A DNA stretch of 52,656 nucleotides, the filler included, from Catajapyx aquilonaris (Eukaryota): assembly GCA_000934665.2 (NCBI GenBank). It is 2 parts of 2 records of this genome, joined end to end, with 100 filler letters (N's around TTAATTAATTAA, not from the genome) between each part and the next. Parts side by side here need not be neighbours in the genome. Positions count along the whole stretch, not along the records: positions 26,376 to 52,656 come from JYFJ02005229.1; 1 more part is not named here. One strand, written 5' to 3'. The notes under the pieces are model-generated. The model saw only the letters and a program-made list of their open reading frames with translations, did no database searches and had not been told where the DNA came from. Below are positions 1 to 52,656 of this stretch, piece by piece. The position numbers were made by a program, and so were the translations under genes. How positions within the stretch are numbered: the stretch's first letter is position 1; every line of letters begins with the position of its first letter.

Positions 1-419
1 TGTACAGTCTTTCAATCGATCAAAAAGAAGTATCTCCCCTACCCTAACATGTACCCGAGACACTTTACACACTTACTGTACACCCATTTAACCAGCATGG
101 AACTGTTCGAACTTTTTAGATTCTTCCAAGCTGTGTGCAAGAAGGTCATACTGTATAATTGATGTATCAGTGTAGTTTATTTAAATTGCTGTTGTCTCCC
201 CTCACATAGGCCAACGGCCTCGCAGGGTACACTAAATAAAAAAATAAAATAAAATAAATTCCCAGAATCCCCACACACTCGTCTGAGCCAATCACCACTG
301 CCTTATATTGATGAACAGCTACCAGATGGGTGAGGAAGCACCCAGCAGGAGGCACCGTGGCCGAAGTAAGAGCAGAGCTGTGGATGAAGGTTCATAGTGG
401 CGGGCTGCCGATTCCGACC

Positions 420-2735
420 CAAGATGGCGCCAAACGCGAAGTTGACGCCACCATAATGCAATCTAGACATCCCTGTCATCTATAGTGAAGGCGTCAGGTA
501 ATCAAGTGGTGACGTCTCTACCATAGGCCGAAAAATCGAACTAAATCAATCAGTATTTGTCAGAGACTGCTCTGAAAATCGGCGAGGCATTTTCTTACGT
601 AAAAACACGGAAAAACATGCTTATTTCCTCCTCCCCCTCAAATATCGCACCCAATAACCCTGTTCAGACCGACCACCTCCCTCAGACGCCCCGAGTCCGG
701 CTCTAAGCCCATGCAGCACCCACCTAAGGCTGGTCCCAAGCAGATACCGGGCCCGTCGGACCTTCGCCGAACCTGGTGAACGGTCTGGCGTACCCCGAGG
801 CAGAGAGAGACAACAAAACACTTCCGTCCGACGCCTCTTTCTTTCTAATGGCATGAGTCCCATCCAGCGCGGAATAATACCCACGCCGAATAAAAAGCCG
901 CCAAAAATCACTCCCCCGCCCCCACCCCCTGGCCATTATAATTCCTGTCACATTTGGCAACACTGCATTCCTCCCCCCCCCCTCCCCGAGTACCCCCCAC
1001 CACCCCTACCACCACCTCCACCGCAGCAAAGCCGCATCACCACGAACATTCAGAACGCGTCACTTACCTTCCGCCAATTAGCGTAGGTCCTCATTATCTG
1101 CCCTATTTATTCGGTAATTAGGTCATGTTGGCGCAATTTGATTGTGTATAACGCGTCAGCACAATGTGACTCTATTTTGCCCAACTCTTAGTCGAACGTG
1201 GCCAGGAAACTAGCGGAATTTTTGAATTTCAGATAACCCATCCCAACCACGATACTATTTTAACAATGACAAGTTATTTGTGATTAACATGTGCATTTCA
1301 AACAGGCTGTTTCATCTCTTCCAAAGGCGGGGTACGCAAAATTAGCAAAAGAGGATAAAATGGGACTTTTGGTCTGCATAAGTTACGGTAGGCCTACTGT
1401 AATTAGCATCATTTAAAAAAATTACAATACCCGGGGGTGGAATATACCACCATTTTTCCTTCAATTTTCTGATTTTTCTTCTAACTCCGGTCCAAGGACG
1501 AAAGGACATGGGGCAAGGATGGGGATTTTTTGGAAAGAGAACATGGGTGCAAGTGCAATGTCTGATATGGGGTCATGTGCTGTTCCCCAGGAGGTTAGGT
1601 TGGCCTCCAAGGTGCAGGTCAGAGACCCTCCTGACACAGGTGAAAGGAAAGTACCAAACATGTGGCAAAACATGTAACATACAAACATATCGCAACATAA
1701 TTATTTTGTGCACCTAAGATGGCGTCAACTCTCGCGTCAACTTCGTTTTTGAGGCCATCCTGACACCCCTGCCATCTCGTGGAGGCATCAGGTAATCAAG
1801 TGGTGACGTCACTTCCATCAGGCAGAAAATATATAATATATAATATATAATGCTGAAGTAATGTGCTTTCGCCCCCTATCAGGCAGAAAATAAAACCAAA
1901 CCAGTCAAGATTTGTCAGAGACTGACCTGAAAATCGGCGACGCATTTTCTTACATAAAAACACCGAAAAACAAGCTTACTTTCTCCTCCCCCTCAAATAT
2001 CGCACCCAATAACCCTGTTTCGACCGACCATCTCCATCAGACGCCCCGAGTCTGGCTCTACGCCCATGCAGCACCCACCTTATGCACAAGCAGATACCGG
2101 GCCCGTCGGACCTTCGCCGAATTTGTAGGACTGTCTGTAGGACACGTCCGACCAACACGGCTCCGGCTCCTTCCACTCGTGCCTTCCACTGGTCATTGGA
2201 ATTAGTCCCATCCAGCGCGGAATAATCCCACGCCGAATAAAAAGGCGCCAAAATTCCCCCCCACCCGCTCGCCCATTATAATTCCACATTGTCACACTTG
2301 GCAACACTGCATTCCTCCCCGCCCCCACCCCCAACCGGGCCACCACCCCCACCGCAGCAAAGCCGCATCACCACGAACATTCAGAACGCGTCACTTACCT
2401 TCCGCCAATTAGTGTAGGTCCTCATTATCTGCCCTATTTATTCGGTAATTAGGTCATGTTTGTGCAATTTGATTGTGTATAACGCGTAAGCATAATGTGA
2501 CTCTATTTTACCAAACTCTAGTCGAACGTGGCCAGGAAACTGGCGGAATTTTTAAATTTCAGATAATACCATCGCAACCACTATACTATTTTAACAATGA
2601 CAAGTTATTTGTAATCAACATATGCATTTCAAACTGGCTGCTTCATATCTTCTAGAGACGGGGTACGAAAAATTAGCGAAAGAGGATAAAATGGGGGTCT
2701 TGGTCTGCATATAGTTACTGTAATTAGCACCATTT
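420..2735. repeat. Diverged ~1 kb direct duplication (420-1414 and 1716-2735)
   Basis: Long shared blocks, e.g. CCTCCCCCTCAAATATCGCACCCAATAACCC and CAGAACGCGTCACTTACCTTCCGCCAATTAG. Confidence 0.9.
1431..1652 (-). mobile_element. 5'-truncated tRNA-derived SINE (same family as 21822 and 22399)
   Basis: Reverse complement matches the body CCTTTCACCTG..CAGGAGGGTCTCTGACCTGCACC..AACCTAACCTCCTGGGGAACAGCACATGACCC. Confidence 0.8.
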
Positions 2736-3708
2736 CTGATGTCCCCTAGCTAACTTGAAAATCTGAACAGGAACACTGGCCAGCCATCTAATTACCAGAA
2801 TCAGTTCTTTTCTCCAGTTCTGCATTCTCAACGATTTGCTTTGGCTGGAGGCTTTGGCTGGAGAGAGCAATAATCGCATAAAAGCCATCAGCTCTCCCTC
2901 TCCAAAAAATGTACCAATTTACAAGCAGAGAAAAGTACTTCCAAGGTAGGCTACAAGGTCCGTAACATACCTCATTGCAACACAAGTTGTACAATGCTCT
3001 TCCTATGAAAGCCCGTTGCTTGAGCATGGATCTTTGCTTTCAATGAAAACTTTCAAGCCAAATTTCTTTACCAGAACCAAAGAGGAAGGTTGAGATTGGG
3101 TCTGGAGGAGCTGGTGTGTTAAAACCTTCCAACCCAAAGGTATGATGAGGAAGACAAAGTCACTTCAATGCCTGGTCACATATGATCATCACATAGTCAG
3201 TGTCAGAGAATCTCACAACTTTTGTTGAGGAACCTATAGAATCACCCTCCTTTCCAGTAATTTGACCTTGGTCCAATGACTTACACCATTGTGGTCCTCT
3301 TTAAAATAATCTATGGCTGGAAAGTTCCAATCGACAGAGGAGACCTGAGGAGTTGGGGTCACGGGGTCACCACCGATGACAGGAATGACCTCCCACAACA
3401 GATGAGGCATCGAAATACTTTCTTCCCATGGAACAAGTACACCACTGCCTCTGAAGAACTTTGATAATAGGTATGACGGGTACTTATATGATTATCCTAG
3501 TTCAAGCATTTTCATTAAAATTATTATTCACAAAAATTAACATCACCATACTGATTTTGCCCTTAAGGTGGAAAATGTCCTCACCCAATACCAAAATTAT
3601 TGAGTTGACGAAAGTGACCAGTGAAATTCTTGGAAATTCTGCTTTTCACGTCAGTGCAGTGTCTGTATGCTTATTAGGATTTGCCATTGATATTGTATTT
3701 CACTAGTG

Positions 3709-4441
3709 CAGGGCCCTGCAGAGGGGGGGGGGGGGNGGTACACTTGCCCCGGGCCTCGGAGGGATAAGTCCTGCCAGGGGGCCCCAGCCAACAGAAACTA
3801 CTTGACAAAACACCCAATTTCAATTTTAGCATCTTAACACATTAGGGGACTCTAGGCCAATCACTTCTGGAGGCCCTTTTTCAATATTGACTTAATTACC
3901 AAATTTTGGCAATAATAATTAGCCAATTTGGGGCCCCTCATCTTGGGATTGATCCTCTGATGGGCCCTACAATTCAATACTGGCTTTTAAATGTTTTAAA
4001 AAAAAATCCAATACAAATTCGCCAATTTAGGGCCCCCTGTTTCGGTCGGGGGCCTGGGCCCTGTTGGCCCAATTGTGGTCATTTATGGCTGCATCATGGC
4101 CCCGTTGGTCCATCCGTTCTTCCCAGGCCTGCCCGTTAACTATGCACTGCAAGGCTAAGTAAAATCAGGGCCTGCATAGCGTCGAGTGTAGGCTATATAA
4201 CTTTTTATGCGTCCGTACACGTGAAAATGCAAGCAGAGTTGATTCGAATTAAAGTTTCTCATTTACTTTGGATGATATTCTTGCCAACAGTGTAAACATA
4301 AGACATACCGGTATGTCATATGCTTTTGTGACGTCAACGTCAAACGTCAATGATTCCCGTTAGCGTATTTTAATGTTGTTGTGTGAGGGGCCTCTAATGT
4401 GACTCCTGCCCCGGGCCTCAAATAAGCTCTGCAGGGCCCTG
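3709..4441. mobile_element. Non-autonomous hAT element
   Basis: 15-bp TIR CAGGGCCCTGCAGAG; perfect 8-bp TSD CACTAGTG (3701-3708, 4442-4449). Confidence 0.88.
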
Positions 4442-4792
4442 CACTAGTGTATTTGCTATATTGGATTGTAATATATTGTTGTCTGTTAATAAATAGGGGG
4501 ACTGGATTATGAAGATGGTGAAGGGCCCTCACAGGGTAGTGAGTCACCACTGTCCCTATTAAAGTGTCTGTATGCTTTTTTCCATTGATAGTTCAAGCAA
4601 TCTTACATGTTTTCAAAAACCCTGGCACAAATTACAACTGCAATACCATTTTACATCAATGCCATTTACAATATTGCATGGTCAATAAGGTTACTCCTTC
4701 TACTGCATGAGAGCATCACCATCCACATGGAAACTTGAAAAATGGGCACTAGTTTTCTTTCCCTCCTAATCAGCATGCCTCACAAACAACTA

Positions 4793-5395
4793 CAGTAGTT
4801 GAATACAGAATACAGATATAACAGCCTTGGGTTATAACGGACTTTCGGTTATAACAGACTCGAAAGGCAGGTCCCGGCATACTTCCATAAGGCCCTGTGT
4901 ATTTATAATCCTGATATAACAGACTCATTTTCACCTCGCCTTGTGTATAACACACCATTTCTTGGCTCCTTGAAGGGAAAACATGCTGCTTTTGATTACT
5001 CAGCATCCTTTCCCAATAAGTGAGGATAGCACTGCATCTTTCGCTGTGACTTCAAGGGGAATTGACGAACTGGCCTGGCCTGTGCAGACCCTACAGCCCA
5101 TCACTCTATACTGGAGTGGGGCTGATTTTTCCATCTGTCACTGATCTAACACTTGCCAAAAAGGTCATAATCATTCATTTTTTGTATATTTGGCAAGGAG
5201 GAGATGGCAGTAGAAAATGACAGATTTTTTTGGCCATGCCTAATTTACAGAGGAGCTAATTTTGCATTTTTGTAGAGAGTTTCATTAATCAGTATGCAGT
5301 AGTGTGCACTATGGGCATATGGAAAGCAGAAGACTGTATTCGTTGCAAAAGTGGCAATTTGGCTATAACAGACCTCGGTTATAACGGACATATTT
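4793..5395 (-). mobile_element. pogo/Tigger-like MITE, diverged inverted copy of 6467-6908
   Basis: TA|CAGT.. end, repeated TATAAC motifs, homology to the reverse complement of 6467-6908. Confidence 0.65.
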
Positions 5396-5541
5396 TGAAG
5401 AAACATTTCATCAAGTCAAGTCCCTCCTATAGCCACAAGTTCCAGCATACTTTTTTCAACAAGGAGTGTGGCTTCCTCAGTAGATTTGTTGCAGATAGGA
5501 AGAGCTTGAAACTTGTGACATCCAAGGAGATTTATTCGTAT

Positions 5542-6273
5542 ATTAGATCAAAAACTTTCCCTTCAGTAAAAAAAAGAGGTAGTAAGACCTCCACGGCGGA
5601 ATGAAAGTACTGAAACAAGGCAGGCGCACGTAAGACCTTCACCAATTGATTTAAGCTGTACCATAGGTCTTACTCAAGCAATTACCAATTTACTACTCAT
5701 GAAATCTCCTTTCTGAAAGCAAATTTGTGGAATTTCTGTCGTACTACTAGTTACTTCTAACTTAGCAGTACCAGTGTAGTGCAATTTCCACCCATTAATT
5801 TTCCATGAGCCACTCCATATTAGTGTTTTATGAAATTAGGAACCTCAATATTAAGCACATTGAATTTCTATGCGATTAGTGCGCATTATTGCCATGAAAC
5901 ATTCATGCAGAATCTTCACCCCTTTTAGATGCTGATTTTAACTCTTAATGTTTAATTTTTAACATATAAACGTTAATTGGTGAATTTTAAAGGGTCTTTT
6001 TCGATTGGTCCAAGTCTGTTAGAATGGGTTTAGTTTTCCCCCCATTTTTTTCTTTTCAAAATAAAATGCTACCTACTGCTCTGAGTAGTTTGCAGCAGTC
6101 ATTTTACGAGACGTTCCATACCGTACTTGAGAATTGCTTGAGTAAGACCTATGGTACAGCTTAAATCAATTGGTGAAGGTCTTACGTGTGCCTGCCTTGT
6201 TTCAGTACTTTCATTCCGCCGCGGAGGTCTTACTACCTCTTTTTTTTACTGAAGGGAAAGTTTTTGATCTAAT
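5542..6273. mobile_element. Long-TIR MITE (TAG...CTA-like termini, possibly Academ-type)
   Basis: ~142-bp near-perfect inverted repeats 5542-5683 / 6132-6273; superfamily assignment is inference. Confidence 0.8.
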
Positions 6274-6466
6274 TTCAGTTCTTTTTTGACAGTACACGTA
6301 ACTTATGCTCCACCAGTATACAGTCTGCACTATGAATGCATTGGAGACGATTTTCGTCGCTTAGAAGTCCCTAAAATTACTTTCACAGAGATAGTCGTAA
6401 AAAAAACGAAAGTCGAGTGCTACCAGCCAACGGTTAGTCTGATTTAATTAGTCTGGCTTAATAGTA

Positions 6467-6908
6467 CAGTTGAATCCGGATAAAACAAACTTCAAGAGAC
6501 TGCGGAAAAAGTATGTTATAACCGAGGTCTGTTATAGCCGAATCGTCACGCAACGAAAACATAAATTTCTGCTTTCAATATGGCTGTACTATGCACTACT
6601 AGACTACATACCGATTAATGAAATCTGTCACAAATGCAATATATTGATGGCTCACCCGAAAATTATGCAGGACCAAAATATCCGAAATTTCCTTCTGCCG
6701 TCTCCTTTTTGCAAATTTTATACCTGGAAAACAATTCTGTATTTTCCCATCGAGAGTCCAAGAAATGGTCTGTTATACCCGAGGTGAGGTGAAAATGAGT
6801 CTGTTATATCAGGAGTAAAATACACAGGGCCTTTTATGGAAGCATGCCGGGACAGCCTTTATAACCAAGTCTGTTATAAGCCGAGGCTGTTATATCCGGA
6901 TTCAACTG
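6467..6908 (+). mobile_element. pogo/Tigger-like MITE
   Basis: TA|CAGTTGAATCCGGATA ... TATCCGGATTCAACTG|TA. Confidence 0.8.
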
Positions 6909-6922
6909 TAAATCTGTAATAA

Positions 6923-7127
6923 TTACAATTCGTGTTTCATCTGCAATGCTCTCGCCACGAGTCTGGTTGAAGCTCTGGTGTTCCAGTACAAGTTAGAAGT
7001 TGGCTCCGAAGAATTGTACTGTGGAAATTCTTCTTCCATGCGTTCCATCATTGAGAAAGTGTTGTCCAGGAAATCACCCTTCCTCATGGCAGCCTTGGCT
7101 GGACCATCTCCACTGCCATGACCATTC
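6923..7127 (-). CDS. Candidate terminal exon ending ...ALQMKHEL*
   Basis: Acceptor tctgttttcgcag|, then 68 open codons including the stop; upstream exon not linked. Confidence 0.3.
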
Positions 7128-7427
7128 CTGCGAAAACAGATTATTCCATTGGAACCAGGTGCATGTTACTTACAAAAGTACTGGTACTTCTGTACATAAT
7201 TTTGCAAAATGTCAACATCCCTGAACTAGTTTGCATGTTCTGCTAGTTACACATCAACCAATTCTCATTCCCACCAGCCAATATGCTGGTAACTTCATCT
7301 AATACAGGGTCACCCAACATGGGAAGATCTTCATGGGTAGGTCACAAAGACATTTGACACTCACTACTGTATCTCTCTCTTTGTTTCTGTCTCTATCTGT
7401 CTATCAACTAATAGCTAGGTAGCCTTA

Positions 7428-7577
7428 AGGCCATTTCACAAAAAAAATGTCGCGCGGCAAACGGCGCGACTTGCGGCAAATTTTTATTTATATTTATTGT
7501 TGCCAATTGTTGGCAACAATAAAATTTGCCGCAAGTCGCGCCGTTTGCCGCGCGACATTTTTTTTGTGAAATGGCCT
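7428..7577. mobile_element. PIF/Harbinger (Tourist-like) hairpin MITE
   Basis: TTA TSD; arms AGGCCATTTCACAAAAAAAATGTCGCGCGGCAAACGGCGCGACTTGCGGCAAATTTT form a near-perfect palindrome. Confidence 0.85.
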
Positions 7578-7974
7578 TTACTTGCTTTAACTCAAACAAA
7601 CAAACCAGCCTATGAAACTAATCATCTCAAATAATTAATGGAATAGCTCAATGAGTAGGACTGTATCCAACAAGGTGTGATTTTACTGTTCAACTTATGG
7701 AGTCCTGGAAATGCCACAAAAAGAAAAAGTTTCCATCATGACCACAACTTTGGCAGAGTCATTACATCTCCTGTCTAACAGCACTGCACAAATATCCAGT
7801 GAGTGTTCATTAATGTCCTGTCAAAGTCTAACGACCAGAGTTCAATTTCCATGCTCAGAAAATGTACACGTACAGAATTCAGCGTAGGGTTGTTTCTTCA
7901 ATACTGTTGTGTAAGCATACAAATGAGTGTGTCAGAGGTGTGGAGTAACTTGCAATACTAATATGGTCCTTAGA

Positions 7975-8308
7975 GGGGAGATGAAGTGGTGTCGCGGTAA
8001 CGCGTGCGCCCACGGATATGAAGGTCCCGGGTTCAATCCCCACCCGGGGTTCCCACCTTTATCCGTGCAGAGTTGGGCCATCTCTGGCTTCATTTCAGGT
8101 GGCAATTTCCGACAGACTAAGCCACCTGGGGGAGTTCACAAAATGACCGTTAGAGACATTGCACATGCACTTTGCACATCCCCTCCCACATACCCTTGGA
8201 GTACACTAATAAGATCTTTCTTAACTCGCTCCAAATCCCGATGGTGGTAATTTCACCCCCCCCCCCCAAAGGAGTAGATAGCCCCCCCCGTGNCCCCCGT
8301 GGGGTAAT

Positions 8309-8351
<43 letters not shown>
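7975..8351 (+). mobile_element. tRNA-derived SINE with (TAA)n tail
   Basis: A/B boxes (TGGTGTCGCGG, GGTTCAATCC); 16-bp TSD TAATATGGTCCTTAGA (7959-7974, 8352-8367). Confidence 0.88.
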
Positions 8352-8356
<5 letters not shown>

Positions 8357-9197
8357 TGGTCCTTAGAACTTGCTGCTTTTTAGCATGAAAGTAACATGTA
8401 ACTTTTATAGGTAACTGGATCAGTAACCAGTTACAAATAGGCATGAACTACAAAAATATCACAGAAGGAAATTTTGCATGACAGAACCAAAAGTGGATCA
8501 GTAACATGCTTGGGAGGTGGGCGGGAGTGGGAGGTGCGTTGCGTTGCGTTGTCTGGTGTGTGTGAAAAGGTGTTTATTTGGGGTGATTGGGGGAAGGGGG
8601 GCGGGAGGGGTGGATGAGGCAATGGCCAAGACCCGGGCAACACTCCCCCGGGGCGATCAAGGCGAAACTGTATAAATAATGCACATTTTCCAACTTTTCA
8701 AGGGGAAAAAAAAACATTTTCGTTTGATCTGCTGCCATCCCAGTTCAAGTCACCCTATCAGCCACCAAAATATACGTTCCTATAATGAATTTTTCTCCTC
8801 GATCTTTCTAGTACACTACTATGCCAGTTGTCTCTAATTGCAACAGGAAAGGGGACCCGTTCTAACATGTTGGGCCGTTGATTTTTTTTGTTCTTGTACG
8901 GTCGGGAACAGGTACAAATCGTACGATCATCGCGGCTTGAAAAATATAGGCTTAGAAAAAAAAGCGTGATATAGCGACCGGGGGAATAAATACTGCTGGA
9001 TGCGCAAGGAGGGGGCATTTTCTGGCGGATTCCGGGTCCCTTGTTCATGCAAAATAAAATTCAAAGTATGTTCACCCCCAATTTTTTGATCGCAATAAAA
9101 TTTGGCAGGATAATTTATCGTCCATAAGGATAATAATCTAAATCATTTTAAAAATTTAACAATTTTAAATTTTAAGGGTCATTAGGGCACGTGCAAT

Positions 9198-9482
9198 CAG
9201 TGGCGGCTGATCCAGTAGTTTTTTCTGAGGGGGGGGGGACAAGGGTGGAGCCGGGGAGGGCCCGCCGCAGGCGATAATTTTTCGGTTCAAGGTCACAACC
9301 CTTCCTCGCCACCCCAAATTAGGGGCAAAACGGGGCCCAAAACGGAAAAGTAGAGGGTTTTTGCGAGTTTCTCCCCCGCTTTTTTCTTATTTTTTCCGTT
9401 TTCATCCCTCTGGGGAGCTTTTTTGAGGGGGGGGGGGGGCGTGCCCCGGTGCACCCCGCCCGCCCCCCTAAATCCGCCACTG
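9198..9482. mobile_element. hAT MITE (partial inverted second copy ~10999-11333)
   Basis: TIR CAGTGGCGG; 8-bp TSD cgtgcaat/cgtgtaat. Confidence 0.8.
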
Positions 9483-9619
9483 CGTGTAATTAAATGGTCA
9501 AAAAACCAGTAAAACCGCACACGTGGACAAACGACCCTAAGGCACACCAATACTTTTGATGTGCGAATAATGTTCTGTGTATAGGATTGAGACATTGTGA
9601 TTAGTGAATGTTAATAATG

Positions 9620-9822
9620 AATACCCCGTGATAGGCCTTGGGCCTCTTAGGGGATCATCCCGACTTTAATGAACCGTGAACCGACTTTAATCATTGTCTG
9701 CGTGTGATGGATTTTGATTGCGGGAGGAAACGGGAGGACCCCGAGAAAACCCACGCGAACACGAAGAGAACCCATCTAAACTCTATCCACATAAGTATCC
9801 TCTGCGCGACCCGGGGATCGGA
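9620..9822 (-). mobile_element. V-domain SINE fragment (inverted copy 10808-10992)
   Basis: V-domain-like core GTTCTC..CGTG..CGCGTGGGTTT.CTCGGGGT.CTCCCGTTTCCTCCC. Confidence 0.7.
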
Positions 9823-10409
9823 CCCCCCCCCCCCCCCAGGTTTTTGAACTGTACATTTCACAGAATCTGTTCACATCTTTTAAAAGTCCACAAGAAGTTC
9901 TAATGTACTACACTATCTTTTGAAGCATAATCTTGACAACATGTGAGCCCCTTTGCTCCTGCAATTCCATTAACAACTTCGCCTCTGTGATGACTCATCC
10001 ATACATCCTATCTGTTTTACGTTAATTTTCCTTGTTGCCTTGGAGGACCGTGGTCATATTCTGTGGTTAGGTAGGTAAGGTTTTCGTGACCCTTTTCCAT
10101 GAGCTCCCCTCCATTAAAATGTGGTGAATTCATTCCTGACCTTATTTTTCGTATTGGTCTATAACCTGGTCCAATAAAAAAATGAAAAGGAATGCATTAA
10201 ATTGCGGGCCCGGGTGCATTACTTTCCAATCCTCACATTGGTACTCACCAGTTTTACTTTAAAAATATTTTCTTGGTGCGAAAGGATAGTAGACAGTCCT
10301 ACCTTGGTAAATTAATCAACACGACACATTTCCACTTTCAGAATATCTCCTCCAAGGACACACATTAGAATCCAAAATCTGGGGGGTCCAAAACTTTCCG
10401 TCCACCCTG

Positions 10410-10750
10410 TATTAATAGTTCAATGTTTAAAAACGATATTACTGCTATCGGACTACGGCCTTCGGCATTGAAAATTGTATGTCACATTATGTGCTTCACT
10501 TAGCATTTTTACCATGATTTGGACTCTGGAGTAAAGCGGTAGGGAAAACACCACATATTGGCAGCCCACCATTACACCCTGCAAGCCTGGAAAAACCCCA
10601 ACCGAAATTCTGCCGAACCTTACAGGAGTCCCACTCTGGAAAAATCGGTAAAAACAATGCTAAGTGAAGCACATAATGTGACAAAGTTTCAAGGCCGAAG
10701 GCCGTAGTCCGATAGCAGTAATATCGTTTTTAAACATTGAACTATTAATA
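10410..10750. mobile_element. Long-TIR MITE
   Basis: ~97-bp inverted arms TTAATAGTTCAATGTTTAAAAACGATATTACTGCTATCGGACTACGGCCTTCGGC... Confidence 0.82.
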
Positions 10751-12852
10751 TAACTCCTTTATTTCTATTTCAAAAATTTGAACTTTCACTTATCGCGTTT
10801 GGTGGCAGTTCGATCCCCGGGTCACGCAGAGGATATGTGGATAGAGTTTAGATGGGTTCTTTCCGTATTCGCGTGGGTTTCCTCGGGGTTCTCCCGTTTC
10901 CTCCCGCAATCAAAATCCATCACACGCACAAAATGATTAAAGTCGGTTCACGAAAAGATGATCCCCTAAGAGGCCCACGGCCTATCACGGGGCACCGCAA
11001 AAAAGCTCCCCAGAGGGATAAAAACGGGGGGAAGAAAAGAAAAACGGGGGAGAAACTCGCAAAAACCCTCTTCTTTTCCGTTTTGGGCCCCGTTTTACCC
11101 CAAATTTGGGGTGGCGAGGAAGGGTTGTGACCTTGAACCGAAAAATTATCGCCTGCGGCGGGCCCTCCCCGGCTCCACCCCTCCCCAGGAGATATTACGT
11201 GCACCACTGACAGCGACAAATGTGGGCCCGAAGACGCCCACCCCCCAACTATACCCTTGTCCCCCCCCCCCCCCCCGAAAAAAAAGTGNCCCCCCCCCCC
11301 CCCTCAGAAAAAATTCTGGATCAGCCGCCACTGATTGCACGTGCCCTAATGACCCTTAAAATTTTACATTTTAAAATTTTTTAAATGATTTATATTATTA
11401 TCCTTATGGACGATAAATTATCCTACCAAATTTTATTGAGATCAAAAAATTGGGGGTGAACATACTTTGAATTTTATTTTGCATGCTCTGTCGTGGAATC
11501 TCCCATCAATTAATTGCAAAAAAAAATGTGCGAAAGACGATATGCAAATAAATGCTACACCGGAATCCGCCAGAAAATGCCCCCTCGTTGCGCACCCGGC
11601 AGTATTTATTCCCCCTCCCTATATCACGCTTTTTTTCTTCTAAGCCTACATTTTATATCTAATTTTTCAAGCCGCGATGATCGTACGATTCGTACCATTG
11701 GCCTTTTTAATTGGTGATAGTTTTTGCACTTTTTGAAGCAATTTCGGGACTCTTTGGGCCTATACCGAACCAATTCCTTCAGAGGCATGTTTGTTTCGTT
11801 CGGAGTATTTTTTGTGCTTCTGAAAGGACCAAAATCGTTCAGAAATAATATGATCATACGAATCATGTTGCAGTGACTCGTATGAGCCGAAAGGAGGTTC
11901 CAATCTAGAAAAAAATTTTGGTAACATCTATAGTCTAATATACTATGCAAGTGGAAACGCGCTGTAAGCGGTGTTCAGTAGAGTCCAGAGCAAGTGATAC
12001 GTGCTTGAACTTTGTGTCTTTTGCCCAAGTTTTGTGATTTTCTGTCAAGTTTATTGTTGTTGTTAGGTTTTTGCTCTGGTTTGTGACCTTATACATTTAT
12101 ACTTTAGGCCTTTACAATAATTTGTGTTTCTCCTTTCGATTTTATGTAACATCCTCCATATGCCCGCAAAAGTAAAATTTTCGTACTTATTTGAGATTTT
12201 TTCGTGGCTATTTAAATGCTTATTTCAGGGTTTTTTCGTGCCTAAAAAATCGAACTATATACAGTATAGTTATACCTTATCCGTAATGAAAAGTAATGCT
12301 GCGTTACATTGATTGCTCTCGTAGTTTTAGCGGGGAGGTGCCTGACGAACCCCCCCCCCCCNTATGAAAATCTCCTAGGTACGCGCCTGGTTGCATCACC
12401 TACTATTTGTTCTAACTTGTAAATTAGAATACGTCAGGCACCATTACTATTTTGTCAGGAAATCAATCAGAAAGCAGCATCAACAGCTTTTGAAGACACT
12501 TTACCAAACCTACAATTACACTATGCAACTCGATATTGCATACGAACAATACCGGTGCTTGTATAGAAATAATTAATGGCACGACTCTCCAGCAAGAATT
12601 ACCCCAGATCAGAATTAAAAATATATATAAATTTTGGAGTTTTATACTCAAAAAAGTGCAGTTTTCGGACTTTTTTCCTGAATCCAGCGGCACGTGTATG
12701 GTGTGAAATGGTTGCGAAAATATCATGTATAATACGTGTATACATCGGTGATTCGGTGTGCCAAGTATCGGCACTCTCAAAAGGTCAGGTAGCCGTGACA
12801 GATAGACTACATTTGGGCAAACTTCTGCTTTAGTATACAGTATCGAGAGATA

Positions 12853-14234
12853 CAGGGTGGTCGAAAAAGAAAACGTGGTCGGAGGTCACCAGGTCACGCC
12901 TGCCAAATATGGCCGCTCTGGAGGTTGCGATTACTGAAATAATCGCTCGAGTAAATGATAAGTTGGTAGCACTGCAGATTTGACGGAACTCATGCCGCCT
13001 ATTCATGCTACAGCTTCCCCGGGGTCTGCACTAATCCCCCCCGATTCAAAGGGGAATAGTGCAGGGCATGGATGTGACCTTCACCCTTACTAGTTTTAAA
13101 GTTAGGGTGTTTTACCTTGGGCCGGCAGAAATAGGCAGTATACCAAAACACATTTCCTATTGGCGACGATTTACCGGATTTACCTCATATTACCGGATAC
13201 CGGGTCAAGTGGTATCCAAAAGTTGTTTCCATGACCTGAAACTGAACCAGACGTCAGCTGCTGACCTGCAGGGGGGGCAGATAGGGTTGGTCCAGTCGGT
13301 CCTTCTCGCCGCACCGGTCCCGTGAAACGTGCATTCCATGACTTGCGTGCAGGAGTCAGACAGCAGGTGTACAAAGAGCATTGTCGCAGGTGTCGCATCC
13401 AGATCGTTCCAGCGGTTCGCCGAAGTGCCTGTAGAGGCTTCGGCGTGGCACACGCATACGAGTCCACCACCGATGCAAGAAGCTGCCGCACCACTAATAA
13501 TAATGTACTCCTTGGTCCAGGCAGGCAACATGGCCTGCAACAGACAGCAGCACTGTACAAACTGTACTTCGCTACTGCCCACTTTCACAGTTTCACTTTC
13601 CCTTTCCACCCAAGGTTTCCGGTTTCTCCCTAAACCCATCCCTCCTCCCCTCCTTCTCGAGCCCGTCTGCTGGTTATCGCTTGACCCTTGCAGCCGGCGT
13701 TTATGCGGGGTTTTTGGGGGTGGAGGGTGGGATGGGGGCCAAGACAAGGAAAGTCTGAGAGACTCACTAAAGACTAAACTAAGAGGCCCTGCACCTGACA
13801 GATATGAGTCAACTAAACGTATACATGCCTCAGGGCTTTCCCCGCAGTATTCATTGTCCAACTGCAGGACGTTTCTTTCGTCTCACGAAAGCTGGTGAAT
13901 GTGCGCATTATGGACCAGCTTCTGAGTGCCGCTTCTGATCTTGGAACGGGTTCGAATCAAACAATAATAATTGATTGGTCGTAAACGGTCGGAAATAGAA
14001 AGTTTGAATGAGAATTGACGTCACAGGGGTTCGACCATGGAGCTGAATATTTAAATGCGGATGATCGGATCTCTGGGTGAAATAGCCCCATCCTCAACCT
14101 CTTTGCAGAAGCATTATTTTCAAGCCACTTGGACCGTTTTTGTGGCGGTAATTTGCGAAAATCTGAGATGCTATTAGCCGTGACTCAGAACTCCAAAAAA
14201 GACCCACAAAGGCACGTTAAATTCCCACACCCTG
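12853..14234. mobile_element. Possible Tc1/mariner-type non-autonomous element with GC-rich cargo
   Basis: TA|CAGGGTG ... CACCCTG|TA; only a short TIR match. Confidence 0.4.
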
Positions 14235-14997
14235 TAGATCTACTTACTGAAATCAAGAGCTAATGCTGAAATGTAGTGTAACTTCAATTACCTGAAGTTG
14301 AGGTTGACCTAAGGGTTGACCACTCAGTTTGGAAAGGTCGCCCGGCATCCCCATGGACCATGGTGCTGATAGTGTTGCAGGAGGCACATGAAAACAGACA
14401 CTTCCCACCATGTGATCCAGAAATACGACTCCAATTTCTCTGTTTAGTTACAAATGTGAGTAATTAAATCTGCAAAATTAAGTTCACATAAATCATGTAA
14501 TGTATAAATGTAGTATATAAATAAGTTCAATTTAATCATCATAATAATAGCAAGCATGAACTAGCAAGCTATAAACAACACATGGGATTCCCAGTACCAT
14601 TGCTGGTCAGATGATGGATTATTACGCTTCGTGATTTTTGCAGCCGGAAATAAAAATAAAATTTCTCCAAAGAAAAAGAGGGAGATCAGTTTAAAACATA
14701 CATTGTTACTGATTTTTTAAGTACCAAGAAGTAGGCCAGTCTCAGTTGTGGGCTGAACTATTGCATAGAGTAGTACAGTTGTAGCGTGCATACACTGTGC
14801 TGTGCTGTACTGTACTGTACCATACAAAATAAACATGCATTGGAAGTTGATTACTGTATGAATACTGTTCAGTACTTACTCTGTATTGTTCTGTATATTA
14901 CTGTACGATGAAACTTATGAAGTAGGAAAACATTAATATGTAGGACACCTCCTGTCCTCCTCCCTATATGTTGGACAGTTTATTCAGAACCTTCAAC

Positions 14998-15117
14998 CTT
15001 GAGTGTCCAACGTAGAGAAGTTTTACTGAATTGCCTGCAACATCGCAATTGCGCAAGTGCATCATAATTATGCAGCTTGCAAATCTGCGTAACCTTCACA
15101 ATCACACGCGCCATCAT
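14998..15117 (-). CDS. Candidate first exon of a divergent gene with a mitochondrial-presequence-like peptide
   Basis: MMARVIVKVTQICKLHNYDALAQLRCCRQFSKTSLRWTLK; Arg-rich with an R-x-F-S motif; weak donor AAG|gttgaa; next candidate exon 14292-14439 (aacag| ... |gtaatt). Confidence 0.3.
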
Positions 15118-15500
15118 TCCTGTGCACCGTAGACTGTACCGGAGTATTGCAACCGGAATAGTCCATAGTATCACAGCTTCATGACGAGGTTATGCGCGTT
15201 TGACATCCCTGGGGTACAGTACACACCCGACGTCATGTCCCCACCACTCTCAGTAACCCGCCAGCATGAAATATTCAGGCCATGTTCTCGCTGAAAGACC
15301 GAAAAATGAAATGTACGGCTACGTGCTTTTGCCGACTGGGAGCCGCCAATTTTAATCAGGGTTGCCAACAGGAGCTGTTACCGAATGTAACATCATGACT
15401 TAATAATTTAACATATTAACATTATTATTATTATCATTCCATCGCATTGTACTTACTTGATGAAAAGTATATTCTTTATTATAAATCAATCGTTACAGGG
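15100..15500. promoter_or_regulatory. CpG-rich putative (bidirectional) promoter
   Basis: Local CpG enrichment between the + strand 5-exon gene and the minus-strand ATG at 15117; GACGTCA and AGGGTTGCCAAC motifs. Confidence 0.4.
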
Positions 15501-15781
15501 CAGGTTGGGGAGTTGGGCCTGTTCGAATTCCAAGTGTTCCATTCGGGCCGGTCAGTGACCCAGAGTAAGTTGTTCTTTTTGTTGGGTCTGGGTTTAGTTA
15601 TTCGTGTGTTTGGTGAGGTTTGAGGGGAGAGAATAGTGCTCTTAGCGTGTCATTGACAGTGCAATACGCCTTGTTTATTGTTGTCGACAATTATCAAGCT
15701 GGCACGTGGTGTGGAGAGTGGTTCAGCTTGGTGTAACAAAGAGTGACCCAGCACTTATATAAATAAGTGAAAAGTCCGGTA

Positions 15782-17009
15782 ATGGACTCTAACATGTGTT
15801 CTTCAACTGCTCCCGTGTAAGTGAAATGTTCCTGCTACCATAATATTATTGACTTCTTCCCTCCCAGTATAGGCCTATGCCAAATGCAATATTAAGATTT
15901 GTAAACTTTATTGTGATATATTTCAGCCCAATTGTATCGCCAACTGTCACAAACGTGAAAGCCTACCACCGTGCAGCAGAAGTACACATATATGCTGCTG
16001 CTGACGTTTACAAGAGAAACCAGAAAAAGTACGAGGATATGGATCTCAGCTGCAACCAAGCGGTATGGAGTTTTAGAAGAATCTGAGTACTGTTGTTGGC
16101 CTGTAGCACTGTGTTCAAGATTTGAACTTCATTTTCAGGTGACGGTGGCTATCAAGTCAAATGAGATAGCGTCGGTAAAAAAAAATGAGGATGATGATAA
16201 CCTGCTCAAGCGTTTGGCGCAGAAGGTACATGAGACCCTGAATGATTGCATGGCGCTGAGTGTGAAGAAGAAGGAGAGGAATCAAAGTCTGCAAGAACTG
16301 CTCAAGGATAGAAGCTGTATTCTTCAGGGCTCTAATAGAGTTTTCAGTGGGGCACAAGCTGGACATGCTGCACAAAAGCATGAGGATCAGCCAGAGTAAT
16401 TATTATTATCTAGTTAGCTAATTAGATACTTGTAGTATTGTACTGTAGTTAAATAAGTCTCAGCCTGACAGCTTCTAAAGGCTTCACAAGTTCACAATAG
16501 CAAAATAATCCAAGTAATTGAAATGTACCAGTACAGTATTTCAATTGGAAGGATTTTATCACTGTCTTGCTCTTTCAGAATGGGTAACATCCCCTTTGAA
16601 GCAGAAGCAGAAGACATCGCTGAGACAGTCAGAAAAACCCTTGCAGACATAGTTGCGTGCAAAAAGGGTCAGGCTGAACGACTCAATGACTTGGCGGTTA
16701 ACATGAAAACCAAGGTATGGGATCAGCTTCTGAAAATTACCTGTATTTGACTGTAGACATTTCGTACTTCTTGTTTGGCAGGTTGCTGAAGTCGCATGCC
16801 TGAAGAAGAAAACCGTGAAGAGGGAGGAAGAAAATGCATTTATGCTGAATGGGGTAGGGAAACAGGTGACCATGGTTTGCAATGAGATTGTAGCTGTTGA
16901 GGAGCGCAAAATGGAATTACTCAAGCATTATGATGAGCCCAGGAAAAGTGATCCTGCCCTTCACCCTGGCAGTGGGCTTCCTCCAAAGACACCTCTTAAA
17001 CCTCAATAG
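15782..17009 (+). CDS. Uncharacterised 263-aa helical/coiled-coil protein, 5 coding exons
   Basis: Exons 15782-15816, 15927-16062, 16139-16395, 16579-16714, 16782-17009. Four short GT-AG introns (110, 76, 183, 67 nt) with matching phases; 792 nt ATG to TAG with no internal stop. Possible 5'UTR donor gtaagt at ~15565. Confidence 0.8.
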
Positions 17010-17719
17010 GTTTCCAGGGATCACAGATGAATGGGTGCCGTGCGTTCCAAAGGCCTCCGTCCACTGGCCTACTAAAGATGATGGTACATGAGCCTGGTCC
17101 TGGACCTAACCATTTGCCTATATCCACTTTCCAGTAGACGTAATGTCACATGTTGTCTTGCTATTGGGGCATTTGTTGCATTCAGTGTTGTTGCAGATGT
17201 TTGATAGCAATGTACCAATCATTTTATATTTTTGCATTAACGTCCTTTTGTCACTGAGCCATACCTGACAACTCAAAAAGTGTTTTTTTTGTTTTTGTTT
17301 TTGTTTTTGTATTAACTTCCTTGCTCATCGTATGCTATATTTTCTTGAGTAAATTCAGCAAGTCAGAATGAACATGATATGCATTGTCATGTGAAGTCTG
17401 TCATATTTAAATTGTAGTTGATAAATATTACAAAGAAAAGTTCTTCCCTCAATCAAAAACTATCACACATCTTTCCTTTTGGCTTAACTTCATGCGTTGC
17501 ACTAAAAAATTGATTACTACAGTACTTTTCCATCCACGGCAGAATTAGAACTAATAGAAATTAGATGCATGTTGTAATATATTATTATTAATTTGTATTC
17601 AAATCCCTGAAGTTTAGTATGTACAATTTTATTATTGTTTCAATCAAATAATAGTGATGAGTCATATGAGGCAACAATAAAATAAAAATTAACGGAACAT
17701 GATGCAATAATCAATGAAA

Positions 17720-17990
17720 TGGTAACCCTGTGATAGGCCTATTACCTCTTAGGAGATCGTCTTTTAAATTCCCAACTTGATTCAATTCCTGTGCTTCTGA
17801 TGGATATTAATAGTGGAAGGAAACAAAAGATCCCTGAAAAAAAGCACCACAGCATGGAGAGAACCCATTAAAACTCTTTCCACATGAAACAATCTTTTAA
17901 GTGTGATCTTTGGTGTGATCCCTGGATCAAACTCGGGACCTCAGATGGAGAAGACTGTAAATAAGTACTACACCAGCAGCTTGCTACCCT
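17720..17990 (-). mobile_element. Degenerate V-domain SINE
   Basis: Homologous to 22991-23173 and to the tail at 9620-9660. Confidence 0.6.
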
Positions 17991-18055
17991 AAAGGTTTGC
18001 AATATACAGTATGTGGCTGCATCAGCAACAGTTAAAGTCAAATACTGCATATATA

Positions 18056-18350
18056 CAGGGTGTTTGTTACTAGTCCAGCCAACGACCGTCAGCGTATTCC
18101 TTGGGCCAAAACAAGTCGAAAATGCAGAATATGAGCTGTGATAACCGCTTAACTGTGAAAGAGCGACCTTGAAAATACCAACAGTCGCTATTTTCATGCC
18201 CATATCTTGCTCCGTTGGCAACCATTGACCAATGTTTCTGGTCAATATCATATTAAAGGTTGCACCCTTGACATTTTTCTCCCCTACATTTTCGACTACT
18301 TTTGGCTCAAGGAATACGCTGACAGCCATTGGCTGGACTATTTAACAATC
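18056..18350. mobile_element. Tc1/mariner MITE
   Basis: TA|CAGGGTG start; ~70-bp inverted arms (TAGTCCAGCCAA..GTCAGCGTATTCCTTG). Confidence 0.65.
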
Positions 18351-19812
18351 TTAGTTTAGCCTTAGCCTTAGAAGTATAATAACAGAAAAATTCATAACTT
18401 ACATTGTACTAGTTGTAATGACGAAAGATGTGAGCCAGAGCAGATCTGAATTTTTTTTTACATGTCTAATACATTTCAACATGAACTCCACTAGTAGTGC
18501 AGCAAAGGTCCAACTGGAAGTCTGCCTCAACCCATGTGTTTAGAAGAATTTGGGGGGGTTACATTATAAAATGCAGTGCAAATTCTGTCCTGCAAGTCTT
18601 GGAAATTATGCACCTGTGTAGCCTATACCTGTCTTTAACAAACCCCAACAGGTAAAAGTTAGGTGGAGTTAGGTCTGGTCATTTGGGGGCCATGCAATGA
18701 ATGTTGGTCATCTTCCAATCCATCATGCAATCGTCATCCATGAAGGTGCAGACATCATTTGCAAAGTGAGGGGGAGCCCCATCTTGTTGAAAAATGGTTC
18801 CTTCAGGAATCTGAAGCACAGCGAATTCTCCCGAGGAGGAAAAAAAAGGGACCTGTGATTTTTCACTTCATGATCCCACACCAATCATTGCATTTTGGAG
18901 AATACCATTTGTATTAATGAAGTGTATTAGTACAGGGTCATAGAAAAAAAAGTCTCAATTTTAAAACCCTATAGCTCGAGACCTTGTAGACATCCAAATG
19001 ATTTAAGTTTTGAAATGCTAAGAAATTTCTGAACTTTTGGTCTTGCTACAGTTTGTTTCGACATGAGCTCCATTTGTTGCTCGGAAAATGTAAATATGGT
19101 AATCAGTGTTGTGCCTAACCCGCTCAGAAATATCTAGTATTACTATTGCAATCTTATCCCGAGTGTGCTGGAGATGCCGGATCTTTTCACCATACATGTA
19201 CCTCCACAAATAGGTCCATCAGGGTCATTTCTGGGCTTCTGGGGGGACTAGGCACAGGGAAACTTCTCATTCAAGACTTCGCACATTGGGAGGTTGAACA
19301 TATGAAACTTTCCTTTGGCAGGTTTGTTTCATGGATGAGGCGACTTTTTATGTGCATCATTAAGGATAATACGTTCACTAAAGATCGGGATATCCAGCAC
19401 CTACGGGATAGGATCACAATGGTAACTCCAGATATGATTGAGCAGGTTTGGCACGAAATCGAATAGTCTTTTTAATCTGCTGAGCGACAAATGAAGCTCA
19501 TATCGAAACAAACTAAGGTTAGACAAAAACTTGAGACATTTCTTAGCATTTCAAAACTTAAATCATTTAGATATGCCTACAAGTTCGAGTTACAGGGTTT
19601 TAAAATTGGGACATTGTTTCTTGATAACCCTGTATATTGAGTGCATTGGAGATGTAAAATAAATATATAATAAAATAAAAATAAAAATATAAATATATAA
19701 AAAACAGACCTGCTCTTTAAACTGGCCCACACCTTCTGTCATTACAACCAGTACTTTGTAAGTTATGAATTTTTCTTTTCTTATAGCTCTAAGGTCTAAG
19801 AAGAACACCCTG
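18350..19812 (-). mobile_element. Degenerate Tc1/mariner transposon with a nested MITE
   Basis: ~110-bp diverged TIRs; remnant FQQDGAPPHFA..WIGR..WPP..PDLTP on the minus strand (~18480-18900). Confidence 0.75.
18933..19632. mobile_element. Tc1/mariner-derived foldback element made of two transposase 3' ends
   Basis: TA TSD; CAGGGT termini; ~250-bp arms encoding RATNGAHVETN-like tails; central VCFMDEATF motif. Confidence 0.8.
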
Positions 19813-19946
19813 TAAATTAACTAGTAATCAATGCCCGTTGTAACAGGCATAACTGACATATTTCTATGTTTTTGTGTAAGCAGGGTGTTTTGCAGTGTCT
19901 TATGGGATTCAATTTATTCAAATGTAGAGGTCTCTGCTAATTGGTA

Positions 19947-20325
19947 CAGGGTGGCCGAAAAGTCCTTTATCAATGGGTGAATACAATGAGAAATAATTAT
20001 TCCATGAGTAAAAGCTACAGCATATTTTCAGTGTGGTTCCCACCAACATGAAAACATAACTGTAGGCATGTTTTCACATTCTGCAGAATGCGGGACACCA
20101 TGTCTGGCGAAATGGTGCAGCAATCTACAGCAATATGTTGATGCATATGATGCGTGTCCCTGATCTTCACAGCATATACACTTTGCATTTCAGAACATGA
20201 AAACAAGGCCTGCAGTAATGTTTTGACATTCGTGGGTACCACACTGAAAATATGTTGTAGCTTTTACTCATGGAATTATTTGTTACTGTATTTACCCATT
20301 GATGTGGGACTTTTCAGCCACCCTG
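19947..20325. mobile_element. Tc1/mariner-derived MITE, both arms from the transposase 3' end
   Basis: TA|CAGGGTGG ... CCACCCTG|TA; tail VYAVKIRD..CFHVGGNHTENML*. Confidence 0.8.
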
Positions 20326-21030
20326 TAGATGGGTGTTTCTCTGTCAGGTCCCTAGGCCAATCAGTAGCAGCAGGCGGTTGTGATTGTTGCACCAAGTAGG
20401 GGTACCCAATCCTTTTGAAAATCCATCGTGTTGCATCAGAATTTTCCGAGGTCTTCAGCCACGCAACGTGAATTGTGGCTGGTGGCAAAAATCCTTCCCG
20501 ACCACAATGCACATCCAGAATGGCTCCTGGGCCATGCCCGGCCACTCGCCACCAACCTGAAGCAAACCCTTCCTGACACAACCCCACCCAAACCCTGGGC
20601 TTATGCCACTACCAGGTGATGAGTGCACATGATGAGTGGAAAACCACCTTCCACCAATCCACTCTCCATTTCCCTGGTAGAATAAGATTCAGAAGCATTT
20701 CTTCCCTAGCTCACAATAAATATGAGAATATCTGCAAGGACACACTGTATTACACATTGAAATGTTCCTACTTCCAGTAATGTAATAATAGTCCTAATAG
20801 CTCTGCCCTCTCAAATAAACCATGCTCCCCAGATCTTTGCTTCCTGGGTTCACTAACACTAAAATTATTAACCATTAATTTTTATTAAATATTGCAGTGT
20901 CCCTTGATTCACAAGAAAGAGAAATGACAAAGAATAGTTGAACACATGGGGGCTCAGGACATCAGGTATAACAAATACTAAGGGAGGCTATTTTGGGGTA
21001 AAAGCTACATAATGTCCAGCAGGACAACCA

Positions 21031-22300
21031 ATACCTCACCCAAATCCCATAGTCTACACGTGCCCCAAAAAAGTGGAGGGGTGGGGTAGTAAACAAAATG
21101 TGATAAAAAATCTTCATTACGATTATCTGGACTTTAGAATTGATAATTATTATTAATAGTAACAATGGAACTAGGATGGCACCAAAGTTAGTTAATTTGA
21201 CAGTTAACAACTGAAACAAATATGATTACACTTTGGACAGTGAATTTCTGTGGGGTCTGGTAATAATTGCCGTCACTACGTTAATATGTTACGTAGCATG
21301 ACATTAATTTTAATCATGAACCTGAGGGGCCACCAAACCCAAAGACTGCATTGAAATTAATATATTACAAGAAATCGGCATAGAATTTTAAAACGTTTTC
21401 CATGACTAGCAGAGGTGAATTATCTGCACATTTTTGAATGAAGTGATATTTAAAGCCCTTTGCCATTAATTGAAATTTATTATCGTAGCATAATGGACGA
21501 GGTCTAAATACACAATGTCAAATGGAGTTCACCAGTGTAAAAATTTCTGAAAATATACACAATAAACATTTTAAATTCAGTGGCAAATTTTTTGTAATTA
21601 ATTTTAATGCAGTCTTTGGGTTTGTGTGGCCCCTCAGGTTCATCATTAAAATTCATGTCTAGATAAGTAACAAATTAACCACAGTGACAGCAATTATTAC
21701 CAGACCCCACAGAAATTCACTGTCCAAAATGTAATCATATTTGTTTCAGTTGTTAACTGTCAAATTAACTTTAACTTTGGTGCCATCCTAGCTCCATTGT
21801 TACGATTAATAATTATCAATTGGGGAGGTGTTGATGGCCGAGATGGTCATGTCTCGGCTTGCTGAGTGAAAGGCCCCATTTGAGCCCCCGCCCCGCCTGG
21901 GGAGTTCCCTTTCACCTGCGTCAGGAGGGTCTCTCACCTGCACCAATGAGGTGTCTGGCAACCTAACCTCCTGGGGGACTGCACATGGCCCAAACTTGAG
22001 ACATTGCACCTGCACCCCTGTCCCCTCCCCGAAAATCCCTATGCTTACCTAATGTCCTTGATTCTTTGCACTGGAGATGAAGAAAATATATAAGAAAACT
22101 GATGGTGGTGTTCCACCTCCCAAAAAGGCCCTTGGGCCTACATGGGGTAAAATAAATACAAAAAATATAAATAAAATAAAATAATAATCAACTCTCAAGT
22201 CCAGATAATCTTAACGAAGATTTTTTATCACATTTTGTTTACTACCCCACCCCACCACTTTTTTGGGGCCAGCACAGACTACGGGATTTGGGTAAGGTAT
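21031..22300. mobile_element. Foldback element with a SINE inserted in its right arm
   Basis: Inverted arms 21031-~21460 versus ~21490-21821 plus 22186-22300. Confidence 0.8.
21822..22180 (+). mobile_element. tRNA-derived SINE
   Basis: Head GGGGAGGTG..GCCGAGATGG; A-rich tail; approximate TSD ataattatcaa/ataataatcaa. Confidence 0.8.
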
Positions 22301-22398
22301 ATCCTAATTATCCAAGTTAACAAGGCAACAGTCAAGAGTCCTTTGCCAGGAGACTACAATATCAGTGTCAGTAATGCAGCTAAATATAAGGAGTTTTT

Positions 22399-22864
22399 GG
22401 GGAGGTGTGGTAGCCGAGATGGTAACGTCTCGGCTTGCTGTGTGAAAGGCCCCAGGTTCGATCCCCGCCTGGGGAACTTTCCTTTCACCTGCATCAGGAG
22501 GGTCTCTGACCTGCACCAAGGAGGTGTCTGGCAACCTAACCTCCTGGGGAACAGCACATGACCCGTTTTCAGACGTGCACTTGCACCCATGTTCCCTCCC
22601 CGAAAATCCCTATCCTTACCCAATTTCCTTGATTCCTTGCACCGAAGTTGAGTTGAGAAACTTGAACAAAAATAAATAAAGGTTCATGCGATATACCCCG
22701 GTTGGGGGTGAAAGCATTACCCACGATTATTATATTATTATTATTATATTACCCCCGGTTGGGGGTGAAAGCATTACCCACGATTATTATATTATTATTA
22801 TTATATTACCCCCGGTTGGGGGTGAAAGCATTACCCACAATTATTATTATTTATTATTATACAC
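22399..22864 (+). mobile_element. tRNA-derived SINE with triplicated 57-bp 3' end
   Basis: A box TAGCCGAGATGG, B box GGTTCGATCC; 14-bp TSD TATAAGGAGTTTTT (22385-22398, 22865-22878). Confidence 0.9.
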
Positions 22865-22990
22865 TATAAGGAGTTTTTAAAATCTTTCCATACAAAATTG
22901 AAATGACCATTATCTAAGGTCATTATCATCTCCTGTGGTTTGGTTTGCTGGCTGTGCCAGTAAGCAACTAAGCCAAGGCTATCTGGCATT

Positions 22991-23173
22991 CATGTGATGG
23001 GTTTTTGGTAGTGGGAGGAAACGGGAGAACCCCGAGAAAACCCATGCAACCATGGGGAGAACCCATTGAAACTCTTCCACATAAGTGTCCTCCGTCAGAC
23101 CTGGAGATCGAACTCGGGACCTTCGAGATGGAAGGCTGTGGCATTAACCACTACACCACCATGTCGCCCCTCC
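22991..23173 (-). mobile_element. V-domain SINE with tRNA head
   Basis: Reverse strand: TGGTGTAGTGG (A box), GAGTTCGATCT (B box), GTTCTCCCCATGGTTGCATGGGTTTTCTCGGGGTTCTCCCGTTTCCTCCCAC. Confidence 0.8.
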
Positions 23174-25774
23174 CAGCATCTATGGAGCAAGCGTTCTAAG
23201 TTTCAGACCTCCACAGCCAATATGTTCTAACCTTGCAGCGAATGTTCTTCCTACAAGACAAGTCAATCCCAAATGAAAATAATGTAAAATTATGGACATG
23301 ATCGGTTGGCAGGAAAGGGCAGGACTTCCACTGCAAGGTTAAAACAGATGGGCTATAATATAGCTTTAAAAAGAAGGGTCAGAGAAGGCCCACAGCTTCT
23401 CTCAAATTTATGCTCGGGGCTGTATCTCTTGGATAGGATGGATAGGAAACTAGCACCAATGGGTGGATCAACTAATCCCACACAAAAATGTGGGGAGTGT
23501 CCAGACTTGTACCAGACAGTGGTCTAGACCAGTGGTTCCCAAACTATGGGCCGGGGCCCACCAGTGGGCCGCGAGCTTTATTTTTATTTTTTTTAAACTA
23601 TGAAATAATGATCTTGCGAAATGAGGAGCAAGAGCACAGTACGTAAAAAAAATACATATATTGCAGCTCTCAATAAGGGAGGTGACTCTCACTCAAAAGA
23701 TAGGGTCGAGTCTTTTTTGCCCAGCTGTGACACTTGACAAATTCCCTCAATCCTTCCCATCACCTGAGTTGTGACCTTCTCTGCTCAGCAACAGCTAGAA
23801 AGATTCAGAGTATTCAGAAACAAACACTGGTGATCTTAGCAGGTAGGATTTATTGGACTCATGATAATACAAAGTCTAGCAAACTGGGGGGAGGGGAAAG
23901 AAGGGAATGATACAAGACCGGCTCCTCACCACAAACTGCATTCCCAGCAGGGGTGCCCGCTCAGACTCCTCCTGCCTCGCCCAAGTGAGAGGAGGTTAAG
24001 TGGTAGCTGGCATTTTTCACTTGCTCAGGGTATGACCCTTTCTTAACTTTGCTTTTAAACTTGATTATGCAGTTAACGAGAAAAAATTAGAGCAAGGTAA
24101 CTGACGGCATGCACAAAAGCTTGTGGATAAATAAGAATGAGCAATATGGAACCCACCTCATACATGAAAATGGCTTTTTGGTGGTATACATTCCCTTTGC
24201 GTCAGTACTTTTTTGTTGTTACCTGCCTAATTTTAGTCGTAAACTGCAATATTGCATTAAGTTGTGCTACGAGTGTAACCGACATACTCCACATAAATCA
24301 TACAACTAGATCCAATGGGACTTAACTTGCACTACATAAATAACAAACAAAAGAGACATCAAATATGTTTTGTCATGGGCTTCCATTGGAAGACAGGTGT
24401 GTTAAGAACACTTAAAGCAGGTAATGAAGATCAGTTAATCAGTTATTAGCATTTGTTCCATAACCAGGGACAAGTGCCACTCTGTGCTATCTTTAACTGA
24501 GCTTTAAAACTGGCCCTAATTGTGTTCACACCAGATGTTTACACCATTTCAAACTTGGGTAGGGGTTAACACTTTCTTTCAAAACATATTAAGGCAAATC
24601 AATAAATACTGTCATTCATTTTAAAATCCTTGGAAATGATTGTGGCCCAACTGTTATACAGGAATGAAAGTATTGTGCAGTACAACCAACATGTAACGTT
24701 GCCTGTAAAATAATGTAACAGCACATGAGACCCACGTACTTTTGCCTAGAGGAGAGATATGTATGTGAAGGGCAATAATTATGACCCACCCCCCACCAAG
24801 CCCAATATGATGCATTATCTCCATGCAAGATGGAAATACCAGAAATAACAGTAAATAAAGCCACAGTGATTAAGTACATTTTTACCAGGTAACAATCCAT
24901 GCTGGTCGTACAATGCTACAGTATATGTCAAAAAAAGTTTCGGACAAATGCATCCCAGTGCTGTGCTGATGGTTGTATAGCACCAGGACACATTTTTCCT
25001 AAACCTTTTGCAACATGTAGTGCACAAGGATCGGTAATATTATTCTACAGTCTCAAGTCCATTTTTTTGCAATAATGGTTGGAAAAGGTTCTCCACAGAT
25101 GGGGCATGTGCTAAGTGTGTGAGATTGTCCCATCTCCTGTGAACACAACAGAAGCAAATGCTTTAGAAAAGAAAGCTAGTATGGAAAGATCCCATGGGAC
25201 AGGTGGGAACCTTTTCATCCTGGGTGGCAAGATTGTCCTCTACATACAGGGTGTATGTGAATTCCTCTGCCAAAATGATGCACATGGTAGGGGGTGCGTA
25301 TGGAAGAGGCATGGCATGGGTCCGAAAGCCAGCTAAGCTCACCTCGGAGATGTCAACCTTTGACATTGACCTTGACTTTGACGATATCCTCCTGAGACCT
25401 GAGAAGAATTTTTAACGTAATGTCAGTTCCTATTGCATTTTCTGAACATTTCCCCAATAAGAAACGAGAAAATTTTTAAAATTTTAAAATATCGACAAAA
25501 ACAGTGACAAACAACTAATGAGAACTTAGGATCCAATTGCTGCTTCAAAAGCAGAACGGATGAAAGCAGAAACTTTAAATGCCACTTAATGGATAACTAA
25601 CATAGTGCTCTATCCTCAAAACAATGTTTTTTAAATTCATTTGTGGAATTCGTGGTAGCAATTCCTCTCAGAAGACAATTAAAGATAAATTAAATTATTT
25701 TTGAACGCCACCACTCCAGGCATGGGGCTTGCTCCTTCCCTTCTTACCCTGTAACATGGTACCTCGCTATTCTA

Positions 25775-26275
25775 CGAGGAGTGATCAAAAAGTAAGGTCT
25801 CCAAGGCTGTAACCTTTATTCTGTATGAACACAAATGACGAAACTTACAGGGTACATGAGGACAATGGACATCTACTTTTCTACCTAGTTTCCACAGCGA
25901 AGAACACACTTGTCCCATCGCCAGACCAGTTTCTCAATCCCTTCCCAATAGAAAGGGGTGCCCTGTTGACAGCACCAGTCACACCCAGCCTTCTTCACCT
26001 CATCGTCGCTTCGGAAATGCTGACCTGCAATGTCTGCTTTCAGGGCTCTGAATAAGTGATAGTCTGTGAGGGCTAGGTCGGGACTATAGGGTGTGTGAGG
26101 AAGAACTTCCCAGTCGTATCCATTCAGCAAAGCCATGGTGTCCCTCGATGTGTGCGGACGGGCGTTGTCGTGGAGAAAGATGACCCCAGCAGTGAGCAAT
26201 CATGGTCGTTTCCACCTGATGGCCTTCTGCAACTTCGCCAGGGTCACTGCGCTCCGAATTGATAGTCGCAACTTC
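25775..26275 (-). mobile_element. mariner (DD34D) element, 3' part, truncated by the assembly gap
   Basis: LHDNARPH..WEVLPHTPYSPDLA..DYHLF..RWDKCV; terminus TA|CGAGGAGTGATCAAAAAGT; premature stop just before VEK*. Confidence 0.9.
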
Positions 26276-26375
26276 NNNNNNNNNNNNNNNNNNNNNNNNN
26301 NNNNNNNNNNNNNNNNNNNTTAATTAATTAANNNNNNNNNNNNNNNNNNNNNNNNNNNNNNNNNNNNNNNNNNNN
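26276..26375. other. Assembly gap with six-frame-stop linker TTAATTAATTAA
   Basis: N run with ttaattaattaa at 26320-26331. Confidence 0.95.
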
Positions 26376-26960
26376 GCAAATGAACGGGACAGAACTATAC
26401 GTAATCGGTCGCGAACAGATGCACAAGTGGGTTGCGATGTCACGGCGCACTTGTGAGAGATACATATGATCGCCTCCCTGAAAACCCCGTGACAACACAT
26501 GATCATGGCCAAAAATATACATCGTGCGACATTGGCATTTGAGTTGTCTTGCCAGGCGTACCTCGACTATAAACAGCTAAGCAAGATTTCCGGTGTCTGG
26601 GGGGCCTTTTATCGGCGATATTGTGAAGGGGTGCTTAGCATGAATCATTTCCTTGCTGGAGTCGGTGAGGCGGTCAATAGCTTACGTAACGCGAGGTGTG
26701 ACGATGTGTAGAGACATCTGGCACCTGAGATGTTTGCAGGTTGTGGAAGAATGCACAAGCAGGGTTGTTGATATAATAACATAACGTAATATTTTTGCTT
26801 CGGAAAAATCTCACTCGATTCACGCACCTTGAAAATTGCATCGGGGTTCGCGGCCGTGAAGAAAGATTTATCGATTCTAAGTTACGTAATGGGGAGTGTG
26901 TTTTTTTATAGCTTGATTTGCGTGGATTTGCGCTTTCACGGGCTTGGGTAAAGCGGAAAG
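26376..26960 (+). promoter_or_regulatory. CpG-rich putative NPC1 promoter/5' region
   Basis: CpG-rich island ~1.4 kb before the first identified NPC1 exon; E-box/CLEAR half-sites GTCACG (26439), CGTGAC (26488), CACATGA (26496). Confidence 0.4.
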
Positions 26961-28372
26961 GCAAATTGGTTGTCCAGGTTATAAGTGTATAATTACTTTT
27001 CACATTAATGGGCAAGTGCAGCATTGTTAAAAGTTCAGGACAATTTTACGGGAAGTCTGGGATTGTGTAGCTATATGGACAGCTGGTGTATCAGTTGTGA
27101 CAGATTGTTTCCCTGTGGCCTCTGTTGCATTAATTTATATGACATGAATGGCTATGTATTTATGGGCACCAGTGTATATTTGTTCGCATGCCTTCAGATG
27201 CTTGTACCCCCCNCCTCCCGAAAATCCTACTGTTTGTACGTCAGTCTGGGCCGTGAAGGTTTTTAGACGTACTGATAGTTATGTAATAATGGAAAAGCAG
27301 CTACTTGCTGTAAGGAAAATATGTTTTTTTTTTTTTCGTTTTTTCCTGCCCTTTACAGGCTGCAGGGCATTACGATTTCAAGCATATGCTGTATTAGGGC
27401 TGGAAAAAGAAAATCCAAGAACACATGGTTGGATGTTTGTTTCAGGATGATAAGTGCAGTGTTGCATTGCAAGATAAACATGCTTTATAATCTGGCAGGA
27501 GATACTGAAGGTCCATGCAGTTGTTGTGAATTTGACAACAAAATTAGTGGTTTGTGCAAAGTTTAATGGTGGTAGCAGGGCCCTGGTGGTAGCCCCTAAG
27601 TAAGACCGTAGTATAGCATTTCAACAATGAATTTTTTCAACTTCTTGTTGTCGTTACGTTTTTTTTTTTCCATTTGCCCTAACTCAGATTGGGCTGCAGG
27701 TCGAGTTTCCAAATTTTGAACACAGATCCCACTGTCATGAAGTGATTTCCACCCATTTATAGCTAAACTGAATTCCTCTTCAAATCACACATGCAAGCGA
27801 AGCCTGAAAGAGTTGATTGTTCATGTAGGCACAAAATTTGTTTTACCCGTGTGCATTGATTCCATAGTGTGTCATTACAGATTACATTTTCTGTAAAAGG
27901 AGAGTCAGTATTGAGAAAGTTGCCATGGCATTTTTGTCTCGCCTTAGCATGCTTTCATGTGGATATAGGTATGTGATGATTATATTGTACCCCAGACGAG
28001 CGAGAGGAAAATGTGTATAAAATGCAGTTAACTCATATCTGTGGTGTTTAGTTATAATCTGGTGTCCTATTTCTGCTGCTAATGAGGTATTCCTACTGTT
28101 GCTTTCTATGCAGAAAACTTTGTCAAATGCTATTGTTGCATTTTTTGTTGTAATTTAGATGCCATTCATTACCTTTTGTGTTATTTGGTCAAGTGCAAAA
28201 CAATAACTTGTATACTGCTTCCCTTGGGGAATTGTTTGTCATGTCACATGTGAAAGTGACATTTGAAGTGGGTTTTGAAATTGGCTGTTTAACGTATGAT
28301 AGTGGGCAAAGAATTGAGTCTACTTCTGGGTTAAGATATAGCAGTGACTAAATGCTACATTTTTCTTTGCAG

Positions 28373-28511
28373 GTGATGGGTGATAATCAATGTGTGATGT
28401 ATGATACGTGTGGAATGACCCCATGTGTAGACACCTCGCCTCCAAGGCTTCTGGATGGGCATTTAGAGGATGTTCTGAGGGCAATGTGTCCTGAACTTGT
28501 GCAAGAACAAG
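28373..28511 (+). CDS. NPC1: NPC1 exon, start of N-terminal domain (CVMYDTC..CPEL)
   Basis: ttgcag|GTG...G|gtaatt; Cys pattern matches the start of the NPC1 NTD. Confidence 0.85.
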
Positions 28512-31500
28512 GTAATTAAGTGAAACTGCAAATGGATAGAATAATTGGTTATGTATTGTTTGAGTGGCGCCCCACAGTTGTTTGTTTTATGATATGTACT
28601 GTTTATTATTGACGGTGGCACTTCATTTCTTCACAATGGTGAGATTTTAATGAATTGTTGTCCTTCATACACAGCTACACTTAAGAGAGAGTTGTCCTAG
28701 TTTTTGAGTTCCCAATATTTTGGATTATCTCTATTCCATGTAAGAAGAAACTAGGCACCAACTTGCCAAAATTTGGCAAAAAAATTAAGCAAAATTGCGA
28801 AAGTGGAGAGGGATGGAGAGAGAGAGAGGTGGGGGGAGGGAGAAGGAGGGAGGTGGGGGGAGGGAGAGAGAGAGACGCGCGGACCAGGCAACAACATCCA
28901 ATGGCGAAGTACCGAAGTAAGATGGTGTGGAGGTAGTGCCCGCGGCCGGAACTGCATTTAGGGGAACTCCGTGGTGGTTGGTTTTTTTAGGCGGTCAGCC
29001 ACCACAGTAGGGTATTAATAATATAGATGGCTTTAAAAAAAATTGTCAGCCAAGCATTGATAAGTGGGATTTTCACATGCTTATTTGTGCATGCTTGTAG
29101 TGCCCACATTGTCTTGTAGTAAGTAACTTGAAACTGATACAGAGTTTCTCTGGAAGTTCTAATGATTATTTATTCATTGTCCAGGAGGCCGCAATCTGAA
29201 GGTGTGCTGTGCCCAGTCTCAGATTGAGGCTCTGCAGAACAACTTAGCCATACCTCAAGGCCTTCTCTCTCGCTGTCCGGCATGCTACCAGAATCTCAGG
29301 CTGTCCCTGTGCAAGCTGATTTGCAGTCCTGACCAGGACCGCTTTCTAAAAGTTGCAGCCTCCAAGAAGGATGACAAGGGTCATCATGTCACAGATCTGG
29401 ACTGCTACATTGGGGAGTCATATGTTGAAGGAACATACCGCTCCTGCAAGAATGTGATAATGAGTTCCACAAATGGTCCTGCTATGGATCTATTTTGTGG
29501 ACCTTGGGGAGCTTATAGGTGCAATGCCCATCGCTGGTTTGATTACATGGGATCTATCAAGAATGGATTCTCGCCATTCAACATCCGATACCTGTATGGG
29601 GATGAAGCAAAGGGGAAGATTCAGCCTATGAACCCATCTGTCACTCCTTGCAGTCAACCTTTGGAGGTAAATGCTGCATCCAAGAGCACAAAAGGAGTCG
29701 CAGGATTTATTTGAACAATTCTATAATAGAACATGAATTTCTCTAGAGAATTTAAAAAAAAAACCTGTGTAGATTGTGACCTGTTACACACTATACATAG
29801 TAGTATTTAAATGAATACAGTTGTCGTGCATTCCTATGACTATTTAAATGATAGCTTGGATAGCATTTTTTAAATGAATAGAACTGATCATTTGAATATA
29901 TCATAATTGTATCAGTTTTGCAAAAATTATACAAAGTGTTGCAACTGCTACAGGTCTCTGTCGACACTCGTTAGCAAATTATTTTTTTGGCTCAATGTGC
30001 CCTTTTAACTTTCAAGAAGGTACTTCGGAATAGTTGTAATATCACCATATTGTTGATATTAATTAAGTACAACCTGGCTATAACATACCTAGAGAGCAAC
30101 AGAAACTTGTCTGTTATTGAATGCTTGTTTGATCCCAGGCTCCCAGCACTGGATTCTCCAAGTATTTCTGTGACATTTAACTAGACCTGTTCAGGATGGA
30201 CATAAGTTTCAGATTGGAATGATGCAAGTAGATAAGTGACAGTATTTGCTTGGATGTGATAATTTCTTGAAAGTTATAAATTCAAATGAATTTCCATGCT
30301 TAAGGCCATTTTGACCTTTTGACATCCAATGTTGAGTCAATTTTGCAAACTGGTTAAATAGGAATTAGCTTACTGTTAGTATTATTATTAAAATGATCAT
30401 TTCATTTGGAACACACTTTATCCTGATAAAATGGTGCTCTTTTGTAACCTAAGTGCCACAATGTGTATACCACTTGTGTTGCAGAACTCAACTCATGGCT
30501 GCAGCTGTGTGGACTGCCAGGACAGTTGTCCAGTGGCTCCACCATTGCCTCCTCTCCCTGAAGAATGGAGGATTCTGGGTGTGGATGGACTCACTTTTAT
30601 CATGGCTGGAGTGTTTGTTGTGGGTGTCATTCTGTTTGTCATCTTTCTGCTGCTGAGCCGCAAGGAAAGGACTAGATTGGGTGAGTATTCTAATAAATCT
30701 CTGCAAAAATTGCCTGAATACTAATGCATTTGTGTTACAGTCACAGTCTCTTAAGTGTTGTATTAAGAAATATGTTGTTGCTAAATTCCCTAGCAGTAAT
30801 ACAAGTATACTAGTATGTTGCTGTAAAAAGCTTGTGAAGCACTTCTGTTTGGAAGGCCACTGGTTCAAAGGATTTGTGGGATTGTAATGCTGGTTCACTG
30901 GTTGTATAGCACCGTATGTAATCATTTATGGCAGTTCATGGTGTGGGTCATTGCCTGAGATATACATAATATAGTTTTGTTGGATGTAGCTATTGCAGTG
31001 ACATTTTACTGAAATGTTTAACTGGTGAGCTCAGCCACTTGTAGCTCATACTAGCAATTCTGGCTGTGGAAAGTAAGAAAGCTGTGGCTGAAGGGACAAT
31101 TGATCATGTCAAGTGAATTTTCGTACGTGATTGTTATATATTCTCTGGAAGTTATCACTTATTACAGATGACCAATATTCATAGTGGCCACATCAAGGTG
31201 ATTTAAACGGATACGGTTATGACAATGACCAAGAAATTTGTCAATCACATACATTTATAATAAAAAATACGTCGCGACATTTCATGCATGCAATGAGGAG
31301 CGTGGTGAAAAAAGGTGATAACCATCATTTTTGTCATTTTTGACCTAAACACCTAGAAACTATGTAAAAGACATGACAAACAGTTTGGTATACTCCAAGT
31401 TCACATATTATCTCACAGACTAGATCAAAACCCGTATTCCCTATGATTTGTGAAGAGAATGCAAACGTCAATTCACTCTCCTGAAAAATTACGCTTTTGT

Positions 31501-34500
31501 GGGTTATCACCTTTTCCCACCACACCCCTGAAATGTAGGCTAAGAGGAAAAGATTATTATGGTACTGAATATACTGTAGTTGATAAAGAGTTTTGTATGG
31601 TTATGGATTGCAATTGAAAAAGGACTGTGTTTTACAGTGAAACCTCTGTGTAGTGGATTCACCCTGCCCTGGAAAAATTTTAAAGACAAGTTTTCCCTAC
31701 ATTGGATAATACTAAATTTTGAAAAGAATTTAAAAGTAATAAACATCTCTCTCAATTGATGCCCCTGAATCCATTATTCAGAGCCTGTCTCGGGAGGCAG
31801 GTCCAAGTTGTCATGCTCCGAAATTGAAGAGGTTTTTTTTTGCCATTTTTGGCATTTTAAGTCACGAAGTTGTTCCACAGATTTTTTGTTAATGCCAGAC
31901 ATTTTTAATGTACGTTCGATTTTACTCATGTGGGAGCTATGTAAGTCAGGGACTGCCTGGCATCCTCATTTCCATATTCATTTTCATGTGTTTTAACCAC
32001 ACTGCAGCTGGTTTTGTATGGATGCTTATTTAATGGCATTTCAAATTACTTAAGTTAGTCATTGCTATTCTTCATGATCAGTTATTATTGTTGGTGATAA
32101 TCAAACCTCACATGTCAATGTGTGACTGAAAGTCATTTTGTCAAGGTAGACTGCATATTGATACTATGGATGGTAGTTGAGTGGGGCTGGAATTTGTTAC
32201 AGGAATCCAGGCTGTCAGTGATACTCCTTAACATGTTAATCTTTGAGATGTGTTAATGATTTTCCTTCCAGGCTTTAATAATCTATGAATGAAGTTGTAG
32301 ATAATGTCACTGTCTGAGGATTAGTGGCAGCATCTCTGGTGCTGACTGTCGTTTGGCAAGGATCAAAAACAACCAAATCCGAATTCTTTTGCAGCATATG
32401 CAATGAATTCAAATCGTGCCGAAGCGATAAAGCAAGCAGTGGGTCGTCGACTGGCAGGCTTGAACCAATCCCAGTTGATGGTTGATGAGGTGGAGGAGGA
32501 AGTCAGCCCCCTCCATGGTTCCTCCAGTATGTTTGCCTTTGCAACCCCCACACACTTTTTCTTCATTTTGTTTGCTTGCTTTGTGTGCAATCAAGTGAAA
32601 GGTACAGTGCTTTTGGGAAGGAAATAGGTTGGCTTTTATTTTGGAATGCAGAGAGATTGATTGGGTGTGCCAGATGTTGGTTTCTGCACTGCCAATTTGA
32701 CTCACCTGCCTCTTTGCTTTTCTGTGGTTCTTCTTGGAAGCAGTGTCATAAATGCAGAAGATAAATTGGGAATTTTAAAACAATAATAATAATATGCAAG
32801 ATATAGAATTTCATTTACAAGAGAGATAGAGAAGTCCTTGTTATATCTCATGGTGTATTATGTTTAAAAAGTTGCAGGGAAAAATCATGCTGTATATTTT
32901 GGAATTGAACCAGATTCATATCAATGGAAATGTCGTGTTCTCAAGTTTGGCATGGAATCACACGTACTTTTGGAAAGTCCATTAATGAACATTCTGATCA
33001 TGACTAACTCACTGTCACTATTGAAGGTGAGGCGACATTAGTACTGATAATGATAATGAACTAAATTATGTAACATTAGTATGGTGAAGGATGCATACAC
33101 ATTTTAGAAACCATTACATATCAGTAGTACAGTACATTACTAAGGCCTGACTATTAACTCATGTTTAGAAGAAAATGCCTGATTACGTAGTGAATACCTA
33201 TGTACAACTGGATAATTTTTTCTTCGTTTGAATTATACAATTGGGCTGAGGCGTTACAATCCTAAACTCTTGTTAGACTGAATTTAGGTGTGACATTAAT
33301 ATTGGCATTGACACAAGGTTATCCAGACTGGATTAGAACTGCTGATAATATGTCACCAAGTGGATTAGTAACTTGTCACTAGGCTTGCCTTGACATGAAG
33401 ACAGTTATTGTCAGTGTGAGATTGATTGCTGAGATCCCATCATCAAAGCAGTCACATGTGAAAATAACTTAGTACCAAACTGATTAATTCAATTAGGATC
33501 AAAGCCTTCAGTTGCATGAAGGCTCACCAACTTAGGATCACAATATCTTTTGAAGTGGAATGATGAAAGTCTGTGTGACCTCGACACAAATTTTGGGTTT
33601 TAAACTTGTAAATCTTGCAGCATACCATGATAATGAAAGAGAGATAACAAGGGCTCCCTGAAGCATACTTCATAAGCAATTGAATAATTTCGAAGGAAAC
33701 CTATTGTTTGAACCCATTTGCATTTCCATTGATCAGCATGATGGATTTCTCATGACTTAAGCATATGCCATGTTTCTTAATTAAGCTTACATTGGTATCA
33801 GCTTTAATACGAGGGGGAGAGAAGAAAGGGAGTAAGTGGTTCACAGATAGAAGTGCATGTTTGCTTCTTTCAACCAACTCAAATTAGTAGGCTCAGCAAC
33901 ACCACCTTGATGCATGAGTTTCCGTAACCTATACAAATGTAAGCTTAATTATGAAACACATGGTGTAAGTTATTTACTTCAAGTTATAAAATAATGTGTG
34001 TTATGCATCCCGAAAGTCAACACATATATGTGTTATTGGAAATATTTCAAGTTCTCACCTCTCAGTCCTGGATGAGAAACAACCACAAGTGAAATTTTTA
34101 AGAGGGGGCACACTTAAGATCTTCACTGATAACAGAACTGAGCTCATTTATGGAAAATTACTACATATAATAACATGCATTGGGTGATGCCACCTTCCCA
34201 GATCATGTGCTAATTGCATAACAAATGGAATTATTATGGCATCAAAACAAGATTCACTTGAGTAAATTTTTGTCCATGAGCCATTTCAGTTCAAGTTATC
34301 AAGTGACAACAATGGTATGATTGCACATGGCATGTGTGGGTGTCAAATTAATTGACAACTTATAGAATGGCCACCTGATGTAGCTTCTCAATGCATGCCT
34401 AGTTGTGTGAAGTTTTATGCATGGTTTTTCATGGGGTGTTTATTCAGTCTCAAACTCAGAAGAACATAACTGAATGCATATTTGCAATATTGACTAGCAT

Positions 34501-37500
34501 TTTTGCATGACTCCTGAGTACTACATGTAATTTGTGACCTTACCACTACTCACACTGCTATCAACATATTCACATTCTGCCAAGACACATTAGATTGTAC
34601 AGTATTGTGCACTGTAGGCACATCACATCCACAGGGATTGTGTATTAACTGTGTTTCTGCAAGATAGCAAGGAGCAATGTGTCTATGCTCACTCAAATAT
34701 TAATCACGCTTTACTTTTCTGCTTTATCTGCTTCCTTACACCTGCCTTCTGAAAATCATGACAGCACAGAAGTCATCGGACATTACAATCCTGCCAGCTC
34801 ACTGAAGAAATCAGCCTTATTGCTTATTGCATTTCCTTATTCTTCTTCCCCCATTAAAGCAAACTGTTACCATTTGTGCAGACACTTCGTGGAAGTCACA
34901 ACTGCTGTGAACCACCCTTCACCCTTTAACTGTACTTGACCCCTTGCTGTAGTCAAAAAAGAAAACAAACCAACATCCCGTTACAGGACTGGGATGAAGC
35001 CATGTGGACTAGCAGTCTGAACAACACGAGACGAAATTCAGACTCATGTTCCCATTTTGTTTTATATTTTACCTTGATTGTTCTTATAATTAATAATAAT
35101 TTAGTTGTGTTTTAGTTTTTGAGTGTATTTTGTTATACACTTGTGCCAGTCATTTGTTTGGTGATGGTTGTTGTGAATTTTGTTGTTTCAGTAGGATAGG
35201 TACTTAACATTAATGACATTAACACCATTTATAAACAGAATATTTTCACACTTTACTTTACCCGTGCTTCTTGTAATGCAACTTTGCTTTCATTTGATCA
35301 GCTTTGCTGCTTTTATTTTGCAATATTAAAAGTATTAAATGAAGCTGGTCAATGTAAGATTGTGTACCTTAGATTCCAAAAATGAGTTTGGGACTGAATT
35401 ATGCCCAGAAATGTTAAAAGCAATGTGCCTCATGGAAAAGAAATCACCTTATATCCATTATTTGTGATAATTTTGTGGATGCTCGTGAATTAAATAGGCA
35501 CTTTTTCACCGGCCAAGTAAGAGCCAGGAAGAGAAGTGCAGATGCAATGCCTTCCCATGTCCATTTGCCTTGCAATCAGGGAGTGAACGTGAAGCAGGAG
35601 TGTCTCATGAAATTTTCTCAGATAAAGGTGTGAGCTGATTTTTTTCCATGTGGTATGATGATATACTGTGATTGTTGGGGAGAGAATTATATGCTGAACA
35701 ATGCTTGCATAGCAGTAATTTATTAGTAATTCTAGCTAATCCAGTCGCATGTTTGCCTGCTGTGTTGTTAACATACAATTTCTTGGCACAAGTATTATCT
35801 ACGTGTGTGCTAAGTGCGGATTATTCGTAATCTGGTGCTTGCCTCCACAGGCAACCAAGAGAGCAGAGTTGGATCTGTTTCTACTACATCACTTCAGGAG
35901 GATGAACGTAATTCATGCCTTAAGCGACTCGGAGAATGGACTGAAAAGGTTTTACAGAAGGGCTTCACCCACTTAGGCACATGTGAGTTTATTATCCGAG
36001 CCTATACATGCACAAGTCTTTATATTAATTTAAAGATATATGGTTGGCAATTAATGTGTATGAACATCCCATTCTCTTATGCAGTTTGTGCCCGGAAACC
36101 AATACATGTGCTGGTCATTGGCCTGGCTGTGGCAGGAGGATTGTGCTATGGAATACGCTTCATGAAAGTGACCACTGATCCTGTAGAACTTTGGGCTGAT
36201 CCAAAGAGTCGCTCCCGAATTGAACGAGAATATTTTGACAAGAACTTTGAGCCATTTTACCGTACTGAGATGATCATAATCAAGGCTGTTGGGTTAGATA
36301 ATGTCACCCACAACACTACAGAAGGAATTCAAACTTTTGGTCCTGTCTTCAATAAAGAATTTCTTATGGAAGTCTATAAATTGCAAGACTACTTGGCCCA
36401 TGAGGTGCGTATCTTGTTGTAGTGCATGACTTTTACCCAAATACTTCAGTTTTATTATGAAGAAGAATGACTAATCCCATCTTTTGCAGCTTCAAGGGGA
36501 GAATAATGAAACACTCTCAGACATATGCTTCAAGCCTCTTTATCCAGATATTGACCACTGTACCATTATGAGTGCCTGGGGATATTGGCAGAACAATTTG
36601 GAAACCTTTGAGGAGGAACGAGAAGTTGAAGGATACATTTATAATTATTTGGACCATTTCAAGTTTTGTGCCAGGTGTGTTGTTTGGAAGAATGGTATAT
36701 AAATCATGCTTGATTTTTTGACGAACATTATGAATAATTAAGTATTGTCAAATCATACTGTTAGAATACAAGTTAATAAGCAGCACTAAAGCAGTTGACT
36801 TCATGCTGACTTTTGACACCTATTGGAAAATCAATGATGTATTGAGGCCTTTACTGTGAAAAAAAGGCAACTCTGTTGATCTTAAAACTTTAATGAAAAT
36901 TACCAAGCTGCTAGATATTACTGTAAGGGGCAGAGGGTGCTTGAAGTGTATCCCTCCATTCTGCATGAAAAATTGAAAGATTTGGTGTGTTAAAAGAATA
37001 GTATTATGAAGCAATAAATAATGATCCATGACAGTAGTCTGTAAGAAAGTGCATGAGAGGATGAAGTCAGTAAAAGCTAGACTATTGCAACATCTTGTAG
37101 TGATTGTTGTAGTTTAAACTTTGTCACGTGAATGCTACTATACAGTATAATGAGCTTAATTTTTGCATAGCAATCCGACAGCCATTCAAGATGCTGTAGA
37201 ACTTCATCAGAGCTGCCTAGGTGAATATGGTGGGCCAATTGATCCAGCAGTAGCTCTGGGAGGGTTTTTGAAGCCTGGAGAGACATTGGAAGGAGCACCA
37301 AATTATCAGCTGGCCAATGCCCTTGTTATAACATTTGTGGTAAACAACCACTACAACAAGACCCTCCTCAAACCTGCACTCAGTTGGGAAAAAGCGTAAG
37401 TTTCCATACCTTGAGCTTTTCATGTGCTGTCAGTAAGCTAAAAAGGAAGCTCATAATAATTTTTATATTCCTATTTATAGGTTCATCAGTTACATGAAAG

Positions 37501-40500
37501 AGTATGTGAAGAATCAGGATGCCCTTCACATGGATATTGCATTCAATACGGAGCGTTCCATAGAAGATGAACTGGAGAGAGAATCACAGTCAGAGATATC
37601 TACTATAGTCATCAGCTACATGATTATGTTTGCATATATTGCAGTTGCACTGGGCCACTGGACCAGTTTTAAGAGACTTTTCGTGAGTGGAAGTTTATGC
37701 TTATAATTTATTGAGTGAGAACAAGAGTTTTGGAATGAATTTGAGATGCAAGCATAAGCAAGAAGTAAATGGAAGAATGGGAAGTTTGCTTCTTGCTCTC
37801 ACTCACATTTTTGCTACAACTTATTATTATTGCTTGGGAACACATTTTGATGTCTTGATATCGAAATATGGTTTCACTACTTTACACCTAATAGTTGTTG
37901 ATGGTATTTAGATCATGTGTCCTGTATTTTTCAGATTGAGAGTAAGGGTACACTGGGCATGGGTGGAGTGGTGATAGTATTGGTGTCAGTGGCAGCCTCA
38001 GTTGGTTTCTTTGGCTACCTTGGAGTGGCAGCCACCCTCATCATCATTGAAGTGATTCCTTTTTTGGTCCTGGCTGTTGGAGTGGACAACATATTCATTT
38101 TGGTTCAGGCATACCAGAGGGATGTACGGCAGCCTGGAGAAGATCATGCGCAGCACATTGGCCGCATTGTAGGGGAAGTTGCCCCATCTATGCTTTTGAC
38201 CAGTGTATCAGAGTGTTGCTGCTTTTTCCTAGGTGAGATCATGCTTTTGAGATTTTGCTCACATAAGCTTGAAGTGGTGCTCATAAATGTGTTGGTTATT
38301 GTTTCCAGGTGGATTGTCAGACATGCCAGCAGTAAGAGCCTTTGCATTTTATGCTGGAATGGCCCTTCTATTGGATTTCTTGCTACAGATTACATGCTTC
38401 GTGGCATTACTCTCACTTGACACGTGGCGGCAAGAGGTATGTTGACAGGTGGAATCATGTTTCACCTGTGAGTCTTAGCATATGTAGTTCTAGGGGGGAG
38501 GAATGCAGAAAAGCACAAAGCATCAGGGGATGATTATTGAAAAACTGGATGTGGAGCTTGGATGGCTAATTCAATTTGGCCTAATATTAGCACCTAATGC
38601 TGGTAACTGTTTCAAAGTAACTGCTTGAAAACTAGCCCCTCAAAGCAAAAATATGGCTAACCATTGGAAAACCATTGTTGGGAACACAATGTCTAGGATT
38701 GCGAGATTGGCAGTTGTGTTTATTGAAGTGATGTTATATTTGTATGTACTTGAAATGTCAGGAGTTTTATTATAATTAATAGAAAAGTACTATAAAGATT
38801 ATTCTGAAAGGTTTATTTCAGGAACCCATACAGTTCTAGTGCAATGCAGGAATACCGTGTAATATAGGGATAGTGATGTGGAGGATCAGATAATAAAGAA
38901 TAAAGAGCAAATGAAGATTATGAATATTTGGATTGGATCACCCTTTCCGTCTGAGATGGGCAGGGTTGGGGGTAGTTTATATTTTTACTTTTGCAAGTGT
39001 TAATTTAGTTTACATGTGGGGTTAACTTGAGTCTCCTTTCATTGCTGACTACCCCTTATAGGGAAAGGTTATGATGGTGGTGGTGTTTGGATTGGATCAC
39101 TAGTTTGAAAGTTTGGCTAACATTGAGCTAAAAAGAATATTTTAATTGCAGCACAATCGCTTTGATGTTTGCTGTTGTGTGGAAGGGTCCAAGCTGAAGG
39201 ACACCACAACAACAGAGTCAACCATGTACAAGCTGTTCAAGCATTTCTATGCCCCTTTCCTCCTGAATGGAGTGGTGAGAGCCCTAGTCTTTATTTTCTT
39301 TTTTGCTTGGTTGTGCACAAGCATATCTGTGGTGCCCAAGATTGAGGTTGGCCTGGACCAAGAATTATCCATGCCAGAAGACTCCTATGTACTCAAGTAC
39401 TTTAGGGTAAGTGCAAGGCATATTGTTTAAGTCTGGACTGATAAATCTGCATAATGAAAAATAGGCGGGTGATTCAGAAAGCATTGCAATGGTTTGTATA
39501 TGTAAGAGACTGGTGAATGAGCAATATATGGACCATTACAGGCCTTCTGTGTAATCTCCATTCGTTTCAATGACCCCAGTCTTTTTTGGATGGTTGGGGT
39601 GCCCATAGCAACACTTCTCCACACACAGTCTGAATCCTAATGAAGGAATGTAGATCTTCCTTTGTAACGTGACCTGAGCTACTCCCCACATCCATTTTCA
39701 CTGTGTACCACTTGCTGACCTCTGCACCTAAAGCTAGACAGAAGGCACTCTACAGGCTGGCACAGTCGATCAGATTTTGTCTTAGCCATTTGGCCATGAA
39801 TTAATCAATTGTGGGACTTTCTGAATCACTCGTATGATATTCTGTTACTAAGGAAATGTTTAGATAAACTTAGTTCTTGCTGAGGTTATTCCTTAATGAA
39901 CGTCTCTTTTATTTCAGTACATGTTTCAGTTCTTATCTGTTGGGCCACCAGTATACTTTGTAGTGACAGATGGACTTGACTACTCAAAACTTGATGTACA
40001 GAACAAAATATGCAGTGGGCTTGGATGTGACTCAGATTCACTAACTGCTCAGATTTATATGGCATCCCAGAAATCTAACAGGTGGGTGTTAACAACCACA
40101 GAATTCTATGTCGTCTACAATTGAAAGTGTACCATGTCCACGAAGGGGGAAGTGTTTGAGATAACTACAGCACTTCACTAGGCAGATGAGATGAAATGTA
40201 ATAAGGAAGATTATATGAATAGTCTAATGGACTCTTTTAGAAATCGTAATCCATGTGGCTCTTTTCTTCTTCTTCACTTCAGAAATATGCAAGTTTTCTC
40301 ACACATTTCATTTGTTATTTTAATTCAGTCTTCTGCGGAAGCCGGCAGTCATTTTTTACATGCCACTTGGCAGGCAATATGCTGTGTCTCTTGAATGGGA
40401 GAGAACACTAGAATGTGACATTATATAATGGAGTCATATCCTGAGAATAGTGGTAGTGTTTTTGGAGCATTGTATTAATGAACACTGAGTTGTTGGGATG

Positions 40501-43500
40501 CAAGGAATGTGTACAGGTTGTGTGGAAGGGGTCAGACACTTTAATAATATGACATTTAAAAGATGTGCTTCATTATCTACTGATTCTTTCTGATGTTATG
40601 GATGTATCTGGCCTGGTGAAACCAGTCATAGATTCTGATTTTTTGATATGTGCATGTGTGACAGTCTTCTCTGCTATTACATGTGGTACATGTGTGATTA
40701 CAGAACATATATTGCAAGACCACCATCTTCATGGTTAGATGACTACATTGATTGGTCTAACTTTAACATGGATGATTACGCTGGCGGATATCCATGCTGT
40801 CGGGTCCATGAAGATGGGCATACCTTTTGTCCAGCTACTGATGGTAAGCATATATTAAATCATGCACGTTTATTATTAAGAAGGTAAGGTACAGTGTAGG
40901 TGCTCTCCTTTTGCAGAAGAGAATGAATGTGAAAACTGTGAAATTCAATTTGAAAATGGGAGGCCAGATGCAGAATCTTTTAAACGCTACCTGCCTTGGT
41001 TCCTGCAAGACAATCCAGGGGAGCAGTGTCCAAAAGGAGGACATGCTGGATATGCCCAGGTACAGTACATTTTTAGTTGCTATCAAAGTAAGTGGCACAA
41101 GTGCATGCTTCAGTGAATCACTACTGAAATTAACTTAAGGAAAACTGGGTTCTTTTACTGGATCTAGGACAGGGCTATTCAATTGGCGGACCGCGACGAT
41201 GTACAGGATAGTTTTAAGTAGCATTAGAAATTACTAATTAATGATTTTTTGGAAAAAGTGCTACCAATTTTATCAAATACACACCAATTCAAATCTCCCA
41301 CTTTCACCTAAGCTCGTGTGACCTTCAACCCCCTCCCCTCCAAAAAATGTGCCTGTTATGGCTTGTTCACCTTGTGCTTATGAAATGGGCTTCCCTCTGA
41401 AATTTTTCTACCTACGTGCCTGTACAGGACATCATAAAGGGCGAAAATGTCTTAATAGGCTCTTCTACCCGTGCTGCACATTTTTCTATTTTCAAAATTG
41501 AACATCAAGTTTGTATGTTCAGAAAATTCTCACTCACTTTCGGACTACCTAGAGACTCAATGTTGGCATGCTGTCATCTAATTAGCTGAAACTCCAGGGC
41601 GAAGTTCAAAAATTCCAATTTTAAAGGGACACTCCACTCAAAATGCAAGTTGGGCTCTAAAAATCGGGCAAAAAATCCTGATTCCGAGTGTATAAGCAGT
41701 TTTTCTGAGAGACGAACGGTAAGGCCAGGGCGAGCCGTCAAAGTTAGGCAATTCGCATCTGCCGCAAAACAGCAGCGCCTCCCCCGGGACTGGGCAGAAA
41801 TTGGGATAATCTTGCGCCATCTTGATCCACGCCATGGTCCGCGCCATCTTTGGTCCGTCCCACAGGTTCATCCCGCCACCTCTTGACCCGACCCGACTTT
41901 CAGCCCTAAATCACTTTCGCCTAGGGCCCGGTGGCGGCGCTCACGGCGGTGGCGGACTGGGCTGGCGGGGCAGCTCATTAGCAGACGACGCAAATTCTGA
42001 GTCTTTAACCCCTCGTCCTGGCTCTTCTGTTCCGCGTAGAAAAAAACCGATTGCACCTTCGGAATCAGGATTTTTTGCCCGATTTTTAGAGCCCAACTTG
42101 CATTTTGAGTGGAGTGTCCCTTTAATGCTTTCTTTTCTACTCGCATGTTTTTGTTTGTTTGTTTGTTTGTTTGTTTGTTTGTTTGTTTTTTTTTNGGGGG
42201 GGGGGGGGGGTGTGTTCTCCCACTTTTTCACACAATCAAAATCCATCACGACATAGTCAATGATTCAAGTCAAGGGAAAAAAGAGGGCCTAAAAGCCCCC
42301 AGTCGAGTAGACCTATCATAGGGTATCCAGTATTAATTTATTGTTCTTATTATATGAAGTACTGTGGAAAAATATTTGTGATTATTAAAATATTAATGTT
42401 TCCTTTGCTATTAGGGAGTGAAGTGGAAGCGTGAATCAAACACAAGCGTGGAAGTTGGCTCCAACTACTTTATGACATATCACACTATCCTGAAAACATC
42501 TAAGGACTATTATGAGGCCTTGGAATGGGCTCGTGCAATATCAGCTAATATAACCGACACCTTGAATGCAGATCGTCCATCAGAAGCTCCAGCAGTGGAG
42601 GTGTTCCCCTACAGCGTGTTTTATGTGTTTTATGAGCAGTACCTGACCATGTGGAGGGATGTTCTGACTTCCCTTGGAATTTCACTGGCCGCCATATTTG
42701 TAGTCACCTTCCTGCTGATGGGGTTAGACATCTACTCCTCGTTGATTGTCATTGTCACAATCACCATGATCGTCACCAATCTGGGAGGGCTTATGTACTG
42801 GTGGGGCATCTCCCTGAATGCAGTCTCACTAGTCAACCTGGTCATGGCCGTTGGAATTGCCGTCGAATTCTGCAGTCACATAGTACATGCCTTTGCGGTT
42901 TCTGATGAGGAAGGGAGGGTGGCCAGGGCGCAAGATGCCCTCATCAACATGGGCAGCTCTGTAAGTATTGGGATTTGGGATCAAGCACTCTGTTGGTACT
43001 GTCAACTAAGTTTCAAGACACCTGAAAAAGTCATTCAATTTTAATTATGTGGCTAATAATTAGGTGACATACAGTAGATGCCACATTCCTTATTTCATAG
43101 GCGAGTTGTTAGAACTAATAGTGGGTGTGAAAATATTAAATGTGTGACAAGATGTCTAAAATTTATCAGGTTGTGGTTGTCTGATGCTTGTCAGTAAAAT
43201 AATTCAATGTATTAGTGCTGATTGCGAGTTAATAGTGCTTTTATAATTGTTACTACATTTTAGGTGCTGTCTGGAATCACCTTGACCAAGTTTGGTGGGA
43301 TTGTCGTCCTAGGATTTGCGAAGTCTCAGATCTTCCAGGTGTTTTACTTCCGGATGTATCTAGGAATAGTGCTCTTTGGAGCAGCACATGGACTAATATT
43401 TTTGCCAGTTCTTCTCAGTTATGTTGGTGAGTGACACATTTTATATGATAAATTGTGTTAGTTTTTAGTGTCAGGTGTGTTGATGTAACACTTAATGTCT

Positions 43501-43610
43501 TTTCAGGTCCACCCGCAAGAAAATCTAAGCGGCTAAGCTTTGAAAAAGATGGCTTGCCTAAAATGGAATTTTCACATAATGCTGGTCAGCATGAAACAAA
43601 GGTGAGCTAA
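28373..43610 (+). CDS. NPC1: NPC intracellular cholesterol transporter 1 (Niemann-Pick C1 family), 18 identified coding exons; signal-peptide exon not identified
   Basis: Exons 28373-28511, 29185-29666, 30485-30680, 32395-32526, 35851-35982, 36085-36404, 36490-36674, 37171-37395, 37481-37682, 37935-38232, 38309-38436, 39152-39406, 39918-40081, 40704-40843, 40917-41059, 42415-42960, 43264-43426, 43507-43610. All introns are GT-AG with matching phases; total 3954 nt = 1317 aa + stop. Motifs: [67 protein letters not shown] (sterol-sensing domain), [93 protein letters not shown]. Confidence 0.96.
28751..29027 (-). mobile_element. Non-autonomous Helitron in an NPC1 intron
   Basis: Minus strand: A|TCTATATTATTAA 5' end, 3' hairpin TTGCCAAA-T-TTTGGCAA, then CTAG|T; internal (GA/G)-rich microsatellite. 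Confidence 0.75.
29185..29666 (+). CDS. NPC1: NPC1 exon, N-terminal sterol-binding domain
   Basis: [26 protein letters not shown]; ccag| and |gtaaat. Confidence 0.95.
30485..30680 (+). CDS. NPC1: NPC1 exon, NTD end, proline linker, TM1
   Basis: [18 protein letters not shown] then a hydrophobic helix; gcag| and |gtgagt. Confidence 0.95.
31296..31530. mobile_element. Degenerate TIR MITE in an NPC1 intron
   Basis: GTGGTGAAAAAAGGTGATAACC versus GGTTATCACCTTTTCCCACCAC. Confidence 0.5.
32395..32526 (+). CDS. NPC1: NPC1 exon, cytosolic loop after TM1 (symmetric phase 1-1)
   Basis: ttttgcag|...[17 protein letters not shown]..|gtatgt; open frame, phases fit. Confidence 0.7.
35851..36674 (+). CDS. 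NPC1: NPC1 exons 35851-35982, 36085-36404, 36490-36674 (TM2, middle lumenal domain)
   Basis: [37 protein letters not shown]. Confidence 0.95.
37171..38436 (+). CDS. NPC1: NPC1 exons 37171-37395, 37481-37682, 37935-38232, 38309-38436 (MLD end, sterol-sensing domain)
   Basis: [50 protein letters not shown]. Confidence 0.96.
38942..39085 (+). mobile_element. 5'-truncated non-LTR retroelement 3' end
   Basis: 15-bp TSD TTTGGATTGGATCAC (38927-38941, 39086-39100); (TGG)n tail. Confidence 0.7.
39152..41059 (+). CDS. NPC1: NPC1 exons 39152-39406, 39918-40081, 40704-40843, 40917-41059 (TM8, C-terminal lumenal domain)
   Basis: [46 protein letters not shown]. Confidence 0.95.
41625..42121. mobile_element. 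Kolobok-like non-autonomous DNA transposon in an NPC1 intron
   Basis: TTAA TSD; ~62-bp perfect TIR beginning AGGGACACTCCACTCAAAATG. Confidence 0.82.
42415..43610 (+). CDS. NPC1: NPC1 exons 42415-42960, 43264-43426, 43507-43610 (TM9-13, tail)
   Basis: [54 protein letters not shown]; the end of the last exon is uncertain (donor at 43602). Confidence 0.94.
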
Positions 43611-45198
43611 TGGAGAGGATTTTTGTGATCATAATATAAAAAGGATATATTGCAGGAAAATACATAATCTGTGATAATTGACTACAGTGCAGCATTACTT
43701 TCTGAAGCCAAATGCTTTCAGAAACATACCGAGGCATTTGAAAAGTCAGCATACTTCCAGACTAATCTGCGATATTTTTCTTGGTGTGCAGGCATGAGGA
43801 TGGTACTTGTGGCCAGCCAACGCGTCCAAAGACTTGAATCAATATTTCCAATATTTTCTCAGCCAAGAGTCAAGTGAAGGGGGGAGTATGATTTATAGAT
43901 CTTAACTAAGAATTCTGATCTGATGGCTTAACTGGTAGACAGATTTTGGACATCTACTCCCATCATACCTGGAAGCGGGAAAAATATGCTAAGCCATGCA
44001 TGTGGCCAGCATATCCCAGTGCATTTAGTGCTTTAAAAAAATACATCCCCCCCATCCCTTCCAAAGTTGTATTTCTTTTGTATGTGAAACTCTCTATGCT
44101 TTTCGGGACAAAGCTGAGTTTTACAGTGAGTTGGGCCCAAAGTGCTGTTTTTTGCGGTGGACTTGGAACATTCCGTCTCCACTCTCAGTGCCTCATGAGT
44201 ATTCATGTTCCCATTTTCCCCCTCCATGGAGCTGAGACATCTGAAGACAAGATTTAACAAAAGGACATTAGTGGCATAAGTGAAATTAATGCTCTCTGGC
44301 TGTAAGGTTCACAGTGACACTTAATTGAGCTGAACCACTACACGCATGTAACTTAAGATCAACTGCGCTTAAAGTAGGCATAGAGTATTACCAAATGGTT
44401 GTGAAAGAATTAGAAATGTCAGGCACAGCAGAAACATTGTGGCACATTGATCAGTGGCATGTGGCAACCTATTTTATACTCGCTGTGGTTTGCTTAGGGT
44501 GCAGTCAGCCATGGTTGCGATGCAAAATCCCATTTTTGTATCACTTTTGTACAAGACAATAGGTGTTCGAAATGGATTGCAACACATGCAAACAACAGTA
44601 AATCACTTAGCTTCACACTCAGCCATGTTTATCAAACTCGGAAGTGGTAATTTTGTAGTCATGGAACCACAACAATTGTTTGCTCAGTGTATTATTTTTG
44701 TGCCTCTTGAGACTTTGATGCAAAGAGTGAGTGAGATTTTAGGAGTGGATTTTGCAGTGTGTCAGAGAAGAGTGGATGGAGGCTACCTATTGTAAGTGAT
44801 GATAATGCTATTATATTAATGATTAAATGACTGGAAGTAAATGTGTGGTTTGCTTTATGTAATCAGTTGCTTTTAAGGAGGACCTGTCCCATTATCCTTC
44901 AATCCTATCATAAGTAAATTAATCATTTTGGTAATTGGGGAGTTTAGGTCGGCGCGAAATACAGCTCTGTTGTGATACTTAATTGAAAAACGAGTGTGCA
45001 GGGACCTAGTACTGACGCAGAGGAGTGCGGCAATTGCAATTTCAGCGCAAAAAACCGCGTAGAACAGAAGTTACAGGAATAATAACATTACGTGTTGTAC
45101 TTACATTACATGTTCCGATTTCACCTGGCGGCGGTCAAGTTTGTTTACTTACAGCGATACCAATAGTCACCCTGATCGATACTCGATGCCATTCGAAA

Positions 45199-47428
45199 AT
45201 GGAGGGCTTTCAAGTTCGAAAGTGCGAAGGATGTCTCCTGACAAGTTTCTTATTCTTCCCGATGGCCACTGTGCGCGAGGATCTACTCAAGTTTCTGTTA
45301 AACCATGGACTCATAAGTGACAAGCATACGTATTTGTGGACTTTGTGGGAGTGGATGCCAAGTGCATTGGGAGAAGAACACCTTCACTTGTGAGAGGACT
45401 GTCTCGCTCCCAAAGAAAAAAAGGAGGCGCCACAAGTATACCCGTTCCATTTTCACTGGTACATTTTTTGAGCGCTCTCACCTTCCTATTCAGACGATCT
45501 GTGGCATAGTATTTCAATGGCTGACGAGAGATCCTCCTCGGCAGCAATTCCTAGAGAGAGATATGGGAATTGATCACAAGACCGCCATAGACTGGTCTTC
45601 ATTTTGTCGTGAGGTGTTGATTAACTGGGCAGTTGGGCACACGGAGAAGATTGGTGGGGAAGGAGAAGTGGTAGAAGTGGATGAGGCTAAATTTGGAAAG
45701 AGGAAATACAATCGCGGGAGATTAATAGATGGCCAGTGGGTGTTTGGAGGCATACTGCGAAGTAACCCGAAGAAGGTGTTCATGGTAATGGTAGACAGGC
45801 GAACTAGTGAAGCTCTATTGTCAGTCATTCAGGACAAGATATATGACGGCACTACTATTATGAGCGACTGTTGGAGGGCTTACGATTGTCTGGAGAGGGA
45901 AGGATATGAGCACCTAACAGTGAACCATTCCGTAAATTTCGTGGATCCACACACTGGAGCCCACACACAAAACATCGAAAGAACGTGGAGGGAGGTTCGC
46001 TCAAAAGTCCCTAGGTAGGCCCTTCAATTTCCTACGAAACTACGACTTTTGGCTGTTAGTCTACTGGTTGCCGTGTCACGCACGAGCGACGTACCGTGCC
46101 TGGCAGGGCCACAAGACGGACAGTATTGTTGCGGTCACCCCAAAGCCATACAGATGACACCGACACAACGGGAAGGGCCTCTTTCGTTAATCAATCTGAT
46201 GGTTGGCAAAGCCACAATAGTGTTCGTTGGCCTGCGGCGCCACAAGACGGACAGTAAATGTTGCGGATACAGAAACCCACAATAAGCGCCCAGCTCCGCT
46301 ATCGCTCCGCATTAACTAAAAATATCACGCACGGGCGACGTACCGTGCCTGGCAGGGCCACAAGACGGACAGTTTTGTTGCGGTCACCCCAAAGCCACAC
46401 AGCACAGCCTTTTCCGTTAACATAGATGCAACTTGGCGTAGGCTAATAACGAAAAAGACTGTTCCCGTTGTGTTGGTGTCATCTGTATGGCTTTGGGATG
46501 ACCGCAACAATACTGTCCGTCTTGTGGCCCTGCCAGGCACGGTACGTCCCCCGTGCGTGATATTTTTAGTTAATGCGGAGCGATAGCGGAGCTGGGCGCT
46601 TATTGTGGGTTTCTGTATCCGCAACATTTACTGTCCGTCTTGTGGCGCCGCAGGCCAACAAACGTTATTGTGGCGCCGCAGGCCAACGAACACTATTGTG
46701 GCTTTGCCAACCTTCAGATTGATTAACGAAAGAGGCCCTCCCCGTTGTGTCGGTGTCATCTGTATGGCTTTGGGGTGACCGCAACAATACTGTCCGTCTT
46801 GTGGCCCTGCCAGGCCCGGTACGTCGCCCGTGCGTGATATTTTTAGTTAATGCGGAGCGATAGCGAAGCTGGGCACTTATTGTGGGTTTCTGTATCCGCA
46901 ACATTTACTGTCCGTCTTGTGGCGCCGCAGGCCAACGAACGTTATTGTGGCTTTGCCAACCCTCAGATTCAGATTGTGCGTTTTGAATCCGCAACATTTA
47001 CTGTCCGTCTTGTGGCGCCGCAGGCCAACGAACGTTATTGTGGCTTTGCCAACCTTCAACCTGACACTAATATACGTATCAGTAATTATTATTATGCCCT
47101 CATCGTGTTCAATAAATATTTCATTACGAAAATGTCACGGGAAACCAAATGATCGGCATCAGTCAAAATGTCACGGCGGCCTAAATGACCTGCAGCCAAT
47201 AGTCCGACAGCTAGTTGACCTGCAGCCAGTATATCATTTGTACTCATTGGTCACCATTAACCCTTACGTCAACTTCACATCTTAAAACGCAGGTATGGCA
47301 GAAGGAAACACCACTATGCTGGATACTTAGCGGAATTTATGTTTAAAAGGGTCTATCCTGACCACCGCGAAAGGATGCATTATTTTCTGGAAGCAGCTGC
47401 CACCTTGTACCCGCCTAACACGCAGTAA
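45199..47428 (+). pseudogene. Merlin/ISXO2-like DDE transposase: frameshift near 45328, intron-like interval 46015-47292
   Basis: CxxC zinc ribbon, DWSSFCREV, KIGGEGEVVEVDEAKFGKRKYNRGR, WVFGG, GTTIMSDCWRAY, HLTVNHS.NFVDP.TGAHTQNIE; after splicing ..VPR|YGRRKHHYAGYLAEFMFKR..TLYPPNTQ*. Confidence 0.9.
46076..47057. repeat. ~250-bp unit in tandem and inverted orientation (foldback) inside the Merlin intron
   Basis: Forward copies start at 46076 and 46325; reverse-complement copies run 46464-47057; recurring core GCCACAAGACGGACAGTA.TGTTGCGG; symmetry centre ~46432. Confidence 0.92.
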
Positions 47429-48769
47429 GGTACGTGACATATACAGTTCCTTATCGTTATAGGGCTAGAGTATCGATCAGTGTGACCTACGGTGTGACTA
47501 TTGGTATCGCTGTAAGTAAACAAACTTGACCGCCGCCAGGCGAAATCGGAACATGTAATGTAAGTACAACACGTAATGTTATTATTCCTGTAACTTCTGT
47601 TCTACGCGGTTTTTTGCGCTGAAATTGCAATTGCCGCACTCCTCTGCGTCAGTACTAGGTCCCTGCACACTCGTTTTTCAATTAAGTATCACAACAGAGC
47701 TGTATTTCGCTCGCGCCGACCTAAACTCCCCAATTACCATTATTTTTTTCATTCAGTCAGTTTATCATGGATTTTTCCCGGCTATGACCAGGTGAAGACC
47801 ACGCCTTGCCATTACAGGTGACTGAAACATGACTGTGAATCCTCCAGTGACTTGTCAGATACACACGACAGAGGATTTAATGACGAGGTAATAATAATGA
47901 CGTCGATGACATGAACAGAGTATACACGATACACATTCATCCAGTGTCAATATTATGAATACATAAATGACGAGGTAAGCAACTGGCAGGCAGCAAGAAC
48001 AAGCTCCCTCAAATCTCCCAGTCTTTCCACTTCTCATGTCACCAAAAAAGAAACTTACTGAAAATGTGCATCCACACCATGAAAAGCTTGCCACAGGATG
48101 GCATACGCAGGCAGCATTGTTAACTCTCATCACCCAGGCCATGCCGTCTCACCCACTTGTGCTGATGACAGCTATCCTCCAGGCAACATAAATCCATGAG
48201 GTTAGTATGATTGAAGATGACTCTAACTTGCATCCACACCAGTCAAAAAATTGCCATGAAATACACTGTACTCCCTATTATTATCTGTGATAATGAATGC
48301 ATAGGTGTTCCCGGATAATCAGTAAGCATCCAAAAATGGTCCTACAGGACATGAAAATTATCTGTTTGCATATTTTAAATGAACTACTGTACATAGTGTA
48401 TGCAGCTTTAAATAGGGTTTAATCAAAATAATAAAATTAACCATAGATTTTTACACGTAGTTTGTCTTTTGGATAAAGTGTGTTACATTTCTTTAGTTTC
48501 AAGCCACTGATATAGTATTTTTAAATCTTGATTTCTAGCTTTTGTTTTTAGTGATGCACAGATATAATCTGCACCCCCACCCCATATAATCTAGTCTGGG
48601 ACCTATTGAGCACAAAAATCAGGCCTAACTCTGCACTTTTTGATATGAAGGTGCCACTTGGCAAACATGTTCCCCAGGCCTTTATTATTGGCAACACTGC
48701 TGTAACATATCAGTATGGGTACACACTTGAACATTTCACACTCCATAGATGTAATCCTCAGCCATTTTA

Positions 48770-49100
48770 TGACATTTGTCCATATCCATGGAAAGCTTCG
48801 AACGCAGTCAGCAGGGTTTTTTGTGGAGGCGTCACGCAGAGACCACCCTAAGACATACTCCCCTCTTACAGAAACGAAAGCCATGTAAGGGTTCCTTCAT
48901 TTTCGTAGTTGATCATAGTCACATGTACTCATGTCAGATGAATAGGGAGAATTTTCCAACAGCTTCCATTCCCATTTCTGAAGAAAATTTCTGAACAGCA
49001 ATGGCCACATGACAGCAAGGGTTGTTGTGGAAGACAATGGGTCCCCTCGGCAACAAATCCTTCCTCTTCAGGCAAATCTGGGCAGAGACGATGTTGCAAT
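48770..49100 (-). pseudogene. Degenerate mariner transposase fragment
   Basis: IVFHNNPCCH..., PYSSDMSTCDYD, KMKEPLHGFRF spread across frames. Confidence 0.65.
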
Positions 49101-49481
49101 TATGGTATTGATGCTGCTTTCCAATTTCCATTGCCAATTTCATGCAAGTGGAGCAAGTCCATCACCAGTCCATATCCAACAGAGTTGTCACAGCTTTGAC
49201 ATGGGTCGGGTCTGTTGCAGTACGGGAGAGGGTCTTCTTTAAAAGCTTGTACGAACCTTGCAATGGTACGATACTGGAGGAAGAGTCACCACACGTCTGT
49301 ACAAGACCTTGATGGTGCTGTCTGGCAGATTTTCCATGTGAAACAGGGATCTTGATGAATCAGGGCTGTCTTAGGACGCTCACATAATGGGTACACTTTG
49401 AACAGGCACTGCTCTGCACATACTGCTGTTACTGCTTCCCAAATGGTACTGTACTGTAGGTTTCCCTCTACAGGTACAGTA

Positions 49482-49631
49482 CAAGGGGGTAACCACTAGA
49501 CTGAAAAGTGTACACTGGAGTACCAAAATCAAGGAGTACCAAGGAGTATACCAAAGAGTAAGGTACCTAAGGAGTACCTAGGAGTACCACACGCAGGTGT
49601 ACACCGGCGTACCGAAGTGGTTACCCCCTTG
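49482..49631. mobile_element. 150-bp MITE, P-superfamily-like
   Basis: 16-bp TIR CAAGGGGGTAACCACT; 8-bp TSD GTACAGTA; internal GGAGTACC repeats. Confidence 0.78.
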
Positions 49632-51807
49632 GTACAGTACTTATTCACATTCGGTCCTGGCAGGCTGGGGTGCTGAGTGGTAACAGTGTTGCCAATAATT
49701 ATCGGCAACCCTCGTACTACAACCAAAGTCTTATTATGCGAAATTGGACAGCACTAACATGATGACAGCAAAGAGAGATGTACTTTTTTTATTATTATTT
49801 ATTTATTTCCTTCACGGCATATTCCCATCAAGATGGGGTTACCAGCGATGACCAGGTAGGCCTTACAGTCCACCTGGCCATCTCGAACGACCAGTATAAT
49901 GAATCCTCTGGTGACTGGTCAGGCCACGCAGAGGATATAATGAATAGGATGATAATGAAAAGGATGACATGAATACATACAGATACACAAACACACACAC
50001 AATACACACATATAAATATACAAAAAACCATATAAAACTATGTAAAATCTGTGTAAAAATGAGTCTCCGGTGCTGAGCCATGTTGGGGATGGAACAACCA
50101 CTCTTGTGACCTTCCAGTCCAACAGCCAGGCACAGAATGGATTGTTGATGGCGATGTAAACAACGAGAACACCCAGGAAGAGTCCATCCAAAGAGCAGAG
50201 ATGTACTAATTCCCGTTATTGGAAGGAAGCTTAAGAATATAAAGGGAAGAATACAGTTGGATGTCTGTTATCACTATCTTGCTAACCACGAATAAATGTG
50301 TTGTCTTTTTGAACTTTGACTGACACTGAGCATATTAGCAAACCTTTTCATAACTGGAGCATAAAAGACCTAATGCCTATCTAGGCTTTTTCTGAAGTAG
50401 AGGTGAGTGTGTGGCTTTTTGATAAGGTTATTGTCAATCTAAATCATATCTATTCTAGAATCTAGAATCTCGGCATTCATCCCTATCAGTTTCTGATAGG
50501 AGATGCTGAATATCAAGTTGTTGTCATGTCATTGTTGAGATGGGAGTGATAAGCAGCTCTCCTCAGGAGGAAGTGCACAGTCATATCCTGTTGAGTCAAG
50601 AGGAACAAAGTTTAACTCAAACTGACCACTTATTACGACTTATCTTATCATGGATCAACAAGGTGGATGGGAGTGGGTGGAGGGGACAATAAGGGGCACA
50701 AGTCTATAGAGATGACTGGTGGGAGGTAATTCTGACTGACCAGTCAAGAAGTAAGGAGGGTGTATCTGACGTGAGGGTCTGGTGAGCTGGAAGTAAGGCA
50801 ATGGAAACCTACTCTTATGGTTGACCTTATTGCAGGTTTCAGGTGAAAGGCTATATTGCTAGAAGATCACAGACGTCTTTAGGGTGATCCACCCTGCCTC
50901 TTGACCAGGATGATGTACCAAAAGTTACTGCTGCCAGGTCTGGCAATGGTCTTCATTCTTGGTTCCACCCTGGTGAGTGGACACCCAGCAGTGTATAAGT
51001 GTATTAACTTTGTGGTAGCTGGCAATTGTTCCTACTGATGACATGGTTGACATTCCACTCAGAAGTCACATTTACATGATGTTCTCATCCATCATGGCTC
51101 TGAGAAGAACTTATATTTTCAGGGGTATGGTAGGGGATCAGCCCTCCTGCATGCAGCATTACATTTAGGATGTAGTGCCTAGTTCTTCCTCTTCCCATGT
51201 TCACTCCATGAGCCTCTTGTATTGCATCTGAGTTATGTATAATATACCTTGGATTAGGTATTGCCAATGATCCAATGATACACAAGATATTTCAACTGAA
51301 ATGATCATAGTGATTACAGATTCTTTGGTTCCATGCTGCTGCTTTTTGAGCAGTTATTGGTGTTACTTTTGGCAGTTGTCAGAATATTAGCTGAAGTATT
51401 TATTCAGGCTCTTTCTGACCATGACTTGAGGCCAGTGGTTGGACTCATTACATAATCTTGCATTAGGTAAAAAGGATTCCATAAACTTATAATATTTCAG
51501 ATAACCTCTGAGAGTATAGCTGGCATGTAACTGCTTAAAGATTTCGTGCAAAAAACTCTCTAACCATTAGTCACAATGAAGTTGGAACACACAGTTACTG
51601 TGTAGACAACACTGCGTCAGTGTCGTTCTAAGCTGTGGAATACTCTAATAAGATTATTACTGAATGTGGTGCAGTTAGCTCTACAACATTCGGTACAGTA
51701 CAACGCAATATGCAGAATTCCTATAGTTATGTTTCAATGTTATCAGTCAAATATTCCAATGCATATACCACAGCACAATGTCAGAGCTGATGCATTTTTT
51801 TTTCTAG

Positions 51808-51958
51808 GTGCAGGTGGAGAGTAAATGTGTAATATATGATGAATGTGATTCAAATAACGGAATTCCATGTGTTAATAACACAGAGCCTATTGTGCTGGAG
51901 GAAGAAGAAGGAAGGAAGGCATTTACAGCACTATGTCCTGATTTGGCAAAAGTGTTGG
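51808..51958 (+). CDS. N-terminal-domain exon of a second NPC1-like gene (tandem paralogue, partial)
   Basis: tttctag|VQVESKCVIYDECDSNNGIPCVNNTEPIVLEEEEGRKAFTALCPDLAKVL G|gtgaga; same Cys pattern and same 0/1 phases as exon 28373-28511. Confidence 0.8.
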
Positions 51959-52656
51959 GTGAGAATTCTTACAGCAAATGAATTTTGCTGTAATAGGGAA
52001 TTAGTGTAGCAAATATGGTATAGCAAGCATATTTAGGTTATCATGCCAAGAAGGAACAATGTGGCAAGTTTTATCAGCTAGCTTTATACCTGAAAATTTA
52101 AGACAGGTGAGTTGCCCTACCCTGCCTACCTTATGGGCTTTTTGTGTAGTTCTGGCCTGGACCATTTGTGGGTTATGAGGAATTGCTGGAGGCATAATCC
52201 CTTACAATTTAATGCCTTACATTAACAGATTTTGTGCAAAACATCAGTCAATGTACAGTCTAAAGCTGCAGAGGCGGCCTTGTGAAAATATTTTAAACTC
52301 ATCTACAAACAGACATATGCTTGTAGTAGTCAGCATGGCATCAGCCACAAGTTGCAAATATTTGCCTACAAGATTAAACAGCTTAAGGCACATTGCAAAC
52401 TCCTGTAGGCACTTCAGTTAGGCACTCTATATTCAGTACATTTTGTACATAGAAGAACATAGGGATGTTTCTTTTTCAGCCGGGGAAGGATGGAAGACAT
52501 GCTGCACAACGAAGCAAATCAAAACTTTCCAGAACTCGATTGCTTTACCTCGTAGCATATTGGGTCGATGCCCTACTTGTTTCCGAAACTTCCTGCAGAA
52601 CACTTGCAATCTCTTGTGCTCCTCGCAGCAATCTGAGTTCATAGAGGTTACAAGCA

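Follow-up and report, generated by a model that had tools for sequence, protein, structure and literature searches.

The transposase gene of a young Merlin-type DNA transposon in Catajapyx aquilonaris is split by a 1278-nt interval that is probably a genuine spliceosomal intron. Judged from the sequence evidence set out below, this intron is likely to be older than the transposon family that carries it, to have been enlarged by nested repeats, and to have been inherited by all or nearly all copies. The element lies in a stretch of 52,656 nucleotides, which is referred to here as the window. A first-pass annotation of the window had left two readings side by side, a splicing-masked insertion that became a new intron and an intron built into the gene. 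Our results support the built-in intron, though only indirectly, and they do not support an insertion that is private to one copy and disables it: contigs at the depth of the whole family run over both borders, a distant relative has an intron in the same codon and phase, and the divergence of the downstream exon is biased toward synonymous sites. The proposal of a recent, introner-type gain was not supported. Neither end of the interval recurs beyond the depth of the Merlin element, carries terminal inverted repeats, or resembles the exons, and no copy free of the interval was seen.

A Merlin element with a split transposase gene

A complete Merlin-type DNA transposon of 2809 nt occupies 44930-47738 of the window, and its parts are given in Table 1. 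According to the available text of PMC8101967, Merlin elements have terminal inverted repeats (TIRs) of 24-462 bp with a terminal 5'-GG and target-site duplications of 8 or 9 bp. The window element belongs to this superfamily by its PF12762 domain, its TIRs with GG, its 8-bp duplication, and its acidic residues. The sole difference between the two TIR arms is one 4-nt indel. The frame of exon 1 (45317-46018) matches the Pfam family PF12762 (DDE_Tnp_IS1595) with an E value of 2.1e-14 and 54.2 bits (cut-off 27) over positions 5-127 of 153. A search with the transposase frame returned 1926 database homologues at E <= 1e-5; all 120 that were listed carry PF12762, the best are 43-60% identical to the window transposase, and many come from arthropods. 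Residues D122, D184, and E221, which we take to be the catalytic triad, are present in the window transposase and fall among the nearly invariant columns of an alignment with homologues (alignment A1). Exon 2 contributes five further nearly invariant columns of the same alignment, all C-terminal (G, H, Y, R, H).

Table 1. Parts of the Merlin element and of the interval in its transposase gene, in window positions
Feature	Position	Strand	Basis
Left 8-bp target-site duplication (ATCATTTT)	44922..44929		Empty-site contig lacks exactly the element + 8 nt
Left terminal inverted repeat, 5'-GG start	44930..45170	+	Arms of 217 nt + 29 nt, 100% complementary
Transposase exon 1 (zinc-ribbon-like N terminus + DDE domain)	45262..46014	+	PF12762 match, alignment A1
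Interval of 1278 nt, interpreted as a phase-2 GT..AG intron within Arg codon AG/G	46015..47292	+	Borders, colinearity, contigs, relative L044
Interval, outer left part, Merlin depth only	46015..46075	+	Contigs X1 record 3, X3 record 17, X2 record 9
Interval core: units of a very abundant genomic repeat, inverted + in tandem	46076..47058		Repeats, word depth
Interval, outer right part: ATTAAC (47256-61), pyrimidine stretch, acceptor CAG	47059..47292	+	Depth ~ Merlin body
Transposase exon 2: final Arg codon base, then 44 codons and TAA	47293..47428	+	Frame, alignment A1
Right terminal inverted repeat	47494..47738	-	Same inverted pairs as left arm
Right 8-bp target-site duplication (ATTATTTT)	47739..47746		7 of 8 bases equal the left copy

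The borders of the interval are as the first-pass annotation had described them. The transposase frame ends at ..VPR and is then closed by a TAG (46016-46018), and the conserved C terminus resumes at 47293/4. Both direct reading and a script place the 1278-nt interval, AG/GTAGGC...AACGCAG/GTA, at 46015-47292. The motif AGGTA does stand on both sides (46013-46017 and 47291-47295), in a repeat of exactly 5 nt whose neighboring bases differ (T..G versus C..T). The branch-like ATTAAC, which had been put about 35 nt before the AG, lies 31-36 nt upstream of it. Furthermore, the claim that splicing would restore the frame exactly was borne out, since the join of 46014 to 47293 reads ..REVRSKVPR/YGRRKHHYAGY.. 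and runs to a single final stop. When aligned with 13 homologues of 47-55% identity (alignment A1), exon 1 ends in the column next to that in which exon 2 starts, with neither gap nor overlap relative to any of the 13. Up to 30 nt from the borders, six combinations of GT and AG would keep the frame open, and all homologous residues are kept only by the pair 46015/47292. At the level of sequence, the interval has the GT..AG borders of a U2-type spliceosomal intron, and its removal leaves a frame that is colinear with that of uninterrupted homologues. The donor, GTAGGC, has a G at +4, and of the 40 nt that lead up to the AG, 25 are pyrimidines (62.5%); the strength of both was judged by eye.

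We infer that the interval is in fact spliced. Removal of 46015-47292 would yield a transposase of 294 residues. An unspliced message would meet the TAG right after the donor and would specify a protein of 250 residues, in which the DDE residues are kept and the conserved last 44 residues are absent.

Presence across the family and recent mobility

We compared positions 44700-47950 with the Logan contigs of four public runs, three of which (X1-X3) belong to one sample and the fourth (X5) to another. Runs X1-X3, whose contigs reach 58 kb, are presumed to be DNA; run X5 has no cover on the Merlin body and has no bearing on expression. Word depth over the Merlin body in X1, X2, and X3 was about 352, 234, and 440, respectively, compared to 28.5, 17.9, and 38.7 in the unique flanks, a roughly 12-fold difference that gives an indication rather than a copy count. 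Contigs of this depth cross both borders of the interval. The 5' border is crossed by record 3 of X1 and record 17 of X3 (both 45844-46105, depth 410 and 417) and by record 9 of X2 (45143-46063, depth 234). The 3' border is crossed by record 13 of X2 (47174-47521, depth 197), by record 20 of X3 (47174-47421, depth 334), and, in X1, by a contig at depth 379 on which 47235 and 47276 lie and which extends to approximately 47322. Record 3 of X1 has four differences from the window, all of them within the interval (46039, 46058, 46064, and 46068), and none of the differences listed in the contigs of X1-X3 falls at either splice site. Because contigs at family depth cross both borders, the interval is a property of the family, present in most or all of its copies, and is not private to the copy in the window.

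No copy without the interval was seen in the contigs of X1-X3, from which rare variants are dropped. Specifically, the joint of 46014 to 47293 that such a copy would create is absent among the 15 of 90 joints listed, among which joints at single-copy depth do appear (e.g., a 91-nt deletion in exon 1). With rare variants dropped and 15 of the 90 joints covered, a rare intron-free master copy may exist.

The insertion of the element is polymorphic and recent. Two contigs of the empty site, record 1 of X1 and record 8 of X2, join 44917 to 47743 with 8 letters between; they represent a haplotype that also has a few other differences. These contigs lack 2817 nt, which is exactly the 2809-nt element plus one 8-nt duplication, and the insertion is therefore polymorphic. 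As its reading frame stands, the window copy cannot make transposase, because 4 extra letters (45327-45330, relative to the multi-copy contig) cause a frameshift that leads from the ATG at 45262 to a stop at 45391-45393. The first-pass annotation had not mentioned this shift. The multi-copy contig (depth 352, 234, and 440 in the three runs) does not have these 4 letters. Its frame stays open for 250 codons between the ATG at 45262 and the junction, and its N terminus is colinear with the ..FL..H.......C..CG motif of the homologues. At site 45585, this contig encodes Val, as the homologues do, and the window copy encodes Ala.

Downstream of the interval, X1 contains two variants of exon 2, at depths of 278 and about 70, both of which follow the contig that crosses the acceptor. 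Between them there are six substitutions, all transitions. Five are synonymous in the exon 2 frame, compared to 0 and 2 of the 6 in the two other frames (P 0.02, given transitions). A 10-nt indel also separates the variants, and the position of the stop is unchanged by it. Divergence within the family is below 1% in exon 1. The pattern in exon 2 has the look of a translated exon, and the variant itself may be an import by recombination from another lineage. The polymorphic insertion, the open exon 1, and the synonymous bias of exon 2 point to a gene that is working or was working until very recently.

These observations bear on a reading in which the interval was never spliced. It would then be a disabling insertion that defines a non-autonomous subfamily, roughly ten copies of which were moved in trans by an intact Merlin, with the GT..AG ends and the restoration of the frame resulting from a 5-bp duplication alone. 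Non-autonomous derivatives commonly outnumber their masters, and the frameshift of the window copy would fit such a history. The depth of words over the outer TIR, 1685 versus approximately 350, suggests that trans-mobilized derivatives exist. One could also argue that the family, with so little divergence in exon 1, is too young to show decay; yet exon 2, which lies beyond the interval, shows divergence of the synonymous-biased kind, and no intron-free copy was seen in the contigs. Moreover, this reading needs three coincidences, namely, the codon and phase shared with the relative L044 (see below), the GT and AG ends, and a branch-like motif 32 nt before the acceptor. These are too many, and we regard a never-spliced insertion as quite unlikely.

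Filling, relatives, and age of the interval

The repetitive part of the interval is confined to its middle. The core (46076-47058) is made of inverted and tandem units with periods of 93, 249, and 277 nt, and the three runs show a word depth of up to 15,000-28,700 over it, versus 18-39 in the flanks. Many loose contig ends occur at 46958/9 and 47051/2. Positions 46076-46837 are predicted to form an RNA hairpin with a stem of about 330 bp and an energy of -843 kcal/mol, a value without shuffled controls, which are not possible at such length. Such a hairpin, if it forms, might hinder splicing. Only this core of 980 nt is high copy. The outer 61 nt and 234 nt stay near the Merlin body in depth, each occur only once in the window, and do not resemble the exons of the element (blastn-short, word size 7). 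At the ends of the interval there are no terminal inverted repeats, and no inverted pair joins one end with the other. Because the outer parts stay at Merlin depth, have no other copy in the window, and lack TIRs, the unit bounded by the splice sites is no visible mobile element; only its filling is repeated. The first-pass annotation had suggested looking for the interval elsewhere with 5-bp duplications of its own; no other copy of the outer parts turned up in the window, and none beyond Merlin depth.

Other identities for the interval were tried and set aside. As a classical TIR element, it would have ends (GGCCC.. and ..AACGC) that form neither an inverted repeat nor a TG..CA pair, in framings with duplications of 2-5 nt that were compared by eye. 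A SINE or a known RNA found no support in searches that returned 0 tRNA genes and 0 Rfam matches at E <= 1. The interval contains five frames of 88-144 residues, none with a Pfam match above the cut-off (the best scored 19.8 bits versus 27). Finally, it does not appear to be a tandem duplication of an exon, since the outer parts match only themselves within the Merlin element.

To place the interval among related elements, we scanned metagenome contigs, which contained 344 relatives, and kept the best 80. Both an exon 1 end and an exon 2 match were obtained for 73 of these loci (among the remaining seven, two stop at a contig end, one is without an exon 1 end, and four are without an exon 2 match). 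The two ends abut with a gap of 0 in 65 of the 73 loci, and in six more the gap is -2 to +6, reflecting frameshifts or two extra codons. The first-pass annotation had reasoned that a recent gain would be refuted if all related Merlins had an intron at this site. The outcome lies in between: 65 of the 73 are uninterrupted, one has an intron at the same site, and one more has an intron 9 nt away. The first of these, L044, reads CCG AG/gtaat...acag/A TAT GGT, a GT..AG intron of 83 nt whose Arg codon and phase are those of the interval in the window. It is 57% identical to the window transposase over residues 69-233, which align in one piece without a second interruption; residues 1-68, compared by eye, belong to a degenerate stretch with a frameshift and with a stop where Trp would be. 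The other, L062, has a short intron (gap of about 47) three codons downstream of the window site. An A at +3 of the donor is common to the window, L044, and L062. Among database proteins, 95 of the 120 listed homologues match the motif at the junction (25 do not), and all 95 continue straight through it; none ends there, which could have been a sign of a hidden intron.

The site itself varies among relatives. In the 61 uninterrupted loci that could be read, the codon at the site is CGN in 48, AAR in nine, AGA in three, and CAA in one, and AGGT occurs in none. Among the relatives, AGGT is found at the site only in L044, where its GT is the start of the intron. With AGGT absent from all 61 of these loci, the site is no conserved proto-splice site at which parallel insertions would be expected.

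Phylogenetic trees were built with FastTree from 81 rows and with a quick IQ-TREE run (LG+G4) from 28 rows, which included one or more representatives per clade and left out 53 of the 80 loci. Both trees group the window element with L021, which is intron free (support 84 and 85). L044 branches beside this pair and outside an uninterrupted clade (support 96-97). Forcing the window element and L044 into one clade lowers the log-likelihood by 1.9 units, and such a clade is not rejected (p-AU 0.43). Because the nearest relative, L021, is without the intron, a single origin would need a loss or a different tree. The trees do not decide between one gain, possibly with a loss, and two gains.

We favor an intron of considerable age. 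It sits in phase 2 of an Arg codon within the conserved ..IPR/(Y/F)GRR.. motif, and since L044, a distantly related Merlin, uses the same position for a short, canonical intron, the window intron most likely predates its own family. We infer that the two introns are homologous. From a size of perhaps a few hundred bases, the window intron would have grown to 1278 nt as units of the abundant repeat lodged in its middle, where they may pair into the hairpin described above, and this enlarged state would then have passed to all or nearly all copies of the family. Several points run counter to this account, among them the G at +4 of the donor, the tract of 62.5% pyrimidines (assessed by eye), the hairpin that might hinder splicing, the absence of an intron from L021, and the 65 of 73 relatives that are uninterrupted.

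The AGGTA duplication had been read as a mark of recent intron gain. Our results do not support this reading, and a 5-nt repeat is also expected from a GTA donor next to the codons AGG-TAT. On the view that the intron is old, AGGTA would be a by-product that arises because the Arg codon is AGG (not AGA, as in L044) and the donor has an A at +3, with the TA fixed by the Tyr codon. An alternative is that the gain was specific to the lineage of the window element. In this case, DNA would have been inserted at the AGGTA of an intron-free ancestor before the family was amplified, either by transposition with a 5-bp duplication or as filler during the repair of a break; the duplicated AGGT would have supplied both splice sites, and the intron of L044 would be a parallel gain. 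Routes of this kind are on record. The available portion of PMC3443670 describes intron gain through insertion of a transposon at AGGT, tandem duplication, and break repair; the AGGT insertion model also appears in what was available of PMC9860276, and introners are described there and in the available part of PMC11282704 as drawing their splice sites from target duplications. The exact direct repeat of 5 nt would fit such an event, as would the fact that the AGGTA at the site is the only one among the four AGGT sites of the spliced coding sequence. The position of intron-free L021 beside the window element in the maximum likelihood trees and the prevalence of uninterrupted relatives point the same way. 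However, no source element is visible, given that the ends show no repetition above Merlin depth and have no counterpart elsewhere in the window. The ends also lack TIRs and resemble no exon, the latter speaking against tandem duplication in particular. Furthermore, a gain in this lineage would require L044 to have been hit independently in that codon and phase, at a site where AGGT is found in 0 of 61 uninterrupted relatives, and contigs revealed no copy from which the interval is missing. An introner-type or break-repair gain in the window lineage is possible, and its positive support is the 5-nt repeat; overall, we consider a lineage-specific gain unlikely.

Regulation and comparison with known systems

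Introns in transposase genes are known control points, and IVS3 of the P element is the classic case. If the interval is an intron, it could by analogy act as a regulatory gate, with retention giving a 250-residue protein that binds the ends of the element and represses transposition. Alternatively, the long intronic hairpin could feed a small-RNA pathway. The precedent of the P element (as far as described in the available text of PMC7776569), the donor and tract that look weak (by eye), and the predicted hairpin of -843 kcal/mol would all suit a gate, and so, at first sight, would the stop directly after the donor. Yet this stop is no evidence for gating of the P-element type, because it is automatic for a phase-2 GTRA donor, and L044 has one too. 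No silencer element was identified. The hairpin consists of a repeat found genome-wide, and small RNAs derived from it would target that repeat and not Merlin. A gate of this sort is thus a long shot. It is equally speculative, and improbable on present evidence, that a long-conserved Merlin intron has become a 1.3-kb, hairpin-forming trap for repeats, in which inefficient or tissue-limited splicing would gate the choice between the full protein and a C-terminally clipped, DDE-complete one, and in which the hairpin would tie expression to the small-RNA response of the host against the repeat.

An intron in a transposase gene is of an ordinary kind. For the Merlin superfamily, we found no earlier description of one in a literature search whose reach did not include the founding Merlin paper, and the available text of PMC8101967 does not contain "intron," "exon," or "splic." The window element offers a young and apparently mobile family with the intron in every copy seen, together with a distant relative that has a short intron at the same site. 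Such a system could reveal how old the intron is, whether splicing proceeds despite a hairpin of 330 bp, and whether retention regulates transposition. It also carries a caution: a repeat of AGGT(A) at the borders of an intron is, on its own, no evidence that the intron was gained recently.

The likeness to known systems is partial in each case. Like other members of the Merlin superfamily (related to IS1016/IS1595; PMC8101967, available text), the window element has a DDE_Tnp_IS1595 domain, long TIRs starting with 5'-GG, and an 8-bp duplication, and its spliced protein, at about 294 residues, would be similar in size to the transposases of the superfamily. It differs in that its gene is split by an intron, at a site where 65 of 73 metagenomic relatives are uninterrupted. 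The model of gain at an AGGT proto-splice site (PMC3443670, in the portion available) shares with the window interval the AGGT(A) on both sides and the exact removal. In contrast to that model, the interval resembles no exon, so that tandem duplication is excluded; the search for a donor element found none, and the border repeat is also expected from the splice consensus and two codons. In introners and other transposon-derived introns (PMC9860276 and PMC11282704, in the parts available), as in the window, the splice sites could come from a direct repeat at the borders, and repetitive DNA lies within the intron. The window interval, however, is repeated only in its core, its borders are without TIRs, its site is shared with a distant relative, and neither a multi-gene family nor a presence/absence polymorphism of the intron was seen. 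The parallel with IVS3 of the P element (PMC7776569, available text) lies in the position of the intron near the 3' end of the transposase gene, where retention would lead to a protein that has lost its C-terminal end but still has its DNA-binding N terminus. The two transposases belong to unrelated superfamilies, and the truncated product of the window element would keep all of its DDE residues and lose only 44 residues.

Insertion polymorphism and variation within the Merlin family

In contigs from two runs of the same sample, the sequences on either side of window positions 44918-47742 are joined with only 8 letters between them, and these contigs differ from the window at a few nearby positions (47775, 47780). 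These contigs are the empty-site allele for the window's Merlin transposon, whose insertion is therefore polymorphic.

Comparison with contigs also exposed variation among copies of the family. Exon 2 and the 3' end of the window's element belong to a minor variant with a word depth (an indication of abundance, not a copy count) of about 70 in sequencing run X1, compared with 278 for the major variant. This 3' segment diverges from the major variant by 4-6%, while exon 1 differs by less than 1%, which suggests that subfamilies recombined with each other. A contig of single-copy depth skips part of exon 1 and thus reflects an internally deleted copy elsewhere in the genome. Around the terminal inverted repeats (TIRs), depth is 2-5 times that of the Merlin body, and diverged contigs match part of the 3' end with 26 differences and 6 gaps over 241 nt. 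Such signals hint that older copies exist, or short derivatives consisting of TIRs only. Relative to a multi-copy contig, the window copy carries 4 extra letters, which may be a genuine mutation or an assembly error, that shift the transposase frame so that the ATG at 45262 meets a stop.

Positions of features along the window
Feature	Position	Detail
Upstream frames	42415-43434	Pfam ACR_tran, 20 bits
Open frame	44451-44797	ends at GTAAGT (44792-44797)
5' TIR region	44918-45135	raised depth
Extra letters	45327-45330	4 letters
Stop codon	45391-45393	
Skipped part of exon 1	45555-45647	91 nt
Abundant repeat	46076-47058	
Match to minor variant	47323-47460	exon 2 and 3' end
3' TIR region	47425-47642	raised depth
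Match to diverged contigs	47469-47709	241 nt

Possible host coding sequence upstream of the element

The open frame that terminates at GTAAGT had no match in a Pfam search. A contig of depth 124 from X5, a run of another sample, breaks off at 44795. This frame may be a host exon, and if so, Merlin would lie inside an intron of that host gene, in the same orientation. Farther upstream, frames resemble a sterol-sensing/RND-type membrane part. Their Pfam match is weak and below the cut-off, and the sequence pattern suggests an NPC1- or Patched-like gene.

The interval and an intron in a Merlin relative

The putative intron of the transposase gene contains a very abundant genomic repeat, whose word depth exceeds that of the element's flanks several hundred-fold. 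Its other copies in the genome mostly end at 46958/9 or 47051/2 (..GGCTTTGCCA), and the repeat also occurs in X5. In a more distant Merlin relative from a metagenome contig (L062, 47% identity), a short GT..AG intron (L062 931-976) lies 3 codons downstream of the window's putative intron site and, like it, falls in phase 2 of an Arg codon, which in L062 is AGA.

Follow-up and report, generated by a model that had tools for sequence, protein, structure and literature searches.

The locus studied here raises the question of why a DNA transposon would carry a long foldback inside the intron of its transposase gene, and whether this structure serves the element as a regulator. The window, i.e. the whole stretch of DNA that was analysed, measures 52,656 nucleotides including filler and comes from Catajapyx aquilonaris. 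Its preliminary description had proposed that the intron of a Merlin transposase forms a giant foldback and that the latter could be a built-in cassette for self-silencing. Our analysis leads to another reading, which we judge rather probable, namely that the foldback belongs, as a nested and rearranged copy, to a high-copy repeat family prone to forming foldbacks, and travels with Merlin as a passenger.

We first consider the transposon itself. A complete DNA transposon of the Merlin type lies in the window (Table 1). Its terminal inverted repeats of 241 and 245 nt have one 4-nt indel as their sole difference; the repeat search recovered within them two inverted pairs, of 29 nt and 217 nt, each 100% complementary. 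The 8-bp sequences that flank these termini agree in 7 of 8 letters, and a site empty of the element, with 8 letters, is seen in read-derived contigs (see below). The target-site duplication of Merlin elements is usually 8-9 bp long. The transposase frame 45317-46013 matches the Pfam family PF12762 (DDE_Tnp_IS1595) with an E-value of 2.1e-14 and 54.2 bits (cut-off 27), over profile positions 5-127 of 153, which is the IS1595/ISXO2-type DDE domain of the superfamily. Among 2022 candidates, 1932 homologues were retained with E <= 0.001. The best 120 of these 1932 are 43-60% identical to the transposase and PF12762 is present in all 120; the named homologues among the matches listed belong to insects and shrimps. 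The domain match supports the earlier naming of the element and, together with the terminal repeats and their target-site duplication, makes it a member of the Merlin superfamily (eukaryotic IS1595/IS1016-like DDE transposons). A search of viral contigs with a 23-sequence Merlin alignment as the query gave 276 pattern hits, none of which was confirmed, and the neighbouring open reading frames 44451-44792 and 43919-44254 matched neither PDB nor Pfam entries.

Table 1. Features of the Merlin element and of its intronic foldback (positions are those of the window).
Feature	Positions	Strand	Evidence
Left target-site duplication, 8 bp	44922-44929	.	7/8 letters identical to 47739-47746; empty-site contigs
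Left terminal inverted repeat of Merlin	44930-45170	+	29-nt and 217-nt pairs, 100% complementary
Transposase exon 1	45199-46014	+	DDE_Tnp_IS1595 match; 4 extra letters near 45327 shift the frame
GT..AG intron of the transposase, phase 2, 1278 nt	46015-47292	+	Split Arg codon, homologue alignment
Outer inverted repeat, left copy, degenerate	46052-46078	+	Pairs with 47186-47211
Foldback left arm: A1 46076-46202, B1 46203-46324, A2 46325-46402	46076-46402	+	Repeat search, unit alignment, predicted fold
Foldback centre/loop, including degenerate A2 tail	46403-46446	+	Predicted RNA fold; contig cover at 46421
Right arm, paired part: inverted A3 46447-46560, B2 46561-46710, A4 46711-46837	46447-46837	-	Repeats, alignment, predicted fold
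Extra inverted B units: B3 46838-46959, truncated B4 to about 47052-47058	46838-47058	-	TRF period 93 nt, 1.9 copies
Outer inverted repeat, right copy, degenerate	47186-47211	-	Inside a patch of short direct repeats, 47129-47231; TRF period 15
Transposase exon 2: conserved 44-residue C-terminal tail and stop codon	47293-47428	+	P0004 match
Right terminal inverted repeat of Merlin	47494-47738	-	Same two inverted pairs; 4-nt indel relative to left copy
Right target-site duplication	47739-47746	.	7/8 letters identical to left copy; empty-site contigs

The transposase gene is interrupted once. Exon 1 aligns with residues 37-267 of the homologue P0004 (53% identity) and contains all three catalytic regions. 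An N-terminal piece of this exon lies in another frame and matches residues 41-71 of the homologue P0007 (E 0.005); in the majority of the Merlin contigs, the 4 letters at 45327 are missing and the frameshift is thus absent. The 44 residues encoded by the exon 2 frame 47294-47425 are 59% identical to residues 269-308 of P0004 (E 1e-14) and correspond to near-invariant columns of the homologue alignment. Each of the 120 homologues listed matches exon 1, and the exon 2 tail is matched by 113 of them as well. In 112 of these 113, exactly one residue separates the two matches, and this residue is an Arg codon split by AG/GT...AG/G at 46014/46015 and 47292/47293. The intron predicted in the preliminary description thus finds its borders fixed at the split codon by 112 of the 113 homologues and, judging from this alignment, the borders are exact and the intron is the single one of the gene. 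Since it opens with AG/GTAG, with the in-frame stop codon TAG right at its opening, an unspliced message would stop at once and give a transposase deprived of its 44-residue tail.

The letters AGGTA are found at both ends of the intron (46013-46017 and 47291-47295). One could therefore wonder whether the intron as a whole was gained recently, repeat-bearing DNA having been inserted at the AGGTA of an intronless transposase gene and having created the splice sites. This scenario would account for the repeated AGGTA as well as for the 112 homologous proteins that run uninterrupted at this place, many of which come from short single-ORF contigs (DNA or cDNA). However, four of the five duplicated letters conform to the consensus of splice sites, about 295 nt of intron sequence lie outside the repeated units described below, no inverted repeat is present at the intron ends, and the direct and inverted tests of similarity between the intron flanks were both weak. 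We thus consider such a gain to be improbable.

Most of the intron is built of two related units. Repeat search, BLAST and MAFFT alignment resolve what had been described as a GC-rich unit of about 250 bp, made of two subunits of about 125 bp, into a unit A of 127 nt (46076-46202) and a unit B of 122 nt (46203-46324), i.e. 249 nt for A and B together. They follow each other in the order A1-B1-A2, a 44-nt loop, and then inverted A3-B2-A4-B3-B4, the last unit being truncated. The GC content amounts to 0.50-0.55 in this array versus 0.43-0.475 elsewhere in the Merlin element. The repeat search returned four pairs of inverted arms: 46076-46245/46668-46837 (170 nt, 98%), 46211-46402/46483-46674 (192 nt, 96%), 46193-46402/46760-46969 (210 nt, 96%) and 46197-46274/46981-47058 (78 nt, 94%). 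A 17-nt core motif is present in eight copies, three forward and five inverted, all of them within 46108-47016 and hence inside the intron, while none of 100 shuffles contained any match. Unit B2 (46561-46710) holds a 28-nt internal duplication. Units B3 and B4 have no partner in the main stem; a pairing with B1 in an alternative register is possible.

The limits assigned earlier to the forward array (46076-46402) are correct, as is the end of the inverted array near 47058; the start of the latter is at 46447 rather than at 46464. Likewise, the imperfect central stem that had been noticed corresponds to nothing more than the end of unit A, A2 carrying a 19-nt deletion relative to A3. The case of the outer pairing, proposed between 46048-46078 and 47169-47200, is more intricate. 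In the present copy it is marginal, the best match being 11 of 12 nt (46044-46055/47193-47204), which 41-47 of 1000 shuffles equalled. With the majority letters of the contigs of Merlin depth, on the other hand, a shifted register (46052-46078/47186-47211) reaches 23 identical letters, a value equalled by none of 1000 shuffles. A direct similarity between the two unique flanks of the intron was also considered and was rejected, 214 of 1000 shuffles being as good.

Inspection of the sequence beside either candidate end of the array revealed no target-site duplication of a nested element. The Rfam search of 45900-47400 (E <= 1) gave no match and the tRNA scan no gene, so that a SINE or a known RNA finds no support as the origin of the units. 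The 60 metagenomic loci that matched the 17-nt motif were set aside as chance hits, their best local match to the element being 32 nt long and 87.5% identical. Neither this motif nor its reverse complement was found in the full-text literature, and, judging by titles and abstract openings, none of the papers listed on Merlin introns or on transposon introns with hairpins or endo-siRNAs describes a foldback in a Merlin intron.

We then examined how the RNA of this intron would fold. The minimum free energy computed for the whole intron (46015-47292) is -843 kcal/mol. For 46076-46837 it is -700 kcal/mol, compared with a mean of -261 +/- 8 kcal/mol for 20 shuffled sequences (z = -52.7); folded as DNA, the same segment gives z = -64.7. 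The predicted main stem comprises 319 Watson-Crick pairs and no G:U pair; its longest helix measures 97 bp, and it is interrupted by 8 mismatches over 327 positions and by one 28-nt bulge. In this model, a pre-mRNA of the transposase would thus contain more than 300 bp of double-stranded RNA, as had been anticipated. The expectation that the splice sites would be brought together is also borne out by the predicted fold, since its exterior loop contains 20 unpaired nucleotides only. Four of the mismatches are A.C pairs, which could become G:U only on the antisense RNA, and the other four are of the transversion type. None of the eight is G:U on the sense RNA and, because none of the four transition mismatches is compatible with G:U on this strand, the stem gives no hint of a selection for the sense fold.

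Whether this structure is shared by other copies of Merlin was addressed with read-derived contigs. Logan contigs of the runs X1, X2, X3 and X5 were aligned to 44700-47950; X1-X3 are DNA runs of one sample, and X5, which comes from another study, leaves the Merlin exons uncovered. In X1 and X3, contigs pass from 44917 to 47743 across 8 letters and thereby show the empty site. In addition, the letters of the present copy at 46039, 46058 and 46068 are absent from X1-X3 and that at 46064 is absent from X1 and X2. The Merlin insertion at 44930-47738 is polymorphic and apparently young. Since the site is empty and the private letters are absent, the cover of Merlin and of the foldback in the X1-X3 sample stems from other copies of the element.

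The right edge of the array is bridged by a contig spanning 47007-47167 at a depth of 340 and by a variant contig (47024-47187) at a depth of 34-43. At the left edge, a contig coming from exon 1 (45844-46105, depth 410-417) enters A1 by 30 letters only. It falls one letter short of our bridging rule of 31 letters, 30 being the maximum for a 31-mer unitig that enters a repeated unit. The loop is covered as well, position 46421 having depths of 118.5, 156.2 and 235. On present evidence, the foldback is present in further copies of Merlin as well, its right edge and loop being seen and its left edge passed by 30 letters. The array edges and the loop being found at multi-copy depth in a sample where the site is empty, the hairpin is not unique to the present copy, and the Merlin lineage that bears it reaches multi-copy depth in two sequence variants. 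As the frameshift is lacking in the contigs of the family majority, the Merlin family may still be mobile.

These contigs also bear on the suspicion that the palindrome could be an artefact of assembly, produced by mis-joined reads of the repeat. Palindromes of high-copy repeats are indeed hard to assemble, and the best run holds a fraction of only 0.43 of the words sampled from 45900-47400. Nevertheless, independent contigs made from raw reads extend over the loop and across the right edge and go 30 letters beyond the left one, and the low share of words is explained by the empty-site allele and by sequence variants. An artefact is thus very hard to believe in.

The same contigs provide a view of the abundance of the units, with the reserve that Logan contig depth is a rough proxy and not a copy number. 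By this measure, the host flank has depths of 28.5, 38.7 and 17.9 in X1, X2 and X3, and the Merlin exons depths of 351.7, 439.6 and 234.4, i.e. about 12 times the flank. The bins of the foldback range over 1121-23202, 1413-28191 and 655-14691 in the same runs, roughly 40-800 times the flank. The B core is the deepest (roughly 700-800 times the flank by contig depth) and A reaches roughly 40-125 times. From 1007 to 1120 contigs were matched per run, with many different loose ends at 46958/9 and 47051/2, both of which correspond to one terminus of the B core. The contig depth, the number of contigs and the loose ends together indicate that the units form a dispersed high-copy family with many flanks foreign to Merlin. 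By contig depth in X1-X3, the unit is a high-copy repeat of the genome.

Rearranged forms are also visible. Two joints, 46160 to 46754 with 10 letters between and 46235 to 46678 with 17, are mirror-symmetric about the axis of the palindrome (positions sum to 92913), and both have about single-copy depth (21-38). Moreover, opposite-strand joints make up five of the 15 joints listed, out of 54. By these two kinds of joints, A/B units also fold back about other axes elsewhere in the genome; dispersed and rearranged copies, as expected of foldback transposons, are thus found among the contigs of one sample. Finally, at 46126, 46129 and 46312-3, as well as at their mirror positions 46507 and 46510, the letters that prevail in the A/B family are not those of the Merlin-borne units, which makes the latter a minor subfamily.

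A possible objection is that the direction could be reversed, i.e. that A and B arose in the Merlin intron and that Merlin seeded the satellite-like family throughout the genome. Tandem repeats borne by transposons are a documented source of satellites (PMC4079207), and Merlin does contain tandem B-B and A-B-A arrays, which are unlike between the two arms. However, the depth of about 12 times the flank for Merlin has to be set against that of B and even of A, most A/B copies have letters absent from the Merlin-borne units, and many flanks foreign to Merlin begin directly at the terminus of B. We therefore regard an origin of the family in Merlin as improbable.

Could the foldback nevertheless have evolved as a regulator of its host element? 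Under this hypothesis, Dicer, ADAR, nuclear small RNAs or a slowed splicing would damp the output of transposase when its transcription increases. The near-perfect predicted duplex of 319 bp with helices of up to 97 bp would suit this role; so would the maintenance of the feature across copies and across two sequence variants, suggested by the multi-copy depth of the array edges and the loop, and the tail-less transposase expected from an unspliced message, which resembles the control exerted through the third intron of the P element. On the other hand, when the intron was compared with the whole window by BLAST, the 44 pieces returned all lay inside 46015-47292, and the foldback thus has no similarity to the Merlin exons or terminal repeats. 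Having no sequence in common with them, small RNAs from the foldback could not hit the mature, spliced mRNA of the transposase. Furthermore, the abundant A/B family, whose units are far commoner outside Merlin, forms foldbacks elsewhere, so that no origin specific to Merlin is needed; none of the four transition mismatches retains G:U on the sense strand; and the lineage has multiplied, and is still polymorphic, notwithstanding its hairpin. These points go against the built-in regulator that had been put forward. An evolved self-regulator appears improbable and self-silencing by the foldback unlikely, as far as sequence comparison can tell.

A bolder version, to which we give equally little credit, would make the 319-bp intronic hairpin a gauge of the transcription of a still-active Merlin. 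It would set the balance between the spliced and the tail-less product and, excised or retained, would also feed small RNAs directed against nascent Merlin RNA and hundreds of A/B loci, with a reach in cis and in trans. If the hairpin did control splicing or feed small-RNA pathways, one would have an animal transposon with its own hairpin regulator, unlike the rearranged locus Mu killer.

We propose instead that the foldback is a passenger of Merlin. Tandem units of about 249 nt (A plus B), comparable to those of Tetris/FB elements, would have been inserted into the last intron of a Merlin ancestor, or have accumulated there, before that lineage multiplied, and would now travel with the transposon. 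An origin in situ, by capture of a tandem repeat followed by an inverted duplication, is equally possible as the nested insertion of a foldback element. A long palindrome should be unstable as DNA. The present one could be tolerated owing to its intronic position and to its arms, which, being 44 nt apart, would snap together, compacting the 1278-nt intron and holding the splice sites close. A transcript, whether initiated at the Merlin promoter or produced by read-through from the host, would contain some 319 bp of double-stranded RNA, a possible substrate for Dicer-2 or ADAR. Small RNAs derived from it would match the A/B family and unspliced Merlin RNA only, to the exclusion of the transposase mRNA, and any effect on Merlin would be a side effect rather than the work of a built-in regulator.

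Two observations weigh against this reading. Neither a target-site duplication of the nested element nor clear termini are seen, the outer repeat being degenerate and only 27 nt long. Moreover, the palindrome is kept in every detectable copy of Merlin and could thus be useful to the element. If the foldback is nonetheless a passenger, a cut-and-paste transposon spreads a foldback or satellite-like array to new sites within its intron, and the locus illustrates that an intronic position can allow a long palindrome to persist.

Several parallels can be drawn with known systems. The hpRNA loci of Drosophila produce stand-alone transcripts with defined mRNA targets, and their near-perfect duplex is a substrate of Dicer-2. 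The Merlin foldback resembles them by an intramolecular duplex of several hundred bp, near-perfect in the predicted fold (319 pairs, a 97-bp helix, z = -52.7) and likewise borne by an arthropod genome. It differs from them in being intronic and in being built of a dispersed repeat; its complementarity does not extend to the transposase mRNA, given the lack of similarity to the Merlin exons in the window BLAST. In the P element, control is exerted by retention of the third intron, and the full-length transposase needs the removal of this last intron. Similarly, because of the TAG at the intron start, translation of the unspliced Merlin message would yield a protein shortened at its C-terminus. 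Regulated splicing and repressor activity are features of the P-element case.

Mu killer of maize is a single silencing locus consisting of an inverted duplication of the MuDR transposase gene and of a terminal repeat (PMC3440606). Both cases involve an inverted duplication linked to a transposon and a long hairpin RNA that is expected from it, possibly through read-through. The two differ in that the hairpin of Merlin contains no Merlin exon or terminal-repeat sequence, the 44 BLAST pieces being all intronic, and that it is apparently present in other sampled copies of the element.

The closest parallel to a passenger foldback is offered by Tetris of Drosophila virilis. This element has inverted arms, tandem repeats of about 220 bp, a variable non-coding middle and many rearranged forms; its repeats also occur in satellite-like arrays, and Tetris seeded TIR-220 repeats, tandem repeats borne by transposons being a source of satellite arrays (PMC4079207). 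Unlike Tetris/FB elements, the Catajapyx structure is lodged in the intron of a Merlin element of the autonomous type, with which it travels, has no sequence relationship to them, and displays neither a demonstrable target-site duplication of 8-10 bp nor a long outer flanking domain. As for termini of the foldback type, the A/B structure has only its degenerate 27-nt outer repeat (23 identical majority letters; 11 of 12 nt in the present copy) with no adjoining direct repeat, and its membership of this type is therefore incomplete. Its build is otherwise that of Tetris/FB elements: long inverted arms of tandem repeats of about 220-250 bp (here A-B-A and inverted A-B-A-B-B), a short non-coding middle (the 44-nt loop), an unequal number of repeats between the arms, rearranged forms, and repeats that abound elsewhere in the genome. 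If it is indeed a passenger, the Merlin foldback of Catajapyx would make a modest addition to the links already known that join transposons to foldback elements and to satellite DNA.

The Merlin element, a DNA transposon of the Merlin/IS1595 type (44930-47738), lies between the two NPC1-like (Niemann-Pick C1) genes listed below, and Logan contigs from DNA runs of one sample (X1, X2 and X3) bear directly on the occupancy of this site. In X1 and X3, an empty site was found, with contigs joining 44917 to 47743 and only 8 letters between them. In the DNA sampled, the Merlin insertion (44918-47746) is therefore either polymorphic or missing. It also looks young, judging from its terminal repeats, because these are identical except for a single 4-nt indel.

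Tandem NPC1-like genes flanking the Merlin insertion
Feature	Coordinates	Strand	Domains and remarks
First NPC1-like gene	29166-43041	+	NPC1_N, NPC1_MLD, sterol-sensing domains
Second NPC1-like gene	51808-52655	+	second NPC1_N, start 51808

An open frame of 114 codons, ending at a GTAAGT (44793), was noticed at 44451-44795. A contig of X5, a run from another study, spans 44700-44795 at a depth of 109-124 and then diverges from the window sequence. This segment, which has the same orientation as Merlin and lies just upstream, is possibly a transcribed exon; searches of Pfam and PDB gave no match for it.

As read from its sequence, the Merlin copy of the window is frameshifted, because it carries at about 45327 four extra letters that put the N-terminal CxxC-bearing piece (45199-45330) out of frame with the remainder of exon 1. 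These letters are absent from the majority Merlin contigs (X1 depth 351.7 of 351.7). Two sequence variants of Merlin were likewise distinguished over 47293-47442, a region including exon 2: one contig, at depth 69.9, agrees with the window letter for letter, and the majority contig (depth 278.4) displays 6 differing letters together with a 10-letter insertion behind 47412.

Concerning the transposase intron, it opens with AG|GTAG (46013-46020), placing an in-frame TAG immediately after exon 1, and its retention would therefore be predicted to yield a transposase deprived of the conserved 44-residue tail. The motif AGGTA is observed at both intron ends (46013-46017 and 47291-47295). This pair may point to intron gain, or may simply reflect the splice-site consensus.

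Finally, contig depth, taken as a rough proxy and not as copy number, reached 1685, 1534 and 1031 in X1, X2 and X3, respectively, over the outer terminal repeat (44918-45135), more than twice the exon depth. This excess suggests that additional derivatives reduced to the terminal repeats, such as MITEs, exist.
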